DNA of 64,000 bases. It comes from an uncultured Bacteroides sp. (lineage in GTDB: Bacteria > Bacteroidota > Bacteroidia > Bacteroidales > Muribaculaceae). The translations under genes were made by a program, and so were the position numbers. Every line of letters begins with the position of its first letter. Position 1 is the stretch's first letter. Location: NCBI GenBank assembly GCA_964508865.1, contig CAZDVP010000001.1, positions 626 to 64,625 on the forward strand, read 5' to 3'. The notes beneath the pieces are model-generated. The model searched no databases. It saw only the letters and a list, made by a program, of their open reading frames with translations, and was not told where the DNA came from. This document shows, piece by piece, positions 1 through 64,000 of this stretch.

Positions 1-399
1 ATAGAGTCTGGTACGGCTTTGGCCGTGTGAGCTGTGAATCAATTTATTCTGACAACTCTGACACATAAGAGGCATATTTGATTTTCCATGAAGAAGCGTA
101 TATTTAGAATATTCACCCACATGGCCGCAAGAGCATCGGCACTGCCAGTTGTAAATATATCCTACGGCATTGTTCCATTTTATTTTTGAACCTCTTCCAA
201 GTACCATGAGCTGACCAAATGTTTTTCCGGTTAGGTCAATACCAGACGTGAATCTGGCCTCCGCAATTTCGTGAAGGACATCATCTAATTCAACCAGACA
301 ATATTGGATGGTATTTTTGATGTCTTCCCGGTTCTGCAATGGTTCAAGCGCATGGCGGACCTGCGCAAGTCTATTCTTTATCTGTTGTTTTGTTGCCAT
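1..399 (-). CDS. hypothetical Cys-rich protein (N-terminal part; gene runs off left edge)
   Basis: The reverse-complement ATG at 399-397 reads MATKQQIKNRL...GKTFGQLMVLGRG...WQCRCSCGH...CQSCQ with no stop down to position 1. It is missing from the ORF track because it is truncated. Confidence 0.5.
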   Translation of the reverse strand, partial: MATKQQIKNRLAQVRHALEPLQNREDIKNTIQYCLVELDDVLHEIAEARFTSGIDLTGKTFGQLMVLGRGSKIKWNNAVGYIYNWQCRCSCGHVGEYSKYTLLHGKSNMPLMCQSCQNKLIHSSHGQSRTRLY

Positions 400-400
400 G

Positions 401-796
401 TTATTTGTTTCCAAAATCTGCCGGAGTCTCACCCCATCTTCGATTGTCCCAATGTCTCACCTCAATCGTGTCAACATCGGCAGACAGAACTTTTAGGAAC
501 AATTCTGCTTTGATGAGATCCTTGTTCTTTTTACTTGATGCGGTAGACTTGGCATTAAACCATGCGATAGCCGTTTTGGAATCAGTGTAAATGATTCTGG
601 GGTGATAATCATTCTCAATGATGTATTTGACAGCCTCAACGACTGCTAAAAACTCACCAATGTTTACAGTCTGGTTTCCCAGATTACGATAGAAAATTCG
701 ATTACCTGTATTGAGATCAATAGCCTGATATTCGGTTATGCACGATTTAGTCGAATGAGCCGCATCAGTAGCGATGCCTTCAGTGGGCCGCTTCAT
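401..796 (-). CDS. RNase H (type 1)-like protein
   Basis: The 131-aa ORF has a DEDD-like pattern: ATDAAHS, NIGEFLAVVEA, IYTDSKTAI, HWDNRRWGETPADFGNK. Confidence 0.6.
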   Translation of the reverse strand: MKRPTEGIATDAAHSTKSCITEYQAIDLNTGNRIFYRNLGNQTVNIGEFLAVVEAVKYIIENDYHPRIIYTDSKTAIAWFNAKSTASSKKNKDLIKAELFLKVLSADVDTIEVRHWDNRRWGETPADFGNK

Positions 797-1362
797 TTAC
801 GTTTACGGTTTTTCGTAAACCGATCGTTTTCCATGAGAGTCAAAATCTCGTTGGCAGCGTTTTTGAAATCATCTACAACCTGTAGGAGATTCACAACATC
901 CATGCGCTTTTCCAGTACAGACAGACATTCAGGGAGATTGCGTACTGAAGGTTTCTTTCCGGAGTAAGGGTCGAATAAGATGACTTTGTTGCCGAATCGG
1001 GCTTCAACCTGGTAGGTGCGGTTCTTGTCATATTTAGTAATCACCTGCGCCTTAAACTGAGTGGGGTCGGCTGCTATAACTACATATCCACTGAATGTTC
1101 CGTCTGGCTTTGTAGCCATCGGAATCAGAGTACAGTCATAAAGTACATTGGGGAAGATTTGGCCGGCAAGGAGTTTGTCGATGATACATACCTTTTTGGG
1201 GTACTGGGAGTCTTGTCGAACTCCGCAAATACGGCCTGTTTTGGGATTCTGAGAGACGAAGCTGATTAGTGCGCCCGTCTCCTCTGACTTAACGAATTTG
1301 AGTTTCGTATAGACTCGCGTTGTTTTGCTCTGTTCGGGCGTGTTATTTGTTACGCTTTTCAT
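793..1362 (-). CDS. hypothetical protein
   Basis: A 189-aa ORF whose stop overlaps the downstream start. A TAACTTTG promoter box lies about 80 nt upstream. Confidence 0.6.
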   Translation of the reverse strand: MKSVTNNTPEQSKTTRVYTKLKFVKSEETGALISFVSQNPKTGRICGVRQDSQYPKKVCIIDKLLAGQIFPNVLYDCTLIPMATKPDGTFSGYVVIAADPTQFKAQVITKYDKNRTYQVEARFGNKVILFDPYSGKKPSVRNLPECLSVLEKRMDVVNLLQVVDDFKNAANEILTLMENDRFTKNRKRK

Positions 1363-1440
1363 GTGTTGAAAATGTTTAGATATTTCAATTGTTCTTAATG
1401 TAGTTACTAATTACACTCCTAAAAGTGCGGAACTGCTATG

Positions 1441-1448
1441 CAAAGTTA
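1441..1448 (-). promoter_or_regulatory. Bacteroidota-type -7 promoter box (TAACTTTG, within CTAACTTTGC)
   Basis: The reverse complement of caaagtta matches the TAnnTTTG consensus. The same 10-mer recurs at 3336, 21990 and 29049. Confidence 0.45.
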
Positions 1449-1474
1449 GCTCTAAAAACTGTGTTTTCCAAATA

Positions 1475-1527
1475 AAAAATCGACTTAATGCGTTGGTTAT
1501 CAGCCATTTCGCATTAAGTCGATTTTT
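1475..1527 (-). terminator. intrinsic terminator hairpin
   Basis: An 18-bp perfect stem (aaaaatcgacttaatgcg / cgcattaagtcgattttt) is followed by a T-run on the minus strand. It lies downstream of 1608..1919. Confidence 0.65.
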
Positions 1528-1607
1528 AGAATTTGATATGCTAACTATAAGATAGTCAGATGAATATTCGTTGTTATGAAATTATTTCATCGTTATAGAA
1601 AGATTTT

Positions 1608-1919
1608 TCAATAATCTGCCTCTTTTTCTTCCTCCAGACGCTTAACATCAGGATAATCGAACACATTTTCATCATTCCTCACCGATATTGTTTGGACTTC
1701 ATATCCATCATCAGCAAGTTTAGTAATGTATTCCAAACATCCTTTTGGAAACGATACTTTTGGTACAGCATCATTGATTAGAGTTAATGATAACGATGCG
1801 GCCACTTTTTTGGAATCTTCAAAGAGTGCGACATATTCGTCACCTACTCTGAAGAGAAGAATGGCCGTCGGGCACAACCGTTTGTAATGGTTGTATGCGT
1901 CAATTTGATTCTTACTCAT
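1608..1919 (-). CDS. MutS domain I-like small protein
   Basis: 103 aa. The segment YKRLCPTAILLFRVGDEYVALFEDSKKVAASLSLTL parallels the MutS N-terminal LK..[21 protein letters not shown]...s..L.i.LT. There are no other MutS domains. Confidence 0.5.
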   Translation of the reverse strand: MSKNQIDAYNHYKRLCPTAILLFRVGDEYVALFEDSKKVAASLSLTLINDAVPKVSFPKGCLEYITKLADDGYEVQTISVRNDENVFDYPDVKRLEEEKEADY

Positions 1920-1931
1920 AGTTCCGAGGTA

Positions 1932-2288
1932 TTATAGTTTAATAGCAGCTGCGGCACATTTGTCGCAGAGGCCGTTATTTCTTGTATAGACACGTTTTGC
2001 AATACGCCGATCGCACTGCTCGCAATAGTAGTACCTCTTTGCTTTGCAGTATGCGGCATTACGTACTTTCTCCTCGCTAACTGCATAATGTTCACTCAGT
2101 CTTGCAATAATATGAGCGGCTCTGAACTTATCTTTATGCCTGAGCCGTTTGAAGTCTTGCTTTATTAGTAAATCTAACGCGACCGAATCGTTAAGCAGCT
2201 GCATGGAGTATAGTTTTTGAAGATCAAATTGTGAAACACCGGTAACTTCTGCCAACTTTTCAAAGTCTGATTCTTTCAGTCGGATCAT
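1932..2288 (-). CDS. hypothetical protein with C-terminal Cys4 zinc ribbon
   Basis: 118-aa ORF with CEQCDRR...GLCDKC at the C-terminus. Confidence 0.55.
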   Translation of the reverse strand: MIRLKESDFEKLAEVTGVSQFDLQKLYSMQLLNDSVALDLLIKQDFKRLRHKDKFRAAHIIARLSEHYAVSEEKVRNAAYCKAKRYYYCEQCDRRIAKRVYTRNNGLCDKCAAAAIKL

Positions 2289-2533
2289 TCATTCTTGTTT
2301 TTTCGGTATTTTTTGATACTGAGAATCGCCCACCCAATAAGGCAGCACAATCCAATGCCCAGAATACCAAAAATGAACATCCCAGGCTCACAATTACGAG
2401 TTAGCCAAGACACTAAAGCAAGCAGTCCAATGATTACCCATAGTGCCGCTACAAATACGAATAGGAGTGCAAATCCATATATTGTTTTGTAGACAGATGG
2501 CTCTTTATGTAGTAATTTCTTAAACAAGTTCAT
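2285..2533 (-). CDS. small membrane protein
   Basis: Two hydrophobic helices. The likely start is MNLFKK at 2533; the track ORF extends to 2572. Confidence 0.5.
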   Translation of the reverse strand: MNLFKKLLHKEPSVYKTIYGFALLFVFVAALWVIIGLLALVSWLTRNCEPGMFIFGILGIGLCCLIGWAILSIKKYRKNKNE

Positions 2534-2894
2534 GCTGGTATAGGAAATAAATGATGTAAATAGATGTTGCAAATGACAATATGGCCGAAAATATGGCTAT
2601 AAACGGTCGGCATAATTTGCTGATATTCTCATCCGTGTCAAATTCATTCCTGTGATAAAGCCAGTAAGCTACCAATAGGCTCAATCCTGTTACTATGCCG
2701 CCAATAATCAAAAAAGAAACCCCTATGATAAATTGTGACATGAGACTTTCAGACTTGAAGAATGTAAAAACTGCCGTCAGTAATGATGCAACTTCCCCAA
2801 ATAGAAATCCCTCTATTACAAGGAATAAGCCAGTATAGAAAAGCCCCATCATTATTGTCTGCTGCATTACGATTTTAGATACTTTGCTGTTCAT
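2520..2894 (-). CDS. membrane protein
   Basis: 124 aa with about four hydrophobic segments. Confidence 0.55.
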   Translation of the reverse strand: MNSKVSKIVMQQTIMMGLFYTGLFLVIEGFLFGEVASLLTAVFTFFKSESLMSQFIIGVSFLIIGGIVTGLSLLVAYWLYHRNEFDTDENISKLCRPFIAIFSAILSFATSIYIIYFLYQHELV

Positions 2895-2897
2895 ACA

Positions 2898-3320
2898 TTA
2901 TTTAGGTTTAATGTTAATATTACACTCATAAGCCTGACACAATGACAAAAACAAGTCAATCGTAATTACTTGACGCTTATTAACCACATTGCAGATTGAA
3001 GTGGGCGAAAATCCGGTCATTTCCGCTAATGTGGCTACTGTCCAGTTTGATTCTTTATGCTTAGTCAGAAACCATTTTAACAAGTCATCGTAATGCTCGA
3101 TTTTAACCGATCTCCCAGGACCTTTCCCTTGAATGTACACACAAAATCCTAATGCGTCCAGATACTTAATGGCAAGTTCCATTTTATAATTATTGAACGC
3201 TGTTTCAAGACGTTGCAACTGGTTAAAATTGAACCCTGCTTGACGGCACAATTCATTCTTACCCAGGCCAACATTTTCTCGTGTTGCTCCTAATTTAGTG
3301 CTAAATTCTATTCTGTTCAT
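2898..3320 (-). CDS. XRE-family HTH transcriptional regulator (repressor-like)
   Basis: 140 aa with two HTH-like segments (GKNELCRQAGFNFNQLQRLE; TLAEMTGFSPTSICNVVN). It is divergent from 3397..3702 and a palindromic operator lies between them. Confidence 0.65.
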   Translation of the reverse strand: MNRIEFSTKLGATRENVGLGKNELCRQAGFNFNQLQRLETAFNNYKMELAIKYLDALGFCVYIQGKGPGRSVKIEHYDDLLKWFLTKHKESNWTVATLAEMTGFSPTSICNVVNKRQVITIDLFLSLCQAYECNINIKPK

Positions 3321-3336
3321 TGTAAATTATTTGATG

Positions 3337-3344
3337 CAAAGTTA
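3337..3344 (-). promoter_or_regulatory. -7 promoter box TAACTTTG for repressor-like gene
   Basis: Matches TAnnTTTG and lies 17 nt upstream of the ATG at 3320. Confidence 0.45.
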
Positions 3345-3352
3345 GCCATAAA

Positions 3353-3369
3353 ATTTGGTAGTTACAAAT
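3353..3369. promoter_or_regulatory. candidate operator ATTTGGTAGTTACAAAT (ATTTG-N7-CAAAT)
   Basis: It sits between the divergent promoters. An exact reverse-complement copy is at 22443..22459 and a copy with one mismatch is at 22007..22023. Confidence 0.5.
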
Positions 3370-3377
3370 ATAAAACA

Positions 3378-3385
3378 TAACTTTG
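3378..3385 (+). promoter_or_regulatory. -7 promoter box TAACTTTG
   Basis: Matches TAnnTTTG and lies 12 nt upstream of the ATG at 3397. Confidence 0.45.
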
Positions 3386-3396
3386 CAGAAAAAAGT

Positions 3397-3702
3397 ATGG
3401 GAAACGTAATGAAATGTCGGCTTTGTAGTTATGTGGGCCAAAAATTAAAGAAACTGTATGCTCATCAACTTATCCATTTCCCGGAACTTGCTCCCGAAGA
3501 ACTGGAGAGGAATATGAGCAAATACTATTCCGTGTATCATAGGTCCAAACGAGCTACTGAACCGACATCTCATCCAGTAAAGAATGATCCAATGTCAATC
3601 CACATTGCCTCCTCACGGGTAAAACAAGTTTATCCGAAATTCAGCACTGAGGGCGGCATGGCAAACGATGACTACCAATATGGTCTCAGTGAAAAAGATT
3701 AG
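3397..3702 (+). CDS. small C2H2-like zinc-finger protein
   Basis: MGNVMKCRLCSYVGQKLKKLYAHQLIH. The first ATG follows the promoter box; the track ORF starts at 3355. Confidence 0.5.
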   Translation: MGNVMKCRLCSYVGQKLKKLYAHQLIHFPELAPEELERNMSKYYSVYHRSKRATEPTSHPVKNDPMSIHIASSRVKQVYPKFSTEGGMANDDYQYGLSEKD

Positions 3703-3859
3703 CCAGATTCATCTCTTTATCAACAGCGTCATTGATAGTTATTTGACTTGACTCAGACATCACACCGACATCAACAAGCCCTTGCGCGGCGTTCTTGATC
3801 AACTGGAGGCGTTCCTTGGTCTTCCAGTCTTCATTGATAGTTATAACCTGTTCGTTCAT
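3686..3859 (-). CDS. hypothetical protein
   Basis: The internal start MNEQVITIN at 3859 abuts the stop of 3861..4115. The upstream part of the track ORF overlaps that gene. Confidence 0.4.
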   Translation of the reverse strand: MNEQVITINEDWKTKERLQLIKNAAQGLVDVGVMSESSQITINDAVDKEMNLANLFH

Positions 3860-3860
3860 A

Positions 3861-4115
3861 CTATTTTGGTTTAGGTTTTCTTTTCGGTGTAGCAAAATCC
3901 TCGATGCCATTGCGAAGTTTGTCGATCTCATTCTCAAACCAGTCCATTTCCTCAATGGCACTTTGCATTGCCTCCCCGGTTTTGGAACATTGGAGACCAT
4001 CGGGCAAATTGTCGTATGCTTCCTGTTCTTCATCTCGAATCTCCCGAAGTCTGGACGTGGCATCGTCGATAAGTGAGCAAACTTCCAGTAATTCTTCTCG
4101 TCTTTGTTTGTTCAT
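3861..4115 (-). CDS. hypothetical acidic coiled-coil protein
   Basis: 84-aa ORF preceded by a terminator and intergenic gap. Confidence 0.55.
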   Translation of the reverse strand: MNKQRREELLEVCSLIDDATSRLREIRDEEQEAYDNLPDGLQCSKTGEAMQSAIEEMDWFENEIDKLRNGIEDFATPKRKPKPK

Positions 4116-4150
4116 ATCAAAATAAAGTAGTAAATTTGCGGAGTAAAAAA

Positions 4151-4186
4151 GATGGTGGTCAGAGTTTGCGGCCCCAAACCACCATC
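4151..4186 (-). terminator. intrinsic terminator hairpin
   Basis: A 9-bp stem (gatggtggt / accaccatc) with a T-run after it on the minus strand. It lies downstream of 4214..4429. Confidence 0.55.
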
Positions 4187-4213
4187 TGAGTTCCGAGTAT
4201 TAGACTGTGCTTA

Positions 4214-4429
4214 TTACGCCAGCTCCAAGTCTGAATCCCTTGCAATTCCTTTTAGAACAGTGCCATCAACTTCAACGCGATAGTACGACTCGTGTTCGTC
4301 CGTATCGTTCTCGCTGAAAGAGGTGTAGACTTTCTTTATCTTGCCGACCTTGCCACGATATTGAGGCTGTAGGTCGTTGCTCAGGATTTTTACCCGGTCG
4401 TTATTTTTGAATTTACTTGCTTTCATCAA
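4214..4429 (-). CDS. hypothetical protein
   Basis: 71-aa ORF whose start overlaps the stop of the upstream gene. Confidence 0.5.
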   Translation of the reverse strand: MMKASKFKNNDRVKILSNDLQPQYRGKVGKIKKVYTSFSENDTDEHESYYRVEVDGTVLKGIARDSDLELA

Positions 4430-4701
4430 TTCTTTATACGTTTAAGAGTTGATTTTTCTTTCCATGCCAGATAATCAGTTCTGGCCTGTGACAAAAACTC
4501 AGTGGGTTTGATTTTAAGGTCTTCCACCCTAACAATGGGTATTCCATCGTAGGAAATGTAGATGCGACCGTCAAATTCAGTCACATTGATGTTTTCACGA
4601 GCGGTCAAATCATTGTAAGCGACACGCATTGCTTCATCATTTTTGCGAATGGACTCGCGCTTCTTTGCGACCCACTGACAGATGTTGTTAAATAAGTTCA
4701 T
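4426..4701 (-). CDS. hypothetical protein
   Basis: 91-aa ORF in a tightly packed minus-strand operon. Confidence 0.5.
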   Translation of the reverse strand: MNLFNNICQWVAKKRESIRKNDEAMRVAYNDLTARENINVTEFDGRIYISYDGIPIVRVEDLKIKPTEFLSQARTDYLAWKEKSTLKRIKN

Positions 4702-4750
4702 TTCATAACTGTTGAAATTTAAGTGGATAATGTACGGTATAACCGCTATT

Positions 4751-4948
4751 TCAATTATGTGTGACAGTATCTCCGATTCGGTTGATACTTACATCTTGTA
4801 TTTGTAAGCCACCTTCAGACTCATCGTTAAGTTCAAGATGAGTGTTGATACGCTTCTTGATTTCTTCAAGAGCAGACGTATCATCCATAGCATCAGGAAC
4901 AACGACTTCGATAGTGGCCGTAACATCAACGGATATTGTTCGTGACAT
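4751..4948 (-). CDS. hypothetical acidic protein
   Basis: 65-aa ORF adjacent to 4951. Confidence 0.45.
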   Translation of the reverse strand: MSRTISVDVTATIEVVVPDAMDDTSALEEIKKRINTHLELNDESEGGLQIQDVSINRIGDTVTHN

Positions 4949-4950
4949 AG

Positions 4951-5724
4951 CTATCGTGTTTCAAAGTCAAACATATTTTCCTGACAGTTGGGGCAATACC
5001 ATTTATAGTCCATCTCAGTCTCGTGAATCTCTGGGAGTAATTCACCGTGACAATGAGGGCAATATTTCTCTTGTCCGATCGGGAGTACCGGATAGAGCCA
5101 GTCTATAGGAACTTCGTCGGGCAGTTCGCCTGTTTGATCGTCGAATAGAATATAGGGGGTAAGGCCAAGCCCGGCTTGACCATCTACACATGGCCCCTCC
5201 CCAATGTATTGAGTAACCTTGAAAATTCCCAATGGTTCATCACCTTCAGCAACGACATAGACTGTTTTATCAGGCTCCAATTCATCAATAAACTGTGCCT
5301 TACGACAACGAATGATATTCTCATCAACAGTGCGGAGATTATCCCAGGCATTAAAATATTCGAGACTTATCCCGGCAGCTGTTAATTCATCCTCGGCCAC
5401 ATCTTCCCAGTCATGATAGCCATAGTCAAGAATTTCAATGAAGTTCTTACCGTCAAAATCAAGAAGTTTGTCCACGAGAATGGTGCCGAAGAAATTAACA
5501 GTCACATTCTCTTCAATAGTGGAAAGCTGGCCGGTGTCTTCATCAGAGTGGCGAATGTCATATCCTATCCATTTTGCCGGAAGAGTTGATTTGTCTATCC
5601 GTCCTTCGATTAGCATTGCAGTTACAATCTCTGTCCTGCTATTGTCAAATCGGGAAGGGATTGTGAGGTCGATAAACTGAGGCTTAAACTCTTTATCATC
5701 TATTAGTTGTTTCCACGTTTTCAT
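4951..5724 (-). CDS. hypothetical protein with C-terminal zinc ribbon
   Basis: The likely start is MKTWKQ at 5724. The C-terminus reads CPHCHGE...YCPNCQ. Confidence 0.55.
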   Translation of the reverse strand: MKTWKQLIDDKEFKPQFIDLTIPSRFDNSRTEIVTAMLIEGRIDKSTLPAKWIGYDIRHSDEDTGQLSTIEENVTVNFFGTILVDKLLDFDGKNFIEILDYGYHDWEDVAEDELTAAGISLEYFNAWDNLRTVDENIIRCRKAQFIDELEPDKTVYVVAEGDEPLGIFKVTQYIGEGPCVDGQAGLGLTPYILFDDQTGELPDEVPIDWLYPVLPIGQEKYCPHCHGELLPEIHETEMDYKWYCPNCQENMFDFETR

Positions 5725-5989
5725 ACTGTCGAACTGTTGGTTTATAAGTCCATTTATAGATTGCGGATTTCTTAGGGGTTGGTACACCATCCCAAATGAG
5801 ATATTCCATAACACGAGGCTTTTCAGATAGAACTATGCCTGGAGTATACTCGTGAGCATAGGTTATCAATTCGTGCAAAGAATCTCCCCAGACTTTGAAC
5901 TCACGGAGTTTATGGTGACTGCCGTCCTCACAATCCAAAGCGGTCATTTGAAGGAATAATTTATTCCATTGAGGTTTTGTATGAATCAT
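5696..5989 (-). CDS. hypothetical protein
   Basis: 97-aa ORF whose start overlaps the upstream stop. Confidence 0.5.
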   Translation of the reverse strand: MIHTKPQWNKLFLQMTALDCEDGSHHKLREFKVWGDSLHELITYAHEYTPGIVLSEKPRVMEYLIWDGVPTPKKSAIYKWTYKPTVRQYENVETTNR

Positions 5990-6288
5990 TTACGTTTCTT
6001 TTTAGGATTTAACTTCCCAGCCTCAAACAGCTGCTGTTTTCTGTTGCGATATTCACGCTTTTTCTGCGCCCAGTATTCAGCAGTACGCTTCGGCTGTTTT
6101 GATCTTGGTTGGGGGTGGAGGATGTTTTGAACGCTACGTTTACTACACCCAAACATCTCAGCCAATTTACGATGGCTAAAACCATCTTCATGCAGGAGCT
6201 TAATTGCTTCTTTCTGTTCTTTCGATAGTTTACATCTCCGGTCCAGTTTGGTTCCTGCGATTTTTATTTTTTCGCTCTTGTAGGGCAT
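5986..6288 (-). CDS. small HTH DNA-binding protein
   Basis: The segment SKEQKEAIKLLHEDGFSHRKLAEMFGCSKRSVQNIL is a resolvase/IS-type HTH pattern. The C-terminus is basic. Confidence 0.5.
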   Translation of the reverse strand: MPYKSEKIKIAGTKLDRRCKLSKEQKEAIKLLHEDGFSHRKLAEMFGCSKRSVQNILHPQPRSKQPKRTAEYWAQKKREYRNRKQQLFEAGKLNPKKKRK

Positions 6289-6365
6289 TTATCTATTTTT
6301 CATACACTAAAAATTAAAGCCGACCTTCTGAATTTGGAGTGATTCTATAAAATGATCAATGTGTT

Positions 6366-6448
6366 GATCCAGAAAGGTGTCTTCTGAAAGAAGACAAATG
6401 TGCCTCCTCCTCTGGAAAGTGGAGGAGGCAATGATTCGTTTCTGGATC
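6366..6448 (+). ncRNA. structured module A1 (three-way junction)
   Basis: P1 is GATCCAGAAA/TTTCTGGATC, P2 is GTCTTC-tgaaa-GAAGAC, and P3 is GCCTCCTCC/GGAGGAGGC. A TCTATAAAATG box lies 14 nt upstream. The strand is inferred from other family members. Confidence 0.4.
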
Positions 6449-6549
6449 TGCTGAACTTAATTCATCAAGTACGGCAAGTTCACTCAAACTGTTTATTATT
6501 TCCCATAGTCAATCAGATACGGAGCGTTTCTATAAATTGTTCATATCAG

Positions 6550-6633
6550 TCCTGCCTACGAAGGATGCTCTGACCACAGAGGTTGGCCGGGAAGGGCCAT
6601 ATCTGTTGGTCCGAGCATCGTGTCTAAGCAGGA
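6550..6633 (+). ncRNA. structured module A2 (long interrupted hairpin)
   Basis: Nested stems TCCTGC/GCAGGA, GATGCTC/GAGCATC, GACC.ACAGA/TCTGT.GGTC and TGGCC/GGCCA. It is preceded by TCTATAAATTGTTCATA. Confidence 0.4.
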
Positions 6634-6716
6634 GCGATTAAATTCATCTGTCTAACTATGTAAATCCGCTCTATTTAGCCATCTTACAAGCCGAGGTGTT
6701 TATCTAATTTGTTCAT

Positions 6717-6808
6717 ATCTGGCGGAATTTGCATTTGTCATGTCATCCGAAAGATGATCTGACAGAGATCAATGTCGGATGACATGGCGAAGATCAAAGC
6801 CGCTGGAT
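6717..6808 (+). ncRNA. structured module A3 (long hairpin)
   Basis: The outer stem ATCTGGCGG/CCGCTGGAT has 2 G.U pairs that work only on the plus strand. The inner 12-bp stem is CATGTCATCCGA/TCGGATGACATG. It is preceded by TAATTTGTTCATA. Confidence 0.45.
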
Positions 6809-6858
6809 TGAATAACGCTTGTCTGATGGCTCACTGACTCACCCAAGTCTTGTTTCAA

Positions 6859-8049
6859 TTATCGACGAGGACGGCGATTCTTATTGATTTCACGCATCAG
6901 TTTTCGTGCCTCGCTCTGCTTGGCCCACTCACGCTTGGTCTCTTCGTAGTTGAAGTTGTTATACTTCAAGAACTCTTTCAGGAGGCCGAGCATTTCGTAA
7001 CCATAGTCGTTCACACCACGATTGACAAGTTCAGTAGCCTTGCGCTCCAGTGCGGCAAGCGACTCTTCCTGCTGAATGAAGTGACGTACATCTCGGTAGG
7101 AGCGGATGCAAGTGTCACCACTTGCGTTGACTTGCAACAGGCAGTTCTCGAAGAGGATTAAGTCCTTGATTGTGTAGTATGCGCCGGCAGCTTTGTATGC
7201 GTTCATAAACGAAGGACACATTTCCGGATAGTAGACGATACCTCGACGAAGTGCACTGAACTTCTGAACCGCAGCATAAAGAGTCTTAGGGAGTTTGGAG
7301 ACGGATATTGTCCGGATTGCAGTTTCAAGCGTTTTGTAGAATGAGAGAAGTTCATCGGTATGGATGCCTTTGCCATTGTTCATCCAATTGCAACGCAGTT
7401 TGACATATTTGCGACCCTTGTGATTACGTTGAGGCATATTCTCGATATACTTCTTCAGACTGCTGAGGAAGTGGTTTGCCATATCAAGAGCGATGGTCTT
7501 GTTGTACCAGCGATTACGGTCTTCGTAACCCTCGGTGTCGTTGTCAGCCGCCATCTTCTGCTGACGCTTCAGGTCGTTGAGAAGAACATCCCAGCTGTAG
7601 TCGTAGCCCTTGCGCTTCAGCATATCGTGAAAACCGACTGTGAGATTGCGACGGCCCTCCTTGTAGAAGAGCATCTGGAGACACTGTGAAGGAATCCAGC
7701 GGCGGACAATGCCCTCGACTTCGATGTAGCCGTCTGCCTCGATTTTATCAATGAGGCCGGCGATGATACGAGCGGCATTAGGAGACGAGAGGGCGGCAGA
7801 GAGTGTCTCCTCAATGCTTGATGCTCCAGAGACAGGAACACGATCGGTGCAGTGAACCGAGGTACAAGCGAGACCGCTGGGTTCAGTGGGAAGCACGACC
7901 GTTCCGAGGCCGCTATCCTTGCCGATAGCCATACCAGACACCGGGTGCTGGTTAGCCGGGATGATGATTTCTGCGCCACAGTTGGAGCAGATTACTTTGG
8001 TTGTAGACTGAGTGTTGTTCATACGATTTGATGATTTCTTTGTTGCCAT
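6859..8049 (-). CDS. hypothetical protein with N-terminal zinc ribbon
   Basis: 396-aa ORF with CSNCGAEIIIP near the N-terminus and a basic C-terminal tail. I recognise no family. Confidence 0.65.
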   Translation of the reverse strand: MATKKSSNRMNNTQSTTKVICSNCGAEIIIPANQHPVSGMAIGKDSGLGTVVLPTEPSGLACTSVHCTDRVPVSGASSIEETLSAALSSPNAARIIAGLIDKIEADGYIEVEGIVRRWIPSQCLQMLFYKEGRRNLTVGFHDMLKRKGYDYSWDVLLNDLKRQQKMAADNDTEGYEDRNRWYNKTIALDMANHFLSSLKKYIENMPQRNHKGRKYVKLRCNWMNNGKGIHTDELLSFYKTLETAIRTISVSKLPKTLYAAVQKFSALRRGIVYYPEMCPSFMNAYKAAGAYYTIKDLILFENCLLQVNASGDTCIRSYRDVRHFIQQEESLAALERKATELVNRGVNDYGYEMLGLLKEFLKYNNFNYEETKREWAKQSEARKLMREINKNRRPRR

Positions 8050-8091
8050 TTCTGTAATTATTATGAGTTTGTAAATTGATTGTTTGTTTTT

Positions 8092-8544
8092 TTAGAACCA
8101 GTCCTTTCTGAGGATGAAGGATTTGTCAGTTCCCTGATAGAACCAGTCCTTTGCGAAGAGTTCTTCCGGATTGAACGATCCGTTCAGAAGTGAAAGGAGA
8201 ATGAAGACCTCCAGTTCGGCCTGAGCGACATCTCTTGACTTGGGGTTGTTGAGGGCATCGTGGCCGCACTCCTTTATGAGTTCCGACACTGACAATGCTT
8301 TGAATTTTGCAGTTCGCTCTTTGGCCATTGATGATTTAGTCGGTCGGCTGTACTTGTATGTGTCATACAGATTTTCAACCTCATCCAGCCAAACATCTAA
8401 ATCCGGATGCACAGGGATTCCATACGGTGTTTTGGTTAGATCCACCACCTTTCCGTCGATTATTAGACTTCGTTTCTTGAAGTCTACCCGAAAGCGAGAA
8501 CCTTTGCTCACTTTCTCAATTACATTTTCGTATATTGTGCTCAT
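8092..8544 (-). CDS. hypothetical protein
   Basis: 150-aa ORF with no recognisable motif. Confidence 0.6.
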   Translation of the reverse strand: MSTIYENVIEKVSKGSRFRVDFKKRSLIIDGKVVDLTKTPYGIPVHPDLDVWLDEVENLYDTYKYSRPTKSSMAKERTAKFKALSVSELIKECGHDALNNPKSRDVAQAELEVFILLSLLNGSFNPEELFAKDWFYQGTDKSFILRKDWF

Positions 8545-8604
8545 TGTTAAGAAGTTTTCAAATTAGTTGCTCATCCCGTCGTCACATAAATTTAATTCTT
8601 CCAT

Positions 8605-8699
8605 GATATACCGGCTGAGGTCAGGTCCCGAAGTGTGCAGGACTCGAAAGTCATTCGAGTCGAAACACTTCGTGTCCCTGAGTTGAAAGCCGGTAGATC
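8605..8699 (+). ncRNA. structured module B1 (long interrupted hairpin)
   Basis: Stems GAT.TACCGGCT/AGCCGGTA.ATC, TCAGG/CCTGA, CGAAGTGT/ACACTTCG and GACTCGAA-agtca-TTCGAGTC. A CATAAA box lies 14 nt upstream. Confidence 0.4.
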
Positions 8700-8785
8700 T
8701 AAATAGTCGGGCCTTGCAACTGTTTAGGCTGTGCTACCGTTTGGACTTTCGCACTGGATTGTACGTCACTGTAAATTTGCCAATT

Positions 8786-8874
8786 CATACTGTAGGAGCA
8801 AGCTCCGGCGGCTGAAGGCTTCCAGGAAGTAAGTCCTGGAAGGCGGGGCCGAGGAGCTGGATTGCAACAGTATG
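8786..8874 (+). ncRNA. structured module B2 (long interrupted hairpin)
   Basis: Stems CATACTGT/ACAGTATG, AGCTCC/GGAGCT and GGCTTCCAGGA/TCCTGGAAGGC. It is preceded by TAAATTTG (an exact TAnnTTTG match) and TTCATA. Confidence 0.4.
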
Positions 8875-8957
8875 ACTAAAGTTTCCAGTCTTGATAGCCC
8901 TCTTCGTATGTTCTTGATTTCTCATAGTTTGTAACGCATTTATATAATCTTGTAAAT

Positions 8958-9014
8958 CTATTACCTGTAAGACCACGGTAATATCTCCCACTACCTGTGT
9001 ATTACAGGTAATAG
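8958..9014 (+). ncRNA. structured module B3
   Basis: An 11-bp stem CTATTACCTGT/ACAGGTAATAG, or alternatively two sub-hairpins. It is preceded by TATATAATCTTGT. Confidence 0.3.
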
Positions 9015-9110
9015 TAAAAAGGGAAACTCTTTGAAATCAAGTGCTGCATTGCATAACATTGATTGTTAATGGTGTCACAAACATGGCGCATTGATATAAT
9101 CTGTTCATAG

Positions 9111-9188
9111 GATCCAGTTTAAGAACTTCTGAAGGGCTGGTAGTCATCCAGCCATTCAGAAGTATCTCAGTACACGGCGAACTGGATC
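9111..9188 (+). ncRNA. structured module B4 (paralog of A1)
   Basis: Stems GATCCAGTT/AACTGGATC, ACTTCTGAA/TTCAGAAGT and GGCTGG-tagtcat-CCAGCC. It shares GATCCAG-N8-CTTCTGAA with A1 and is preceded by GATATAATCTGTTCATA. Confidence 0.45.
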
Positions 9189-9290
9189 TTAAATTGAAGT
9201 TTGCCCTCACCATTGTTCATGCGCTTGATAAAGATGGTTCAATTTACGGACTTGGCACGTTGCTGAAATCATCTCATGTGGCCACGAGAA

Positions 9291-9354
9291 GTCTGAATCG
9301 ACGGGACTTGGAACGCCGACAGCAATCGGCGTGGAACGTCCCGTCGATTTGGAT
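9291..9354 (+). ncRNA. structured module B5 (could double as RT terminator)
   Basis: A 12-bp stem AATCGACGGGAC/GTCCCGTCGATT and a 7-bp stem ACGCCGA/TCGGCGT. The outer extension GTCTG/TTGGA(T) needs G.U pairs that work only on the plus strand. Confidence 0.35.
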
Positions 9355-9401
9355 TATTCTCGTGTACCTAAATGTGTCCGTCTCATCTGAACCTGTCGTG
9401 C

Positions 9402-10721
9402 TTAAATATCTCTGACAATTGAATCGTAAAGGTCACGGCCATACAAGAGATTGTTTCTCATACACCCAAGAGAATAAAAGCCTTCGATACGTTCTCCAGT
9501 CTTTTCTCTTAAAGTGCGAATCTTTCGACCCTTACCACGAGCAATGCAACCCTCTTTGCTGGTCTTTACCCAACCGAGACCGCCGATGTCGTTCATGCCT
9601 ACTGATTTCCCAACCTTCACTGCCCTCAGACAGTCAAGTACAAATCCGTTCAATGTGTCAATGTCAGACTTTACATTGATAGTCTTCAGAACACCGGTAG
9701 CCCAGGAGTATTGTCCGTCTCCATAATAGAGCCAAGACTGAACTGAGTGCAAAGCAGTCTGGAATTTGATACCAGTTCGTATTTTTGAGATAGTACGTGA
9801 TGTAACCTCCTTGACGAATGATTTTATTCGATTACTGCTCAGACTGATATTGGCTCCCTTGATTGAGAAGCCGAGGAACTTGAACCAATGGTCATTGTCT
9901 ATGTACTCGACCTTTTTGGGATTGAGTCTCATATCCATTTCCTCCAGTGTTGAAACCAAGACCTCCATTGCTTTCTCATATTCCTTTCCGATGAATAAAA
10001 TGTCATCTGAATACCGGACATAATACCCTCCAGCCTTGCCTCCGTAATTATCGTTAATGACCTTATCGAGGTGGTAAAGAATCGTATCGGCCAACCAGGA
10101 GGCAACAGCGCACCCTTGTTTAAGGCTCTGATAGTGTGTCACCTCTTCTTTAAGTTCGCTGTCATAGAAGAGGTCGAGGTGGTAATACTCCCGGACAATA
10201 TCAATTATTAGGGATTTCCCATATACTTTTTCAATAGCGTCAAACTTAGAGTCAATGTAGCGAATAGGAACCGAGTCAAAATATTTACTCAGGTCGGCTT
10301 TCCATCCGATTATATTATGAGAGACCCCACTTAACTTGTCAATCATCTGACTGGCGTGGGTCACGATTTTGGCACACCCAATTCCTTTTTGATAAGATGT
10401 ACACTGAGGGTGAATCCAACCTCCAGTGGAAGCGGTGAGATCAAAAAGTAGATCGTTGACGATAGAGAGAAACACCCTGTCTCTATCGTTGTTGATGAAT
10501 ACAGTGCGAAACTCGCCCGGAACATCTTTGGGGATTTTGGCGGTGTGAGGACGTTCAATATGATAATTGCCGGACACAATCTCTGCCAGCAAATTCTTAC
10601 GCCCATTGGGAGACATAAGGTCTCTAAGCACCGCCTGACTGATTCCTTTGAAAGCCCCTTTGTTGAGAGCATCCTCCCAACGTTTCTTTTCAAAGAACAT
10701 TTCTAATATCTTGTCTTCCAT
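9402..10721 (-). CDS. reverse transcriptase, non-DGR type (class unassigned)
   Basis: 439 aa with RT motifs IPKDVPGEFRTVF, KADLSKYFDSV, LKQGCAVASWLAD, YVRYSDDILFIG (YxDD), LNPKK and FKFLGFSI. It lacks the DGR-type [LIV]GxxxSQ signature. Confidence 0.85.
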   Translation of the reverse strand: MEDKILEMFFEKKRWEDALNKGAFKGISQAVLRDLMSPNGRKNLLAEIVSGNYHIERPHTAKIPKDVPGEFRTVFINNDRDRVFLSIVNDLLFDLTASTGGWIHPQCTSYQKGIGCAKIVTHASQMIDKLSGVSHNIIGWKADLSKYFDSVPIRYIDSKFDAIEKVYGKSLIIDIVREYYHLDLFYDSELKEEVTHYQSLKQGCAVASWLADTILYHLDKVINDNYGGKAGGYYVRYSDDILFIGKEYEKAMEVLVSTLEEMDMRLNPKKVEYIDNDHWFKFLGFSIKGANISLSSNRIKSFVKEVTSRTISKIRTGIKFQTALHSVQSWLYYGDGQYSWATGVLKTINVKSDIDTLNGFVLDCLRAVKVGKSVGMNDIGGLGWVKTSKEGCIARGKGRKIRTLREKTGERIEGFYSLGCMRNNLLYGRDLYDSIVRDI

Positions 10722-10722
10722 A

Positions 10723-10944
10723 TTAGCCTAATACTAAATAATTATTGATTGCGTCTTCTTCTGATACTCCGAATGGAAGTGGCAACATACCTTCATCTTC
10801 TCCCATTTTTGTGAAAAGTTGAAATAATTCGTGAGTACCATTTGCTTCATCGTCAGAAGTAATGAGGATTTTCTTGTCTCCATAACCGACTTTTACAAGA
10901 CGAGCCGATTCCTCAGCAAGTTGCTTAATCGTGATTGCTTCCAT
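10723..10944 (-). CDS. small acidic hypothetical protein
   Basis: 73 aa. Its stop lies 1 nt from the RT start, so translational coupling is likely. It is not Avd-like, being acidic rather than basic. Confidence 0.55.
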   Translation of the reverse strand: MEAITIKQLAEESARLVKVGYGDKKILITSDDEANGTHELFQLFTKMGEDEGMLPLPFGVSEEDAINNYLVLG

Positions 10945-10985
10945 TGTGAAATTGAGTATCGTTCATAATTCAATTTGGTATATTA

Positions 10986-11009
10986 GCCGGGCCAGAAAAC
11001 TGGCCCGGC
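10986..11009 (-). promoter_or_regulatory. GC-rich hairpin 3' of VR2 (DGR target-recognition-type element and/or terminator)
   Basis: A 10-bp stem gccgggccag/ctggcccggc with a 4-nt loop (TTTT on the gene strand), 34 nt after the end of VR2. Confidence 0.6.
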
Positions 11010-11031
11010 AGTAAAGAATGAAGAATGAGGA

Positions 11032-11715
11032 TTAAGCCTCACACGCTACAGAGGGACGAACCGTATAGTTGGTATACTTGTTGAAGTAGTTGCCCGTGAT
11101 ACCAGTACCGAAATACACGTACCAGGAGTCGTAGCTACTGTACTCGCTACTCGACCAATGGTTCCCAGCTTGGAGTTCGTCACCACCAGCAGCAACTAAT
11201 GCCTTGTTGACTTCATTGATGAAGAGGAGGATGAGGTGCAGCTGGGCCACACTGGGGATGTACTCGTTGTCCTTCAAACCAATCTTGGGATTGAGATAAG
11301 GACGAAGACGAGCGGTGTTGCCTTCACCATCCCAGTCTGCCATAGCAGCGTTGAATGATTTACGGTATGCTTCCGGGGTTTCGGAACACTCTTTGTCCTC
11401 GTCGATGAGAGCCACATCGTTGCCGTTTGCAGCATCATGGAGGGCAACTGTGGCCACATGGCCCATAGCCTTGACTGCGACACCTACGATTGCCTCCTTT
11501 TTGACGAGACCGATGTTCTCAACTGGCATCAGAGTCTTGTCGGTCATCACATAGTAGATGCCATCACTGGTGGGCTTTACGTTGATGTTCATTGTAGAGG
11601 TGGGTTTGTCGCTTTCAAGCACAAAGTCACACACCTCTTTTGCCTTGTTTACGTCGAAACCGACGGCACCGACTACTGCGGCGCGAAACTCTTGGATTTC
11701 TGTAAGATTTCCCAT
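11032..11715 (-). CDS. DGR target protein 2 (DUF1566/C-type-lectin-like variable C-terminus)
   Basis: 227 aa with C-terminus GNHWSSSEYSSYDSWYVYFGTGITGNYFNKYTNYTVRPSVACEA. This stretch is encoded by VR2, which matches the TR at 62075..62201. Confidence 0.85.
   Translation of the reverse strand: MGNLTEIQEFRAAVVGAVGFDVNKAKEVCDFVLESDKPTSTMNINVKPTSDGIYYVMTDKTLMPVENIGLVKKEAIVGVAVKAMGHVATVALHDAANGNDVALIDEDKECSETPEAYRKSFNAAMADWDGEGNTARLRPYLNPKIGLKDNEYIPSVAQLHLILLFINEVNKALVAAGGDELQAGNHWSSSEYSSYDSWYVYFGTGITGNYFNKYTNYTVRPSVACEA
11044..11170 (-). repeat. DGR variable repeat VR2
   Basis: Hand alignment of 127 nt against TR 62075..62201 gives 14 differences, and every one is at an adenine of the TR. Confidence 0.9.
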
Positions 11716-11731
11716 TTTGTTAATTGTTTTA

Positions 11732-13378
11732 TTATGCGGTTAATTGAAGTTGGTTAGCGATATATTCCATCTCAGAGTAAGCGATGGAGTGGCACCCTGC
11801 GGTGAGGATGTCATTGCGATAAGAAGTGATCGTCCAGTGATCGTCAACTGCACGGCAAATTTCACGAGTGAACTCGGCAGCGTTTTCATGCCATCTCTTG
11901 ACAAGAGACCATAGACGTTTACATTCTTCGATAGTGATTTTGATGCCCTTAGAGGTTTCTACGATAGCACCCTTGATGCGGAGTAAAACATTGCCTCCAT
12001 AGAAGACACTGGGGCTTCCTGTGTTGTAGAGTTTGAAACCTTCGTGATACAACTGACGGACACCTTCCGGGGTCTTTTTCAGTTCGTCGATGTATTCTCG
12101 CTTAGATGCTTCAAGTTCTTCGTAACGTCTCCGTTCTTCTTCGACCTCTCTCCAGTGCTGATCCCAATGAGCACGAGCTTCTTCATGCTGGCGTGTCTCT
12201 TCCTGGAAGCCTTCCAGAACCTCTTGACGCTTGTTGATGACCCACTGACGCTGCTGTTCGAGCGGAAGAGAACAATATGTCTGATACTCTTCATAAGTCA
12301 GACGTTTTTCTCTGTGCCATGAGCAGAAGTGGAAAACGGTGCCGTTGAAGTTGAAGGAAGTTGGCAGATTGTTACGGAATGGACTGAGAGAATCATGTGG
12401 CATCCAGCCTCTCATTCCCAGATGTTTCTCCAGCCGCTCTTTCGCTTTCTCACAAGCAACTTGACGAGCTGCTACTAAGTTAGCGGTGTAGGCTGATTTA
12501 ACATTGGTCTGGCGAAGATTGTACAGCCATTGTATGTAATCACCCTTCTTTTTGTGCTGAGTGATAGATTTCTTGTTGATTGGGTTGTCGGTCACAACTG
12601 GAGAAACCATTCCATGAACAGTCGGCCTTACCATTTCTCCCCTCCAGCCTGGACCCTTAACAAATACCAATGAGCGGAGGCGGCGAGTCTTCTCTGCGTT
12701 TTTCAGAGGCTCGATGCGTTTTTGATAATCGGCCCATGTACCCTCTCCGTTAACCATGTCAACGATAGCCTCAATCGGATCGTTGTCAAGCATCATCTGG
12801 AGGAATTTGCGAACTCGCTTATCTACCTGCTTGTAGGTGCAGTTAATACTCCGCATATATGGAATATGCGTCCTGAAGTCATCGAACTTCATTCGGAGAA
12901 GTTTCTTGACAGTCATGCACCCAGTGACGTTAAACCAGCGGACCATTTCCTCATAACCCTTACGAGAGAAAGGGTGACTGAGAGCATTGCAATCGGGAAC
13001 GAGTAGACAATGACTGTATTCCTCCATCAGGTATCTCATTCCGAACTCTATCAAAGCCTTATTGCGTTGTTCTTTAGTCTGTCCGTGATAGAAGGAGATA
13101 ATACGATACGAACCTCTTTCGTGGCCTTTGAAATTGAATATCTCCTTAGCTATGTCGTTGGGAATCGCGCTTCTGACCCAACCTTGATGGCCAGAGGTCG
13201 TATTGCTGTAACTTGCAGTGTCCAGCAGAAATAGTACCTTGCCGTTGATCTCAATTCGCTGTCCGATGCAGGTGCTGTATGAATATATACAGCCATCATC
13301 GTGACTCATGTGAGACGAGTTGTGCGCCTTGTCGAGATTGTGCGCCCAAGCATGGGCAACCGATGAATAATCACTCAT
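11732..13378 (-). CDS. hypothetical protein
   Basis: 548-aa ORF. The N-terminus reads AHAWAHN...SYSTCIG...SNTTSGHQGW and the centre is a charged coiled-coil. I cannot name a family with confidence. Confidence 0.65.
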   Translation of the reverse strand: MSDYSSVAHAWAHNLDKAHNSSHMSHDDGCIYSYSTCIGQRIEINGKVLFLLDTASYSNTTSGHQGWVRSAIPNDIAKEIFNFKGHERGSYRIISFYHGQTKEQRNKALIEFGMRYLMEEYSHCLLVPDCNALSHPFSRKGYEEMVRWFNVTGCMTVKKLLRMKFDDFRTHIPYMRSINCTYKQVDKRVRKFLQMMLDNDPIEAIVDMVNGEGTWADYQKRIEPLKNAEKTRRLRSLVFVKGPGWRGEMVRPTVHGMVSPVVTDNPINKKSITQHKKKGDYIQWLYNLRQTNVKSAYTANLVAARQVACEKAKERLEKHLGMRGWMPHDSLSPFRNNLPTSFNFNGTVFHFCSWHREKRLTYEEYQTYCSLPLEQQRQWVINKRQEVLEGFQEETRQHEEARAHWDQHWREVEEERRRYEELEASKREYIDELKKTPEGVRQLYHEGFKLYNTGSPSVFYGGNVLLRIKGAIVETSKGIKITIEECKRLWSLVKRWHENAAEFTREICRAVDDHWTITSYRNDILTAGCHSIAYSEMEYIANQLQLTA

Positions 13379-13526
13379 TTTGTATGCTGTTGTTTTGTTG
13401 TTGTGTTTACGAATAGTGAAATTGCATCTGTGTGGAGTGAAAAGTTGTCCAAAAAAATGAAAGGAACCACGATTTAGGTATCGTAGTCCCTTTCATTGGC
13501 GGACAAATCAGCAAACCGCCACACAG

Positions 13527-13766
13527 CTACAAAATGTTATTGTCTTCTTCAGGAATGATGAACACATCGAGATAACCCTCCGCGTCTTCAATCCCTTGGA
13601 TATATGCTTTGCGTTCCGCTTCTGTTTCAAACTCTCGCACCATCAGTCCTTCCTCACGAACTTCTTCAATAAATTCGCGTTTCGCCTCTTCGGTGCCGTC
13701 TTCGTACCAGACTCTAATTGCTGGCTTGTAAAGGTTGGCACCTCCAATAGTCGCCACCTTATACAT
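13527..13766 (-). CDS. hypothetical protein
   Basis: The likely start is MYKVATIGG at 13766; the alternative is MTKKRM at 13781. The track ORF extends into the upstream gene. Confidence 0.5.
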   Translation of the reverse strand: MYKVATIGGANLYKPAIRVWYEDGTEEAKREFIEEVREEGLMVREFETEAERKAYIQGIEDAEGYLDVFIIPEEDNNIL

Positions 13767-14343
13767 CCTCTTCTTCGTCATCGTCGATCTTTTTAGGGAT
13801 TTCAAGATGGTCTGCGATGATTTCAAGGTCAATCCAGAACCCGTTCTCAACATAAGCGTCACCGAGTCGTCGGGCAACCTGGCGCATCTGAGCATCGGTT
13901 ACATTGGATGTATCATAACCCTTCGCTTCGAGATCTTCACGAGAAACACTGGCGATTTCAAAGAACTCCTGCGGCAGAGAAACATCGGACACTTCCTCAG
14001 TTTCTGGAATTTCATCCATAAGAAAATCCAGATGAGCAACGAAAGCGTCATAGGGATCGAACTCAGCAATGTCACCGGAATCGTCGTTGTAACGGCCAAC
14101 TATAGTGACTCCGCCGTCTTCATTTACAGACGCTTGGTAGACTATGACATCCACCGGTCCACTGTCAAGGTTGAAACCGATACACGGTATATTATCGCTT
14201 TCTTCGATTTCGTCATCGTCATTATCGGCATCGGGGTTCTTCCATGTGTATGAACCACCATGCGCTTTAAGAGCAGCAGCCAGCTCTCTTATACTCTTTT
14301 CTTTGATTTCACGAGCTTGCTTATAATAATCAGTATGTTTCAT
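13759..14343 (-). CDS. hypothetical acidic protein
   Basis: The likely start is MKHTDYYKQ at 14343, immediately after the stop of 14348..14569. Confidence 0.55.
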   Translation of the reverse strand: MKHTDYYKQAREIKEKSIRELAAALKAHGGSYTWKNPDADNDDDEIEESDNIPCIGFNLDSGPVDVIVYQASVNEDGGVTIVGRYNDDSGDIAEFDPYDAFVAHLDFLMDEIPETEEVSDVSLPQEFFEIASVSREDLEAKGYDTSNVTDAQMRQVARRLGDAYVENGFWIDLEIIADHLEIPKKIDDDEEEDV

Positions 14344-14347
14344 TTGC

Positions 14348-14569
14348 TTAATATATTGATAGTTGTAGGATTTTACACCAAGTTTTAATTGAGGCATCCC
14401 AGTATCTATGCCGAACTTCATCTTCAGTGATCCGTAATCGGACCGCTGCGATTTTGACAAGTTCGACATAGATCTGTATGGGAGGCCAATAATCAGCAAA
14501 ATGGTGTTCTTTTAAGAATTGTAGAGGACAGATAACATCAATCCTCGAAACATGGAGAGAGAATCCCAT
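14348..14569 (-). CDS. hypothetical protein
   Basis: 73 aa. Its ATG overlaps the upstream TAA (TAATG), which suggests coupling. Confidence 0.45.
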   Translation of the reverse strand: MGFSLHVSRIDVICPLQFLKEHHFADYWPPIQIYVELVKIAAVRLRITEDEVRHRYWDASIKTWCKILQLSIY

Positions 14570-14949
14570 TAGTCAATTTTCCATGAGTTGTCCTGCAATG
14601 CCGCATACTCTTCTGGGGAGAGGAGAATCAGAGGCATATACATATTTCCGTCAGACTGGAATCCACCCTTGTTGATATTCCCTTCGCTCTTGACGAAATT
14701 GCCTTTCATCTCGTAGAGGATAGCGTTCACAGCATCAAGCAGTCTTTCGTTGATTCGGATAACTCGTGTGCAAGAGCAAGAGAAGTCATCATCTGTGAAC
14801 TCAACGCCGTCATACTCTTGGAATATGGTTTCATCGGAAACAATTTCGTCAGAACTTGCCATATCTCCCCAGGACGGATTACCATTCTCGCATAAGTAGC
14901 GTTGCTTCAACTCTATGAGTTGGTCACGCTGGAGTTCGTGTACATTCAT
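14569..14949 (-). CDS. hypothetical protein
   Basis: 126-aa ORF with overlapping start and stop junctions. Confidence 0.55.
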   Translation of the reverse strand: MNVHELQRDQLIELKQRYLCENGNPSWGDMASSDEIVSDETIFQEYDGVEFTDDDFSCSCTRVIRINERLLDAVNAILYEMKGNFVKSEGNINKGGFQSDGNMYMPLILLSPEEYAALQDNSWKID

Positions 14950-15656
14950 TGCAGATGACGTTTTGTGTTAATACGATTGATCAGTCTCTGGCGATTATTA
15001 GAATCAAGAGATTTGAAGAATTGAGGGAAAGCGTCGCTATTGCCCTCAGACATTTGCAGGTATCGTTCCCAAAAATGGGATAGATGTTCTTCCGGGAACA
15101 CTTCTTTACATTCGTTTTCGTTCCAATCGAATCGAATGTAGTCTAATATGCCAGAAATATAGTACCCGGTTTTCGGCAGGTCACGAGGTTCGCCCTCTTT
15201 ACGAGCTGCACATTCGAGGTCGGTTTCGACCATCACATAACTACGATGAGTCCCCAGGTCAGTAGCACACCACACCCAGCAGTCGAGCTTGGGGGAGTAT
15301 GCAAAGGCAAAGTCTGTGAAGTGCTTGCACATATAGTCCACTTCTTCTTCGGTCATATTGGTGATGAAGAACTGGTAGAAGTCGTAATCGGGGTATTCGT
15401 CTTCATCTTCTTCTTTCTCCCACTCGTGACCGCAATCGTGACAGTAGTAGGAACCGTCACCATCGTTATCAACGTCATCGCTACCACACTCCGGGCATAC
15501 GACATCTTCTTCCACTTCTTTGCCTAATGTTGACCATCGAACATCATCAAAGAGTTCTTCGTCAATCTTCGGAAGGTCGTTGCAAAGCACATAGTCTTTG
15601 CCAAGCCAGTCAAGTGCGGTTGCTTTGTTTGTTAGATATAATTTCTTTTCTTCCAT
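14946..15656 (-). CDS. hypothetical protein with zinc ribbon
   Basis: 236 aa with CPECGSDD...YYCHDCGHEW. Confidence 0.6.
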   Translation of the reverse strand: MEEKKLYLTNKATALDWLGKDYVLCNDLPKIDEELFDDVRWSTLGKEVEEDVVCPECGSDDVDNDGDGSYYCHDCGHEWEKEEDEDEYPDYDFYQFFITNMTEEEVDYMCKHFTDFAFAYSPKLDCWVWCATDLGTHRSYVMVETDLECAARKEGEPRDLPKTGYYISGILDYIRFDWNENECKEVFPEEHLSHFWERYLQMSEGNSDAFPQFFKSLDSNNRQRLINRINTKRHLQ

Positions 15657-15675
15657 TTTGCTAATTTTATTGTTA

Positions 15676-15906
15676 TTATGGTTCGTAGAAGTCTACGGTC
15701 GTAGTGTTACAGGCTTTTCCCCAAAGGGGCCTGTGAGTAAACGATTCATCGTTGTGATACTCACAAACATATCCCCTGGGGAAATTGTCGTGTAGCCATT
15801 CGTCCATCTCTTCAATTTCCTCTTCGGAGAGACCGGACGGATCACCATATTCCAGATACGGTATGGCCCATGTTGGCACCTGTTCGGTGGTGATTAACTG
15901 AGGCAT
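15676..15906 (-). CDS. hypothetical protein
   Basis: The likely start is MPQLITTEQ at 15906, next to the stop of 15908..16189. Confidence 0.5.
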   Translation of the reverse strand: MPQLITTEQVPTWAIPYLEYGDPSGLSEEEIEEMDEWLHDNFPRGYVCEYHNDESFTHRPLWGKACNTTTVDFYEP

Positions 15907-15907
15907 A

Positions 15908-16189
15908 TCAGAGTTCAAATATTTGTACACCTTTGTCTCGCACGGCTTGGCAGTAATAACCACCAGCACAGTTCTGACTGCAACTCAGATTATAGAATGA
16001 CTTGGGCAATTCGCCACAGTTAATCAGTTCACACAACGCCTCTGATTGAAACCCTCTCATTGACCCAGTATTACCTTTGCGAGTGGCTACGAGTCGCGGT
16101 TTATTGTTTTTCACTCGATAGATATTCAAAGTGAAGTTAGAACAATAACTTGCTCTCGTGTACTTTACGGTGAATATGTAAGTTTTCAT
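15908..16189 (-). CDS. hypothetical protein
   Basis: 93-aa ORF in the operon. Confidence 0.5.
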   Translation of the reverse strand: MKTYIFTVKYTRASYCSNFTLNIYRVKNNKPRLVATRKGNTGSMRGFQSEALCELINCGELPKSFYNLSCSQNCAGGYYCQAVRDKGVQIFEL

Positions 16190-16638
16190 TTCTTTTCGAT
16201 GTATAATTTAGCAACGTTACATTCAATCTTCACTCTGATTTCTTCAATGTCATAAAAACTCTCCTGATTGTGGAACTTCAATCGCTCTCCAACTGTACGG
16301 TTATCCCCACGAAATTCACTAAAGATTTGGAGGTAGGCATTGTATTTGTCTATCAGCGCAAAGAACTCTTCGTCAAATTCTTTGCGGATATTGTGCTCTT
16401 TGTTATGGTTGTACGCCTTAATGATAGCAGAAAACTCCTCATTGACAGGTAATTTGATTTCCGGATTGTTAACCACAAGAGTCTTATTGGTATCCAGATG
16501 TACGCTAAAATTAGCCGGGAACATTGTCGATAACTCATCTAATTTCTGCACATACGAGTCACCACCACTAATTAGCTTACCTGTTTGTGCATTGGTAATT
16601 AACCAATGCAACTTAAAAATTGCTATTCTGTTTTCCAT
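16186..16638 (-). CDS. hypothetical protein
   Basis: 150-aa ORF. Confidence 0.55.
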   Translation of the reverse strand: MENRIAIFKLHWLITNAQTGKLISGGDSYVQKLDELSTMFPANFSVHLDTNKTLVVNNPEIKLPVNEEFSAIIKAYNHNKEHNIRKEFDEEFFALIDKYNAYLQIFSEFRGDNRTVGERLKFHNQESFYDIEEIRVKIECNVAKLYIEKK

Positions 16639-16647
16639 GCCCGTAAA

Positions 16648-17094
16648 TTAAGTGTGGGTTGACCAGCCATATCCGGCAGTAAGTTGAACACTTCCGTTTT
16701 GCTTATATCCGGTTTCCGGGAATCCGTGAAAAATGATACCGCCACAGAGACCTTGACGGCCATCAGCACGGTGTTCCCCGAAACTGAGACAGTGTTCTCC
16801 GTATTCGCTTCCGATTACGTAATAGTTGTCTTCGTCTTGTGTCTGAGAGTTGAGTTCAAACATCAGGATTCGCATAATGCAATCCTGAAACGAATTGTAT
16901 GGATGCGGCTCGTACTGATTGAACTCTTTGTTGAGGTCATCGAGTGCTTGCGCAATCTCGTCAGTCATTACTTCCTGTGGAATAACCTCGCACAGTTTAT
17001 ACACCAGAGCCGACATTTGGCTAAGGTGATGTTGTTTCTGTTCCATAGCATACTTCATTGCCTCCTGGAACTTCTTTGTAGCTGTAATTTTCAT
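16648..17094 (-). CDS. hypothetical protein
   Basis: 148-aa ORF. Confidence 0.55.
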   Translation of the reverse strand: MKITATKKFQEAMKYAMEQKQHHLSQMSALVYKLCEVIPQEVMTDEIAQALDDLNKEFNQYEPHPYNSFQDCIMRILMFELNSQTQDEDNYYVIGSEYGEHCLSFGEHRADGRQGLCGGIIFHGFPETGYKQNGSVQLTAGYGWSTHT

Positions 17095-17097
17095 GTC

Positions 17098-17460
17098 TTA
17101 ATCTGTTGTTGCTAAGAAATAGTTGAGGTCTTCACCTTTCAGATTTTCCATTGCCCAAGCATCGGTCTCTTTCCACAGTCGATCATAAACCTGAGCAAGT
17201 TCAAGATGGTCGTGGTAATGCTGATAGATTTTCCAGTTCAGCACCATGATGTATTCAGTAAGACCTTCGATGCCGAGCGACTTTTCCTTCATCTGAGGCC
17301 ATGAGCGTCGATGAGTGTCAAGCACTGCATCAGGTTCCTGACCATTCAGGACAAATACGTCAGCAATGCTAAAGTCCTGCCAGAATGTAGTGCAGGGCTT
17401 GTAACCGGTCATTTCCTCAATGGGCCATGCCGGTAAATTTGCGAAAAAGCCTGGATTCAT
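17098..17460 (-). CDS. hypothetical protein
   Basis: 120-aa ORF. Confidence 0.55.
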   Translation of the reverse strand: MNPGFFANLPAWPIEEMTGYKPCTTFWQDFSIADVFVLNGQEPDAVLDTHRRSWPQMKEKSLGIEGLTEYIMVLNWKIYQHYHDHLELAQVYDRLWKETDAWAMENLKGEDLNYFLATTD

Positions 17461-18032
17461 GTCGTTGCGATATAGTAGTTATTGTTGATTTTGAATATCC
17501 ACCAGAAGTTTTCGTGAAACCGATAAGCCTTCTTGCCATTGACATCGACCTCTGCCCAATCGACCTTACCAGTTTGATCAAGTTCGACGAACATATCACA
17601 GTTGTAGGTTGATACCATGAGTACGTCTCGCTCGCCTTCTTTGAAGTTGGTGTGATTGAGTTTGGGACAGCCGTTGGCTTCTATCCATTCCATGACCGCG
17701 ATTGTGCCACAGCCGATGCCAGTGAGTTGGATTGTTTTCATTGCGTAATCCGGTTGTTCTGGATCATGTTTTACCATAACCATTATGCGACCTGTGAACT
17801 CACGACTTAGACCGGCAACGAAGCCTTGCGCTTGGATGATATACTTATCCGTTTCCAGCGTCTTTGTCATAAGTTCACACATTTTCGACAAGTCTTGTGG
17901 CGCATACACGAACCTGCCGCTAAAGCCATAGATTGCGGCGAACTTAGCACGGCCTTCTTCGTTCATTTGGAGTTCTCTGAACTCGCTGCCCTCCATCATT
18001 AGAGCGGAGGGGATAATGTCTGTTAATTCCAT
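17457..18032 (-). CDS. hypothetical protein
   Basis: The likely start is MELTDIIPS at 18032; the track ORF starts at 18158. Confidence 0.55.
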   Translation of the reverse strand: MELTDIIPSALMMEGSEFRELQMNEEGRAKFAAIYGFSGRFVYAPQDLSKMCELMTKTLETDKYIIQAQGFVAGLSREFTGRIMVMVKHDPEQPDYAMKTIQLTGIGCGTIAVMEWIEANGCPKLNHTNFKEGERDVLMVSTYNCDMFVELDQTGKVDWAEVDVNGKKAYRFHENFWWIFKINNNYYIATT

Positions 18033-18194
18033 ATTTTGCTGATTTTGTTGTGTTAGTGGAGAAGGCGACCACGATGATCGCAACTGTTTGTTGATTGCTC
18101 CCACTTTGCAGGTTCTTGACCATCCGGATTGGTACTGCGATCTGGCAAAGCAATTCACTGGCAGCGTTTCCCAGTGAGTTTCATCTCCTAATTT

Positions 18195-19040
18195 TTATGC
18201 GGATTCTTTTAGGTTGTACTCAGAGATAACTTCGTCTATCAACTCTTCGGTTTCCATATAGAATCCCCAACAAGAGCCGACCTCTTCCCATTCCACATCC
18301 TCTTCATCTTCACGGTCTTCATCTTCATATACTTTTGTGAATGGGACTTTCTTTTCAAGGACGTAGCCTTTGACATCGCCCCACATCCACATCCCGATTT
18401 CTTTGACTTCCAAGTCAATCAGATGCTCTGCGTGTTCTTTCCAAGGCTTGTCAGTATTACCGACCATCTTGTCATATCGTTCCTTGGACATATATGCCAC
18501 GCCTCTCACCAAGTCTCCTTGGGAATATCCGGTGGCGCTCCATTCTTTGAGGACGAAATCTTTGGCACACTCTTGGATAAGGGCGATCAACTCGTCTTTA
18601 TCCAAATGCTCAATCAACTCAGAACGACAATCATGTTTTTTCAATTCATGCGGCTCGACCCAATATTGAGTCTCCCATGTTGCGTTTTTGCCTCTCCAAG
18701 ATTGCCAGATTTGTAATTCCCATTCGTGCTCGTGTTGATTGTAAACAAAGCGAAGATTTTTCACCTTTCCGGCCTTGTAATAAGCAATGATGTCTTTTTG
18801 CGTCACTACATCTGCGGCCATATAGCGCAAAGCGTCTTCCAGAGAATGTCCTCGGTTTTCACAAAACCAGTCCTTCCAATTACATTCCTCGTGAAGAATA
18901 TGGTGGTAACAGTCATTGTACTCAAAGAGGTATCGCGCTGCCATGTCCCAGTTAGTGACAGGACATTGGTTACACGAATCGTAATAAATATTGATACGAT
19001 GATCACCGATTTCCTTGGATTCTATTAAGTAATCGTTCAT
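18195..19040 (-). CDS. hypothetical protein
   Basis: The likely start is MNDYLIESK at 19040. The protein is rich in Trp, His and Cys. Confidence 0.6.
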   Translation of the reverse strand: MNDYLIESKEIGDHRINIYYDSCNQCPVTNWDMAARYLFEYNDCYHHILHEECNWKDWFCENRGHSLEDALRYMAADVVTQKDIIAYYKAGKVKNLRFVYNQHEHEWELQIWQSWRGKNATWETQYWVEPHELKKHDCRSELIEHLDKDELIALIQECAKDFVLKEWSATGYSQGDLVRGVAYMSKERYDKMVGNTDKPWKEHAEHLIDLEVKEIGMWMWGDVKGYVLEKKVPFTKVYEDEDREDEEDVEWEEVGSCWGFYMETEELIDEVISEYNLKESA

Positions 19041-19127
19041 ATTTTCTTGCTTTGTTGTGTTTACGAATAGAGAAAGCGAGTGTCCAAAGTTGTACACTCG
19101 CTCACTTTTAACTATTGTTAAGGCGTT

Positions 19128-19304
19128 TTACAGACCTTGCTCAGAAAAAGCAAACTCCCATTTCTTACCTTGAAGCCAAGGTAAATGCTCCATGATAAAG
19201 TCGTAGACCTCATTCAGTTGGATGGGCCACAAAGGGCAGAAGGTGTATCGCAGTTGGCGATAGAAACGACCCTTGACCATTATGTCGAGAAATATTGTTT
19301 TCAT
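19128..19304 (-). CDS. small hypothetical protein (58 aa, below ORF-track cutoff)
   Basis: Hand translation gives MKTIFLDIMVKGRFYRQLRYTFCPLWPIQLNEVYDFIMEHLPWLQGKKWEFAFSEQGL. It fills an otherwise empty gap in the operon. Confidence 0.4.
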   Translation of the reverse strand: MKTIFLDIMVKGRFYRQLRYTFCPLWPIQLNEVYDFIMEHLPWLQGKKWEFAFSEQGL

Positions 19305-19310
19305 ATCACT

Positions 19311-19544
19311 TCAGTTTAATACAAATCCGTAGTTTCCGTGTGCTCTATCCAGTTTGCGCTGCATGGATTTGGCGTAATTTCGGTGCCAGCACCGGTACAG
19401 AGGCGTTTCGATTTGAAGATATTTCTTGATGATTTTGCGGTCGATCCACAATTGGAATCTTACCGCTTTCCCGATGATGAGGACAAGTATGTCACAGAGA
19501 AGGTGGAGAGTTTTCTCACCGATAGATTGCTCTTTCGTTGCCAT
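19311..19544 (-). CDS. hypothetical protein
   Basis: 77-aa ORF. Confidence 0.45.
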   Translation of the reverse strand: MATKEQSIGEKTLHLLCDILVLIIGKAVRFQLWIDRKIIKKYLQIETPLYRCWHRNYAKSMQRKLDRAHGNYGFVLN

Positions 19545-19551
19545 AGCGGTG

Positions 19552-19965
19552 TTAGTTTAAGGGTGTTAATGAATAGAGAGGCAGGATGCAGCTTTTAGTC
19601 TCCACCTCCAGCACATACTCCACACTTTCGTACTCTTGTGTGGCTTTGAGCGTACCGGTCAGTGGCTTATGCAACCTTTGGGCTTCGATGATTGCGTCAT
19701 GTGTGCGCTTGTCGAGGCGAATGACTTCGTAGTCCATTCCAGCGTCCGGGTCATCATAGACCATATACCACGCTGTTTCATTGTAGCCGAAAGTTTCGAC
19801 CACACCCTGCACATCGAAAAACATTCCATCGTGTGAGGTATTGATGGTTGGCTCAACGGTTTCTACAACCGGAGCATTGTTTGTCGTTGCCGAGGTTTGG
19901 GCAACGATAAGGTGTGCCCCTATCCCCACGGCGAGGAGGGCACAAAATGCGGTTACTGATTTCAT
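19552..19965 (-). CDS. secreted/exported hypothetical protein
   Basis: The N-terminal signal-like segment MKSVTAFCALLAVGIGAHLIVAQTSA leads a 137-aa ORF. Confidence 0.55.
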   Translation of the reverse strand: MKSVTAFCALLAVGIGAHLIVAQTSATTNNAPVVETVEPTINTSHDGMFFDVQGVVETFGYNETAWYMVYDDPDAGMDYEVIRLDKRTHDAIIEAQRLHKPLTGTLKATQEYESVEYVLEVETKSCILPLYSLTPLN

Positions 19966-19982
19966 TTTGCTGGTTTTATGAA

Positions 19983-20330
19983 TTAGATTGCAAGATTGAT
20001 TGGGTACGCTTTAGTAGATTTATTACACTTTCGTCGTACTTCGTTGATTTCGTTATTACTCAGTTGACGAACAAAGATGCCACGTTCACGCTTATGCGGA
20101 GTATGTCCGTGCTTTTTGCACCAGTCAAGCACCATTTGGGGGTGCTTCATGTCCTTGTACGCAAACTCATAGTCCCACGCTTTGCAAGGCTTTGACGGAG
20201 CCGGGTCTTCATAGGGCACCGGGTCTTCAGGTCGCTCTTTGGGGGTATAACTCAGAGCGTGGAAGAGCTGTGCCACGTTCCGCTTCATTTGTTCGTCTGT
20301 CATACGCTTTGTAGGTTTACACGATTGCAT
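19983..20330 (-). CDS. hypothetical protein
   Basis: 115-aa ORF; an alternative start MTDEQ lies at 20303. Confidence 0.5.
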   Translation of the reverse strand: MQSCKPTKRMTDEQMKRNVAQLFHALSYTPKERPEDPVPYEDPAPSKPCKAWDYEFAYKDMKHPQMVLDWCKKHGHTPHKRERGIFVRQLSNNEINEVRRKCNKSTKAYPINLAI

Positions 20331-20487
20331 ACATTTCGCTCACGCCTATCAGAGCGTCTAAATTGTCCGCCTCTTCCGGGAAATACAGATGGATGGTCGC
20401 GCCTCGGACTACCACGTAAACGTCCAGGCCGTCACGCAACGCCTCTTTGACCTGCGCTGCGGTCGTAAAATTCACTTTCTTGCTCAT
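20317..20487 (-). CDS. small hypothetical protein
   Basis: The likely start is MSKKVNFTT at 20487. The upstream part of the track ORF covers the tRNA-like element. Confidence 0.45.
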   Translation of the reverse strand: MSKKVNFTTAAQVKEALRDGLDVYVVVRGATIHLYFPEEADNLDALIGVSEMYAIV

Positions 20488-20505
20488 TTTGCTGATTTTT
20501 TGGTT

Positions 20506-20574
20506 TGGTTGTCCCGGTGTGAGTCGAACACACAGACCTCGCACATTTAGCACGGGGTCGGCCAGTTCGGGACA
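20506..20574 (-). ncRNA. tRNA-like element with encoded CCA (non-canonical; no D arm or anticodon arm)
   Basis: The minus strand reads TGTCCCG-AACTGGCC-[GACCCCG..CGAGGTC hairpin]-T-GTGTG TTCGACT CACAC-CGGGACA-A-CCA. It has a 7-bp acceptor stem and a canonical T arm but is only 69 nt long. Confidence 0.4.
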
Positions 20575-20632
20575 TAAGGGCACAGCCCACGCTTCAAGGT
20601 CGGAGCATGGGCTGTGTGGGGTTCGGGGGAAA

Positions 20633-21193
20633 TTATTCCTCACTCTCAGAGCGGTTCACGGCGCAACATGTTTCGGTAGTTTCCGGAACACGCTCACCAG
20701 AGAGCGCATCGGTATCGTCAAACTTTGCACGGAAGTTGAGCGCATCAAAGGACGCTTTTGTAGCTTTGTGCATTTTCTTTTTGTAGTCACGAGCGCAGTC
20801 CTCCATATCGCGCTTTGTCGGCACAAGACCGATACGCGACCAGATAGACGCTGCTACGTCCCAGCGTTCAGCGTGTTTGCCGTCCAGAGTGCGGACGATG
20901 ATTGCCGCCGGGGTTGAAGAGCGCAGTTTCGTGGCTATGCCACCGTTATCCGCTTTGAGTGATGCTTCCAGAATTTTCACGTTCCAGAACGTGCTTACGA
21001 CGTTCTTCCACACGCGGAAGATTTCGTCCTGCTTGCGGTTGGTCGGGGTGTACTCCTCGCCTGAGAAGTTCACGGCGGACTCGTGGGTTTCGCCGTCGCG
21101 GTTGGTGCTGCGATACACGAGGGTAACGCCGGGCAGGTTGTTCACGTTGAGGTTCTCGAACTGGGTTGCAGAAAATTTAGTGATAGTTCCCAT
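20633..21193 (-). CDS. hypothetical protein
   Basis: The likely start is MGTITKFSATQ at 21193. The track ORF begins with GTG at 21313, inside the tRNA-like sequence. Confidence 0.55.
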   Translation of the reverse strand: MGTITKFSATQFENLNVNNLPGVTLVYRSTNRDGETHESAVNFSGEEYTPTNRKQDEIFRVWKNVVSTFWNVKILEASLKADNGGIATKLRSSTPAAIIVRTLDGKHAERWDVAASIWSRIGLVPTKRDMEDCARDYKKKMHKATKASFDALNFRAKFDDTDALSGERVPETTETCCAVNRSESEE

Positions 21194-21235
21194 TTTGTAC
21201 TGATTTTTGGGGTTGCTACGCAAAATCGCGTATTG

Positions 21236-21330
21236 TAGGCAGTGAGGGAGTCGAACCCTCACCCCACCTAAGTAGAGAACCGCTTCCAATACGCACGAGG
21301 TCAGACCACGCACGTTGCGGTAAATGCCTA
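21236..21330 (-). ncRNA. second tRNA-like acceptor/T-arm mimic
   Basis: The T arm (GT)GAGGG TTCGACT CCCTC(AC) is flanked by a TAGGCA...TGCCTA pairing. I could fold no anticodon or D arm, and there is no CCA. Confidence 0.3.
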
Positions 21331-21985
21331 TAGTCCACGCCTCCAGATTTCACCCTCTGAAGACGTGGTACTCAAATACGGTTTTTGCGCTTTTCGTACC
21401 TTTTCCTTACTCTTAGACATAACTCAAACCAATTGGAAATGCCTATTTTTTCGCTACGGGTCTGGGTATAACATTGGCTGTCATCCTCCCTGTGGGACTA
21501 CCCTGCGAGCGTCCGCTTCCATACGGGCATAGTAAGGGCTAACTAATTCGGAAAGTCGTACTTCAAGAACTTTTTTGCATAGGGTCCCCCCTACGGCCAC
21601 CGAAACACTGGGGCTTCGATAACAGGTACAGTTCGGACTCAGGGCGTTTAGACGTTCCTCCAATAGCGGCGGATTTAACACCTCACAATTCGGGCTGTTA
21701 CACTTCGCGCAAGGGCGAAATTAACCTTTTTGTGTCCTTTTTGGGTATAGCACAGCCTACCCTATAATCGGTTTTTACACCTACTTTGTGCTATGTTTCA
21801 GGCGTTTAGGGGTTGTGTCGTTGTGTCTGTCTGTGTCGTTGTTTGGGGTTGTTTTTAAGGGGTTAAAAATTGGGGTTGTTTAACTCTGTTTGTTCCTGTG
21901 ACCTTTGGCGTTATATGTAGGATAATTCTCACAGGTGAAAGTGACCTTTAATTTGTTGTTGGTCGTTGTTGTTGTTTCAACTTGA
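21236..21985 (-). ncRNA. candidate large structured ncRNA (promoter at 21991, tRNA-like 3' end)
   Basis: About 750 nt with no credible ORF. The tract is GC-rich and contains local stems such as TTCGC/GCGAA, ATAGCAC/GTGCTAT and CCTGTGA/TCACAGG. A CTAACTTTGC promoter box lies just upstream. Confidence 0.3.
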
Positions 21986-21990
21986 CGATG

Positions 21991-21998
21991 CAAAGTTA
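21991..21998 (-). promoter_or_regulatory. -7 promoter box TAACTTTG (CTAACTTTGC)
   Basis: It has the same 10-mer as the other early promoters and points into the ORF-free tract. Confidence 0.45.
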
Positions 21999-22006
21999 GG
22001 CACAAT

Positions 22007-22023
22007 ATTTGAAACTACCAAAT
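22007..22023. promoter_or_regulatory. operator copy (ATTTGAAACTACCAAAT)
   Basis: It has one mismatch to the reverse complement of 3353..3369 and the same flanking ATAAAAC. Confidence 0.45.
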
Positions 22024-22099
22024 ATAAAACGTTAAGAAATGTTAACGAGATTTTCAAAATAGGTCTATCTAATTGATAATCAGTTAGAAAAAATTTTTG

Positions 22100-22530
22100 A
22101 TTGATAGGGGGCAAAATTGCACCGGTGCAAAGGGGGTAAATTGCGCCAAAATAGGTTAATTGGCTGATATATAGATATTTAACTAAATTTGGGGTTGTTA
22201 GCTGCTCAAAGGGTAATTATAGACTATATAAGGGGCAAATTTGGGGGGCAATATCCGGCAAAGGATAGGGGGGCAAATTGGGGGTAAAAATAGATTCTAT
22301 ATAATAGACTATATAAGGGGGCAAAGTAAGGATAACAAAGGGGCAAAGGATAACAACGTAACAAATTGCACAAATAGGGGCAAAGTGTGCAAAGATAGGG
22401 GCAAAGGGTATGAAAATAGATATAAGTAATTGAAAATCATATATTTGTAACTACCAAATAGGGAATAAATAACTTAATTGATTGATATGCAAATATTTAT
22501 GCAAAGATAGGGGCAAAATAGGGGTTAAGA
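22100..22530. repeat. iteron cluster, about 9 copies of (ATA)GGGGCAAA plus a 17-nt direct repeat ATAGACTATATAAGGGG
   Basis: Copies lie near 22107, 22232, 22245, 22268, 22317, 22340, 22377, 22397 and 22509. The region is AT-rich and ORF-free, which suggests an origin or partition site. Confidence 0.6.
22443..22459. promoter_or_regulatory. operator copy (exact reverse complement of 3353..3369)
   Basis: A 17/17 match: atttgtaactaccaaat. Confidence 0.5.
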
Positions 22531-22952
22531 TGTTTCACTTTTACACAAAGTGAAACTATCTAACTAATTGATGATTAAGGATATAACTAATTGAAAAATA
22601 GGGCGGAGGGTATGCAAGTCGGAGCGGAGACCGTATATATGCTCCGCCCCAAAATTTTGAGTTTCACTTTTGGATTTTCAATACAATGAAAATTCACTGG
22701 AGACCACCAGCCATTCTCCCACTTGATTTAACAGCAATCCTGGGAATCCCTTCCAGTTCCGAACTCGTTAAGTCCTTCCCCAACTTCCATAGCCCCTCTC
22801 CGAATCTCGTTAAGTCAAATTTTACATCTGTACCACAAAAACCGCTAAATATCTTTTCCCAAAATTTTCCCCGGCCCCAAATTTTCAAGTCTCAATTTCC
22901 AGACCGATCACAAAAATTATCGTATTATGAGACTACTTTCAAAAATTATGTC

Positions 22953-22960
22953 TATCTTTG
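22953..22960 (+). promoter_or_regulatory. -7 promoter box TATCTTTG
   Basis: Matches TAnnTTTG and lies 35 nt upstream of the ATG at 22995. Confidence 0.4.
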
Positions 22961-22994
22961 CACCACAAATTGACCTCGTACAAATTCAACTCAA

Positions 22995-23969
22995 ATGAAA
23001 TCACAGTTTCAGACCCTCTCTTTCCTCTCCCACTATACACCAAAATCCGACCTTGATCGTGAATTTATCGTCAGCTTTTTGGAGAAGAGATTCCGCATTA
23101 CCCCAAAAACGCTCATATTCGCTCCAGAATCGACGAAAATAACCTTAGATACACAATCCTTCATCCAATGGTTTGAAAGCGGCCAGAGCGCAGGAAAAGT
23201 GGCAAAAATGGGCACTGATGTGATAATGATCGGAGACTGTAACATCACAGAAGCCAAAATCATCGGAAAATTGACCAAATCAGGCATCGAAACGTGCTGT
23301 ACTTCCGTAAACCACTCTGACATCTCTGAAGCCTCTGAAGAGGAGATTCGCAAATTTCAACTCGAACTTCTGAAGGCGCACCTCCAATTCAGTCCCGACA
23401 CCCTTACCCTCACTCCCAAATACGTTCCCCAAAATGGCGAAAAAGTTGTCTTCTACAATTCCGACCGTTCCATGAGGGGCCTGGGAATTATCCGCAACAT
23501 TGACCCCGATTCACAAGACGTAGAGTTTTTCTGCTATTTCATTTACCCTGGCCCTAACTGTCAGCGCAAAGTCGGCTACAATATGCACGAGTGTGGAATT
23601 GCAAACCTGATCGAGCATACTTTTGAACCAATGCTTGACGATGAGAAACGTTGTACCGAAGGGAATGGTATTGCGTGTTACCGTAGACTAAAGCGTGAAC
23701 TGGAAGCAGAAGGTAAAATCTGGAAAGATAAGCTCAGAAGGGTGGAGCCGGCCCAACCATGTGTCGAAAAAGGACAGATCTACTACTACATCAACGACAA
23801 ACTGGAAGTGATTCAGGAAACGGAGAAGGGAACTCCTACCGGAAAGTTTCGTTACTATGCCGGCAATTACTTCCTTACCAGGGAAGCAGCTCTGAAGATG
23901 TTGAGCCGATGGAATGATTGTATTTGCGATTACTTGGCTTCTCCTACATGGCCCAATGTAGCAGACTAA
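22995..23969 (+). CDS. hypothetical protein
   Basis: 324-aa ORF. It is a lone plus-strand gene next to the iterons. Confidence 0.65.
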   Translation: MKSQFQTLSFLSHYTPKSDLDREFIVSFLEKRFRITPKTLIFAPESTKITLDTQSFIQWFESGQSAGKVAKMGTDVIMIGDCNITEAKIIGKLTKSGIETCCTSVNHSDISEASEEEIRKFQLELLKAHLQFSPDTLTLTPKYVPQNGEKVVFYNSDRSMRGLGIIRNIDPDSQDVEFFCYFIYPGPNCQRKVGYNMHECGIANLIEHTFEPMLDDEKRCTEGNGIACYRRLKRELEAEGKIWKDKLRRVEPAQPCVEKGQIYYYINDKLEVIQETEKGTPTGKFRYYAGNYFLTREAALKMLSRWNDCICDYLASPTWPNVAD

Positions 23970-23990
23970 CCTAAACTTCCGGATATACTG

Positions 23991-24023
23991 CGCCCCCTAC
24001 AGGATTGATTCTTGCAGGGGGCG
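23991..24023. terminator. bidirectional terminator hairpin between convergent genes
   Basis: An 8-bp GC stem, cgccccct / agggggcg. Confidence 0.5.
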
Positions 24024-24029
24024 TAACAT

Positions 24030-26018
24030 TTATTTGAATTGGGAGATCGTATCGCTGGCTAAGGAATCGTCATAGCCATGAGCGACATTCCAACGATGAA
24101 CTTTTCGAGCAGAGAAAAGGTTCTTAGTCATCTTCACATCTGAGCCTTGAATCTGACGTTCCGTTTGCGATAAGGTAGCAAGAAATTCTTCGACTGGTAT
24201 CTCTTGCTCGTTGCACCACATCACTACCGAGCCTTTGTAGATATATCCTGGGAGAGAGCGGCCTTCTACTCGCTGTTGTTCGGTATTGGTGAAATACTCC
24301 GGTCGATACTCTGAGTCAAATCCAACGAAGGTCTGGTAAAATCTACGGATAATCGTTTCGATGGGAGTCAACCTCTCTTCGGCTCCATTCTCCATGAGAT
24401 TTTTAGTAAACGCTCTGTCAAGTCGGGTCTCGGCTGCAATCTCTGAACGAGTCTTGGGAACTGGAGTGTTCTCAATAACCGTAGCCTCGATGTTCCGAAA
24501 GCGTTTCAAAGAGACCTTTAACCCACGCTTGCCATCGACCTCAGCCTCTTCCCAATCGAAGATGAAATGAGGTTGGAGATCTTCGATGGATGTGAAGCCA
24601 AGTTTGTAGGTGCCGTATGAATCCTCATACACCCCCTTCTCAACGGCACCGGCCATATCGTCATAGATTTGCTCGGCCAGTTTCAAAAGGTCTTCTACTG
24701 GAAGTACAGCATCAATCATTTTGAGGTCGTTGATAGAGTCGCTTTCAATCGGATCTCCATTCTCGTCATAATCCCTCGTATCGTAGTTCTCGGCATAGAG
24801 ATCCCAGCAACCCCACCAAAACAGATTGATGAATAATTTAACTGGAGAATCGTATGTGACAGCCGGATCAAGAGATGCAGTTATTTTCTGTGCTTCCGAT
24901 TCAGTGAAGTAAGGCTTGGTCTTATAGGGATTGTTGATTTTAGGTTTAACCTGGGAAATACGAGTGGAACGTTTTCCAAAGGGTTCTTCACCATTCAATT
25001 CAACAATTCCCAGAGAATCCTCAAATTCTTCAGAATCCGAAGAAGGCTGGAAGCCTTCCACATTGGATAGGGGTTTAAGGGGGAAGTCCTCTTCCCCCTT
25101 TTCAACAGGCGAAGCTGGTTTATTATTTATTTTATTATATATATTATTACTGTTGTGCAGAAATGCACAGCTTTTTGGCCCTTCGGTGTGCATTTCTGCA
25201 CACCCCCCTGTGTAAAAATGCACAGCCAGTTGAGCCAAAGTGCAGAGCAAATTCTGGTCAATTTTGGTGTTTTCTGAGAAACTCCCAGTGTAAAATGACT
25301 CTTTCATGGATTCGTACTCATCGTTGTGCATTTCTGCACAGGGAGTGGTAGAAAATACCATATCAAAAGTGGTTTTGTCTGTGCATTTTTGCACAATCTC
25401 TGCGAACTGCTGAAGAAATCTGTGCATTTTTACACCGGTGTGTGTGCTTTTACACATAGTTGTGTATTTCTGCACACCGTTGTGTATTTCTGCACAACTT
25501 TCGCTTTCTGAATCGTTTTGCTGTGCATTTTTACACACCTCTGTGTATTTTTGCACAGGGTTGAGCATAATTGACGATCCTTGTAGGCCGGCAAGTTCTT
25601 TTCGACACCCTTGCTCTATGGCTCCTTCCAGTGCTGAGATTCCTTCTTTTTTGAATCGCTGGGTGAAAGAGTTCTGTTCTGTGTAATCAAGGGACTCGAA
25701 GTGTTTGACAAGACTGACAAATTCATCGCCATTAAAGATGATGGCATTGGGCCGCGTCTTAATTAGTCCAAGACCTTCCAGTTTCGCAAGAGAAGCGGTA
25801 ACTGTTCGCCGGTTGAGACCGAGAATTTCACTTATACGTTTTTGGCTTACAAATATTGTTTGCTCCAGTAATGAAGTCTTCATTTGCTGACGATACTCAT
25901 CCGCCAGATAGATGAGTATGATTTTGTCCGGAGCGGATTCTGCCAACTGAAAAATCGCTTTGTAGTATAATCCGTACCGAACTGTTTTTGGTTCAGGATT
26001 TGACATAGCGCATTTCAA
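24030..26018 (-). CDS. wHTH replication-initiator-like protein with internal repeat region
   Basis: 662 aa. The N-terminus is winged-helix-like (VSQKRISEILGLNRRTVTASLAKLEGLGLIK). The central CAEMHN/VQKYT peptide repeats are encoded by the palindrome array. Confidence 0.6.
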   Translation of the reverse strand: MKCAMSNPEPKTVRYGLYYKAIFQLAESAPDKIILIYLADEYRQQMKTSLLEQTIFVSQKRISEILGLNRRTVTASLAKLEGLGLIKTRPNAIIFNGDEFVSLVKHFESLDYTEQNSFTQRFKKEGISALEGAIEQGCRKELAGLQGSSIMLNPVQKYTEVCKNAQQNDSESESCAEIHNGVQKYTTMCKSTHTGVKMHRFLQQFAEIVQKCTDKTTFDMVFSTTPCAEMHNDEYESMKESFYTGSFSENTKIDQNLLCTLAQLAVHFYTGGCAEMHTEGPKSCAFLHNSNNIYNKINNKPASPVEKGEEDFPLKPLSNVEGFQPSSDSEEFEDSLGIVELNGEEPFGKRSTRISQVKPKINNPYKTKPYFTESEAQKITASLDPAVTYDSPVKLFINLFWWGCWDLYAENYDTRDYDENGDPIESDSINDLKMIDAVLPVEDLLKLAEQIYDDMAGAVEKGVYEDSYGTYKLGFTSIEDLQPHFIFDWEEAEVDGKRGLKVSLKRFRNIEATVIENTPVPKTRSEIAAETRLDRAFTKNLMENGAEERLTPIETIIRRFYQTFVGFDSEYRPEYFTNTEQQRVEGRSLPGYIYKGSVVMWCNEQEIPVEEFLATLSQTERQIQGSDVKMTKNLFSARKVHRWNVAHGYDDSLASDTISQFK
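25154..25557. repeat. array of 11 copies of 16-bp palindrome TGTG[CT]A-N4-T[GA]CACA
   Basis: Copies start at 25154, 25187, 25209, 25325, 25380, 25421, 25441, 25461, 25481, 25522 and 25542, all inside the CDS. Confidence 0.75.
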
Positions 26019-26169
26019 TTTTTCGGTTGATCATCTGTTTTATTTTGGTATAGCCATGCTTTTTGGCATACCGGCCCACATTGGTGTTGTTCGGGACAAG
26101 CCAGGGGTTGTCTTCGGAAAATGCTTTTGCCATTTCATCGAAGGTCATCTGTGATTTAAGTTTATCCAT
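25993..26169 (-). CDS. small hypothetical protein (58 aa, below track cutoff)
   Basis: Hand translation gives MDKLKSQMTFDEMAKAFSEDNPWLVPNNTNVGRYAKKHGYTKIKQMINRKIEMRYVKS. It overlaps the start of 24030..26018. Confidence 0.4.
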   Translation of the reverse strand: MDKLKSQMTFDEMAKAFSEDNPWLVPNNTNVGRYAKKHGYTKIKQMINRKIEMRYVKS

Positions 26170-26250
26170 TTTGAGGAGTTTCTGCTGTATATGAATAGTT
26201 GAAGTTTACCATGTAGGTTTCAGTTAACCGAGTTTTTATTCGATTAAAAA

Positions 26251-26272
26251 TGGCCGGCCATAAGACCGGCCA
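26251..26272 (-). terminator. intrinsic terminator hairpin
   Basis: A 7-bp stem tggccgg/ccggcca followed by TTTTT on the minus strand. It lies downstream of 26286..26864. Confidence 0.5.
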
Positions 26273-26285
26273 CCCAATAGTCAAG

Positions 26286-26864
26286 TTATCGGACTTTGCC
26301 TATTTTATAGATAATACCTCCGATGAAATTTCCCACTACTGTTCCGATATAGGCTAATGCAGCTGACCAGGATAACGCCTCCCAACCAACGGAGTAGTAG
26401 AAGGCATCAGCGACTGAGTGGGTAAATCCGCAAAGCACAAATGCCGGGATTCCGATAAGCAATGGCCAAGGGGTTTTCTTCCAAGTGCTGACGGCCAATG
26501 TCATTATGTAACCGCAACCGGCACCTCTCGCCATACATTCCAGGAATCCCCAATCTGTACGTTGCTCGACGATGGATTGACAACTGCTGATAATGTCCGG
26601 ATTGAATGAAGTCCAGAATGACATCAAGATACAGCCGATAATATTTCCGATAAGGACGATGAGTGAGAGCAGTACGTCTGAAAATTCCTTTGTACGTTTG
26701 ATTGCTCCAGTGTAGAGCACGAAACTGAACGTGCATACCGACATGAGACCGATGCTGAATAGGACTGCTCCTAATGGGCCGGGGTACTGGAGGCTCATAT
26801 AAGCCCCCAGCGATATTGCGGCCCCGCCCAGCATAAGGTTTAGGATTTGTTTAATGATTTTCAT
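26286..26864 (-). CDS. formate/nitrite transporter (FNT)-like membrane protein, short form
   Basis: 192 aa and multi-pass. LCGFTHSVADAFY resembles the FNT signature GFEHSIAN. Confidence 0.5.
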   Translation of the reverse strand: MKIIKQILNLMLGGAAISLGAYMSLQYPGPLGAVLFSIGLMSVCTFSFVLYTGAIKRTKEFSDVLLSLIVLIGNIIGCILMSFWTSFNPDIISSCQSIVEQRTDWGFLECMARGAGCGYIMTLAVSTWKKTPWPLLIGIPAFVLCGFTHSVADAFYYSVGWEALSWSAALAYIGTVVGNFIGGIIYKIGKVR

Positions 26865-26875
26865 ATATTTCGTTG

Positions 26876-27241
26876 TTAGATGAATATTGCTACTACGATG
26901 ATGATGCTGATGCTTGGGAGTTCCATGTCACTCACTGGTTCGAGGATCTGTGCCCTTGTGCGTTTCCAAAATGCAGCACGTTTATGGGCACTATGGAGTT
27001 TAGCCATTTCTGTGTGCCATTCTTCGATTTCTTTGAATGGGTTACGGTTGTTTCGGACCGGATATGGAGATTCAACTGAATCTTGTATTTGCCGATTGAG
27101 AGCTTCGAGTTGAACGGTAAGCGTTTCAATTGATTGTTGTTGTGCGGCTATTACTTCGTTGAGCTGATCAACGGCTTCAACAACTGCGCAACACGACTGA
27201 CCAAAGGCCAGTGCAATGGCTGTGAGGACGGAAGACATCAT
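26876..27241 (-). CDS. membrane-anchored coiled-coil protein
   Basis: 121 aa with hydrophobic N- and C-termini around a central coiled coil. Confidence 0.5.
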   Translation of the reverse strand: MMSSVLTAIALAFGQSCCAVVEAVDQLNEVIAAQQQSIETLTVQLEALNRQIQDSVESPYPVRNNRNPFKEIEEWHTEMAKLHSAHKRAAFWKRTRAQILEPVSDMELPSISIIIVVAIFI

Positions 27242-27447
27242 AACTGGAAGGGATTTGGATTTATTAGTGTGAAGTAATCTTTAATACACTTGGGAGTGTA
27301 CTTCTTGTCATTTGCATGAGCCTCACATTCTTTGCGAATTGGGCATTGTTTACACTTTTCTTCGTGTAGTGCAATGATCACGCGAAACATTGCGTATAGC
27401 ACTCCCAGTAGAAAGAGGACTGCTACAATTCCGATGAGTATTTTCAT
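27238..27447 (-). CDS. small single-pass membrane protein
   Basis: 69 aa with an N-terminal TM segment and a Cys-rich tail. Confidence 0.5.
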   Translation of the reverse strand: MKILIGIVAVLFLLGVLYAMFRVIIALHEEKCKQCPIRKECEAHANDKKYTPKCIKDYFTLINPNPFQL

Positions 27448-27809
27448 TTTGGTTTGATTTTGGTAAAGTCGGTTTTGATAAGAAGGTCAATATTGCGAAT
27501 CATCTCCTGGCAAACGGCGGCATCTTCATAGTGTTCACTACGAACTGCCGTTTCAAGGACATTAAAGAGATAGGGTCTAAGAGCTGCCAGGATATAATGT
27601 AGACACGCGGAATCGTGATTGGCCCGGATATTCCATGTCTCGTATATCTCCTTTTGAAAGTTTGCGATGTCGGAATACTGTTTGCTGACTTTTTTAGCAA
27701 GTCTTTCCATTGTTTTTCTTTGGGCTATTCGAGTTTCACGAATCTCGATAAGCAACCTAATGATTGCTAACGCCAGCAGACCCATAAGTCCGAGATTAAA
27801 AATTGACAT
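27444..27809 (-). CDS. N-terminally anchored membrane protein
   Basis: 121 aa with an N-terminal TM helix. Confidence 0.5.
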   Translation of the reverse strand: MSIFNLGLMGLLALAIIRLLIEIRETRIAQRKTMERLAKKVSKQYSDIANFQKEIYETWNIRANHDSACLHYILAALRPYLFNVLETAVRSEHYEDAAVCQEMIRNIDLLIKTDFTKIKPK

Positions 27810-28353
27810 ACATTTCCTCTTTGTTGATAAAACTTTCGCACATTTCGCTTCCTATGGTATATTTTTTGGGTATGCGGTTCCACGGCCCATTGGGTTCTGA
27901 TATTTCTGGGCGGTACCAAAAACAGTGGTAACGGTCGAAACAGCCTTTGGAATTGCAATATGGAGCGCAATATTCTTTTATCCGGAAGTAGGTTTCAGCG
28001 GATATGAAGCGATATTGGTCTGGCAATAGCTGAGAGAAAGCTGCCGGCACCCTTGCTTTGAAGACTGGAGCAATGCAAGTGACGATTTCTTTGTTCGTCA
28101 TATCATACGCAAACGTGATACCTCTTCTCCGAATGTTACGGCGGTCTATCTCCCTACGGTCAGGCGCAAAAGCATATAACGCCCCTGAAACGATGGCCGT
28201 TCCTGGAGTCGGGTCTTCGATATAACCCTTCCAGTACGCGCAATCGAAACAAAGGCGTTCTGCTCTCATCCTTTTACTGATACCTTTGTAGGCACAGTAA
28301 AGGTCGAGATCAAATATTTGTCCGCAATGTGTGCAATGAATTTGCTGCGCCAT
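27796..28353 (-). CDS. Cys-rich hypothetical protein
   Basis: 185 aa with CTHCGQ...CFDCAYW. Confidence 0.55.
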   Translation of the reverse strand: MAQQIHCTHCGQIFDLDLYCAYKGISKRMRAERLCFDCAYWKGYIEDPTPGTAIVSGALYAFAPDRREIDRRNIRRRGITFAYDMTNKEIVTCIAPVFKARVPAAFSQLLPDQYRFISAETYFRIKEYCAPYCNSKGCFDRYHCFWYRPEISEPNGPWNRIPKKYTIGSEMCESFINKEEMYVNF

Positions 28354-28441
28354 GCCCTTGCCAAACTATTACCATAGTCGGTATTGTGCTTAATGTGAAG
28401 ATGCAAGGGCGCATAATGCGCTTCAATTTGTGGGTGACGAG

Positions 28442-29029
28442 TTAAACGTCTATAGAGTTGAAGATATTGTTAATCTCCGATTGAGTGATCCCAATATAGG
28501 TTTTTGTGGTCTGAATACTGGTATGATTCAGAATCTTATTAAGCAGAATGAGGCTTTCAGCACTTCTATTTTGTGACTCATACACATATCGGCCGAATGT
28601 TTTTCGGAATGTGTGGGTGGAGAAATGATCAATCTTCAGTTTGTATTTGGTCTTAAAGGCTTTTAACCGCTGATTGATATACTGGATGGTAACAGGCTTT
28701 TCCGGATCGAAACTTGGAAGAATAAAATCTTTCATGTCGGGTCGGCCACATAATTCATAAAGTTCTCTGAATTTTTTCTGAACTGACGGGTTCAGGGGAA
28801 TATTTCGAGCCTTTTTGGTTTTTTTCTCCACTACGTTAATGGAAGTCTTGTTTAACAGATCCTTCCATCTGAACTGGATAACGTCACTCACACGGCAAGC
28901 GGTACAAAATGAGACACGAGCATACATCTCCCATTTGTATTTACCATCAGCGTGAAGACAGTCCAAAAATCTCTTATACTCTTCGTGATCAAGATGTTCG
29001 CTGGTTGTTAATTGACTTTTCTTTGCCAT
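28442..29029 (-). CDS. tyrosine recombinase (catalytic domain only, 195 aa)
   Basis: Contains ARNIPL (Arg I), HTFRKTFG (HxxR) and LNHTSIQTTKTYI (catalytic Tyr). There is no separate N-terminal DNA-binding domain. Confidence 0.7.
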   Translation of the reverse strand: MAKKSQLTTSEHLDHEEYKRFLDCLHADGKYKWEMYARVSFCTACRVSDVIQFRWKDLLNKTSINVVEKKTKKARNIPLNPSVQKKFRELYELCGRPDMKDFILPSFDPEKPVTIQYINQRLKAFKTKYKLKIDHFSTHTFRKTFGRYVYESQNRSAESLILLNKILNHTSIQTTKTYIGITQSEINNIFNSIDV

Positions 29030-29049
29030 AGTGTTTCAGTTTTATATTG

Positions 29050-29057
29050 CAAAGTTA
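29050..29057 (-). promoter_or_regulatory. -7 promoter box TAACTTTG (CTAACTTTGC)
   Basis: It lies 21 nt upstream of the recombinase ATG. Confidence 0.45.
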
Positions 29058-29152
29058 GAAAAAGAAACTGATATAACAAAGAAATAGCACGAAAAAATGT
29101 GCTTTTGAGGCAATATTTTTCGCGCTATAATTTTAGATGAAATGATGTCTGA

Positions 29153-31084
29153 TTACAAATCTTTGAATTGATCAAGCGTAAGTATTGAAATTCCAAGCGA
29201 TTTAGCCTTTGCCATCTTGGATGATGTGGAGTTCATGTCAGCCACGATGAGATGCGTGGTTTTCTTAGAAACTCCACTGACAATTTCTCCACCGTTAGCA
29301 ACGATGTCCCCCTCCAGCTCTTTGTCACGGACTCCAGTGAAGCATACTTTCATTCCTTGATATTTTGTACCAGTCGGCTGGGCCGGTTTTTCACGAGGGA
29401 GAATGACAAGTCTGTTTTCTGTGATGAAATCATAAAATTTTTGGATCCCTTTGAAGAACGATTGCCAGGTCTTAGACAGGGTAGCCAAATCTTCAGACGT
29501 TAGGTTATCAGTCCTTGCTCTGCCGATGATAAACTTGAACTCGTCTTCTGGACTTAGTTCCTCCAGAATCTTTTTGGCTTTGACCTGTCCGATGCCCTCG
29601 AAACAGTCTGAAGCGTGCATGAGTTTTGTTACCTCAACACCTTCTCTGATTTTGGAGTTTGTGGTGAGGATAACGTTGGCGATACTGTCTCCGATTCCTT
29701 CAATGTCCGTTAGCTCTTCGTATGTTATGTCGAGAAATTCTCGTAACGAGCGATAACCGGCATTGAAGATTCTTGTTAGGGTTTCCTCCCCCATGTTCTC
29801 GGCTTCAAGTATTGAATAGAAGAATATGATTTTGGAGAGGGTGCGGCCACGACATTCGAGATTAGGACATCGCAACTCTACCTTAGATTCATTCCATGTA
29901 AGAGAGGATCCACAATGCGGACACACTTGTAAGCCATTCCACATCGCCAGGATGGATTCTTTGGCGGCTGGCTCAATCGTATGGAGTATTTTGGGTATCA
30001 CCCCACCGGATCTTGTGACTTCCACGATGGCTCCCGGTGCGATTCGGTTTTCTTGAATGTATCGAGCATTATATCCGGTCGGATTCTCCATCTCACAATC
30101 TCCAGTGTCAACCATGTCGATTTTAACTACTGGTTTAAGGGCACCGATTTTGCTTATAGCCCAATTTACTTCTTTAACCTTGGTCGTAAAGGTGTCAGTA
30201 AAACTGGGGTGTTTGTACGCTATTGCATAGTTGGGATTGCCACTGGTGGCTTTGCGCCCAAGCCTTTCCCATTGCTCCAGGTCATTGACATATATGACAA
30301 GGCCGTCGATGAAGTATTTGTTAGACCACTCTTGGAAGAGGTTGTACAGGATTTCTTGCGTGAGTTTGTCGGCAGTTGTAGTCAAAGCCAGACATTCCTG
30401 ATTGTAGGTACCTGTGAGTAATTTGTACAACTCATAGTATGTGTCAAATTCATGCAGCGATTGTTCATCTACACCATATCGCACGAAAGATGTGTGTTGC
30501 AGTTCATCTGCTGGCGTGTCTCTGTTGAGGAAACCGGCCACAGTGTTGCGTGGAGATTTGTATTTCTCCTGAGAGTATGGGGAAATCTTTCCGGCAAAAA
30601 ATGTGTCCCAGGCAAAGCGGCTGAAGACCAATTCGCCATAGGTGTAGCGAATATCTTTCGGTAAGCTGTTCTGCATGATGTTTCCGATTTTCCGTGCGTG
30701 TAAGGTACAGTCTTGTCCTTCGTTTTCCGCACCTCCTCTGGAAAATGCTTGTTTGGTCTTCTGGTCAAAGAGCAGAGAAAGACCATCATACTTGGGAGTA
30801 ATCACCAGAGAGGGGTTTTTGATACCCAATGATTTTACCCAATTCTGAAGGTCATCTAAGTTCTTTACTTTATCGAGTGATTTCATGGGCACCGGCAGCT
30901 TGGTTTTTCTGTTGATGCTTACTGTAACCGGCTCAATTTGTGAGAACCAAGAGTTATTGGGGTCAAGTGCTCGGAGTTCGTCAACGAGTTTGTCGTATTC
31001 GCCATCTGAAATCTTGGGACAACCACGACGATACAGGTTGTTGTGATACTTGATGCTTTCAAGTAGTTTATCAATCTTATTCAT
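29153..31084 (-). CDS. ligA: NAD-dependent DNA ligase
   Basis: 643 aa with the adenylation motif KYDGLS, the Zn finger CPHCGS...CPNLEC, HhH repeats, and a C-terminal BRCT domain (VCFTGVRDKELE...HLIVAD). Confidence 0.9.
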   Translation of the reverse strand: MNKIDKLLESIKYHNNLYRRGCPKISDGEYDKLVDELRALDPNNSWFSQIEPVTVSINRKTKLPVPMKSLDKVKNLDDLQNWVKSLGIKNPSLVITPKYDGLSLLFDQKTKQAFSRGGAENEGQDCTLHARKIGNIMQNSLPKDIRYTYGELVFSRFAWDTFFAGKISPYSQEKYKSPRNTVAGFLNRDTPADELQHTSFVRYGVDEQSLHEFDTYYELYKLLTGTYNQECLALTTTADKLTQEILYNLFQEWSNKYFIDGLVIYVNDLEQWERLGRKATSGNPNYAIAYKHPSFTDTFTTKVKEVNWAISKIGALKPVVKIDMVDTGDCEMENPTGYNARYIQENRIAPGAIVEVTRSGGVIPKILHTIEPAAKESILAMWNGLQVCPHCGSSLTWNESKVELRCPNLECRGRTLSKIIFFYSILEAENMGEETLTRIFNAGYRSLREFLDITYEELTDIEGIGDSIANVILTTNSKIREGVEVTKLMHASDCFEGIGQVKAKKILEELSPEDEFKFIIGRARTDNLTSEDLATLSKTWQSFFKGIQKFYDFITENRLVILPREKPAQPTGTKYQGMKVCFTGVRDKELEGDIVANGGEIVSGVSKKTTHLIVADMNSTSSKMAKAKSLGISILTLDQFKDL

Positions 31085-31436
31085 GTGATGTAGGTGCTAA
31101 AACATTGATAGTTGCCTCAACGAGGTAGAAATTACTATCGTAATCATGGTCTCTTACTTCACACTCAACAACATCTTCCCAGTTAGCTTCTTCGATTAGT
31201 CGATTTTTTACATTTCGGATAATTGTTTGGAGCATTTGGTCTCTTTCGGATTCAATGATTCCGTCAATGATGTGTTTTGGCACCATCTGTGAGAAACGTG
31301 CTTTCCTTACATCATATCGACGTTCATGTAGCGATGAGAAGTCGAGTTGATTTGTATCTGGAGCAAAGGCATCCGAAGATAGTTTTTTGGCTATCTTCAT
31401 AAGCCATTTGGCAATGAAATCTTTGATTTTTTTCAT
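31077..31436 (-). CDS. hypothetical protein
   Basis: 119-aa ORF that overlaps the ligase start. Confidence 0.55.
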   Translation of the reverse strand: MKKIKDFIAKWLMKIAKKLSSDAFAPDTNQLDFSSLHERRYDVRKARFSQMVPKHIIDGIIESERDQMLQTIIRNVKNRLIEEANWEDVVECEVRDHDYDSNFYLVEATINVLAPTSHE

Positions 31437-31483
31437 AAGGCATGATTATGGAGCGTGGATTTTTCCACGCTCCGTTGTTCGGT

Positions 31484-31942
31484 TTAGTTGATTCCGGTGT
31501 GGCTGTAGGCTCCTTCGCCTCGCTCTGTTGAGTTGAGTTCTGAGGCTTCTTCCCATTCAATTTGAGTGTATTCTTTGATTACCAGCTGTGCGACTCGCAT
31601 ACCTGAAGTGATGTGGAACGTCTCAACGCTGTGGTTGATTAAGATGATTCCAATCTCGCCGCGATAGTCAGCGTCTACGGTGCCGGGAGTGTTTAGGACG
31701 GTTATTCCCTGCTTCAGTGCGAGGCCACCACGAGGGCGTACCTGACATTCGTAGCCGTGAGGCAGCTGGATGTAGAGGCCGGTGGGGATAAGGACACGGC
31801 CACCAGGGGGAAGGTCTACCGGGCCTCCGGGCAGATATGCGCGGACATCCATGCCGGCAGCTTCGGCTGTTTCATACTTGGGAAGGGGGTTGTCCGATTT
31901 ATTGATGATGCGGACGTTTACAGGTTCATTCTGGGTTTTCAT
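31484..31942 (-). CDS. dut: dUTP diphosphatase
   Basis: Contains AAGMDVRA, VRPRGGLALKQGI, GTVDADYRGEIGIILIN and ERGEGAYSHTG. Confidence 0.9.
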   Translation of the reverse strand: MKTQNEPVNVRIINKSDNPLPKYETAEAAGMDVRAYLPGGPVDLPPGGRVLIPTGLYIQLPHGYECQVRPRGGLALKQGITVLNTPGTVDADYRGEIGIILINHSVETFHITSGMRVAQLVIKEYTQIEWEEASELNSTERGEGAYSHTGIN

Positions 31943-32285
31943 TGTTTGAAGATTTTTTATTGGTGTTGTATTTCATGCCTTTTCGACACATTGCTTTGGT
32001 CGGGTAATATTTTCGTTCCACTCCACAGAGTCGATCATATTCTTCAAGACGCAATACGCCTTCGTCTTCTTCACCCAATTCTATCTTTGGGTCAAGATGT
32101 CGGAAATAGAATCCGCAACAGGATATGCTATTACCGTTACAGGCCAATGTAATATTGGCTGGAGATGTGTGGAACATCTCAGCGGCAGCATTAACCGAGC
32201 AGATTTTAGAAATGTATCTTTTAAGTGGATTGAAGACGAGAACTCGTTTAGATAGTTTGTTATTCAGTGTTCCTTTCATGCTCAA
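31926..32285 (-). CDS. putative DNA-binding protein (NUMOD1/IENR-like HTH)
   Basis: 119 aa. SVNAAAEMFHTSPANITLACNGNSISCCGFYFR resembles the DNA-binding modules associated with homing endonucleases. Confidence 0.4.
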   Translation of the reverse strand: MSMKGTLNNKLSKRVLVFNPLKRYISKICSVNAAAEMFHTSPANITLACNGNSISCCGFYFRHLDPKIELGEEDEGVLRLEEYDRLCGVERKYYPTKAMCRKGMKYNTNKKSSNNENPE

Positions 32286-32718
32286 TTATCTGTTTTAAGA
32301 CCTCCGATGACAGTCTGTTACGAACAGACTGGACCAGATATGTATCTGAAACCGATATGCCCTGAGTGAGAATTTCGTGAGTTCGGTCACACATATAGGC
32401 CAGGAAGTCAGGTTCGACAAATGAGATGAAAAGGTAAACGAAATTACCGTCAATTAGAGAATGTCCTTCTTCATTGATTTTACATACATCTTCAGCTGCT
32501 ATATGATATGCGTTGCACAACGCTATAATTTGTGGCCGATACTGATTCCAAAAATGGGTAAGCGGCCTCGAAGGACTGAGTTGCTGAAGATATGAGGTAG
32601 CATCAAAATATGTTTTGTTGCTTGCCTCGTCTGTACCGAATAATATTTGCGGAAATTCTGCTAAGGCGACTTCGGTACATTTTAGTCTGATTTCGCCTTT
32701 AGCCGGCTGGCCAAGCAT
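32260..32718 (-). CDS. hypothetical protein
   Basis: 152-aa ORF. Confidence 0.55.
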   Translation of the reverse strand: MLGQPAKGEIRLKCTEVALAEFPQILFGTDEASNKTYFDATSYLQQLSPSRPLTHFWNQYRPQIIALCNAYHIAAEDVCKINEEGHSLIDGNFVYLFISFVEPDFLAYMCDRTHEILTQGISVSDTYLVQSVRNRLSSEVLKQIIEHERNTE

Positions 32719-33272
32719 TACTGCTTGTCATATTCCTGCGTCTTGCTCCGATGTACTTCAGTTGGCCAATAGATTGCTTCGGCCCTGTCAAATTTGGCAT
32801 CGCGGATAACGTAGTCCGACATTGTGTCGCGGAGATGCTCGATGATACGGTTGTTTGCATCAGCGTTAGAGGTTGCTGGCGTGTAGAAGGTCTCCGTAGT
32901 CTTTTTCTCTTTCGCTGTCTTTTCATCAATGGTGAAAAAGTCGGTTTTGACAGAATACAGACCCGTTCCACTGTTTTCGCTCTCAGAGAAGAAATTCCCG
33001 ATCATGCCGCACACCTGGTCTTCGTCTTGTTCCAGGATGTTGTTGTAAAGAACATCTGTGATTTTGGTTTTGATGATCTCAATGCTGATGTTTGAGAATC
33101 GGGTGCGGTCGTAAATTTCAGCCAATTTGTAGGCCACTTTCTCCGCTTCAGTGTAACTGGTAGCAAGCACCAGTTCCTCAATTTTGGTTTTTTGCAGAGT
33201 TCCATTCTCTTGCTCCTTAGTGTATTCCGTTTTGATTCGGAAGTAACTAAGACCTGTTTGGTTCTGTTCCAT
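32718..33272 (-). CDS. hypothetical protein (DUF4494-like pattern)
   Basis: 184 aa. YFRIKTEYTKEQENGTLQKTKIEELVLATSYTEAEKVA resembles the Bacteroidota DUF4494 family as I recall it, and this is not verified. It is the first gene of the minus-strand block. Confidence 0.5.
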   Translation of the reverse strand: MEQNQTGLSYFRIKTEYTKEQENGTLQKTKIEELVLATSYTEAEKVAYKLAEIYDRTRFSNISIEIIKTKITDVLYNNILEQDEDQVCGMIGNFFSESENSGTGLYSVKTDFFTIDEKTAKEKKTTETFYTPATSNADANNRIIEHLRDTMSDYVIRDAKFDRAEAIYWPTEVHRSKTQEYDKQ

Positions 33273-33310
33273 AAGGCTTGTTTTAGAAATTAAACTTGTA
33301 TTTGTCGCTG

Positions 33311-33318
33311 CAAAGATA
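33311..33318 (-). promoter_or_regulatory. -7 promoter box TATCTTTG
   Basis: Matches TAnnTTTG and lies about 40 nt upstream of the start at 33272, in the divergent control region. Confidence 0.4.
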
Positions 33319-33350
33319 CAAAATATTTCATTAACACACTAATAAAACTA

Positions 33351-33358
33351 TACTTTTG
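33351..33358 (+). promoter_or_regulatory. -7 promoter box TACTTTTG (late/structural block)
   Basis: Matches TAnnTTTG upstream of the portal gene. Confidence 0.35.
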
Positions 33359-33518
33359 TTTTAATAAAATATCTACAATATTGATATTAAGAGTGTTACA
33401 AAATAATAAAAAGAGGTTCGTTATTAAGCCATCTTAAACACTCTGGTCTTAAAAATGTGCCTGGGTGAAACAATGCTCCAGCAGTTTCTCTATTCTTCAG
33501 AAAACAAGGCTGTTTACA

Positions 33519-34841
33519 ATGATAACATCCACTAAAGACGAAAAATTACTGGAGTTGCTGGAAAGTATTTATCGTACCAGCAAGCGCACCATACAGGATT
33601 ATACGCATGAAATCGACAGACACTGCCGATTCAAATCTTCGTATCGACATCTCAAAAATGGAACAGTGCTCGATGATAGGGCGCGGTTAATTGATCTTTT
33701 CGATGCTTGTGTGCAACAGGACGCACACCTTGCAGCTGTACTTGAAACGCTGTACTCTCAAATTTTAGGGGAGCGTTATATGCTGGCAAGACAAAATGAA
33801 AAGGGTCGTTATGTAAAAGATGTTGAAGCAACTAAGAAAGTGCAGGGTACTCAGTTTATTAAAATTATCCGAGGTATCGTAGAATCGAAGTTATATGGTT
33901 ACACCGGCATTTATATCTCTCCAGAGATTGATCCTCGAACTGGTAAACTGAAGGAAGTAACTCTGATAGAGCGTCGTAATATTTTACCTGACCAGCGTCG
34001 TATTGTTCAGAGGCAGAGTATCTGGTCTCCGGGTTGGGATTTGGATGACCCAAAATATTCCGACTATTATATTTTGATTAACAATGGTGATTTGGGTTGC
34101 TTCTCTGCTACCACGCCATTGATTCTGGCAAAGAAGTTTACAATGGCTAACTATGTGAACTTTTCCCATACTTACGGACAGCCTATTATTCATGGGAAGA
34201 CAGAATCAGATAATAGTAATGACAGAAAACGCTTGGCAAATGATATAGCCGGTGCCGCTCAGAATAAGGTTATTGTAACCGGGCTTAACGACAGCGTGGA
34301 TATTAAAACCTTCACAATGTCTAATTCAGAGCGCATTTTTACCGGTTTGATAGGTCTGGTTGATAAGGATGTTTCCAACCTTATTCTTGGTTCTGAGTCA
34401 ATGGCCGGTGCCACTCAATCTTATGTAGGTGCCACTCGTGCTCACGAAAATATATTCCGAGATCGAGTAGAGGTGTACCGGGATTACATTGAACTTGTGA
34501 TGAATGAGGAAGTTATACCTCGTTTAGTCAAAATGGGCTACATTGAGGCCGGTTTGGAGTTCAAATATACCAAGCGAATTGAAATGTCAGACGATGACCG
34601 TATTAAACTCTTCCAGGTTATTGGCACACAATGGGAAATGGAGCCTGACACTATCGAACAGGAATTTGGCATCAAGGTGAAGCGTCAGTTGAATGTTGAT
34701 ACTGGAGTTGGTGCTGGTGGTGATGTTTCCGGAGATGGGTACGATAGACATAGCACTCGACACCTGACAGATGAAGAGTATTATCGTCGATACGGTCATG
34801 CTCGTGGTACGAAAAATTTTCTAATGGAGAGGGAGCTTTAA
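33519..34841 (+). CDS. portal protein (Mu gp29/DUF935-like)
   Basis: About 440 aa, first gene of the structural block and followed by a Mu-F-like gene. The ATG is at 33519; the track ORF starts with GTG at 33465. Confidence 0.6.
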   Translation: MITSTKDEKLLELLESIYRTSKRTIQDYTHEIDRHCRFKSSYRHLKNGTVLDDRARLIDLFDACVQQDAHLAAVLETLYSQILGERYMLARQNEKGRYVKDVEATKKVQGTQFIKIIRGIVESKLYGYTGIYISPEIDPRTGKLKEVTLIERRNILPDQRRIVQRQSIWSPGWDLDDPKYSDYYILINNGDLGCFSATTPLILAKKFTMANYVNFSHTYGQPIIHGKTESDNSNDRKRLANDIAGAAQNKVIVTGLNDSVDIKTFTMSNSERIFTGLIGLVDKDVSNLILGSESMAGATQSYVGATRAHENIFRDRVEVYRDYIELVMNEEVIPRLVKMGYIEAGLEFKYTKRIEMSDDDRIKLFQVIGTQWEMEPDTIEQEFGIKVKRQLNVDTGVGAGGDVSGDGYDRHSTRHLTDEEYYRRYGHARGTKNFLMEREL

Positions 34842-34864
34842 GTCCGGTTCGCCTCTCCGAAGTA

Positions 34865-35722
34865 TTGGCTCAAAGAAAGCCTGAAAAGGACGAAGAAAAG
34901 CATAAAGAAGAAGTAGCAGCTCTGGTTGTTTTGTTCCGTCAGCTCATTGAATCCATGCGTGAAGAGGATGGTGAACTGGAGAACTTAGAAGAACTTATGG
35001 AGGCTCGTGCTGATTTTGCAATTCGTCATGCTCTTAATGGTTTCGGACTTTCTTATGATGAAGCCATAAAACTCATTCAGAATGAAGATGATCTTCCTGA
35101 TGAATTGAAAGTGCAGCGTGATATAGTAATTGCAGCTGTTGATAATCTGGTTGACTTTGCTGTAGCGGAAGAGTACCAAATGACCAATGACCTCCCAGAC
35201 ATTGAGGAACTATCAGAGGATGGTATGTCTGAAGATGAAATTTGGGAGGAATTAGAAGTCGTGTTTAGTAAATACAATGACCGATATGCTATGGTTGAGA
35301 ATATGGATATTGAGTATGCGATGATAGTCGCTGCTTATCTCTCGGCCATGAAAGAGCAGACAGTTCTGACTTATATGACAATGGGCGATGAACGTGTGCG
35401 CCCTTGGCACTTGCAATATGAAGGATTCACAGCACCAAAATCATCATTCCCTGAATGGTTGATTCCTCCGATTGAGCATGGGTGCAGATGTTTCCTTGTA
35501 GAAGACACCGTTGGCAATATGTCCTCTGGCATCATGGCATCATCTGGTGAAATTCCAGTTCGTCCGGATTGGTTTAATCCTACATTCAAAGAAAGCGTCG
35601 CAAAGGGTGGCAGAATCTTTTCTGATGAACATCCCTATTTCCAAATTGATGAGAAGCATTTGAAAAAGCTGACAAAGATAGCCAATCGCATCAAACAAAA
35701 GTATTTGAATGGCACGAAGTAG
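34865..35722 (+). CDS. head morphogenesis protein (Mu F / SPP1 gp7 family)
   Basis: MGDERVRPWHLQYEGF...WLIPPIEHGCRCFLVE matches the Mu-F motif (R..H...PP..CRC). The track start is TTG, so the true start is uncertain. Confidence 0.75.
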   Translation: MAQRKPEKDEEKHKEEVAALVVLFRQLIESMREEDGELENLEELMEARADFAIRHALNGFGLSYDEAIKLIQNEDDLPDELKVQRDIVIAAVDNLVDFAVAEEYQMTNDLPDIEELSEDGMSEDEIWEELEVVFSKYNDRYAMVENMDIEYAMIVAAYLSAMKEQTVLTYMTMGDERVRPWHLQYEGFTAPKSSFPEWLIPPIEHGCRCFLVEDTVGNMSSGIMASSGEIPVRPDWFNPTFKESVAKGGRIFSDEHPYFQIDEKHLKKLTKIANRIKQKYLNGTK

Positions 35723-36224
35723 AAGTGGTATTCAGCTTACTCCTCAACAATTCAATCTTATGTGGATTAACGCTCCACACAGATTGAACTTGGCCTTATG
35801 GAATTTTGAGGTAGAGGTTGGTAAGTCAGTAGTCTCAATTTTCAAAGATAGCTTCACTAAGAAGGCGTGGAAAGGCAAAGCGTGGGCACCGAGATCAAAG
35901 AATACTCGTGGTTCACACCCATTGCTGGATGAAACCGGAACGCTTAAAAATTCTATCAAATGGAAACTGTTGGGGAGCGGCGTTGGCAAATCTAAAGGAG
36001 TCCGCATTTACACCGACCCTTCAGCTTTTGGGGGCGCGGCAAGGCATCCTGGTTTTTGCTATGCCGCAGTTCATAATCAAGGATTACCATTTTTGGCATT
36101 TGGGAAACACCCCATGAATATGCCTCAAAGACAATTCATGGGAGATGATAGTGGAGAAGTCAATTTGCAAATTAGGACTTTGACAAATAAGTATTTACAC
36201 ATTAGACATATCGCTCATAAATGA
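35709..36224 (+). CDS. virion morphogenesis protein (Mu G-like)
   Basis: 171 aa. The call rests on its position after the Mu-F gene and on the pattern WAPRSKNTRGSHPLLDETGTLKNSI. Confidence 0.45.
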   Translation: MARSRSGIQLTPQQFNLMWINAPHRLNLALWNFEVEVGKSVVSIFKDSFTKKAWKGKAWAPRSKNTRGSHPLLDETGTLKNSIKWKLLGSGVGKSKGVRIYTDPSAFGGAARHPGFCYAAVHNQGLPFLAFGKHPMNMPQRQFMGDDSGEVNLQIRTLTNKYLHIRHIAHK

Positions 36225-36958
36225 TTATTGATAAACATTCACCTCAGAAGCCGGTTAAGCCCGAAGTAGAAGAAACTGTTCCTGTTGAGGTAACAGAAGA
36301 GCCGGTTTTGTCTGAAATTCAAGAGTTGGTAAGAACTAACCCTATGATTGAAGCGTATAAGGCCGTCCGGAAAATTCTCGAAGGTATTAAACGAAATCCT
36401 GACGATCCCAACAGCCCCCCATTATTTCGTACTATCAAGTTGGACAATGGGCAACTTGCTCGTATCAAGGGTTCAAAACTAAATAGAGAATATGGCATTG
36501 CGTTTCCGGCAGTCTTTATTCACTATATAAATGTGTATTATAACGTAGGTACCTCAAAAATATCTGAGGGTAAAGGTACTATGCGAATACACTATGTACT
36601 TAATCGCCTGAACAACAGTGATGATGAAGACGAAACAGAAGGCTTGCGTGTGTATGACCAAATCGTATCTGCTATTGAGGCCAATAAGAGTCAATTCCCA
36701 GCATTAGTTCAGAGATTCCAACTGGAATACTGGGACCAGCCTTTGTCTTTTGATGATGGACTTCAGCCATACTGGATTGACTATCAAATATGGTTCCAGA
36801 ACTTTTCGGCTTATCAGTATAAAGATTATGTCGATGTTTATGTTACTGCTCCGCCGTTTACGCAACCCAGTGACCAGAATGAAATCGCCAATCCGAATAA
36901 TACTCCGAATTATGAAGATCCCAAATTTGAGGATTTGGTTGGCTTTGATGAGCCGTAG
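36221..36958 (+). CDS. hypothetical structural-module protein
   Basis: 245-aa ORF. Confidence 0.55.
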   Translation: MIIDKHSPQKPVKPEVEETVPVEVTEEPVLSEIQELVRTNPMIEAYKAVRKILEGIKRNPDDPNSPPLFRTIKLDNGQLARIKGSKLNREYGIAFPAVFIHYINVYYNVGTSKISEGKGTMRIHYVLNRLNNSDDEDETEGLRVYDQIVSAIEANKSQFPALVQRFQLEYWDQPLSFDDGLQPYWIDYQIWFQNFSAYQYKDYVDVYVTAPPFTQPSDQNEIANPNNTPNYEDPKFEDLVGFDEP

Positions 36959-37011
36959 TTTACCCCTTTGCAAAATCAAATTATCTATTCTTTGAAAAAG
37001 CAATGATGTAA

Positions 37012-38280
37012 ATGGAAAAAGAACAACTGAAACATATTGTCGGCAGCTATGAATCTGGTAAGCCGGCTGTGATTCGCTTCTTTGGCTCCGTAAATTCAGA
37101 ATCTGTACAGCAGTTTAATGCGGAGTTTTCATATCTGGTAGATTATGTTAAGCCTTCAAAAATAATCGTGATGATCAATTCTGAAGGTGGTAGCGTGATT
37201 TACGGAATGAGCGTCTTTTCCCTCATCCAGTCTTGTCCTATTGAGGTAGATTGTATTGTTGAGGGTATTGCGGCTTCTATGGGAAGCATCATTTGGGCTG
37301 CTGGTGATAATCTATTCATGCACGATTATTCGCTTTTGATGATCCACAATCCCTTTAATAGTTGGTCATCTGATGAAAGCGAAAATACAAAAGTAACAGT
37401 AGAGGCTTTCCGTAGCCAATTGGAGACCATCTACAGAAAACGCTTTGGCATGACTAAAGAGCAGGTCAAGGACATTATGGATGGTGCCGAAGGCGTAGAT
37501 GGCTCTTGGTTCACTGCCAAAGATGCTATTAAGGCTGGATTTCTCAGCTCTGAGAATGTAATCAAGACCTCTAAGCAGGTTCGTGATAAAGTTAAAAATC
37601 AAATTGACGGAGTAAGCAATGCTTCTTCCCTACGTGACATTATGACGGCTGTTTCGGCTGAGATTGATGAAAATAAACTTCTCGGTGAAGTTATGGCTAT
37701 TCATAATCGAACAGATAATAAAACCCAAACAGAACCAAAAGTAATGGAAAAAGAGAACGAAACTCCCATTTTCGATGCTATTTCCGCACAGCTTGGATTC
37801 TCGAAGGATGCTCAGATGACAGCCGTTTCTGCGAGAATTGCAGAACTGCTCAAAGCCGAAACCGAACTTGCTTCAGTAAAGGCTGATTACGATGCTCTGA
37901 AGATTGACTTCAAGGCAAAGGAAGCAGAGCTAACTAACGTCAACAGCAAACTCACAGAAACCGAAGCCTCGCTCAAAAAGTATCAGGACGCAGAAGCTGC
38001 TGCGTTTGAGGCCAAAATTGTAGCCCTCGTTGAAGAGGCTATCAAGGCCGGTAAAATTGAGGATTCTGCAAAGGCCGACTGGATTGAAATGGCCCGTGGC
38101 AATTTCGACCGTGTTCAGTCAGTCCTTGCATCAATTCATGGCCGCGATGACATTGCTGCTAAGATTGCCGATGATCCTGAAAACAAGGAGCAGATCGACG
38201 CAACCCTCAAAACCGTTGAGGAGCAGGCAAAGGAAAAGATTAAAGCGGTACTCGGCGATTTCAAACTTCAGAAATTTTAA
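37012..38280 (+). CDS. ClpP-family prohead protease fused to scaffold-like coiled coil
   Basis: The N-terminus has INSEGGSVIYGMSVFSLI...AASMGSII (S14 ClpP pattern). The C-terminal 200 aa are Ala/Glu/Lys-rich coiled coil. Confidence 0.8.
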   Translation: MEKEQLKHIVGSYESGKPAVIRFFGSVNSESVQQFNAEFSYLVDYVKPSKIIVMINSEGGSVIYGMSVFSLIQSCPIEVDCIVEGIAASMGSIIWAAGDNLFMHDYSLLMIHNPFNSWSSDESENTKVTVEAFRSQLETIYRKRFGMTKEQVKDIMDGAEGVDGSWFTAKDAIKAGFLSSENVIKTSKQVRDKVKNQIDGVSNASSLRDIMTAVSAEIDENKLLGEVMAIHNRTDNKTQTEPKVMEKENETPIFDAISAQLGFSKDAQMTAVSARIAELLKAETELASVKADYDALKIDFKAKEAELTNVNSKLTETEASLKKYQDAEAAAFEAKIVALVEEAIKAGKIEDSAKADWIEMARGNFDRVQSVLASIHGRDDIAAKIADDPENKEQIDATLKTVEEQAKEKIKAVLGDFKLQKF

Positions 38281-38292
38281 TCTTGACCAATA

Positions 38293-39408
38293 ATGGCAAC
38301 AATTCATTTCGCAAGTAACACTTATGCCGGTGAAGTCCTTGAAGATCTGCTTCTTTATACAGCTCATGGCAATGACACCTATGAAGAGGGACTTATCCAT
38401 ATTAAGCCCGGCATCCAGAAACGTCTTGTGCTTCCCCACATCGAGCTGGGCGACATCGTACAGGACAATGTAGCAACCCCTAAATCTCCCGGCAGTGTCG
38501 GTGCAGAAGGTGCAGCCGACGATGAAACCGGTTTCAACCAGTATAAACATTCCGAGCGTTATCTCGACCCCCAGGATTTTATGATCTATGTCGAGTTCAA
38601 TCCTCGTGACTATGAGGAATACTGGCGACCCTTCCAGCCCGAAGGCCCTCTGGTTTTCCGTGAGCTGGCTCCGGAAGTACAGGCAAAGATGCTCCATCTA
38701 CTCATCGACAAAAAGGATCAGTACATCAACGACTCTATCTGGGGTTCTCGTAAGGGTGGTGCAGATACCACTAAAGTCACCGGTCCCACTAATGGCACAG
38801 TTCTTGGTGGCCGCACTTCCGGTGGTAAGATGAAGTATTTCGATGGCGCGGTTATGCGTGTGCTTAACAACATCGCTACAAATGCTTCCAAAGAGGAAAA
38901 GGCTTCGGGTCAGGTTGTTCTGGCCGGTAACACTGAGATTACCACCGGTGCTCAGGTAGAAGCCGCTCTTTATGCCATTTGGATGAAATGTCCTAAGCAC
39001 GTCCGCAAATCGAAGAAACTGAAATTCGTCATGGGCTGGGATCTATGGGATCTTTACGACCAGTATCTCACCGCCAAAGACGTGAAGTACACCGAGAATA
39101 CCGACGTTAACCGCCGTCGTTTCAAGGGCAAGCAGATTGTCGTAATTGACGGTATGCCGGAATCTACCATCTTCCTTGGCCGTTTCAGTAAAGAGATGGA
39201 TTCCTGCCTGTGGATGTCGGTTGACTATGCAACTGATCAGGAATCAGTGAAAGTAGCTCCCCTTCAAAACAACTCTGAGCTGTGGTTCTTCCAGATGCGA
39301 ATGAAGATGGACGTGAACATTGTTCTGCCCTCTGAAATCGTTTGCTGGACAGCGTATAAAAACGTTGAGACCGTTCAGGGTGGAGACCAGGGCGGTGGTC
39401 AAGGCTAA
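38293..39408 (+). CDS. major capsid protein
   Basis: 371 aa, immediately after the protease/scaffold gene and followed by a strong terminator. Confidence 0.7.
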   Translation: MATIHFASNTYAGEVLEDLLLYTAHGNDTYEEGLIHIKPGIQKRLVLPHIELGDIVQDNVATPKSPGSVGAEGAADDETGFNQYKHSERYLDPQDFMIYVEFNPRDYEEYWRPFQPEGPLVFRELAPEVQAKMLHLLIDKKDQYINDSIWGSRKGGADTTKVTGPTNGTVLGGRTSGGKMKYFDGAVMRVLNNIATNASKEEKASGQVVLAGNTEITTGAQVEAALYAIWMKCPKHVRKSKKLKFVMGWDLWDLYDQYLTAKDVKYTENTDVNRRRFKGKQIVVIDGMPESTIFLGRFSKEMDSCLWMSVDYATDQESVKVAPLQNNSELWFFQMRMKMDVNIVLPSEIVCWTAYKNVETVQGGDQGGGQG

Positions 39409-39448
39409 GGCGGCGGAGACTAATTCAATCTGCTACTAATGTATAACC

Positions 39449-39474
39449 GGGGAGTGGAGATGGACTCCGCTCCC
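39449..39474 (+). terminator. intrinsic terminator after capsid gene
   Basis: A gggagtggag/ctccgctccc stem with one mismatch, followed by tatttt. Confidence 0.55.
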
Positions 39475-39494
39475 TATTTTAATTTCAATCCGTT

Positions 39495-39764
39495 ATGGCA
39501 AAAGTAAAGTCTGAAAAAATTGCCGAGGAACAGAATGTTCCGAGTGCAACTGAACAAGGTGAAGAGACCCCCAAAGCTCCGGAGGTTGCTTCGGAAGATA
39601 AAGTTGAAGTTGAGATTCCTGAAACTGTAAAACAGATCTTGAAGCTCTACCCGAATATGAAAGAGTTGTATATTGACACAAAGGGAGGTGTGTACACCAA
39701 ATCTGCCCCTGCCCAGATTGTCAAAGGATTGACTCTTTATAAGAATCCGTATTTCAAACAGTAA
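39495..39764 (+). CDS. hypothetical head-associated protein
   Basis: 89-aa ORF with an acidic N-terminus. Confidence 0.5.
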   Translation: MAKVKSEKIAEEQNVPSATEQGEETPKAPEVASEDKVEVEIPETVKQILKLYPNMKELYIDTKGGVYTKSAPAQIVKGLTLYKNPYFKQ

Positions 39765-39778
39765 TTCTATAAACGATA

Positions 39779-41110
39779 ATGGCTTTAGGAAATGTTTTTA
39801 TGAAGGACACAGACGGTAACATTGGTTCTCAGATTGTGAACCTTACCGAAAAAGTCTGTGGTCTGGTCTTTGACATTTCAGCTCAGTCTAACTTCTGGAC
39901 AACTGGACAGGGTGCTGAAATCTCTGAAACTTGGAAAGACCAAATTATCGAACTGAATAGCCTGAAAGATGCAGAGGATCTCGGCATTACTCCTTATACC
40001 GGAGAGGTGTCGGAAGAGGACAGTACCAGTAAAGATCTCCTTGCTGGAATCCCTTACTATCACATCAAGCAGTTCTTCGGTCAGGCCGGTGGCAGCGGAC
40101 GTTTGTTCGTCATGTTTGCTGATTGTTCTTCAAACTGGAACGCTATTTTGGATATGCAACGTGCTGCCAATGGCATAATCAACCAGTTTGGCGTTTGGAC
40201 TGAACAGTGCCTCTGGAAGAAGATGGATGCTTCAGCAACCACTTACACTTGTGCAATTGTTGGCGATCTCCAGTCAATTGCAGAACAGATGGCTAATGAT
40301 TACTTTGCTCCTGCTTGTATTCTGCTGAGTGCAAATACTTCTAAGGTAATCACCGCTTCGGGTAAGTCGGACAAGATTGTGTTCAGCGAGATCCCCACCT
40401 GTATTCTCGATGCTCGCTATGTGAGTGTATTGCTCTCTCAGTCTATGGACACAGAGGTTAAACAAATGCAAGCCTCTCTGACTTCCACTACCCCTGTTGG
40501 TGTGGTCGGCCTTGCACTTGGCACACTCACTACTATCAGTGTTGGCGAGAGTCTTGCATGGGTTGAACGATGTGACATCGTAAACTATGTGCCGGCTGTC
40601 GAGATGGGCTTCGGGGATTCTACTATTGAAAATGGCGTACTCAAAAACGCCACTTCATACTCGGCACTTACCCGTTATCAGCTGGATGACCTTGATGATA
40701 AGGGCTATATCTTCATGCGTACCTACGAGGGCCTTGAAGGTCATGTGTACTTTACCAAAGACCGCTCTTGCTCTAACGGTGACTATTGCACCATAGCTCG
40801 CAACCGTGCAATCAATAAGTCTCGCCGTCTTGTTCGTACTGCACTTTTGCCTCGTGTGAACTCGCCTATCAAAGTGGATCCGGCAAACGGCAATCTTTCT
40901 GCCGCTCAGGTGACGGTGTTCACCAATCTCATAACTGATGCTCTTCAGACTATGGCAACTGCTGAAGAGATTAGCAGCATTGGCACAGTTACAGTACCGG
41001 CTGCACAGAATATTCTACGCACTAAGACGCTAAAGCTCTATTATACGCTCATTCCTCTTGGCTGTGCCGAGGAAATTCGCGTTGAGGAAGGTCTGGCTAT
41101 CAGTCGCTAA
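39779..41110 (+). CDS. tail sheath protein (by position and size)
   Basis: 443 aa, directly upstream of the tube-sized gene, the chaperone and the tape measure. Confidence 0.55.
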   Translation: MALGNVFMKDTDGNIGSQIVNLTEKVCGLVFDISAQSNFWTTGQGAEISETWKDQIIELNSLKDAEDLGITPYTGEVSEEDSTSKDLLAGIPYYHIKQFFGQAGGSGRLFVMFADCSSNWNAILDMQRAANGIINQFGVWTEQCLWKKMDASATTYTCAIVGDLQSIAEQMANDYFAPACILLSANTSKVITASGKSDKIVFSEIPTCILDARYVSVLLSQSMDTEVKQMQASLTSTTPVGVVGLALGTLTTISVGESLAWVERCDIVNYVPAVEMGFGDSTIENGVLKNATSYSALTRYQLDDLDDKGYIFMRTYEGLEGHVYFTKDRSCSNGDYCTIARNRAINKSRRLVRTALLPRVNSPIKVDPANGNLSAAQVTVFTNLITDALQTMATAEEISSIGTVTVPAAQNILRTKTLKLYYTLIPLGCAEEIRVEEGLAISR

Positions 41111-41122
41111 ATACGTATCACA

Positions 41123-41578
41123 ATGATTATCAATAACATCGCTTACTCCTGGTCAATGGTTGAGTTGACCGCAAAAGCACTTTCCGGATCGGATAACCCC
41201 AATCCCGAAATCCTTATGGGTGTTTCCGCACTCAAATGGAACATCGAGAAGAAAACTGAAGTGAACTACGGTCTTGGGGGTGAACCTGTCAATCGAGGCT
41301 TTGGTAACACTGTCTATACAGCCTCAATCACAATGGACTACAACACTCAGGTTCAGCTTCGTGCTCTTCGTGGCACTCTTCGCAACCTTGGTGAGTTTGA
41401 CATGGTGATTTCGTTTGCCAACGACCTGAAGGCAGATGAGATGTTTACTGAGACTATCACCCTCAAAGGCTGTTACTTTAACGAAGACGGCATGGAGGTG
41501 TCTCAGGACGATACCAACATCACTAAGGAGTTCAACCTCAACCCCTTCAAGATTGAGCTTACTACTTCTGCTGCTTAA
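41123..41578 (+). CDS. tail tube protein (by position and size)
   Basis: 151 aa, followed by a terminator hairpin. Confidence 0.5.
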   Translation: MIINNIAYSWSMVELTAKALSGSDNPNPEILMGVSALKWNIEKKTEVNYGLGGEPVNRGFGNTVYTASITMDYNTQVQLRALRGTLRNLGEFDMVISFANDLKADEMFTETITLKGCYFNEDGMEVSQDDTNITKEFNLNPFKIELTTSAA

Positions 41579-41599
41579 TCTCCATAATGGTTTGTGTCG

Positions 41600-41629
41600 G
41601 ATGCCGGGGTCAAAAATGATTCCGGCATC
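41600..41629 (+). terminator. intrinsic terminator after tube gene
   Basis: An 8-bp stem gatgccgg/ccggcatc followed by tattttatttt. Confidence 0.55.
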
Positions 41630-41711
41630 TATTTTATTTTCCAATTTTCAACCAAATCAAAAGTCAAACCTCTATTCGTAAACGTAACACTAAACTCAAA
41701 ATAACAACATT

Positions 41712-42113
41712 ATGGACACTCCTGAAGTAGACAAGATCGAAATGGGCGAAGAAATCACTCCCGAACTTCGCGCAACAATCGAGCAGACCGTAAAGGAACT
41801 CAAAGAAAAAGACTCAAAACTCAAAGCTGTTTTCCCCATCGTCATAGATGGTGATGAAGACTTCGGTGATAAGCCTCAGTATGTAGGTTACTTCCGCCGT
41901 CCTTCATATACCGCTATGAGCAAGTTTATGACTTTCGCTCAGAAAGACAACACCGCTGCTATGCGACAGCTTGCAAAGGATTGTTTCCTTGCTGGCGATC
42001 GTGAACTTGTTGATGATGACGATCTCTTCCTCTTTGGCCTGATGGGTCAGTTTAACAAAATCATAGAGATGCGTCATGGCCGTCTCATAAATTTATCGAA
42101 ACCTGGAAAGTAG
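41712..42113 (+). CDS. tail assembly chaperone (G-like, frame 0 product)
   Basis: 133 aa and acidic, immediately upstream of the tape measure. It contains the slippery heptamer. Confidence 0.6.
   Translation: MDTPEVDKIEMGEEITPELRATIEQTVKELKEKDSKLKAVFPIVIDGDEDFGDKPQYVGYFRRPSYTAMSKFMTFAQKDNTAAMRQLAKDCFLAGDRELVDDDDLFLFGLMGQFNKIIEMRHGRLINLSKPGK
42089..42095 (+). promoter_or_regulatory. -1 programmed frameshift heptamer A AAT TTA
   Basis: The X XXY YYZ pattern is in the correct register (ata aat tta). The -1 frame is open from 42056 to 42289. Confidence 0.5.
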
Positions 42114-42289
42114 ACGAAAAAGACGGTTTTCGTCAACAGTTGATTTTCATTAGGTACTACTTTCCAGGAATAGACGTTGACAGCCTATCGGATGAAGAAT
42201 TTGCCCGAATAGCTAATGATGCCGAATGGCTCCATGAGCAAGGGTTAATGTTCAAACAAGCCAATGCACTTGGTTCAATCGCTAAATGA
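42095..42289 (+). CDS. -1 frame extension of tail chaperone (GT-like product)
   Basis: Hand translation gives ...IETWKVDEKDGFRQQLIFIRYYFPGIDVDSLSDEEFARIANDAEWLHEQGLMFKQANALGSIAK*. Confidence 0.45.
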   Translation: METWKVDEKDGFRQQLIFIRYYFPGIDVDSLSDEEFARIANDAEWLHEQGLMFKQANALGSIAK

Positions 42290-42379
42290 TTAAGCCCCAT
42301 CGCCTAAAACAACGGTGATGGGGCTTTGGCTTACCCACCGTGTTTAAGGATTCTCTATTCTTTATAAAGCTCTTACAGA

Positions 42380-45300
42380 ATGTCCCAAACATTTGATGTC
42401 AATTATAATCTAAATGTCCAAGCGCAAACAGGCATAGATGCGATCAACCGTTTCAAACGTGCTGTTAATTCTTTGACTAAAGTCACTCAGAATCTATCGG
42501 ATATTGAGCGACGTATCCGTGGCGTTTCACAAACTATGACTTCGTTGACTAAATCAACGAACCAAATAAAAATTAACGTGCAACCGGCCACACAATCGTT
42601 AGGTAAACTAATACGTGGTATTCAGAAAGCGAGAACCGAACTTACTCAGCTGCAAACACAAGCTGCCAAGGGAGCCAATGTAAAAACCAATGTCTCCCAG
42701 GCTCGAAATCGCACGGCTTCTACTGCACCTGCCTCTCCTCGAAAATCATCTTATAATCGACCTATTCCGACAACACGTTCAGGAATACCGTTAGTACGAA
42801 ATACTAACGCACTTGGCTATAAACTTTTTGGACCTACGCCCTTACCTAATAATGGTGGGATGGCGATTGATATGCTGAAAGGTATGGGTATCGCATACGG
42901 TATCGCTGGCCTTGGCAGTATGGTTTCCAATATTGTTCAGCAATCTGCTGAATATGACAATATTATGAAAACCGTCGAGAACATCTTGAAAGTTCACGAC
43001 GAGAAGGGTGACTTTGGAAATAGATTCTCTTCCATGTCACAGACAATTCGTAATGTCGGTATGGAGACCAAGTTCAAGGTTACAGAAGTGGCTGATGCAG
43101 CAAAGTTCCTTGCAATGGCAGGTCTGGGCCTGGAAGAGATTCAGCAAGCGATTCGACCAATTGCCGATATTGCGTTGATTGGTGACACAGCTCTTGGTGA
43201 AACTGCTGATATGGTGACTAACATTATGACTGGCTATGGCATCTCGTCTAAAAAGATGAGACACGCTGTGGATGTTATGACCAATACCTTCACCATGTCA
43301 AATACAACCTTGGCAGAAATTGCAGAATCATACAAGTATGCCAACTTGCTTTCGCTTGCTGGAGTTCCGTTTGAGGAAACAACAGCGGCAATTGGTGTGT
43401 TAGGTGATGCTGGTATTAAAGGTTCTCAAGCTGGTACCACTCTTCGTATGATTATGAACAACATTAGTAATCCTACGACATCACAGGCACGAGCTTGGGC
43501 CGCTTTGGGAATCAATACGAAAGACCAAAACGGTAAAACCAGAGATTTGTTGGATATATTCCAAGAACTGAAAGATAAGGGTGCGCAACTTACAGACATT
43601 CAGAAACTATTTAGGATTACAGCCTCTTCAGGTGCTGCCGCCCTTCTTGATCGTGTAGACAAATGGGATAAAGTGTACACTGAGAATTTCTTGTCTCAGG
43701 GGCTATCGTCTCGTTTGGCCGATGAAAAGAAAAATACACTTCAAGGTCTTTGGGCACAGCTAACATCAGTTTTCACAGACAAGGGTGTTACGGCTTTTGG
43801 TGGCATACAGGGTACGATTCGTGGTTTGATGCAACAGTCTATCGCATGGTTGAAAACTGATAAGGTGACTATGCTCTTTAAGCAAGCAGCAAATACAATT
43901 ATGGAATTTATCCGACTAATCATAGATGCAACTAAGAAGTTCTATGATTTCTTCCAGTTGTTTGCTCCGCTTATCAAAACATGGGTTAAGTTCCAGTTGT
44001 TAATATGGCCCATTGTAAAGGCTGTCACTGCTTTCAAGAGCGTATTTTTAGGATTGCTCGGATTACAGAAGGTTTCTTACGTTATTTTTGGTCTCGGCAA
44101 GAGCATTAGATCATTAGGAGCAAGTATGGGCGTTATGAATATGTCCACATCAGGCACTGCCGCAGGTTCAACTGCCGGTGCTATAGGAGGTGGCCGTGTA
44201 ATGTCTCCCTATGGTTTTGCCACTGGATTGCCTTGGCTTGCACCTTTGAGCGAAAGTCAACTTCAAAAAGCCGCATCCGGTTTGAAGAATTTGAAGAAAC
44301 CGCTCCCCTGGAATAGTCAGATGACCCCTGCTATTCAGCAACACTTAAAGCAGAGGACTATTGACTATTATAAATATAACGCTGAAGAGCAGAAGATTTA
44401 CAATCGTCGTGTGCGAAATATGCAACTTCGCGCCGGAGCTTCAAGTCTTGGCAAAATGGGACTCGGTGCGGCTGGAGCATACGTAGGTATGACACAGATG
44501 ACAAAAGAAAATGCAAATGGTTGGGATATAGCTTCTGGTGGTTTGTTCACAGCTGCTGGTATGGCTGCTATGGTTGGTGGCCCGGTTGGTTGGATTGCCG
44601 GAGCTGCACTTGCTATAGGCGGTTTAGCGGCTTCTTTCGCAAGTTTTCAATCTAACCTCAGTGCATTATCGAGTTTTGTGCAATCGTTTTCGTCGTCGCA
44701 TCAGCTTCTTGATGGCGTGTTGTTGAATGGTAGCACTAAAACAGAAAGATACTTGGAATTTGTATGGCGAAAAAATTATGACATCAATGATTTGATTCAA
44801 CGTCGTATAGAACTAACAAAAGAACTTCTTGGAATAGAAACTCCAAATGCAACAACCACTAAGGACGTTGGAAATGAGATTTACAGTCAGATGTATGAGA
44901 GATTCTATGCAGCTGACTCAATTTGGGGGAGTAATGGTGCGGCAAAAAAAGCAGCTGAGTTATTTAATAACTATGGCTCTAAATATGGCATAAAGGTCTT
45001 CAAATCTGATGGTGATTGGGCTTATCAAGATGTTAATGGAAACATTTATAAGTTTAAGAACCCCGACGGCACCACTGATACTAACGATGCTGTCATGTAT
45101 GATGTGGCTGCTGCTCTTGAATTACTTCATGGAAGCTATCGTTCCAAGATTATTGATGAAAACCAGCATCGTCTGGCACAAATGCTTTACGGTCGAGCAA
45201 CCGCAGAAGATGTACGAAATTGGAGAGATACATTTGCGGCTCAATATGGCCCAGCAAGTTGGACATCACTCATCCGTCCAGATCAATGGAATGAAGATAC

Positions 45301-46531
45301 CGATGTTGCAAAATTTTGGAGTGGTGAAGACATCGCTAAGTCTTATATGGGTGCTCAATTACTCTGGAAGAGTATGTTTCAGATGGTGGAGGCTCAAAAC
45401 GCCATTGCCGATTTCAAAACGAAGTTAGAGGCAGGGCAGTTAACAGAAAATGATGTAGTAAAAGCATTGCGCTGGGGTGATTACGATATTCTCGGCCAGA
45501 CTCTTGCTGATTATAATCCCAGTGATGTATACGGTTGGTTCCGAAATATGGGTTATTATGGTGATGGTATATGGCGAGACCCAAGTGGAAGAGAGACTCC
45601 AGAGGTAATGGCTCAAACTGCTGCTGGCCAAATGCAGAGGCTTTTGGAATCTATCCAAAAACTTGGTTTGGAAGCAGACCCATCAACACAGGCTCTTCAG
45701 ACCTATGCCAATACATTACTTACGCTTGCAGAATCTTTTCTCGGACAAAATGAGGCCATTTCTGGTTCGCATGATGGAGAAAAAAAGGTAATTAACGGTC
45801 AAACATGGCGTTGGAACGCAAGCACTCAGCAATGGGAATTATTGGATGATAATAATCAGCCGGCTCAGATTTCTCAGGGGCTTGTTGATATGTCTAACAA
45901 TATGACTAATTTGCTTAATACTGTCCAAACAGTTAATTCTGAATGGCCTACATCATTCCTTGATATAGCCCAAATGACCAGACCGGTAGCGACATCTTGT
46001 GACAATTTGTCACTATATAATTGGAGTAATTTACCTACTTGTGACAATTCGTCACCATATAATTTATCAACTTTATGGAACTTACCTTCATCACAACCAA
46101 GATTTATGGACTGGATGAACTTTGGACCCTCAAATAATGAGCAAAGTGGATCTGGTAAAAATAATTTCTTAGCACGGGCTATGGGTCTCACGACTAAAGG
46201 TGTAACAATGACCCCTCAGCAAATGGGTAATGTTATTAAAAATACCACAACTACTACGCCCATTACTACTACGCCTACAGGCACAACAACCCATCCTCAT
46301 AATGGTCAAGATGGTGCGGATCCTTCTAAATATCGTAACCATTATAATCAAGGGAACGCTGCTCCCAAACAGATCAATGTCACCATTAAAAACTTAATGG
46401 CAGTAGATAAAATTGACCTCAGTAATCCTAATAATATTGCTGTGATTAACAATCTCAAAGAACAATTGGCGCAGGCTCTCGTTGACGTTGTAGCAGATAG
46501 TGATGTCATGTTAGCCGGTCTCACAACATAG
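42380..46531 (+). CDS. tail tape measure protein
   Basis: 1383 aa. It has the conserved TMP core (AKFLAMAGLGLEEIQQAIRPIADIALIGDTALGETADMVTNIMTGYGI), Gly-rich TM-like segments, and sits after the chaperone. Confidence 0.85.
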   Translation: MSQTFDVNYNLNVQAQTGIDAINRFKRAVNSLTKVTQNLSDIERRIRGVSQTMTSLTKSTNQIKINVQPATQSLGKLIRGIQKARTELTQLQTQAAKGANVKTNVSQARNRTASTAPASPRKSSYNRPIPTTRSGIPLVRNTNALGYKLFGPTPLPNNGGMAIDMLKGMGIAYGIAGLGSMVSNIVQQSAEYDNIMKTVENILKVHDEKGDFGNRFSSMSQTIRNVGMETKFKVTEVADAAKFLAMAGLGLEEIQQAIRPIADIALIGDTALGETADMVTNIMTGYGISSKKMRHAVDVMTNTFTMSNTTLAEIAESYKYANLLSLAGVPFEETTAAIGVLGDAGIKGSQAGTTLRMIMNNISNPTTSQARAWAALGINTKDQNGKTRDLLDIFQELKDKGAQLTDIQKLFRITASSGAAALLDRVDKWDKVYTENFLSQGLSSRLADEKKNTLQGLWAQLTSVFTDKGVTAFGGIQGTIRGLMQQSIAWLKTDKVTMLFKQAANTIMEFIRLIIDATKKFYDFFQLFAPLIKTWVKFQLLIWPIVKAVTAFKSVFLGLLGLQKVSYVIFGLGKSIRSLGASMGVMNMSTSGTAAGSTAGAIGGGRVMSPYGFATGLPWLAPLSESQLQKAASGLKNLKKPLPWNSQMTPAIQQHLKQRTIDYYKYNAEEQKIYNRRVRNMQLRAGASSLGKMGLGAAGAYVGMTQMTKENANGWDIASGGLFTAAGMAAMVGGPVGWIAGAALAIGGLAASFASFQSNLSALSSFVQSFSSSHQLLDGVLLNGSTKTERYLEFVWRKNYDINDLIQRRIELTKELLGIETPNATTTKDVGNEIYSQMYERFYAADSIWGSNGAAKKAAELFNNYGSKYGIKVFKSDGDWAYQDVNGNIYKFKNPDGTTDTNDAVMYDVAAALELLHGSYRSKIIDENQHRLAQMLYGRATAEDVRNWRDTFAAQYGPASWTSLIRPDQWNEDTDVAKFWSGEDIAKSYMGAQLLWKSMFQMVEAQNAIADFKTKLEAGQLTENDVVKALRWGDYDILGQTLADYNPSDVYGWFRNMGYYGDGIWRDPSGRETPEVMAQTAAGQMQRLLESIQKLGLEADPSTQALQTYANTLLTLAESFLGQNEAISGSHDGEKKVINGQTWRWNASTQQWELLDDNNQPAQISQGLVDMSNNMTNLLNTVQTVNSEWPTSFLDIAQMTRPVATSCDNLSLYNWSNLPTCDNSSPYNLSTLWNLPSSQPRFMDWMNFGPSNNEQSGSGKNNFLARAMGLTTKGVTMTPQQMGNVIKNTTTTTPITTTPTGTTTHPHNGQDGADPSKYRNHYNQGNAAPKQINVTIKNLMAVDKIDLSNPNNIAVINNLKEQLAQALVDVVADSDVMLAGLTT

Positions 46532-46540
46532 GAAATTGCA

Positions 46541-47584
46541 ATGAGTTATTTTGGCCCAATTTGGAGTTCGTTGAAATTTAGCACCGGCAAAGCTCTTCTT
46601 GATTTTGCCGGTGGCTATAATCAACGTCTCCCTTATAGAAGTGATAACGTTGAATACAAAAATGTTCGTCATAAAAGTGCGTTAGTACATATTGCCAAAC
46701 AGCTGGCCATGTCTACACTGGAGGGCGAACTAAACCTTCTTGTTCCCAGATACAGAAGATATTTGGAAAAGACGTTACGCGATGTAGTTCTTGAACAGCA
46801 GAAAAATAACCAAAATTTTGTTCAACTTATTAAAGATGAACAGATAAGCAATAATGAATGGGGTAAAGTAACTACCGAGGATGAAGGGCGAACTATTCAG
46901 GCTGTAGACAGGTATGGCACCCCAGTTCCTGAAGCGTTAATTCTATACATAGAGGACACTGAAACTCATACTGTTTCAAAAAAGACGAATGATCCAGTCT
47001 CAGGAGCAGTAATTGAGACTCCAGAAGAAACTAAGGTAGTGGATCATATTGACCTATCCCCTCAAATATCAGTTAATAGTAGCAAAAATATTGTCTTAAC
47101 ACAAGTTCAAGGTCGTGATTATACACGAAAAGAATTGGTATCTGGTGGTGATATTTCTTTTTCAGTAAATGGTTCTATTGTTTCACACAATGAAGGAGAG
47201 TACCCGGAAAATGCTGTAAAGAAGTTCATCCAGATTATGCAGTATAATGGTATAGTCCATGTGAAATCCATGTTGTTCGACCAATTTAATGTTGACAAGA
47301 TTGTAATCAAGGATTTTTCATTAAGTAATCCCGAATACAAAAACATTCAGCCATATTCTTTTTCCTGTGTAGCAATAGAACCGGACGAAGATGTCAAGAT
47401 CACACAGGACACCATCTCTGTTCTTAACCGAGAATTGCAAATCAGTCCGATGAGCAAATGGTATAACTTTATACTTAATAGCAAGTGGGGTGACATGGCA
47501 ACCTCAGCAGTAGTAAACACAGCGTCAAGCATGGCTACGCAAGCCGCCGGAAGCGGTTTGGACGCACTAATTCCTAATATTTAA
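46541..47584 (+). CDS. tail/baseplate protein
   Basis: 347 aa, called from its position after the tape measure. Confidence 0.45.
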   Translation: MSYFGPIWSSLKFSTGKALLDFAGGYNQRLPYRSDNVEYKNVRHKSALVHIAKQLAMSTLEGELNLLVPRYRRYLEKTLRDVVLEQQKNNQNFVQLIKDEQISNNEWGKVTTEDEGRTIQAVDRYGTPVPEALILYIEDTETHTVSKKTNDPVSGAVIETPEETKVVDHIDLSPQISVNSSKNIVLTQVQGRDYTRKELVSGGDISFSVNGSIVSHNEGEYPENAVKKFIQIMQYNGIVHVKSMLFDQFNVDKIVIKDFSLSNPEYKNIQPYSFSCVAIEPDEDVKITQDTISVLNRELQISPMSKWYNFILNSKWGDMATSAVVNTASSMATQAAGSGLDALIPNI

Positions 47585-49083
47585 TGGCTTACAATTCTGA
47601 ACAACCCAGCTTCCAGATCTTGATATGTTGCATCAAGATCTGGAATGTCAAGGACTCGGCAAATGTCATGTCGGTACCTGATGACGCAATGCTTATCAGT
47701 GAAGTATCTGAAATTGAAATCGAGGAATCGTATAAAAAATTGATATGGAACGCTTCAGTCAAATTCCCTCGTGGTACTGTTGTTCGCAAAACTATTACAC
47801 CGGAGAACCAAAACGAGATAGCTGATGACCCTTCACTCGGCGTATCGACAAATAATTCCGGTGTTATCGAAGAGGTACGTAAGAACTCTTCAGTAGCCAC
47901 AAATGAGATGTTTAAGCCGGGGCAGCGTATTCGGATATATTTAGGTTATACCGATGACCCAGAGATTGCCCGAATTGCAAAAACTAATGCCACCGGCAAA
48001 ACCATATTTAACGATAAACAGACATTAACCAAATACACGGAGGACGCTCAATATCTGGCAGAGAAAGCTATGCACATTATGTTTGATGGGTATATCACAA
48101 AAGTAAGTGTTGATACACCCATTGAATTATATTGCGAAAATCTTCTTTCCAGCTTAAAGTCCATCACCTGCCCTAAAAAGACTTTGACAAAAGCCACTAT
48201 CAATGACATTATTGGGCCTGATGGCAAACTCAAATTGCTGGAGGGCACCGGTCTAAAACTTCATTCAGATACCGTGGCTACTGAGTTTAGCATTGGCAAG
48301 ATAGAATTGGTGCCGGACTTAACATTGGCTGATGTGTTGACAGAATGGGCCAAATACGGAATATACTGCTATTACTGTGACGATAATGGGGAGCCGGCCA
48401 TTCAAATCGCTCGTGCCTATTTTTCCAGCAAAAACAATGACCCGAAACTTAAAGGTTCAATTATGAACGCTAATTCGGAAGTTGTTACGCCTATCAAAAT
48501 ATTATTTGATTATCATGTGGCTCAAAATGGTTTATCGGCCACTATTGCTGAAAAAGATTTTATAGGTGTTGAGGCTGAGGGTTTGGCGAATGAAGGGGGT
48601 AAAGATAAGTTCATTCACATGACTATCTTGAAAAATCCTAAGTACAAAGAAGGAGATCCTCCAGATGACAAGTACCGTGTCGTAAATGAATCGACATTAT
48701 CAAAAAAAGCCATGAAACTTGGATGCCGTCCACTGTCAAAGGCAAAGGATCATGTGGATATGAAATTATACACCAAGATACCATACCATTCTCGAAAAAT
48801 ACCGGTTACGCGAGACGAACTTTTGGAGGAAGCCATTCAGTATCTTGAAGGGTACAATGTCAATGGCATTGAAGGCTCTCTCACTCTGTTTGGCGATTTG
48901 CACCTCCATACAGCAACCAAAGTAGAACTCGTAGATAACCGTTATCCGGGTAAGAATGGCTATTATTTGGTAGAGGAAGTCAATACGACATTTGGTGTAG
49001 ACGGCTACCGTCAGACAATTAAAATGCCGTATTGTATAAAACGAATAGGTAAAACTGATTCAGAGAACAATGAGCAACAATAG
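47584..49083 (+). CDS. baseplate hub protein (gpD / Mu P-like)
   Basis: The C-terminus reads GSLTLFGDLHLHTATKVELVDNRYPGKNGYYLVEEVNTTFGVDGYRQTIKM, which is a gpD-like pattern. Confidence 0.55.
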   Translation: MAYNSEQPSFQILICCIKIWNVKDSANVMSVPDDAMLISEVSEIEIEESYKKLIWNASVKFPRGTVVRKTITPENQNEIADDPSLGVSTNNSGVIEEVRKNSSVATNEMFKPGQRIRIYLGYTDDPEIARIAKTNATGKTIFNDKQTLTKYTEDAQYLAEKAMHIMFDGYITKVSVDTPIELYCENLLSSLKSITCPKKTLTKATINDIIGPDGKLKLLEGTGLKLHSDTVATEFSIGKIELVPDLTLADVLTEWAKYGIYCYYCDDNGEPAIQIARAYFSSKNNDPKLKGSIMNANSEVVTPIKILFDYHVAQNGLSATIAEKDFIGVEAEGLANEGGKDKFIHMTILKNPKYKEGDPPDDKYRVVNESTLSKKAMKLGCRPLSKAKDHVDMKLYTKIPYHSRKIPVTRDELLEEAIQYLEGYNVNGIEGSLTLFGDLHLHTATKVELVDNRYPGKNGYYLVEEVNTTFGVDGYRQTIKMPYCIKRIGKTDSENNEQQ

Positions 49084-50038
49084 GCCACATACAAGTTTGA
49101 ACTCAAACGCAATCATTAGAGATGCGATTCGTAGGATTGCTCTGAAAGGTATTGTAAATAACGCTACCGGTGCCGTAAGAGGTACTGGTAGAGTTAGTGG
49201 TTATGTCGCTAAAATTCACGATGATGAAAGCGATGAACTTTTCGGTACCATTGATGTCCAGGAGTACGTTCAGCTTGCCGTTGATGAAAACGATGAGATG
49301 CAGATGGGTTATCACGAAGGTGTGTTGCTCAGTGCTATTCAAGATAACTCGAAAGGCTATGTCATTGTACCGAAACTTTATTCTGAAGTTTTGGTTAGTC
49401 ATGATTCGGATTCCGGAACGGAATATGTGTCAATGTACTCGCACGTTGACCTTATCCAGTTGGACGCTCACGAAACGATTTCTATTGGAGTAAAAGAGCG
49501 TGAGGAATGGGAAGACAGTGAAGACTCCCCAGATATTGATGAACTCGAAGAAACCGGGGTTTTCTCCAATACCACATACCTCAAAGATTCAATCACCAGT
49601 GAGGTTCATAAAGAGAAGGGTTCCCATATATCGAAAACAGAATTGACTGGCGAGAAACTGACCGCCAGTATTGATGATGGCCAAACTACTGTAGAAATGG
49701 ATAAACAGCAAATTCACATGAAGCGTGAAAATGCTGAAGTCACCATAACTTCTGATAAAATTGAAGAAAAGGTTGGAAGTACAACAATCACTACAGAGAA
49801 TGGCAAAGTTCATCTGGGAAGCACTTCAGGAACAGACAATGCAGTGCTTGGTAAAGAGTTGGCTGGAGTCCTTTCAGAATTGGTGCAGTATTTGGGTCAA
49901 ATGATGACCCCGACGATGATGGGGCCTCAGCCCCCGGCCAATGTTGTTGCCAGCTTTATTTCACTCAAAGCAAAAATTGATGCTTTCAAGGCAAGTCAAA
50001 GTGGATTCTTAACCCAAAAGGTAATGGTTCAGAAATAA
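49070..50038 (+). CDS. baseplate spike/assembly protein (gpV-like, tentative)
   Basis: 322 aa, called from position. Confidence 0.4.
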   Translation: MSNNRPHTSLNSNAIIRDAIRRIALKGIVNNATGAVRGTGRVSGYVAKIHDDESDELFGTIDVQEYVQLAVDENDEMQMGYHEGVLLSAIQDNSKGYVIVPKLYSEVLVSHDSDSGTEYVSMYSHVDLIQLDAHETISIGVKEREEWEDSEDSPDIDELEETGVFSNTTYLKDSITSEVHKEKGSHISKTELTGEKLTASIDDGQTTVEMDKQQIHMKRENAEVTITSDKIEEKVGSTTITTENGKVHLGSTSGTDNAVLGKELAGVLSELVQYLGQMMTPTMMGPQPPANVVASFISLKAKIDAFKASQSGFLTQKVMVQK

Positions 50039-51900
50039 TGTCAGAAGCCAAATTAAATTTTAACCCCGATACCCTCGATCCTTCATCTGCATTATACGAC
50101 CTTTATTCAAGGTTGTATCAGGGTATGCACGATGCAAATGAAGTAGATGTTCCGGATTTTACTTCCAATCCACCATATCTAACCAATAGTGATGGCTCTA
50201 TAAAGAAAGATGATTTGGGTGTACCCCAAGTCGATCATGGTGCCATCGCTACGAAATTATCAGAGTTCTCAGATATTTTGATGAAGAACTCAGCCTATCT
50301 TTTTGCCAGTGCTATATTAACAGTAGTTGGTGGTAATTCCGGTGGCGGTGGAACTGCTGGGGTTGGCTTTGTTTCTCGTAATGGTGATTCAATGGTAGGC
50401 AAATTATCTGCCAATTATGGGTTTGAATCTGGTATGAATGGTACAAAGATTTTCGAGACCATAATTGATGCGGATTCAAACTCTTGGGCCATTGTTACCG
50501 GAAGCCTTAGAGTAACTGATGATGCGACTGTGGGTGGCCAGCTAAATCTTTCTGAAAAGGGCATTTATTTCGGAGGCAATCAGGTCATCAGTTATGGCAA
50601 TTCTACGCTTAATATAGTAAATCAGAATATTGCTTTCAAAGGCGATATTACTGTCGATGGTTCATTTGAATTAGGTCAGGTCACAATAAATCAGAACGGC
50701 ATATTCTGGGATGGTAAAGAGTTTTATCATAGTGGAAATAGCAATAAGTCTGATGTGGATTGGACTATGAAGGATGCCAATGTATATGGCAACTTGGAGG
50801 TCAAAGGCTCCGCTACACTTGATGGAAGACTGACTGCTTTGAAAGGATTTGACCTTGGAGAATTAGGTCAAAAGCTGTTCTACAGTGAAGTTAAAGATGT
50901 TACAGCAGATGACGGCACCGTTACCCAGGTTCCATATATTACATTAGCGACCGATCTCTCTATTGTCGATGGGTACGGAATTAAGTTTGATGATTTGTAT
51001 ATCGTCAAGACAAGAACCGGAAGCACCAAGGTAGTCTCATTCTCCGCCCCAGGAATGGTAATGAATCTCGGTGATTCAAATGAAAGAGATGCAGACGGGA
51101 ATCCCATAACGCCTACTCAATATATTGCTCTTCAGGCGAATATTAAGAATTATAACGGAGCCTATGATATGGTCTCTTATAATGGCGATGGTAACTTCCC
51201 CAACTCTTTTAGTGCTGGCTGTTATAATTCCGGTCCCACCGTTATACGCACATTTGCGACAGATGCAGATAATTGTGGAATTGTGGTGCCTCGTCAGGTA
51301 AGGTTCGGTTCGGTTTCCGGCCCGATGCTCTATGGAGATGGGGCGGCGTTGAAAGGCACAATGCCTTATACGGTCAATACAGGTGGATCTTCGACCATAT
51401 ATTCAATCCCCTTCTCGGCCTACTATGGAGAGACAACTTCCTTGTTTAAGGCACAGAACTCTACATGGTCTGCCACCCTCAGATTGGACACTGATGCAGA
51501 GTTCTTTGGGTTTGAGAAGCCTATTGAAGCAATTTTTTTCTCAGTAAAAAGTGAGCAGTATAAAACTCGCTTACAGGAAAATGCTCTATTCTTTGATGAC
51601 GGCAAGTTCTTAGAAGGGGTAACTGACGGCATTAGACATACCGGAAATTCTTACTTCGACGGAAGCCTCTCGTCTTTTGACCCAGATAACGGCACTCCCA
51701 GTTTTTCAAGTGGGTTTGCCGGAAAAGGTTGGGCGATTATGGAAGATGAAACGTATGGCGGTATTCATGCCACCTTCGATACAATCACCATTCGCAAAAA
51801 GGCGAGATTCTATGAGCTTGAAGTTCAAAAAATATCAGTAACCAATGGATCTCTCTGGGTAAGCGACTCTTGCTCTGGAGATGAAGTAAGAGAATTATAA
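50038..51900 (+). CDS. baseplate/tail fibre protein
   Basis: 620 aa, Gly/Ser/Asn-rich with beta-like repeats. Confidence 0.45.
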   Translation: MSEAKLNFNPDTLDPSSALYDLYSRLYQGMHDANEVDVPDFTSNPPYLTNSDGSIKKDDLGVPQVDHGAIATKLSEFSDILMKNSAYLFASAILTVVGGNSGGGGTAGVGFVSRNGDSMVGKLSANYGFESGMNGTKIFETIIDADSNSWAIVTGSLRVTDDATVGGQLNLSEKGIYFGGNQVISYGNSTLNIVNQNIAFKGDITVDGSFELGQVTINQNGIFWDGKEFYHSGNSNKSDVDWTMKDANVYGNLEVKGSATLDGRLTALKGFDLGELGQKLFYSEVKDVTADDGTVTQVPYITLATDLSIVDGYGIKFDDLYIVKTRTGSTKVVSFSAPGMVMNLGDSNERDADGNPITPTQYIALQANIKNYNGAYDMVSYNGDGNFPNSFSAGCYNSGPTVIRTFATDADNCGIVVPRQVRFGSVSGPMLYGDGAALKGTMPYTVNTGGSSTIYSIPFSAYYGETTSLFKAQNSTWSATLRLDTDAEFFGFEKPIEAIFFSVKSEQYKTRLQENALFFDDGKFLEGVTDGIRHTGNSYFDGSLSSFDPDNGTPSFSSGFAGKGWAIMEDETYGGIHATFDTITIRKKARFYELEVQKISVTNGSLWVSDSCSGDEVREL

Positions 51901-51901
51901 C

Positions 51902-54343
51902 ATGGCAGTAATTGATTACTCTAAATATCAAATCTTGTTGTTTCCTGATACCAAGAAAGTTCAGGGATTACAGACAGGTGATATTGTGCGCCGCCAATAT
52001 TTTGACGGCTCTAATATTATATATTCTCTTATGGCCGTTTTGGATTACGGCGTGGAAAGAAAGCAGAACCCCACGACATCGCTTTATGAAGAACGTCCGT
52101 ATTTTATTGGGGCTTTACTTGAAGGCGATGTACCAAAACAGAATGAGCTGCTGGATTTTGCCAGAATTACAAATCTATTCAATGTCGATAGATCCGGAGC
52201 ATTGTATCTCACTGCTTCAGATGACCAATCGCCTTTTATGGATGTTGTTGATGGTATAGGTCGCAACGAAAGTTTGTCATGGCCGGAGAATATAGCCTCG
52301 GATGATTTTGAAGATCCTAAATCCCAGTATATCGTAGATGGGAAAGGGCAGCTTCATACTGCATACACACCTTACAGTCTGGGAAATAATCGTGTTTTAA
52401 CCGTTACTCGATTGGCTGCAAAATCCAATGATTTTGAAGGGTTAAGACAGGATTTTTATCAATTTATTAAAAAGCCTAATGAGGTTTTAGTGTCATATAA
52501 GATTCGTGCTTCAAAAGCAATACAACTTCAAACCTCTTTAGGGTATCAAAGTGATTTACGAATAGACGCGGAATGGACGGAATCTGTAACGACTGAATGG
52601 CGATATATATTTCGAGTAGCCACAGTTGAATATTCCGGTAGGCATTTAAGAACCTTCAAAATAAACATGGGGGATTTGGCAATCGGAGACGAGGTTCAAA
52701 TTGCAGATTTCAATATCATACTACTGTCGAGCGTTGCCAACTTTGCCGCAGCCAGTGCCACCAGAATCGGCAAGTTAGATGGTATTGTTGATCCTGTTTT
52801 TGGACGTTTGACCGGCTATGGGGCATACCTTCAGAAATTATATGCCGCCAATGCTGCGCACGTTTCCGGTACTCTTACAGCCGGAGATGAAAATGGATTT
52901 GGAGCAACTTTTTATGCTGGTAAAATCCACAGGAACTGTTTTATCAATTCTTTGGATGTGAACTTCCAGGGTAGTGTTACTTTGGCAGACACGGCTGTAA
53001 TTAACCCAACAGGTGTAGGCCATGTGTATTCAATCAGTTCACTGCAAAAAATGTTTGCCCAGACTAATGAATGGCTGGTTAACCATCTCGGTAAAAGATA
53101 TTGTTTCTCGTTTTGGGCTTACTCTAAATGCCCTGGAACGATTGGAATCAAGCAGAATGATAAAGTAGTTGGCTCTATCCATATTGCTTCCGACCAAACG
53201 CATGAATGGCGTAGGGTTCATGTTTATTTTGATTTACTCTTAGGTGACGTAACAGATGCAGACTTAATTCTCAGTATTGTACCCAGTTTTGAAACTTCAG
53301 AATTTGATTCGATTTCTGGTGGAACTCAAAATATTGATGCGCATCTTTTATATTTCACCGCCCCTCAATTAGAGTCAGGTGAGAATGTAACTCAATACCA
53401 GCCTACTGACAGTGAACTCAATTACACTGATGAGTATGGTGCGTGGCTGGCACGAGGTGGTATTGGAGGTACTATACAGAACCCACTCCTTCAGCTGAAT
53501 ATGAAGGATATTGATGAAAATGGGGTTGAACATCAAGGAACTATCGGCACAAGAACTAAGTCGTTTGCATTACGTACAGATGGTTCCGGATATTTAGCAA
53601 ATCATAACATTAAGTGGGATTCAGATGGTAAAGTCACCTTTGGTCAAGACGTAACTCTTAATTGGGAAAATCTATCTGATAGTGCGCACGACAATATGGC
53701 TAACCGCTATATGAGAATTGTCGGAGATGATACATTTACAATTATCGGGCAAGAAAATACGACTGTTGGTAAAACCTACAGTCCGGCTTCTATAAAATTG
53801 TCCCTGGAAGAAGTAGGATTTCAATCTACTTCCAGTCAACGCCAATGGTATTACCGATATGGGGGTGAGTTTGTTCCCATTGAGGGTGCAAATGGTTCCT
53901 TCATTGAAATCACACCGGATTCCCCTTGGTGGAGTGGTGAGAGTGCAGTTACCTTCCAATGTGTGATAGTATTAAATGCCTCACGCACTTATACAGACAC
54001 ATTTACAGTTAAGAAACAATACGTTCAAGGATATACTGTTGAAGTAACGTCTTCTAAGGGACTTGCCTTTCAGAATGGAAAATGTCAGACCATATTAACT
54101 GCACGGGTTTACTATCAGGGTAAATTGGTTGATAGAGAGTATGCTTTGAACAACTTTGTATTCAATTGGTATCGGTACAAAACGAGCGATCTGGAAAACC
54201 CAGTATTATTTACTGATTTAGATGATCCAGACAATCCCGATACTATTACTCTTGACTACGATTTAGACGGCAGCGAGATATTTGTCTGCGAATTGGCCAC
54301 TGCGGACTATTTTGATTATACATTCCCCATTTTATTTTTATAA
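51902..54343 (+). CDS. tail fibre/baseplate protein
   Basis: 813-aa ORF. Confidence 0.45.
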   Translation: MAVIDYSKYQILLFPDTKKVQGLQTGDIVRRQYFDGSNIIYSLMAVLDYGVERKQNPTTSLYEERPYFIGALLEGDVPKQNELLDFARITNLFNVDRSGALYLTASDDQSPFMDVVDGIGRNESLSWPENIASDDFEDPKSQYIVDGKGQLHTAYTPYSLGNNRVLTVTRLAAKSNDFEGLRQDFYQFIKKPNEVLVSYKIRASKAIQLQTSLGYQSDLRIDAEWTESVTTEWRYIFRVATVEYSGRHLRTFKINMGDLAIGDEVQIADFNIILLSSVANFAAASATRIGKLDGIVDPVFGRLTGYGAYLQKLYAANAAHVSGTLTAGDENGFGATFYAGKIHRNCFINSLDVNFQGSVTLADTAVINPTGVGHVYSISSLQKMFAQTNEWLVNHLGKRYCFSFWAYSKCPGTIGIKQNDKVVGSIHIASDQTHEWRRVHVYFDLLLGDVTDADLILSIVPSFETSEFDSISGGTQNIDAHLLYFTAPQLESGENVTQYQPTDSELNYTDEYGAWLARGGIGGTIQNPLLQLNMKDIDENGVEHQGTIGTRTKSFALRTDGSGYLANHNIKWDSDGKVTFGQDVTLNWENLSDSAHDNMANRYMRIVGDDTFTIIGQENTTVGKTYSPASIKLSLEEVGFQSTSSQRQWYYRYGGEFVPIEGANGSFIEITPDSPWWSGESAVTFQCVIVLNASRTYTDTFTVKKQYVQGYTVEVTSSKGLAFQNGKCQTILTARVYYQGKLVDREYALNNFVFNWYRYKTSDLENPVLFTDLDDPDNPDTITLDYDLDGSEIFVCELATADYFDYTFPILFL

Positions 54344-54345
54344 CA

Positions 54346-54567
54346 ATGAGTATCAGTCCATTAAATATAGAAACGAAGACTACCAATCAAGGTACGTCTT
54401 CGGCTGGTAAATTGACTGCACTGGAGTTCAACGCTTTAGTTAGCAAGGTCAATGAAATGATTGCCACCATGAACAAAACGGTTTATATCACACAAGATGA
54501 ATATGATGCACTGGTGGAGAGCAATTCTCTTGTTGATGATGTGGAATATAACATTTTCGAGGAATGA
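54346..54567 (+). CDS. small hypothetical tail-module protein
   Basis: 73-aa ORF. Confidence 0.45.
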   Translation: MSISPLNIETKTTNQGTSSAGKLTALEFNALVSKVNEMIATMNKTVYITQDEYDALVESNSLVDDVEYNIFEE

Positions 54568-54740
54568 TTACTCGTAACCAAATTGAACTTTCCGCACGAT
54601 ACTATGGCTCTAAGACAATCACTGCCGTGTATCGAGGAGCTAAATTGTTGTGGGAGGCCGTCAATAGCTGCTTCGGAAGCGGCTTTTGGATCCGAGAGAA
54701 GCCGTGGAGTCGTGCTGACGCTTGGAAGAGGAATATATAA
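54564..54740 (+). CDS. small hypothetical protein (58 aa, below track cutoff)
   Basis: Its start overlaps the upstream stop (ATGA). Hand translation gives MITRNQIELSARYYGSKTITAVYRGAKLLWEAVNSCFGSGFWIREKPWSRADAWKRNI. Confidence 0.4.
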   Translation: MITRNQIELSARYYGSKTITAVYRGAKLLWEAVNSCFGSGFWIREKPWSRADAWKRNI

Positions 54741-54755
54741 ATCAACCTTACAAAT

Positions 54756-57700
54756 ATGGCTAAAAAAGCAATTGCAGTAAAAGGTTACATCCCTGACATC
54801 AGCACTCCCTGGGAGTGGATAGATGAGAATGGGCAATTGAAAGCCTATGATGGAGAGTCTGTAGAGAACTTGCTACGGCGTGTTATTTCTGACTTGCAGA
54901 CCACCAAAGTAGGTTATTTCGTCATTCCTCAAAATAAGGAAACTGACGGATATTATCACTTATGGGGATTTGCCAGTCAAAGCGATTACAGCGATTATCT
55001 TACTGATCCTGTTAGTAACGCTTCGCTACGTCTGCTTAACACTGCAATTCCGATTTTGGAGGAGCAGGGAGGAGTCAGCAATATCGTTACTCTGACTCGA
55101 AACTCAGCGGCAAGTATCGTTACCAGCAAAGCAGAGGCAAGCGTAGAGGTATCATATCTGTGGCAACAGTACAATCCTATTACTAAGGAAACTACAGACC
55201 AGGATGAAGATGCCACTATCATTGTATCTTGCCGAACACAAAATGCAAATGGCACATGGGGAGCGTGGGATTCCAGTAAGGAGTTTACCGTCTCTATCCA
55301 ATCTGGACAGACTAAGACCATCGACCTAAGTAAATTGCTGACTTCTGACGCAACTTATCAGATTCGTTTGGTTGCAACCGGTGAAACAAGCGAGATTTCT
55401 GCCAGCCCTGTAACTGTAAGCATTGTGTATTCAAACGTGGCGGCAAAGTATGAAGGCCAGATTGCAACCGCTTATCAAGGCAGTAGCATCCAGCTTCCTT
55501 TCCGTATTTCAGGTAGCGTACAAAAGCAGCTTAGAATCAAAATTGGTAACTATACCAAAAACTTCACACTTGGCACTACGACTTATACCGATAATACGTA
55601 TGGTGCTACTTTGACTCAGGCTGAATTTGGACTAACTCGTGGGGCTGTCAAGGCTGAAGCATGGATCGCGTTTGGTGAAGGATATGCTGCTGAAACGGAG
55701 CATCAAGAGTTTCAGTTTATTTACCTCCCTGAGAATGACACCATCACTACTCCTATTTTGGCTGTCACGGACATCATGGAGGAATTTCAGAACTGGACCC
55801 GTGCAACGATTTTCAGATATGCCATATACAATCCGCAGTCTGACGAAACATTCTTACGCATAACCCTTCAGGATCGCACAACAGGTCAAATCTACATCCA
55901 AAAGGATATAACCTGTATGAATGGTGAAAGTTATGAGTTTGACGAGAACTTCGGCATGGAGTATGAAGGAGATGAGCAGCCTACTACTATTCAGGCCCAG
56001 GCTACCTTTGTCAACGCCTCCGGCCTGACTTATGGTAACAATATTAACTTCACTGTTGACAATTCAGAGAACTTTGCTCCAACAAAAGGCGCAAATTTGA
56101 TTCTTTCGCCTGAAAAACATAGTCTTGTTATTGATGGCGAGGATTACGACGTTGCTGATCTTATCACTGACAAAGATGATACCAACAGCGGATGGAAGAC
56201 AAATACTGAGTTTGATTCAACCGGAGCGCAAGTCAATGTACCTGTCCTCAGTATTGCTGCCGGCAACAAACTGACGATTCCGTATGAACTTTTCAATTCA
56301 AATACCGGCCACAACAACAATGGTGTCGAAGGTTCGATTACGATAGAATTTGACATAAAAGTAAAAAATATCGTAAGTAACGCTCCAATCATTGACGCTT
56401 CAGCACCCTTTGACAAGGCGTACACCGGATTGAAGTTCTACCCGACAAGAGCAGTGTGTCTTAGCCAGAATAATAATTCAGAGGATATTTGCGATGCGAC
56501 TTTCTGTGAAGAGACACGTGAGCACATAGCGATTAACATTATCCGCAATCTTCGTGGTGAAGGATTGAATCTGGTTCGTTTCTACATCAATGGTAAATCG
56601 AACCGTTCATACATTTACACTGATGAGGATAATTTCATACCTATCGGTGCAAATGGCGCACAAAATCTTGTTATTGGCTCTGATGATGCCGATATTGATA
56701 TTTATGGATTGCGTGTTTATAAAGATCAGCAGCTTGGCTCCGTTCAGATTCAGAATGACTATATGGCTGGTATGCCGACCATTGAAGATAAGAAAAAGTT
56801 CAAACGTTTCAATTCAATCTACAACGGTACGGAAATCAGTTACGACCAGTGTAATGCGATGGGTCTTAACACGATTCTTCGTAAAATTCCACAGGGCGGT
56901 CATTATCCTTCTCGTGAAAATCAGGACAAACAGAAGAACGTTACCATAGATGTTCGTATCTTCAAAGAACGTGGTAATGCTGAAAGTCTTGACCGTAAGC
57001 ATAGTGGCACATTTGTAGGTATGACCGATAAAGGTCAGGGAACCAGCGCGAAAGGTTACTATTGGTGGAATATCTCTGATGGCTTTGAAGATGACGTAGA
57101 GATAGCTGCCGACGCATACGACCCCTCAGATCCTACCCATTACACAGCTGATGGTAAATATTTCAAAAAGATTTCGTACTTCAATTCATTAGACGGTATC
57201 AGTCAGGTTTATGCAAGCAAGTATGAAATCGAGGATGGCCGAGGGGGAATAACTAAACTGGTTGGTAAGTGTAATTACGCTTCTCCCATGCAGAGCCATA
57301 AATTAGGAGGCGTTTGGGCTTACGATGAACTTTGGCAACTTCTTGTTAACGATGGTTCCGGCGGTCGTACCGTGCTTCAAGATACTCATGCCGCTTGTTA
57401 TGAACTGCCCTTCCTTTGCTTTTATCAAATAGGCAATGGTACTCCTATATTCTGTGGATTCCAGACTTGGGGTAGCGGCAAAGGCGATAAAAAGACCTTT
57501 GGCTACGACAAGAAGAAATCCCCAGGATATATGTGTGTGTCCGGAGCGGATAATGGTGCCGTTGCTGCTCTATTCCAAATGCCTTGGTTGGTAAGCAAAA
57601 ACACTCAGGGCGCATGGAGCGGCAATGTCTACGCTAAGAGCGTGACAATCAATACCGGTGACGTTAAGAATGGATATTGTTATAAGAGCGGTGTCAGTGA

Positions 57701-60700
57701 CAACCTTGCGTTTGAGGTTGAGATAGGTAGCAAATATGATGGCGGAGAGACCGATAAAGGGGTTCTCCGAATCGCAGATGAAGCAAAAGGAGAAACCGAG
57801 ACAACTCTTTATACTCATTTTGCTGATTTCTGTAATTTCATCTGCTCTTGTTCACCGTTACTGAAACCGTATGCAGGCACTGAGGCTCAACTCATTGCTG
57901 ATAGTGCCAATCTTAAAAATGATCATCAGTATTGGTTGTTTAATACCGGGCCGGATCGTTATAAAGTTTACTACTACAATCCTCTGACCGCTAAGTTTGA
58001 ACAGCTTCCAAAGGTTGCTACAAAATGGGGCGCAGATGGTCGTGCGTCTCAATTTGGTTCTCCTACTTTAACGTCACAGTTGGCTGGTGTAACCGTTACC
58101 ATTGACTCTGTTGAAGGTAAGACAAGCATGACATTAGAAGAGGCAATGGACACGCTTGGTACGTCAGATATGAATGTAGTTAACGACCTCTTCTGTAAGG
58201 CTCGTGTAGCATACTTCAAAGCTCATGCTGATAGTTACCTCGATGTTGTCGATGTAATCTTCCACCAGTGCTTCTGTAAATTGTTCGGAGCGACTGATAA
58301 TCGCACCAAGAATACTTATTACTGGATAGACCCGGCAATAGATAAACTTGTACGTCTGAAGCAGGATGACCTTGACACAATTCTGGCTACCGATAACCAG
58401 GGCCGTCAGACTAAGCCTTACTATGTGCTCGAACATACTAAGGATAGTAACGGCAGCAACTACTGGAATGGTGAAAACAATATCCTGTACACTCTGATTG
58501 AACGTGCATATCCTGATCGTATGCGTAACATGATGCGTGATATATTCTCCAGAATGTCTCAGATTGCAGGCAGCGTGGAGGAATATATGCAGAAGCGTTT
58601 CTACTGGGTGCAGGAATATTTCCCTGCTGTAGCCTACAACGAGACCAGTCGTGTACTTTATGAGGTGGCTCAGGTGAAATTGATGAACGGCCTCATTGAT
58701 GTCAGTCAAGACCCGATTACTCAGGCTGTGGGAGATCAGCTGGAGTGCGAAAAGCAGTTCATGTCACAGCGTCTTCCTATGCTGATGTCATGGTGTGAAT
58801 ATGAAACGGGTGGTGATGGAACCCTATCTTTCCGTTCCGTAGACACACTTGATGGCTCTCAGGCGGTTTACGACCTCGAATATACGGCTTATCAATACAT
58901 TTATCCGAAAATGTCTCTTGGTGGCGCAATGCCTTCAATTTATGCCAAGGTAAATGGAGAATGGGTTTTACAGGACGGTAGTGAACCATATCTATGCGCT
59001 CCTGGTGAAACGGTGCGAATGGTGGTTACAGCCAGTGTGTCCAATCAGCAATTTACCTTACGTTGGCTGCATTATGCACAACGGATTGGTAATATTGGAG
59101 CACTCTCTTGTGGAGATGAGGGTTCTATTACGATTGTTGGTAAAAGACTTCGTAAACTGGAATGTTGGTCTCCTGATGGCACTCCTATTGAGTTTCATCC
59201 TAAAGGCATTTCAATTTTGAACTGTCGCAATCTGGAAGAAGTCAACTTGACCAACGCTTCTTCTTTCTCCGGCGGCTTTTCTTTTGATTTGCCTCGACTA
59301 AAGAAACTGTTGCTCAAAGGGTCTGCCTACACCAGCGTAACATTGCCTAAAACCTCTACCTTAACACAAGTCTCATATCCGGCATCTATTAACTCGATTA
59401 TCGTAAATGGTCAGCCGAACCTGAGTAGTATTTCTGTAGAGAGCATGGCGAATGTTCGTACACTGAGGGTGATCGGACAGCACAAGATTCAGACCCAGAC
59501 TCAGCCTCTCGTGCAACTTGCATATTCTCAGGGGCAGAATGTTAATTCTGTAACTATGGAGAATATCGCATGGGTCGGTATGTCTGTGAACGTATTGATT
59601 TGGCTTCAGAATATGAAGGCGAGTCTTACCGGGTCAATTGGTTTGTCTGATAATTTGACTTATGCGACAAAGGCATCGTTGGTAGAAACTTATGGTGATA
59701 TTGACAGTCAGACTAATGATTTGTATGTAACTTACAATAAATACAACATCACCGGCTTCAATATTAAGGGTAACACCTATATGTCTCAACTTGGATTATA
59801 TCCCTATACGATTGCTCCTGTGCCGACACGAGGTAACGATGTGGCTATCAAAAATGGCAAACTCGATATAGAATGGTCAATAGAAGAAGGTGGTCAAATA
59901 TATGCAACCTTTGAAGATGCAGTGGCCGGCTTGTTGAAAGTCTCACAGCTGGATGCAAGTGGTACCGACACTCGCTATGCTATCACTTGTAAATTGACCC
60001 GAACTAATGGCCAGACTATTACCAATTCTGTTCAAGTTGGATTCTACCTTCGAGTTCCTAAAATCGGAGACTTTGCTTATGCAGATGGTACCTTCGATGA
60101 CCAGTTCCAGCGAGACAAGACGGTTGTAGGCGTGGTGTACAAGATCGACCCGATGTATCAAGGCGAAGGTGATGAAGCACCTACCACTTACTCCGGTTAT
60201 AACAAGCCTACAAATGCAGTGCTTGAAAATAAGCAGCTTGTTGGCTATAGAGTGCTGATTGACAGCAAAGAAGATGCGGTAATTAAAAGCACTGATTCTT
60301 TCATCAATACAGCAAGTAATGCTTGGGGTCTTTATAATGAAGGCTCAACTGGAGTACATGGAACGAATGGTTTTACTACTGAGATGGGCAATAAGATTCA
60401 GGCTCAAATAGGTAGTAATGCTTTCGACACTCCGATTCCGAATATTGGAAACACGAGCGAATGGTCATCCGGTTGGTATTTGCATCGAGGCACCTACTTC
60501 AATAGTGAGGAATCCGATGGGTTCAAACAGTTCTCATCTGGTGCCCCAGCAGACTGGGATGGTAAAAACAAAACCCGGAAGATTGTACGTCACATGGAAA
60601 GTATCTTCAATGGTTATCTGATGGGTGAGTTCAACGAGGACATTCTTACAGAATGGGTTGAAGAGACTGAGAATGGCAATATCGTTCATCAGATTACTGA

Positions 60701-61358
60701 ACTTCCTACAAATCTGGAAGAGTTAGGCAATATGATGGAGATCCTTCAGAAAGCAAATGGAAATCTTTCTATTTTCCGTCAGTTTGCTTTCCCTGCTGCC
60801 TACTCCTGCTATCTCTATGAACCTGTGCTGAAAGAAGGCGAAACACTTGATCCTCAGTTTGCACGTAACAACTGGTACCTCCCGGCAGAGGGTGAATTGA
60901 TGCGTCAATTCTCTTTCTATGGTGTATCTCGCACTGGTGGCTTAGGAACGGCGCAAGCAACCGGTCAGAACACTCAGCCAAATAGAAGTGTGATTGACGC
61001 AATGATTCAGGCGGCGCACGACTCATCGGAAAGCAATCCGATTAAGCAGACTGTTAAGCAATCAAGTATTGATGCTTCCAGTTATTCTGCTGCTGAAATG
61101 TCTGCTATCAATCAGTATTTCCAGACATTGACTGAATGTGAAATGCCGATTTACTCTCTTGTGCTATGGAGAGCATTGGTTGGGGGCAATTCTTCGCCCT
61201 TTATCAATCATACAGCTGGGTACCATTGGTCGAGTAGCGAGAACAGTAGCAACGGCTCCTGGTACGTGAGTTTCGGTACTGGTAACACGTACTACTACAA
61301 CAACAAGTATGGCTACTATACGGTTCGTCCCTCTGTAGCGTATGTTTTCATGCTTTAA
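54756..61358 (+). CDS. giant tail fibre / receptor-binding protein, DGR target 1
   Basis: 2200 aa. The C-terminal DUF1566/C-type-lectin-like module (NNWYLPAEGELMRQF...GYHWSSSENSSNGSWYVSFGTGNTYYYNNKYGYYTVRPSVA) is encoded by VR1. Confidence 0.85.
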   Translation: MAKKAIAVKGYIPDISTPWEWIDENGQLKAYDGESVENLLRRVISDLQTTKVGYFVIPQNKETDGYYHLWGFASQSDYSDYLTDPVSNASLRLLNTAIPILEEQGGVSNIVTLTRNSAASIVTSKAEASVEVSYLWQQYNPITKETTDQDEDATIIVSCRTQNANGTWGAWDSSKEFTVSIQSGQTKTIDLSKLLTSDATYQIRLVATGETSEISASPVTVSIVYSNVAAKYEGQIATAYQGSSIQLPFRISGSVQKQLRIKIGNYTKNFTLGTTTYTDNTYGATLTQAEFGLTRGAVKAEAWIAFGEGYAAETEHQEFQFIYLPENDTITTPILAVTDIMEEFQNWTRATIFRYAIYNPQSDETFLRITLQDRTTGQIYIQKDITCMNGESYEFDENFGMEYEGDEQPTTIQAQATFVNASGLTYGNNINFTVDNSENFAPTKGANLILSPEKHSLVIDGEDYDVADLITDKDDTNSGWKTNTEFDSTGAQVNVPVLSIAAGNKLTIPYELFNSNTGHNNNGVEGSITIEFDIKVKNIVSNAPIIDASAPFDKAYTGLKFYPTRAVCLSQNNNSEDICDATFCEETREHIAINIIRNLRGEGLNLVRFYINGKSNRSYIYTDEDNFIPIGANGAQNLVIGSDDADIDIYGLRVYKDQQLGSVQIQNDYMAGMPTIEDKKKFKRFNSIYNGTEISYDQCNAMGLNTILRKIPQGGHYPSRENQDKQKNVTIDVRIFKERGNAESLDRKHSGTFVGMTDKGQGTSAKGYYWWNISDGFEDDVEIAADAYDPSDPTHYTADGKYFKKISYFNSLDGISQVYASKYEIEDGRGGITKLVGKCNYASPMQSHKLGGVWAYDELWQLLVNDGSGGRTVLQDTHAACYELPFLCFYQIGNGTPIFCGFQTWGSGKGDKKTFGYDKKKSPGYMCVSGADNGAVAALFQMPWLVSKNTQGAWSGNVYAKSVTINTGDVKNGYCYKSGVSDNLAFEVEIGSKYDGGETDKGVLRIADEAKGETETTLYTHFADFCNFICSCSPLLKPYAGTEAQLIADSANLKNDHQYWLFNTGPDRYKVYYYNPLTAKFEQLPKVATKWGADGRASQFGSPTLTSQLAGVTVTIDSVEGKTSMTLEEAMDTLGTSDMNVVNDLFCKARVAYFKAHADSYLDVVDVIFHQCFCKLFGATDNRTKNTYYWIDPAIDKLVRLKQDDLDTILATDNQGRQTKPYYVLEHTKDSNGSNYWNGENNILYTLIERAYPDRMRNMMRDIFSRMSQIAGSVEEYMQKRFYWVQEYFPAVAYNETSRVLYEVAQVKLMNGLIDVSQDPITQAVGDQLECEKQFMSQRLPMLMSWCEYETGGDGTLSFRSVDTLDGSQAVYDLEYTAYQYIYPKMSLGGAMPSIYAKVNGEWVLQDGSEPYLCAPGETVRMVVTASVSNQQFTLRWLHYAQRIGNIGALSCGDEGSITIVGKRLRKLECWSPDGTPIEFHPKGISILNCRNLEEVNLTNASSFSGGFSFDLPRLKKLLLKGSAYTSVTLPKTSTLTQVSYPASINSIIVNGQPNLSSISVESMANVRTLRVIGQHKIQTQTQPLVQLAYSQGQNVNSVTMENIAWVGMSVNVLIWLQNMKASLTGSIGLSDNLTYATKASLVETYGDIDSQTNDLYVTYNKYNITGFNIKGNTYMSQLGLYPYTIAPVPTRGNDVAIKNGKLDIEWSIEEGGQIYATFEDAVAGLLKVSQLDASGTDTRYAITCKLTRTNGQTITNSVQVGFYLRVPKIGDFAYADGTFDDQFQRDKTVVGVVYKIDPMYQGEGDEAPTTYSGYNKPTNAVLENKQLVGYRVLIDSKEDAVIKSTDSFINTASNAWGLYNEGSTGVHGTNGFTTEMGNKIQAQIGSNAFDTPIPNIGNTSEWSSGWYLHRGTYFNSEESDGFKQFSSGAPADWDGKNKTRKIVRHMESIFNGYLMGEFNEDILTEWVEETENGNIVHQITELPTNLEELGNMMEILQKANGNLSIFRQFAFPAAYSCYLYEPVLKEGETLDPQFARNNWYLPAEGELMRQFSFYGVSRTGGLGTAQATGQNTQPNRSVIDAMIQAAHDSSESNPIKQTVKQSSIDASSYSAAEMSAINQYFQTLTECEMPIYSLVLWRALVGGNSSPFINHTAGYHWSSSENSSNGSWYVSFGTGNTYYYNNKYGYYTVRPSVAYVFML
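61209..61340 (+). repeat. DGR variable repeat VR1
   Basis: Hand alignment of 132 nt against TR 62070..62201 gives 14 differences, all at adenines of the TR. Confidence 0.9.
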
Positions 61359-61366
61359 TCCTCTCT

Positions 61367-61392
61367 GGCGAGTTGCCTTTTGGCAACTCGCC
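61367..61392 (+). promoter_or_regulatory. GC-rich hairpin 3' of VR1 (DGR target-recognition-type element and/or terminator)
   Basis: An 11-bp stem ggcgagttgcc/ggcaactcgcc with loop TTTT, 26 nt after the end of VR1. Confidence 0.6.
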
Positions 61393-61417
61393 TATAACCC
61401 TTAAAATAAATTTAATA

Positions 61418-61963
61418 ATGTTAAATAAATCAAACGAAAAGTCTCCTACGGAGAAGGCTTTAGAGTCTCACGCATCTATAACCGGAATATTTGAAGAGGT
61501 AGAATTTCTTCCCTCTGAAGATACAGTTGTGCTTACACAGGCAGAAATTGACGCTGCCAAAAAGAATAAACGAGATATGCGTAAAAAGGCTAAAACCTTT
61601 GTAAATGCCCCAATATATCGAACATTCCACAACGCTACATCTCTACTTATGCAAATCATCACACTCATGCCTAAAAAGACGGTCAAACTGAGTGATGTAA
61701 TGCTGATAAAATTGAATGATGCGATTCAATGGACTGCATCGGCTTATGAACAAAAAGATCCGATTCATAAACATTATTCGCTCTGTGAGGCTATATCTTT
61801 AATGTACAGCATTAAGGTGTACGCAAATTCAGCTTCAAGTCTAAATCTCATCGGCAAGAGCAAGTCTACTCAACTGAGCAAAGCGATTGACGCTATTTTA
61901 CGCCAACTTGTAGCATGGCGAGGCTCATTGATAGATAAGGGCGATAATGCTTGCGATCAATAA
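61418..61963 (+). CDS. avd: Avd-like DGR accessory protein with N-terminal extension
   Basis: The helical basic C-terminal half (LMPKKTVKLSDV...AIDAILRQLVAWRGS) fits the four-helix-bundle Avd pattern. It sits between the target gene and the TR/RT. The ATG is at 61418; the track's TTG at 61373 lies inside the hairpin. Confidence 0.6.
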   Translation: MLNKSNEKSPTEKALESHASITGIFEEVEFLPSEDTVVLTQAEIDAAKKNKRDMRKKAKTFVNAPIYRTFHNATSLLMQIITLMPKKTVKLSDVMLIKLNDAIQWTASAYEQKDPIHKHYSLCEAISLMYSIKVYANSASSLNLIGKSKSTQLSKAIDAILRQLVAWRGSLIDKGDNACDQ

Positions 61964-63431
61964 TCAATACATTATCGGAATGTCTGAGTTTCTGATTTCA
62001 TACGGGCGGCATACTCCGTATCATAATGTCAATATGGTTAGGAGTTACGAAGATGCAATGCCGCAAACACAAACAGCTGGGAACCATTGGTCGAGTAGCG
62101 AGAACAGTAGCAACAACTCCTGGAACGTGAATTTCGGAACTGGTAACACGAACAACAACAACAACAAGTATAACAACTATACGGTTCGTCCCTCTGTAGC
62201 ACATGAGTCAGATGAGTGGATAGCTCTCAGGGAAACCCTGCAAATTGCTTTTAAGGATTGCTGTAGAGGAAAAACAAGCAGCAAGCAATGCCAGGAATAT
62301 ATCCCTATTGCCGATGAGGACTTGGATGCTTTAACAACAGAACTACTTGAAAGGCGATATAAGCCGGACACATCTACTTGTTTTCTTGTCAAGTTTCCCA
62401 AATTACGAGAAGTCTTTGCCGCTGCTTTTCGTGATCGCATTATCCATCATTGGCTTTGCCTCAGATTAGAACCACTATTTGAACGTCTTTGCCGTCAACA
62501 AGGTAATGTGACACATAATTGCCGGAAAGGGTATGGCACTAAGACCGCTGTTGAGCAAGCTGCCAAAGGGATTAAAAAAGTCACTGGAAATTATCATAAG
62601 GAAGGCTGGATTTTCAAGGGTGATTTGGTCGGTTTCTTTATGTCGATCGACCAATATAAGATGTGTAAACGGTTATTGAAATTTGCCGAGACACATTATA
62701 ATGGCGATTTTAAGGAGTTACTATTGTGGCTTCTTGAAGTAGTAGTGATGCACCGGCCCGAAAAGAATTGCCTTCTCAATTCCGACCCTCGTGATTTCAT
62801 CTTTCTCCAGGCTAATAAATCTCTTCATCGTTGCGCTCCCGGAAAAGGTATGCCAATTGGAAACTTGACCACACAGTTATTCGCTAATTTCTATATGGCG
62901 GAATTTGATGGGTTTGTCGTAAAGTGCCTCAGAGCCTATCAGCGTAAGAATCGTGGTTTCAAATGGTCATACACCAGGTTTGTGGATGATTACATTATTA
63001 CTTGCAATGATAAAAAGTTCCTGTTGTGGTTTATTGAGCAGTGTGCCGCTAAACTTAACGAGATGGGCTTGAAACAGCACAAGAATAAACGGTATATCCA
63101 ACCTGCTAATCATGGAGTTATGTTTGTCGGGAAATATATACACAACGGAAGAATTTATTTGAGCAACAGAACACTTTCGAGGTTTAGAGAGAAAGTTCAT
63201 GGATATACCTTGTACCTCCAGAAACCTGAAGAAGAGATTACCTTTATGGAGTTGGATCATATTCGAGCCACCATCAACTCATATTTGGGTTTTTGTAAAG
63301 GTTGTCAGACATACAAATTTCGTAGGGAGATTCTCCGTGAGTTCTTTCTAAAATGCGAGAAATATTTTTACCATGATAAAAACTGGTCTAAAATCAAACT
63401 GAGAAGAAAATACACCACTATTTGTAAATAA
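61947..63431 (+). CDS. DGR reverse transcriptase (ORF includes the TR in its 5' part)
   Basis: Contains FPKLREVFAAAFRDRIIHHWL, GDLVGFFMSID, PIGNLTTQLFANFY (the DGR signature IGxxxSQ-like motif) and YTRFVDDYII. There is no in-frame ATG, GTG or TTG between the TR end and the conserved RT N-terminus. Confidence 0.85.
   Translation: MLAINNQYIIGMSEFLISYGRHTPYHNVNMVRSYEDAMPQTQTAGNHWSSSENSSNNSWNVNFGTGNTNNNNNKYNNYTVRPSVAHESDEWIALRETLQIAFKDCCRGKTSSKQCQEYIPIADEDLDALTTELLERRYKPDTSTCFLVKFPKLREVFAAAFRDRIIHHWLCLRLEPLFERLCRQQGNVTHNCRKGYGTKTAVEQAAKGIKKVTGNYHKEGWIFKGDLVGFFMSIDQYKMCKRLLKFAETHYNGDFKELLLWLLEVVVMHRPEKNCLLNSDPRDFIFLQANKSLHRCAPGKGMPIGNLTTQLFANFYMAEFDGFVVKCLRAYQRKNRGFKWSYTRFVDDYIITCNDKKFLLWFIEQCAAKLNEMGLKQHKNKRYIQPANHGVMFVGKYIHNGRIYLSNRTLSRFREKVHGYTLYLQKPEEEITFMELDHIRATINSYLGFCKGCQTYKFRREILREFFLKCEKYFYHDKNWSKIKLRRKYTTICK
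62070..62201 (+). repeat. DGR template repeat (TR)
   Basis: In the frame matching the VRs it carries 13 AAC codons and 1 AAT codon. It is the donor sequence for both VR1 and VR2. Confidence 0.9.
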
Positions 63432-63444
63432 AGGAACTACTGTA

Positions 63445-64000
63445 ATGATAACAAATCTCCATATCATAAAACCCGATACTATACAAATCGGAACAAACCG
63501 AAAGGGCCGTCGTATTGCCTTCATCAATTTCAATCCGCAGCAACTTTCTGATGAAGAGCGGCAAAATGGATTTGAATGGAAAGCCTCCGGGAATAGATAT
63601 GTCCTCGATGATTTTTCTGTTAAAAGTTTGATGTCAGTGATGGAGCCAGACTTGCTTTTGGAGGCATCAGAAGAGGAAATTGTGGCAGTAATTAGTGCTT
63701 TTAATGAGCAAGATATGGTAGATACCTGGAAATTGGTACGCAAGGCTCAAATCATGGCTTACGATTCCAGTAGTTCTGTCAACCTGTTTTTCCTGAATGG
63801 AGAAGGTATGTGGCTTGACAAGGCTACTCGCGTAGGCTTAACCAATTCTATACAAGTTGAGAAAAATTTTGGCCGTAAAATAACGACGCTATGGTACAAC
63901 TACGGCCAGTTCCAATTACCTGTTGATACAGCACTCGGACTGCTTGCTCAGTTGGAAATCTATGCTCTGGATTGCTATAATGTGACGGCTAAACATCTTG
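63445..64000 (+). CDS. hypothetical protein (5' part; runs off right edge)
   Basis: ATG at 63445. Hand translation gives MITNLHIIKPDTIQIGTNRKGRRIAF...LEIYALDCYNVTAKHL with no stop before 64000. Confidence 0.5.
   Translation, partial: MITNLHIIKPDTIQIGTNRKGRRIAFINFNPQQLSDEERQNGFEWKASGNRYVLDDFSVKSLMSVMEPDLLLEASEEEIVAVISAFNEQDMVDTWKLVRKAQIMAYDSSSSVNLFFLNGEGMWLDKATRVGLTNSIQVEKNFGRKITTLWYNYGQFQLPVDTALGLLAQLEIYALDCYNVTAKHL

Follow-up and report, generated by a model that had tools for sequence, protein, structure and literature searches.

The locus studied here raises the question of whether a DGR can act on a gene that lies far from its cassette and on the other strand. In the 64,000 nt of DNA analyzed (the window, part of a contig of 96,956 nt, ~97 kb, from a gut Bacteroidales phage), a segment at the end of a small minus-strand gene resembles the template repeat (TR) of a DGR found 50.9 kb (~51 kb) away in the opposite orientation. 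The first-pass annotation had taken this segment, VR2, for a second target of that DGR. The relationship of the repeats, the anatomy of the site, the alleles present in other assemblies and the layout of related phages are considered in turn, followed by the possible role of the gene product.

Repeats and cassette of the DGR

Three repeats are involved:

11044 to 11170, minus strand: VR2, variable repeat at the remote DGR target and a 127-nt ungapped match to the TR
62075 to 62201, plus strand: TR, with 45 A in 127 nt, rich in AAC codons and in frame within the RT ORF
61214 to 61340, plus strand: VR1, the variable repeat in cis, in the 3'-terminal part of the gene for a 2200-aa tail-module protein

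Recomputing the alignment of the reverse complement of 11044..11170 with the TR gave the coordinates and counts of the first-pass annotation exactly: 127 nt, zero gaps and 14 mismatches, of which 14/14 are at TR adenines (9 A>T, 4 A>G and 1 A>C). All 82 non-A positions (82/82) are identical, so that no mismatch falls on a non-A position of the TR. The codon changes listed earlier recur as well (AAC to TAC, GAC, ATC, GGC, TTC or ACC; AAT to TAT; GGA to GGT; GCA to GCG). With 45 A among 127 positions, the probability that 14 random mismatches would all fall on A is 1.1e-7. VR1 shows the same pattern, with 13/13 mismatches to the TR at adenines, and differs from VR2 at 15 positions, the two having 112/127 nt in common. 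A scan of the non-A positions together with word-7 blastn of the TR found these three repeats to be the sole copies in the 64-kb window, and thus no second TR closer to VR2. The proteins encoded by the two targets have next to nothing in common beyond the VR; the resemblance is confined to a 42-aa VR segment with 74% identity and a weak ADWDG motif. Because the scaffolds are unrelated outside the VR, perfect identity at the non-A positions is not that of ordinary paralogy.

The TR and VR1 belong to the following cassette:

54756 to 61358, plus strand: gene of the primary DGR target (2200 aa), with which the structural/tail block ends
61418 to 61963, plus strand: putative Avd-like accessory gene (181 aa; ATG at 61418, ORF opening at 61373), between the target gene and the TR/RT
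61947 to 63431, plus strand: DGR reverse transcriptase ORF (494 aa), with Pfam RVT_1 and the motifs PIGNLTTQLFAN and FVDD

The core of the reverse transcriptase (RT) begins near residue 95. Its only relative of solved structure is a 328-aa YMDD RT carrying IGSLTSQLFAN (PDB 8UB7, E 2e-13), which we take to be the Bordetella bRT from its length and its YMDD and IGSLTSQ motifs. In PADLOC, no specific UG/Abi or retron model wins for this ORF. Judged from RVT_1, the PDB relative and the motifs, the RT adjoining the TR can be placed in the DGR clade. The Avd-like ORF itself had no Pfam or PHROG match. Its product is 43% identical to gp26 of Bacteroides phage BS-TP1, annotated as 'four helix bundle protein', and gp26 in turn matches the bAvd Pfam family below threshold (E 0.031). 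From its canonical position and its likeness to gp26, 61418..61963 may encode an Avd. The 2200-aa protein has a weak Lcl_C match at its C-terminus and is homologous to BS-TP1 gp27, a published DGR target.

The remote target gene and its target site

VR2 was described as coding for the C-terminal part of a 227-aa protein, and this holds:

11032 to 11715, minus strand: ORF of the remote target gene, whose product is called VR2p (227 aa); VR2 corresponds to residues about 182-224

Family scans of VR2p at default thresholds (Pfam, PADLOC, NCBIfam) gave nothing meaningful, and in PHROGs a single family of unknown function was matched and nothing else. Pfam Lcl_C remained below threshold in VR2p, yet it is on record for many of the homologues. 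Since the direct scans were uninformative, the fold was taken from an AF2 model (pLDDT 84). From its N-terminus the model has a segment of two helices, then a disordered linker, and finally a DUF1566/C-type-lectin-like domain, the fold for which the first-pass annotation had suggested a search by structure prediction. Against BFVD the model matched DUF1566 domains and C-terminal domains of tail fibres (E 1e-9 to 5e-8, TM about 0.6), and the Lcl C-terminal domain 8q4e was the counterpart in PDB, with an E value of 4e-3 by fold and 2e-4 by profile. The PDB fold search had zero matches at E <= 1e-3; the top two were nonetheless DUF1566-type domains, as expected. No signal peptide was evident by eye. 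The family is conserved, comprising 137 proteins, with alignment columns kept at the N- and C-terminal ends. According to the model, VR2 is thus 3'-terminal in an ORF with a C-type-lectin-type fold, as is the case for DGR targets, and VR2p would be a small soluble DUF1566/C-type-lectin-like binding protein whose variable residues derive from about 14 AAC/AAT codons.

Three elements downstream of the VRs are of importance for the target site:

11027 to 11043, minus strand: spacer directly 3' of VR2, with the stop codon and with the motif TTAATCCTC, also present in the VR1 flank
10986 to 11009, minus strand: GC-rich inverted repeat after VR2, with a 10-bp stem (GCCGGGCCAG/CTGGCCCGGC) and loop TTTT, 34 nt past the VR2 end
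61367 to 61392, plus strand: GC-rich hairpin after VR1, with an 11-bp stem and loop TTTT, 26 nt past VR1

The 3' end of VR2 is invariant (...ACGGTTCGTCCCTCTGTAGCG). When the 3' flanks of VR1 and VR2 were compared in the window and in BS-TP1, the spacer motif of BS-TP1 was found to be TTAATCTT; the spacer motif may have a role in the target site. The hairpins at DGR targets have been described as GC-rich, with a 7-10 bp stem and a 4-nt loop, located 4-34 bp past the VR, and missing from the TR (Guo et al. 2011, PMC3240598). The hairpins after VR1 and VR2 fit this description except in the loop sequence, and the 3' flank of the TR has no equivalent hairpin. The loop consensus, 5'-GRNA on the sense strand, is important in BPP-1 (PMC3240598), where the loop is GAAA; it is TTTT in the window phage, and TTTTT, TAA, TTTG and others occur in relatives. 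The disagreement may be lineage-specific, because the consensus was built on a small set of phage-related DGRs (PMC3240598). The VR2 hairpin is kept with compensatory stem changes in 18/19 IMG/VR relatives, and also in BS-TP1; in one relative (L002) the stem is shorter, as judged by eye. The terminator scan passes over the VR2 hairpin since no T-tract follows it, and an Rfam search of the whole window had no match at or above the gathering threshold. Taken together, 10986..11009 is a candidate target-recognition hairpin or cruciform of the DGR.

The BPP-1 DGR (mtd-avd-TR-brt) resembles the present one in its A-specific TR-to-VR transfer, its related RT, the 3'-terminal VR in a gene for a CLec fold and the GC-rich hairpin downstream. 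It has one target, adjacent to the cassette, which is the tail-fibre receptor-binding protein, whereas the window phage has two, one of them remote. By analogy with BPP-1, the avd-TR-RT cassette at 61.4-63.4 kb would be transcribed, and the RT together with the Avd-like protein would copy the TR RNA into cDNA, misincorporating opposite template adenines. Any segment in which a GC-rich hairpin comes after the matching VR 3' end would then be replaced by the cDNA. There are two sites of this kind, VR1 beside the cassette and VR2 far off on the opposite strand. As each would be rewritten independently, a different pair of alleles would result in each genome.

Ongoing diversification of VR2

Two independent metagenome assemblies of the same strain were compared with the window in the VR2 region. 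The contig from SRR9130365 (L169) is identical over 1,901 nt except inside 11066..11163, where there are 16 differences by gapped blastn and 18 without gaps. In the contig from SRR13282551 (L170) all differences, a 3-nt insertion included, are again in 11066..11163, apart from a SNP at 11174, just outside the VR. Three same-strain assemblies therefore carry three different VR2 alleles, with about 1.8 kb of identical flank. The L169 allele differs from the TR at 17 positions, 16 of them A, and the single non-A change in one allele is 62114 C>G. This change and the length variants of VR2 could be noise from assembly of mixed populations. At the other target, a contig from SRR9130099 (L163) differs from the window at 16 positions over 6,368 nt, all within VR1 (61221..61315), while the TR is identical in this independent assembly. 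Among the relatives of VR2p, as many as 264 alleles occur in a single protein cluster at 90% identity, with variation in the VR codons alone and none in the first 150 residues. VR2 is undergoing diversification at present, and the variation in the population is confined to the VR and is almost always at TR-A sites. The earlier view that VR1 and VR2 diversified independently from one TR agrees with the 15 differences between them and with the VR-confined allelic variation in other assemblies.

Very probably, VR2 is a true target of the single DGR of this phage, remote (in trans) and active at present. The proposal of a second target on the opposite strand has gained from the alleles within the same phage, the target-type hairpin, the predicted CLec/DUF1566 fold and the corresponding layout of BS-TP1. 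The differences from the TR could also be explained as frozen history, VR2 being an inactive relic of an old duplication or of a single past homing event. One genome alone cannot tell past from present activity, and positions 62138 and 62201 have the same base in 5/5 VR alleles. However, the three alleles within identical flanks and the allele counts of relatives, which run into hundreds per 90% cluster, are at odds with a relic, as are the intact reading frame, hairpin and 3' end, and this explanation is hardly credible. An artefact is just as hard to maintain. Because VR1 and VR2 share so much of their sequence, short reads could be mis-assigned, and the hypervariation could then come from mixing of VR1 and VR2 reads by assemblers, or else from gene conversion between the two. 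Yet the variant bases of L169 and L170 are at TR-A sites and mostly match neither the VR1 base nor the VR2 base of the window. Moreover, the unique flanks run contiguously into the variant VRs, and the variation extends across hundreds of contigs and is also present in isolate genomes.

A second RT, not of the DGR type, was missed in the first reading and had to be excluded as the diversifier of VR2:

6859 to 10721, minus strand: UG27 module, consisting of the UG27 RT, cluster 346 (RTas346) and cluster 337 (RTas337), with a long non-coding spacer
9402 to 10721, minus strand: UG27 RT (E 5e-174), downstream of the VR2 gene at a distance of about 300 nt

It is very improbable that this RT diversifies VR2, with the VR2 gene as part of the UG27 system. 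The proximity does favor such an arrangement, since the UG27 module is complete and follows immediately downstream of the VR2 gene on the same strand, VR2p homologues that are at least 43% identical adjoin UG27 in 25/25 loci, and one further locus (L130) has a different small CLec gene near UG27. The reciprocal association is the opposite. A VR2p-like gene was present within 6 kb in 2/80 UG27 loci and missing in 78/80, a count to be read as that of few independent lineages because one abundant lineage dominates the set; in three close relatives (L084, L085, L087) an upstream 548-aa gene abuts the UG27 RT directly. Moreover, UG27 is a UG/Abi class 2 RT outside the DGR clade, with Drt2 as the nearest solved relative, and no TR-like copy occurs near it, the only TR of the window being beside the DGR RT and the putative Avd gene. 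VR1 has the same mutational signature and the same TR, and the Bacuni phages diversify a homologous gene without any UG27. UG27 as a diversifier or obligate partner was ruled out by the reciprocal association and the lack of a local TR. Compared with the systems described by Mestre et al. (2022, PMC9226505), 6859..10721 is a typical set of RT, 346 and 337, in which the VR2 gene is no described component, and regular co-occurrence of the VR2 gene with the RT, cluster 346 and cluster 337 was not found here either. The same authors, whose set comprises 1,447 dereplicated UG27 genomes, mention no DGR link for UG27 and report it in some Quimbyviridae-like genomes (PMC9226505).

Related remote targets and the role of VR2p

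BS-TP1 (PQ571274; 111.7 kb), which infects B. salyersiae BG8, is the closest cultured relative of the window phage, though distant in DNA similarity. Megablast against GenBank phages gave no match for 10000-13000 and only one stretch, 75% identical and from BS-TP1, for 33000-57000. The two phages are syntenic, gp27/gp26/gp25 of BS-TP1 corresponding to target/Avd/RT and gp79, gp80 and gp82 to the UG27 module, while gp76 is a homologue of VR2p with 46% identity. The UG27 RT of BS-TP1, gp79, has a motif of the YSDD type, and the catalytic motif of gp25 is the counterpart of FVDD in the window. The complete BS-TP1 genome contains exactly one TR and two VRs, so that in this relative a second TR is lacking genome-wide. 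The VR in gp76 is 51 kb from the TR and has 11/11 mismatches at A. The authors of BS-TP1 reported gp27 as the only DGR target (Gut Microbes 2025, PMC12694917); the VR of gp76, recognized from its sequence, is first shown in the present analysis.

Bacuni F1/F2/F4, siphoviruses of Bacteroides uniformis, have one TR and two targets like the window phage (Hedzet et al. 2021, PMC8143477). Their published 'distant' target, Bacuni_F1_00026, is homologous to VR2p by tblastn (33.5% identity over 82% of the query, residues 1-187, E 1e-18). Both proteins are about 225 aa long, have a DUF1566 fold and a C-terminal VR, and are encoded in a non-structural module away from the RT/TR. Mismatches between the Bacuni_F1_00026 VR and its TR are at adenines in 16/18 cases. 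In Bacuni, VR and TR share a strand and are 12.5 kb apart, in contrast to about 51 kb and opposite strands in the window phage. The Bacuni TR forms a small ORF of its own, while that of the window phage is part of the RT reading frame. Bacuni is a 40-kb phage without UG27; the window phage is about 97 kb, encodes a tail sheath and has its VR2 gene abutting the UG27 RT. On full-length homology, the C-terminal VR, a TR located elsewhere and a non-structural gene setting, VR2p belongs with the ~225-aa DUF1566 remote targets of the Bacuni_F1_00026 type. Another parallel is Quimbyvirus ('Quimbyviridae'; Benler et al. 2021, PMC8008677), which has one target ending the tail module, as in the window phage, and a second C-type-lectin target that is distal, on the opposite strand and among non-structural or conflict-related genes; the latter resembles the VR2 locus in architecture. 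Near-identical Quimbyvirus genomes show A-specific variation (PMC8008677). Three frames share the split RT of Quimbyvirus, compared with one ORF for the DGR RT of the window, and Quimby-like genomes have a median size of 75 kb. With homologous or analogous remote targets already published for the Bacuni phages and Quimbyvirus (PMC8143477, PMC8008677), the novelty implied by the first-pass annotation was overstated.

The VR2 gene was said to lie among minus-strand accessory genes rather than in the tail module, and its block does contain a DNA ligase, an integrase-family protein and HTH regulators, with the structural block on the plus strand. VR2p probably has a function other than receptor binding on the tail. 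There is about an even chance that, as a hypervariable binder distinct from the receptor-binding protein of the tail, it acts within the infected cell or on factors of the host. A virion component is a possible if doubtful alternative, in which VR2p would be an accessory adhesin or fibre encoded off the tail module and would provide a second receptor-binding specificity. The best structural neighbours of VR2p include C-terminal domains of large phage tail-fibre proteins, its predicted short N-terminal helical segment and linker could serve as an attachment module, and the Bacuni authors read both of their targets as adhesion ('fimbrial tip') proteins (PMC8143477). Against this, the VR2 gene is in an opposite-strand, non-structural block, and the homologue in Bacuni_F1 adjoins a DNA polymerase and a methyltransferase. 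The family also occurs across phages of differing tail types, tail-tube and tape-measure genes being annotated in Bacuni_F1 and a tail sheath encoded by the window phage, which argues against a specific docking site on the virion. Finally, Bacuni F1 and F2 share the same host despite 15 SNPs in the secondary VR, taken here as the distant one (PMC8143477). That VR2p is something other than an intracellular or host-factor binder or a virion adhesin seems unlikely.

A functional partnership of VR2p with the UG27 RT/ncRNA module is more speculative still and rather unlikely. If it were true, the DGR would keep changing which ligands are recognized by a subunit that serves a second retroelement in sensing or targeting, and a two-retroelement circuit would operate in phage-host or phage-phage conflict. 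The conserved position of the VR2 gene directly upstream of UG27 provides a lead on the roles of non-structural DGR targets and on that of UG27. Phage DGR targets outside the virion module are, to our knowledge, of a known kind, and we know of none with a known function. Since the cultured BS-TP1 carries an unreported second target in gp76, this function is experimentally accessible. The homologous ~225-aa DUF1566 family apparently recurs as a remote target among unrelated Bacteroidales phages, its genes being part of replication or accessory modules. Such remote targets escape DGR scanners that use windows of about 10 kb. The VR2 locus provides clean evidence from nature of rewriting at a distance: a site 51 kb off and on the other strand is altered no less readily than the one next to the cassette.

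Template repeat and variable repeats

The reverse complement of 11044..11170 aligned without gaps to 62075..62201 over 127 nt. As the first-pass annotation had claimed, the two copies differ at 14 positions, all of them adenines in the 62-kb copy (14/14), with every non-A position identical (82/82); the listed codon changes were reproduced on recomputation. If 14 mismatches were scattered at random over the 127 positions, all would hit one of the 45 A with P = 1.1e-7. The 62-kb copy is the template repeat (TR), since it is rich in A and in AAC codons and is flanked by an Avd-like ORF and the reverse transcriptase (RT) core. The third copy, VR1, is the 3' end of the gene for a 2200-aa protein, the last of the structural block, and its mismatches to the TR are likewise all at adenines (13/13). 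A scan of non-A positions and word-7 blastn of the TR against the window found no copies in the 64 kb beyond these three.

Repeats, hairpins and DGR reverse transcriptase in the window
62075..62201, + strand: TR
61214..61340, + strand: VR1
11044..11170, - strand: VR2, at the 3' end of the 227-aa ORF 11032..11715
61367..61392, + strand: GC-rich inverted repeat after VR1, 11-bp stem, TTTT loop, 26 nt from VR1
10986..11009, - strand: GC-rich inverted repeat after VR2, 10-bp stem, TTTT loop, 34 nt from VR2
61947..63431, + strand: DGR RT ORF, 494 aa, RVT_1 domain

VR1 and VR2 differ from each other at 15 positions, in agreement with the earlier proposal that they diversified independently from one TR. 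Their target proteins are essentially unrelated except for the 42 VR-encoded residues, so the perfect identity at non-A positions is kept by copying from the TR and not by recent duplication. Seven positions are mutated in both VRs, five of them with the identical substitution. Two TR adenines, 62138 and 62201 (VR2 11107 and 11044; VR1 61277 and 61340), carry the same replacement base in 5/5 VR alleles seen, both replacements being synonymous (GGA>GGT and GCA>GCG). These look like fixed differences between TR and VR, unlike fresh mutagenesis, and 62201 seems to mark the homology boundary.

The plus-strand block at 33.5-61.4 kb encodes portal, protease, sheath, tape measure, baseplate and tail proteins. 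The VR2 gene was correctly placed by the first-pass annotation on the minus strand outside this module; its block holds an NAD-dependent DNA ligase, an integrase-family protein, HTH regulators and many unknowns. Two other accessory-region ORFs were observed. One (26286..26864, - strand, 192 aa) matches PF01226, the formate/nitrite transporter family (E 1.4e-17); a membrane-channel-like gene is unusual in such a region of a phage. The other (1608..1919, - strand, 103 aa) is a stand-alone mismatch-recognition domain, with a precomputed MutS_I (PF01624) match in the matching Logan contigs.

Target sites, enzymes and fold of the VR2 protein

VR1 and VR2 share the invariant end ...ACGGTTCGTCCCTCTGTAGCG, where the TR instead ends in ...GCA, and the spacer 3' of each VR contains TTAATCCTC. 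Both are followed by a target-type hairpin; no comparable hairpin was found 3' of the TR. The hairpin after VR2 was not called by an intrinsic-terminator scan because no T-tract follows it. Downstream of the homologous gene the 10-bp stem is kept in 18 of 19 IMG/VR relatives (it is shorter in the remaining one) and also in the cultured phage BS-TP1, by means of compensatory changes such as GCCGGGCCAG, GCCGGGGCAG, GCGCCGCGCT and GGCAAGTGCC, each paired with its complement. In BPP-1 a hairpin/cruciform with a 7-10 bp GC stem and a 4-nt loop, 4-34 bp from the VR, is required for homing (Guo et al., PMC3240598), and the window hairpins match it except that their loop is not GRNA. By analogy with the BPP-1 paradigm, the RT, together with Avd, would make cDNA from TR RNA with mutations at A, and this cDNA would then replace either VR wherever a VR 3' end and hairpin are present, at any distance and on either strand.

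The ORF upstream of the RT is 43% identical to BS-TP1 gp26, which is annotated as a 'four helix bundle protein' and gives a sub-threshold bAvd match. The RT itself is of the DGR type. Only one solved structure is related to it, an RT of 328 aa with YMDD and IGSLTSQLFAN, presumably the Bordetella bRT; the alignment begins at residue 95, and the window RT has FVDD and PIGNLTTQLFAN as its motifs. The TR lies in frame within the RT ORF (residues ~43-85). No in-frame ATG occurs from the TR to the RT core, the single GTG codon being inside the TR, and the ATG of the RT overlaps the 3' end of the avd-like gene. Translation may therefore yield an RT that carries a lectin-like peptide, encoded by the TR, at its N-terminus. 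The identical 494-aa arrangement is seen in BS-TP1 gp25, whereas the TR of the Bacteroides uniformis phage Bacuni_F1 forms an 82-aa ORF of its own.

The family of the VR2 protein comprises 137 members at E <= 1e-3 and is conserved along its whole length. An AlphaFold model built from the family alignment (pLDDT 84) begins with two helices, followed by a disordered linker (residues 36-46) and then by an alpha/beta domain; the VR encodes the last four strands of this domain. Its best structural neighbours are DUF1566-type domains. They include the C-terminal part of a phage tail fibre of 1417 aa (E 1e-9) and a DUF1566 protein of 228 aa from a crAss-like phage (E 2e-9, TM 0.60); the best PDB entries are the C-terminal domain of Legionella Lcl and 4eps, a protein of Bacteroides ovatus. 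The family profile also matches Lcl (E 2e-4), and the suggested CLec/DUF1566 fold is thus supported. No signal peptide or lipobox was seen by eye at the N-terminus.

Natural variation and relatives

VR2 is currently rewritten in nature at about the intensity of VR1, as allelic differences among other assemblies and related clusters are concentrated in the VR. A public protein collection contains the exact 227-aa protein, in a cluster at 90% identity with two further members, whose contigs (L169 and L170) are independent assemblies from other sequencing runs.

Differences of other assemblies of the same phage from the window
L169 (SRR9130365): 1,901 nt aligned; every difference within 11066..11163 (18 positions, ungapped comparison)
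L170 (SRR13282551): 1,882 nt aligned; apart from one SNP at 11174, differences confined to 11066..11163, among them a 3-nt insertion in the AAC run
L163 (SRR9130099): 6,368 nt aligned (VR1, avd, TR, RT); 16/16 differences in 61221..61315 (VR1), TR identical

The L169 allele of VR2 has 17 mismatches to the TR, 16 of them at A. When 15 alleles of a related cluster of 264 member sequences were aligned, the first 150 residues had 0 variable columns and the VR had ~17 variable codons. The single non-adenine change in the L169 allele is C>G at TR 62114. The insertion in L170 falls within the AAC-repeat stretch and gives 228 aa against 227; a 3-nt insertion relative to its own TR is also seen in BS-TP1 VR1 (L082 28231..28360).

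BS-TP1, a cultured Bacteroides salyersiae phage, has a complete genome of 111,694 bp that is syntenic with the window and contains exactly one TR. One of its VRs is in gp27, the sole DGR target reported by its authors (PMC12694917). The second, not reported there, is in gp76, annotated as a DUF1566 protein (L001 9001-9654; BS-TP1 record 77864..78535, VR 78411..78522), 51 kb from the TR and on the other strand, with 11/11 mismatches at TR adenines. Together with the repeats, allelic variation, hairpins and fold, this layout bears out the earlier reading of VR2 as a remote, trans, opposite-strand target of one TR; the observation was confirmed and its interpretation supported.

Homologues of the VR2 protein at 30-39% identity, a more distant group, come from ~40-kb phages that lack UG27. 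The Bacuni_F1 homologue is encoded between the genes for DNA polymerase A and a C5-methyltransferase, and its VR, 12.5 kb from the TR that it matches, has 16/18 mismatches at A; we take it to be the 'distant' target of Hedzet et al. (PMC8143477).

The UG27 module and the role of the VR2 protein

A second RT, missed by the first-pass annotation, lies ~300 nt downstream of the VR2 gene and belongs to a complete UG27 module (6859..10721, - strand).

UG27 module downstream of the VR2 gene
9402..10721, - strand: full-length UG27 RT (PADLOC RT_UG27, E 5e-174)
8092..8544, - strand: RTas346, UG27-associated cluster
6859..8049, - strand: RTas337, UG27-associated cluster

A 73-aa ORF (10723..10944) abuts the RT start, and an 857-nt spacer without a convincing ORF (8545..9401, - strand) separates the RT from RTas346. 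Its core of ~200 nt (8723..8942) is conserved across six loci and has a CCAGG...CCTGG hairpin with several covarying pairs, features that fit the UG27 ncRNA prediction of Mestre et al. (2022, PMC9226505); no Rfam family matches this core. UG27 systems are found in human-gut phages and have no known function (same authors). The UG27 RT was rejected as the diversifier of VR2: no TR is nearby, the RT is of a non-DGR type with Drt2 as nearest solved relative, and in the Bacuni phages the homologous gene is diversified without any UG27.

Among loci with a homologue of the VR2 protein at least 43% identical, the UG27 RT, 346 and 337 lie downstream on the same strand in 20/20 from the viral collection and in 5/5 bacterial-assembly contigs (Muribaculaceae, Prevotella, Palleniella). 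In the reverse direction, a VR2-like gene is within 6 kb in only 2 of 80 UG27 loci, and in L084, L085 and L087 a homologue of the upstream 548-aa gene directly abuts the UG27 RT. In L130, one of the two exceptions and from another phage lineage, the small CLec gene is a different one (3168-3686, 2.3 kb upstream of the UG27 RT). It encodes a 172-aa CLec-type protein with a VR-like C-terminus (…WSSSEFSANYAWNVGFNDGN…) and is followed by a GC-rich hairpin of its own; no TR was found within the 13 kb searched. No connection between UG27 and DGR targets is drawn by Mestre et al. or in a 2025 gut-virome atlas. A functional tie of the VR2 protein to UG27 is possible but quite improbable.

As to its role, the chances are about even that the VR2 protein works as a binder within infected cells or on host factors. 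That it is a virion adhesin is a less probable but still serious alternative. The intracellular or host-factor binder is favoured because the family recurs in replication/accessory modules of phages with different tail architectures, and because Bacuni phages that differ by 15 SNPs in their secondary VR, taken here to be the distant one, keep the same host (Hedzet et al.).

It is well accepted that DGR targets can be remote or multiple, and Roux et al. note that their own pipeline misses such targets. The VR2 case is of limited novelty, since Quimbyvirus (Benler et al., PMC8008677) has a like layout of a tail-module target and a distal, opposite-strand, non-structural one, and the two-target layout of the Bacuni phages involves a homologue of the VR2 protein. 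It makes two modest additions, a gp76 target that had gone unreported in a cultured phage and an adjacency to UG27 that holds across the lineage, and with VR2 the role of non-structural phage DGR targets becomes experimentally tractable.

Relatives were also present as 116-143 kb contigs (L171, L172, L174, L175) in assemblies of isolates and MAGs from Muribaculaceae, Prevotella and Palleniella, and the names of two isolate contigs give a high coverage (cov 245, cov 480). This suggests hosts across Bacteroidales and possibly episomal carriage.

Follow-up and report, generated by a model that had tools for sequence, protein, structure and literature searches.

The window, a stretch of 64,000 nucleotides, comes from a temperate Bacteroidales myophage of roughly 97 kb. 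Its minus strand carries a gene-free tract of about 0.8 kb (797 nt, 21194-21990) that heads the early operon and lies directly 5′ of ORF1 (20633-21193, minus strand), which encodes 186 aa and is the conserved partner of the tract. No Pfam, PHROG, Atlas or Foldseek match was found for ORF1. The initial annotation described the tract as GC-rich and ORF-free. Its GC content does exceed that of its surroundings, but only modestly (0.48 vs. about 0.43). The lack of ORFs was borne out: TAA, TAG and TGA are all present in each of the six frames of 21150-22050, so that no frame is opened by any single stop reassignment, and six-frame peptides of relatives gave matches in every frame and on both strands, with no conserved reading frame. 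These two patterns rule out a recoded or hidden gene, and the tract is non-coding. Iteron-like repeats and an initiator-like gene occur just upstream. A link to a phage UG27 reverse transcriptase was discarded as uninformative, the gene lying 11 kb away and being present in 3/5 related contigs.

The promoter box proposed for the 5′ end of the tract (21991-21998, minus strand) is the −7 element of an exact match to the full Bacteroides-type consensus TTTG-N20-TAnnTTTG (TTTG, a 20-nt spacer and TAACTTTG; 21991-22022, minus strand), and this promoter is kept in relatives. Six full-consensus promoters occur in the window, compared to 1.4 expected, and 0/100 shuffles reached six. No terminator was found on this strand between the start of the leader and ORF1, which makes the tract a 5′ leader and its tRNA-like end an integral, conserved part of it. 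The leader and ORF1 are thus predicted to form one transcript, from the promoter at the 5′ end and the lack of a terminator, and not the free-standing RNA gene beside a tRNA that had been suggested. Apart from pieces of promoter, no paralogue of the tract was found elsewhere in the 97-kb contig.

About 60 relatives, gut phages as well as prophages of Bacteroides and Alistipes, have a non-coding tract of 0.8-1 kb in the same slot. These phages and prophages form two deeply diverged groups, referred to here as the window group and the distant group; the tract is conserved in both, and remains so in relatives whose ORF1 is only about 50% identical (range 50-86%). It should be noted that most relatives were found through ORF1, so that the leader being seen only together with ORF1 is partly by construction. 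No DNA similar to the tract was found in phage GenBank records, and the exact T-arm pattern of its tRNA-like end had 0 matches in IMG/VR. Two looser patterns hit mostly unrelated IMG/VR loci, from which nhmmer filtering retrieved eight further family members.

The tRNA-like unit that had been noticed at the 3′ end, here called TLS1 (21236-21329, minus strand), stood up well to comparison. It folds into a cloverleaf (z = −3.2) with an acceptor stem, a D-like arm, a short variable arm, a T-arm (T-loop at 21255-21249) and a discriminator A at 21236; the anticodon is absent. The D-like arm has a 23-nt inserted hairpin and a conserved, D-loop-like UGG. Across 17 relatives, 98.9% of cells were paired vs. 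39-54% with the partner slid, both-side changes were seen in 6/11 pairs, and the T-stem was 100% paired with 5/6 pairs covarying. Covariation extends to both acceptor strands and the inner arms. In whole-unit MAFFT alignments the register of the 5′ acceptor strand and of the inner arms shifted, and the formal covariation count was therefore restricted to the acceptor and T-arm, the rest being parsed from anchors.

A covariance model trained without the window (R1) recovered the window TLS1 with 50.6 bits (E 1e-9). It gave one match per Bacteroides genome, and no ordinary tRNA was among its matches at E <= 0.01. The same four-way junction fold was present in 24/24 representatives. The distance from T-loop to discriminator is exactly 12 nt in 56/57 unique sequences, and N73 is A in 48. 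A U at position −1 was seen in 22/24 representatives, a figure that rests on hand-checked sequences because an automatic search for the 5′ acceptor partner picked spurious distant sites. In the window group the acceptor stem has only 4-6 canonical pairs, together with mismatches of the U.U or U.C type.

TLS1 was rejected as a decoding tRNA. Its score with the Rfam tRNA model RF00005 is sub-threshold (23.3 bits, cut-off 29), ARAGORN called 0 tRNA genes in the window and returned Ser-ACT, '???', Cys-GCA or nothing for the homologues, and the arm-2 loops range from 4 to 11 nt, an anticodon loop of 7 nt that carries a conserved anticodon being absent. What TLS1 does have is the 12-layer acceptor/T-arm stack of a tRNA, a TTCRANN T-loop and a discriminator. 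It thus keeps the geometry of a tRNA and the parts that are read by processing enzymes, but has lost the anticodon.

TLS1 sits 42 nt 5′ of the ORF1 ATG. The intervening segment (21194-21235, minus strand) comprises CAAU (21235-21232), a covarying hairpin (21232-21217) and an A-rich translation start region leading to the ATG at 21193. The CAAT occurs at a fixed offset in 56/57 unique sequences. In native Bacteroides tRNA genes N73+CAA was found 43 and 29 times, compared to 19 and 10 in controls, and in this the invariant CAAT matches a native trailer context; encoded CCA is not enriched.

A second tRNA-like unit, TLS2 (20506-20574, minus strand; z = −3.6), lies between ORF1 and ORF2, about 20 nt 5′ of the ORF2 ATG (20487). 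It is a minihelix whose 7-bp acceptor is Watson-Crick paired; it further has one arm, a T-arm and a discriminator A, and its CCA is encoded. Model R1 did not detect it, TLS2 being a separate sequence type. Folding of the ORF1-ORF2 spacer places a stable hairpin (20581-20616, minus strand) directly 5′ of TLS2, and the same layout is found in the related loci L004 and L299/L300. Analogous elements of unrelated sequence follow ORF1 in L004, L005/L246/L248, L287/L292, L299/L300 and L311/L313. A succession of stable hairpin, TLS, A-rich start region and ATG thus recurs at TLS1, at TLS2 and in relatives. The link between the leader tract and this second tRNA-like unit after ORF1, which the initial annotation did not make, points to RNA processing.

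The leader upstream of TLS1 is modular (all coordinates on the minus strand, from the 5′ end). Hairpin M1 (21895-21935; 7-bp stem, conserved loop of ~27 nt) contains the CCTGTGA/TCACAGG helix of the initial annotation, with four different compensated stems around the same loop in the window, L002/L241, L004 and L008; other relatives have a different module in this slot. An A/C-rich, low-complexity spacer (21800-21890) follows. It is not conserved, and stands where the relatives have a structured module that bears the conserved loop AAAGCGAAAGC, a module present in all close relatives and missing from the window copy. The GGGGTTGT repeats reported in this region are present, as three copies of ACAACCCC on the transcript (21879-21872, 21852-21845 and 21816-21809), but are specific to the window and not conserved; the ACAACCCC motif is found again just 5′ of the ORF1 start codon. 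In the pseudoknot-like module that comes next (21744-21794), helix 1 (21794-21787 with 21754-21747), which has a small hairpin inside it, crosses helix 2 (21781-21777 with 21748-21744, read by eye from the alignment). Helix 1, already recognized as ATAGCAC/GTGCTAT, is a perfect 7-bp Watson-Crick helix in 11/11 sequences, of 7 sequence types, and per-sequence shuffles matched it in 0.2-2.5% of trials. The GGGTA/TACCC pairing proposed to overlap it is better read as GGUGU/AUACC, crossing helix 1.

The TTCGC/GCGAA helix likewise proved to be part of a covarying hairpin (21702-21721; z = −3.7) with the conserved loop CCUUGC, the first copy of a repeated hairpin type with 15-17 distinct stems (G.U 19 vs. 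A.C 4 on this strand). Island A (21643-21682), a BLAST-conserved island, is a two-tier hairpin whose conserved apical loop contains AUUGGAG; its outer helix was predicted by RNAalifold with 3 covarying pairs, and its inner 3-bp helix covaries by eye. A second hairpin of the CCCyUGUG-loop type (21596-21623) has 11 contiguous pairs, four of them G.U pairs that would be A.C mismatches on the other strand. The conserved motif GCCAAUGUUAUACCC (21464-21478) is common to the window group and the distant group. Hairpin HB (21414-21445; 7-bp stem, conserved 18-nt loop with CAAUUGGUUUG) presents the same loop in eleven distinct covarying stems (G.U 9 vs. A.C 0). Hairpin HC (21335-21368; 13-bp stem, loop GGGUGAAA, z = −6.0) ends 4 nt 5′ of TLS1; it has 13 distinct stems (G.U 35 vs. 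A.C 0) and occurs in both groups, being absent only from the L002/L003/L242 lineage.

In total, G.U pairs outnumber A.C mismatches in stems by 64 to 5 on the ORF1-sense strand, which shows the RNA structure of the leader to be strand-specific. The leader has at least 8 covarying helices, including one crossing pair, with variable stems and conserved loops; stem counts beyond the acceptor and T-arm were parsed from anchors, and the partner-shuffle control is weak, many sequences being near-identical. Modules are gained and lost between close lineages. Folded all at once, the 797 nt have an unremarkable energy (z = −1.0). The view of the tract as a large structured non-coding RNA therefore held in part: it is non-coding and conserved in about 60 relatives, with covarying hairpins and a tRNA-like end, but the 5′ third of the window copy (about 21890-21800) is A/C-rich, low in complexity and unconserved.

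Searches of Rfam, including the families named in the initial annotation, matched the tract to no family, and the window version of the structured leader is not in this catalogue. GOLLD and ROOL gave no match at the gathering threshold, and none at E <= 10 over 20800-22400. Group I introns in Rfam did not match the tract. A tmRNA was rejected: there was no ARAGORN tmRNA call, no match to RF00023 and no tag reading frame, and both TLS1 acceptor strands lie within 94 nt instead of forming tract-spanning ends. A catalogued RNA is found in distant relatives, where the 392-nt Bacteroidales-2 RNA (RF02943) occupies the same slot, about 190 nt upstream of HC, TLS1 and ORF1. Distant-group loci score 265-405 bits with the RF02943 model. 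On neither strand did this model match the window at E <= 10 or any of seven window-group loci at E <= 1. Among the genomes sampled, RF02943 is confined to this same prophage lineage. It is encoded on the strand opposite ORF1 and has a consensus promoter of its own as well as a hairpin followed by a U tail; the hairpins of the window leader, by contrast, belong to the ORF1-sense strand. RF02943 and the window leader have short motifs in common, in an order that is not fully co-linear, and the reverse complement of GCCAAUGUUAUACCC falls within the RF02943 consensus. With nhmmer, a profile of the RF02943 region aligned co-linearly to the window-group leaders (E 1e-9 to 1e-4). A promoter for TLS1 and ORF1 was looked for in the distant group and was not found.

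Long RNAs with tRNA-like ends have a precedent in mammals: the long non-coding RNAs MALAT1 and MEN-beta terminate in a tRNA-like cloverleaf (mascRNA in the case of MALAT1) whose anticodon arm is degenerate. There, the long RNA owes its 3′ end to RNase P, and the small tRNA-like RNA is freed by RNase Z. These are eukaryotic nuclear transcripts in which a triple helix protects the upstream RNA and no mRNA follows, whereas the phage leader has a hairpin. In plant mitochondria, t-elements are taken to guide cleavage by RNase P and RNase Z at the ends of mRNAs, and a small RNA can remain once the element has been excised (Forner et al. 2007, PMC1920247). Like t-elements, TLS1 is a non-canonical cloverleaf with a GGTTCRANYCC T-arm and an acceptor stem that adjoins mRNAs in long transcripts. 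Both TLS1 and TLS2 combine a tRNA-like fold and T-arm with a position at mRNA borders in a predicted polycistronic transcript, and relatives are alike in this. TLS1 differs in belonging to a bacteriophage and not an organelle, in the long conserved structured leader in front of it, and in that cleavage is here predicted. There is no common ancestry between the two; a t-element-type processing signal is a functional class and not a homology family.

We propose that the tract is a folded early-operon leader in which TLS1 and TLS2 serve as t-element-like cutting signals for RNase P and RNase Z, our best reading, to which we give about an even chance (roughly 0.5). A host-type promoter would start a transcript containing a series of hairpin modules, then the tRNA-shaped TLS1 and then ORF1. 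Cleavage by host RNase P on the 5′ side of TLS1 would free a leader of roughly 0.65 kb with HC as a protective 3′ end, and cleavage by RNase Z after the discriminator would yield a tRNA-like RNA of roughly 95 nt and an ORF1 mRNA starting with a small 5′ hairpin. RNase P cleavage at TLS2 would then give the ORF1 mRNA its 3′ end, again preceded by a stable hairpin. Several elements that RNase P, RNase Z and the CCA-adding enzyme recognize are kept in TLS1: the canonical T-loop, the 12-nt spacing, the discriminator, which is mostly A, U(−1) and the D-loop-like UGG. Counting against this proposal are the 23-nt hairpin inserted in the D-arm, the opposite-strand RNA gene upstream of TLS1 in the distant group, where the promoter search for TLS1 and ORF1 was negative, and the ordinary fold energy of the whole tract. 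The imperfect acceptor stem of the window group could weaken recognition by these enzymes. Furthermore, a simple cutting signal leaves some 600 nt of elaborate conserved upstream structure unexplained.

The leader could instead be an uncut cis-regulatory element that controls the operon, acting in processive antitermination, 5′-end protection or ribosome recruitment in a non-Shine-Dalgarno host, its conserved loops serving as possible binding sites. Its continuity with ORF1, with no terminator between, fits this idea, as do the location of both TLS 20-40 nt before very similar A-rich start regions and the triple occurrence in the window leader of the A/C-rich motif from the start region. However, exact tRNA geometry and a native pre-tRNA trailer would be unnecessary for such a role, the length of the leader would be unusual in an element acting in cis, and the window has lost or replaced whole modules yet kept TLS1. 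We consider this alternative unlikely. A regulatory leader RNA freed by host RNase P does exist in the C4 antisense RNA, from the leader of the early/immunity operon immI of phages P1 and P7. C4, however, regulates the transcript it comes from as an antisense RNA and is not a T-arm-bearing cloverleaf, and a similar role for TLS1 at the ORF1 start region was rejected, the complementarity being inconsistent among relatives in alignments by eye.

Alternatively, the TLS1 and TLS2 RNAs might themselves be the products, as tRNA mimics for which the long leader is merely a precursor or carrier. They could be decoys for host defence nucleases that cut tRNA, or sponges or substrates for enzymes that modify or charge tRNAs or add CCA to them. 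Consistent with this, the elbow features (T-loop and UGG) are conserved beyond the needs of a minimal acceptor/T minihelix, and TLS2 encodes ACCA. The lack of a conserved anticodon arm, which leaves anticodon nucleases nothing to target, and of identity elements common to TLS1 and TLS2 makes mimicry rather doubtful, and their fixed place after stable hairpins and directly before start regions fits punctuation better.

The leader has also some of the makings of a large, free-standing ornate RNA like GOLLD or ROOL, with a tRNA-like domain joined to it covalently and a trans function such as assembly formation or the binding of ribosomes or proteins, ORF1 being merely downstream. GOLLD and ROOL are large multi-helix phage and prophage RNAs near or linked to tRNAs, with tRNAs at times lying within the GOLLD linker (bioRxiv 10.1101/2024.12.08.627333). 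The phage and prophage distribution of the leader, its size (0.6-0.9 kb), its covarying helices with their crossing pair and the catalogued structured RNA in the same slot of distant relatives are all in keeping with such an RNA. The window RNA, in contrast, consists of modules, is unstructured in part, runs on into an mRNA, matches neither model, shows module turnover between close lineages and is found only with ORF1 (with the reservation on sampling made above), and we judge a free-standing RNA to be improbable. It is also conceivable, though unlikely, that the leader is released by RNase P and acts in trans in early infection or lysogeny, as a new class of ornate phage RNA with an attached anticodon-less tRNA domain, an opposite-strand counterpart of Bacteroidales-2 and comparable in rank to GOLLD and ROOL. 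Finally, a DNA-level element (an attachment site copying a tRNA 3′ end, a replication origin or operator repeats) or a decaying tRNA pseudogene, suggested by the iterons and initiator-like gene nearby and by the integration of many phages into tRNA genes, is very improbable and already largely refuted, since TLS1 of integrated prophages (200-600-kb contigs) stays between the same upstream tract and ORF1 and thus lies away from the prophage ends, covariation involves the inner arms and the two acceptor strands alike, variable stems with conserved loops are the reverse of operators, the G.U bias is strand-specific and conservation reaches down to about 50% ORF1 identity.

Punctuation of transcripts by way of tRNA-processing enzymes has precedents in mitochondria and in a small number of long eukaryotic RNAs; in the literature searched, we found no description of it for phages, nor any of a TLS1-type element or of the biology of Bacteroidales-2. 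Lysogens are available in culture collections (Bacteroides neonati MS4 and B. graminisolvens DSM 19988), making the predictions directly testable. If our reading is true, common phages of the human gut would punctuate their early transcripts with the tRNA-processing enzymes of the host, and an uncatalogued structured RNA of several hundred nucleotides would be added to those known. The orphan RF02943 would also gain a genomic context, as part of the early control region of one prophage lineage, beside a tRNA-like element.

The tRNA-like end that the initial annotation had read on the minus strand proved to be a tRNA-like cloverleaf (TLS1, 21329-21236). With constraints placed on the T-arm and acceptor stem only, 24/24 representatives folded into the same four-way junction, in which the acceptor stem is joined by a D-like arm (UGG conserved), a short variable arm and a T-arm with a canonical T-loop. 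In the window group, one of two diverged sets of relatives, the D-like arm bears an inserted hairpin. In an alignment of 17 relatives, with the window left out, 98.9% of acceptor and T-arm cells were paired (vs. 39-54% with the partner slid), 6 of 11 pairs changed on both sides, and the covariation score was reached by no shuffle. The covariance model built from this alignment recovered the window copy at 50.6 bits (E 1e-9). It matched 4 of 151 Bacteroidaceae genomes, one match being a genuine tRNA-Tyr and another a similar element set in a different context, and it found exactly one copy per genome in three Bacteroides genomes.

In TLS1, exactly 12 nt separate the T-loop from the discriminator (A in 48 sequences), behind which comes an invariant CAAT; this spacing holds in 56 of the 57 unique sequences. 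The base before the acceptor stem is U in 22/24 representatives. TLS1 has no conserved anticodon, and ARAGORN called the homologues Ser-ACT, '???', Cys-GCA or nothing. In two Bacteroides genomes (G001 and G002), N73+CAA occurred 43 and 29 times after a T-arm, vs. 19 and 10 for a control pattern, while N73+CCA was not enriched over the control. These counts suggest that tRNA genes without encoded CCA are the rule in both genomes. TLS1 therefore copies the 3′ context of native tRNA genes of this CCA-less kind.

TLS1 ends a gene-free tract, the leader (21194-21990, minus strand), which runs from a promoter to ORF1. The tract is indeed ORF-free, as initially annotated: TAA, TAG and TGA all occur in every frame, so no codon reassignment opens it. 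The promoter box noted at its start corresponds to the -7 element of a promoter that fits the full Bacteroides consensus (TTTG-N18-21-TAnnTTTG) at 21991-22022(-). Six such promoters were observed in the window vs. 1.4 expected, the others lying at 1441-1472(-), 3337-3368(-), 3354-3385(+), 4107-4138(+) and 29050-29080(-). No terminator-like sites were found on the leader strand before ORF1. The annotation had also proposed a comparison with Rfam: no family matched at gathering thresholds, and a permissive search gave one relevant match, to the tRNA model at 21236-21329(-), below threshold (23.3 bits, cut-off 29); ARAGORN found no tRNA. Directly upstream of the promoter, an AT-rich, ORF-free stretch (22100-22530) carries numerous TTTGCCCC repeats on its minus strand, and a second copy of the promoter's -33/spacer part lies at 22441-22460. 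This stretch, near an initiator-like wHTH gene (24030-26018, minus strand), may be an origin or control region.

Using ORF1 (20633-21193, 186 aa) as bait, we retrieved 11 viral, 80 metagenome and 7 genome loci, most of which retain, from the same promoter to ORF1, an ORF-free tract of about 1 kb. When these tracts were translated in six frames, the peptides matched each other in every frame of either strand and the matches changed frame, indicating nucleotide conservation rather than a gene. The window has no close relative; the only parts conserved by BLAST are the promoter with the first hairpin, 21716-21625, 21478-21340 and the last 90 nt. Around 21890-21800, a structured module of all close relatives is replaced in the window by an A/C-rich segment with three ACAACCCC repeats.

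Although the fold of the whole 797-nt leader is unremarkable (z = -1.0), comparison of sequences supports separate modules within it, including three of the local helices picked out initially. The CCTGTGA/TCACAGG helix forms the first hairpin (21935-21895), with four fully compensated stems and one conserved loop. The ATAGCAC/GTGCTAT helix (21794-21787 with 21754-21747) is a perfect 7 bp in 11/11 sequences compared, with 7 sequence types; a second helix, read by eye, crosses it, suggesting a pseudoknot. The TTCGC/GCGAA hairpin (21721-21702) is one of two covarying minus-strand hairpins with a CCCyUGUG-type loop, the other lying at 21623-21596; this hairpin type shows 15-17 different stems. Also on this strand are a two-tier hairpin whose outer and inner helices covary (21682-21643), hairpin HB (21445-21414; 11 stem types, conserved 18-nt loop) and hairpin HC (21368-21335; z = -6.0, 13 stem types). 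When G.U and A.C were both counted as pairs, making the scoring strand-neutral, the ORF1-sense strand of the window group showed 64 G.U vs. 5 A.C; it is therefore the transcript predicted from the promoter that carries the structure.

A comparable arrangement follows ORF1. Between its stop (20633) and the ATG of ORF2 (20487), a 13-bp minus-strand hairpin (20616-20581) directly precedes a tRNA-like minihelix (TLS2, 20574-20506, minus strand; z = -3.6), with a 7-bp Watson-Crick acceptor, one arm, a T-arm, discriminator A and encoded CCA (ACCA). The succession of a stable hairpin, a tRNA-like element, an A-rich start region and an ATG thus occurs twice, and ORF1 and ORF2 have near-identical start regions. 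At least five other lineages also have an element behind ORF1 that shares this design but is unrelated in sequence. In another Bacteroidaceae genome, a compact element of this design (G122:C8:117208-117277, in locus L332, G122:C8:115708-118777), with a GG-loop arm, a tetraloop arm, a T-arm and CAAT, lies just behind the stop codon of a gene, and the 1.5 kb around it contain no homologue of ORF1. A tRNA-shaped sequence without an ARAGORN call (G079:C60:99327-99435, in locus L331, G079:C60:97827-100935) has an insert of about 40 nt in the anticodon-arm region and may be an intron-bearing or mimic tRNA.

We found no description of the leader or TLS elements in the searchable literature. The reading we favour over its rivals, with a probability of about one half, is that the TLS elements would be processing signals like the t-elements of plant mitochondria (PMC1920247), cut by RNase P and RNase Z at mRNA borders. 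What has been kept is what RNase P, RNase Z and the CCA-adding enzyme recognise, and what TLS1 lacks, the anticodon, is needed for decoding only. We prefer this model because of these two properties and because the elements sit at gene borders, each behind a stable hairpin. Its main weakness is that it leaves the elaborate upstream RNA unexplained; this RNA may have a role of its own, as a GOLLD/ROOL-like reading would have it, and GOLLD and ROOL are also near or linked to tRNAs. Readings at the DNA level are nearly excluded, since TLS1 is internal within integrated prophages, every stem covaries on both of its strands and conservation is in loops, not stems.

The window spans bases 626-64625 of contig C1 of bin G000, which is 96,956 bp long and encodes a Mu-like portal, tail sheath, NAD-dependent ligase and UG27 reverse transcriptase. 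The contig's G+C content is 42.8%, vs. about 55% in the rest of the 1.98-Mb bin. Given this gap and the phage genes, this is a phage contig placed in the bin of an unrelated genome, probably by mis-binning, and the bin's organism need not be its host. The phage also encodes a 192-aa ORF (26286-26864, minus strand) matching the formate/nitrite transporter family (Pfam PF01226, E 1e-17). Relatives occur in IMG/VR (contigs of 77-110 kb), on many contigs from human-gut metagenomes, and as prophages of Bacteroides neonati, B. graminisolvens, B. ovatus, Bacteroides sp. 51 and an Alistipes bin, which therefore place the host within Bacteroidales.

In the distant group, the second set of relatives, ORF1 is about 55% identical to that of the window, and the strand opposite ORF1 matches the Rfam RNA Bacteroidales-2 (RF02943, 392 nt) at 265-405 bits (L304:579-967, L311:615-1000, L312:592-981, L326:620-1007 and G001:C3:466743-467132, all minus). 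The match ends about 190 nt upstream of the homologous HC hairpin and TLS1. Its strand has a consensus promoter (L304 1049-1079, minus) and, at the 3′ end, a hairpin followed by a U tail, and the few wobble pairs of this group favour it 6 to 2. The RF02943 model matched neither strand of the window or of seven window-group loci; the distant-group profile nevertheless aligns co-linearly with window-group leaders, and RF02943 shares short motifs with the window's leader. The two RNAs may be homologous with a switch of functional strand, both strands may be in use, or the likeness may reflect recurring building blocks only. Among the 151 Bacteroidaceae genomes, RF02943 occurred only in the distant-group prophage, as did the TLS1 model, and the position of RF02943 directly upstream of the TLS1-ORF1 unit provides a genomic context for this orphan family.
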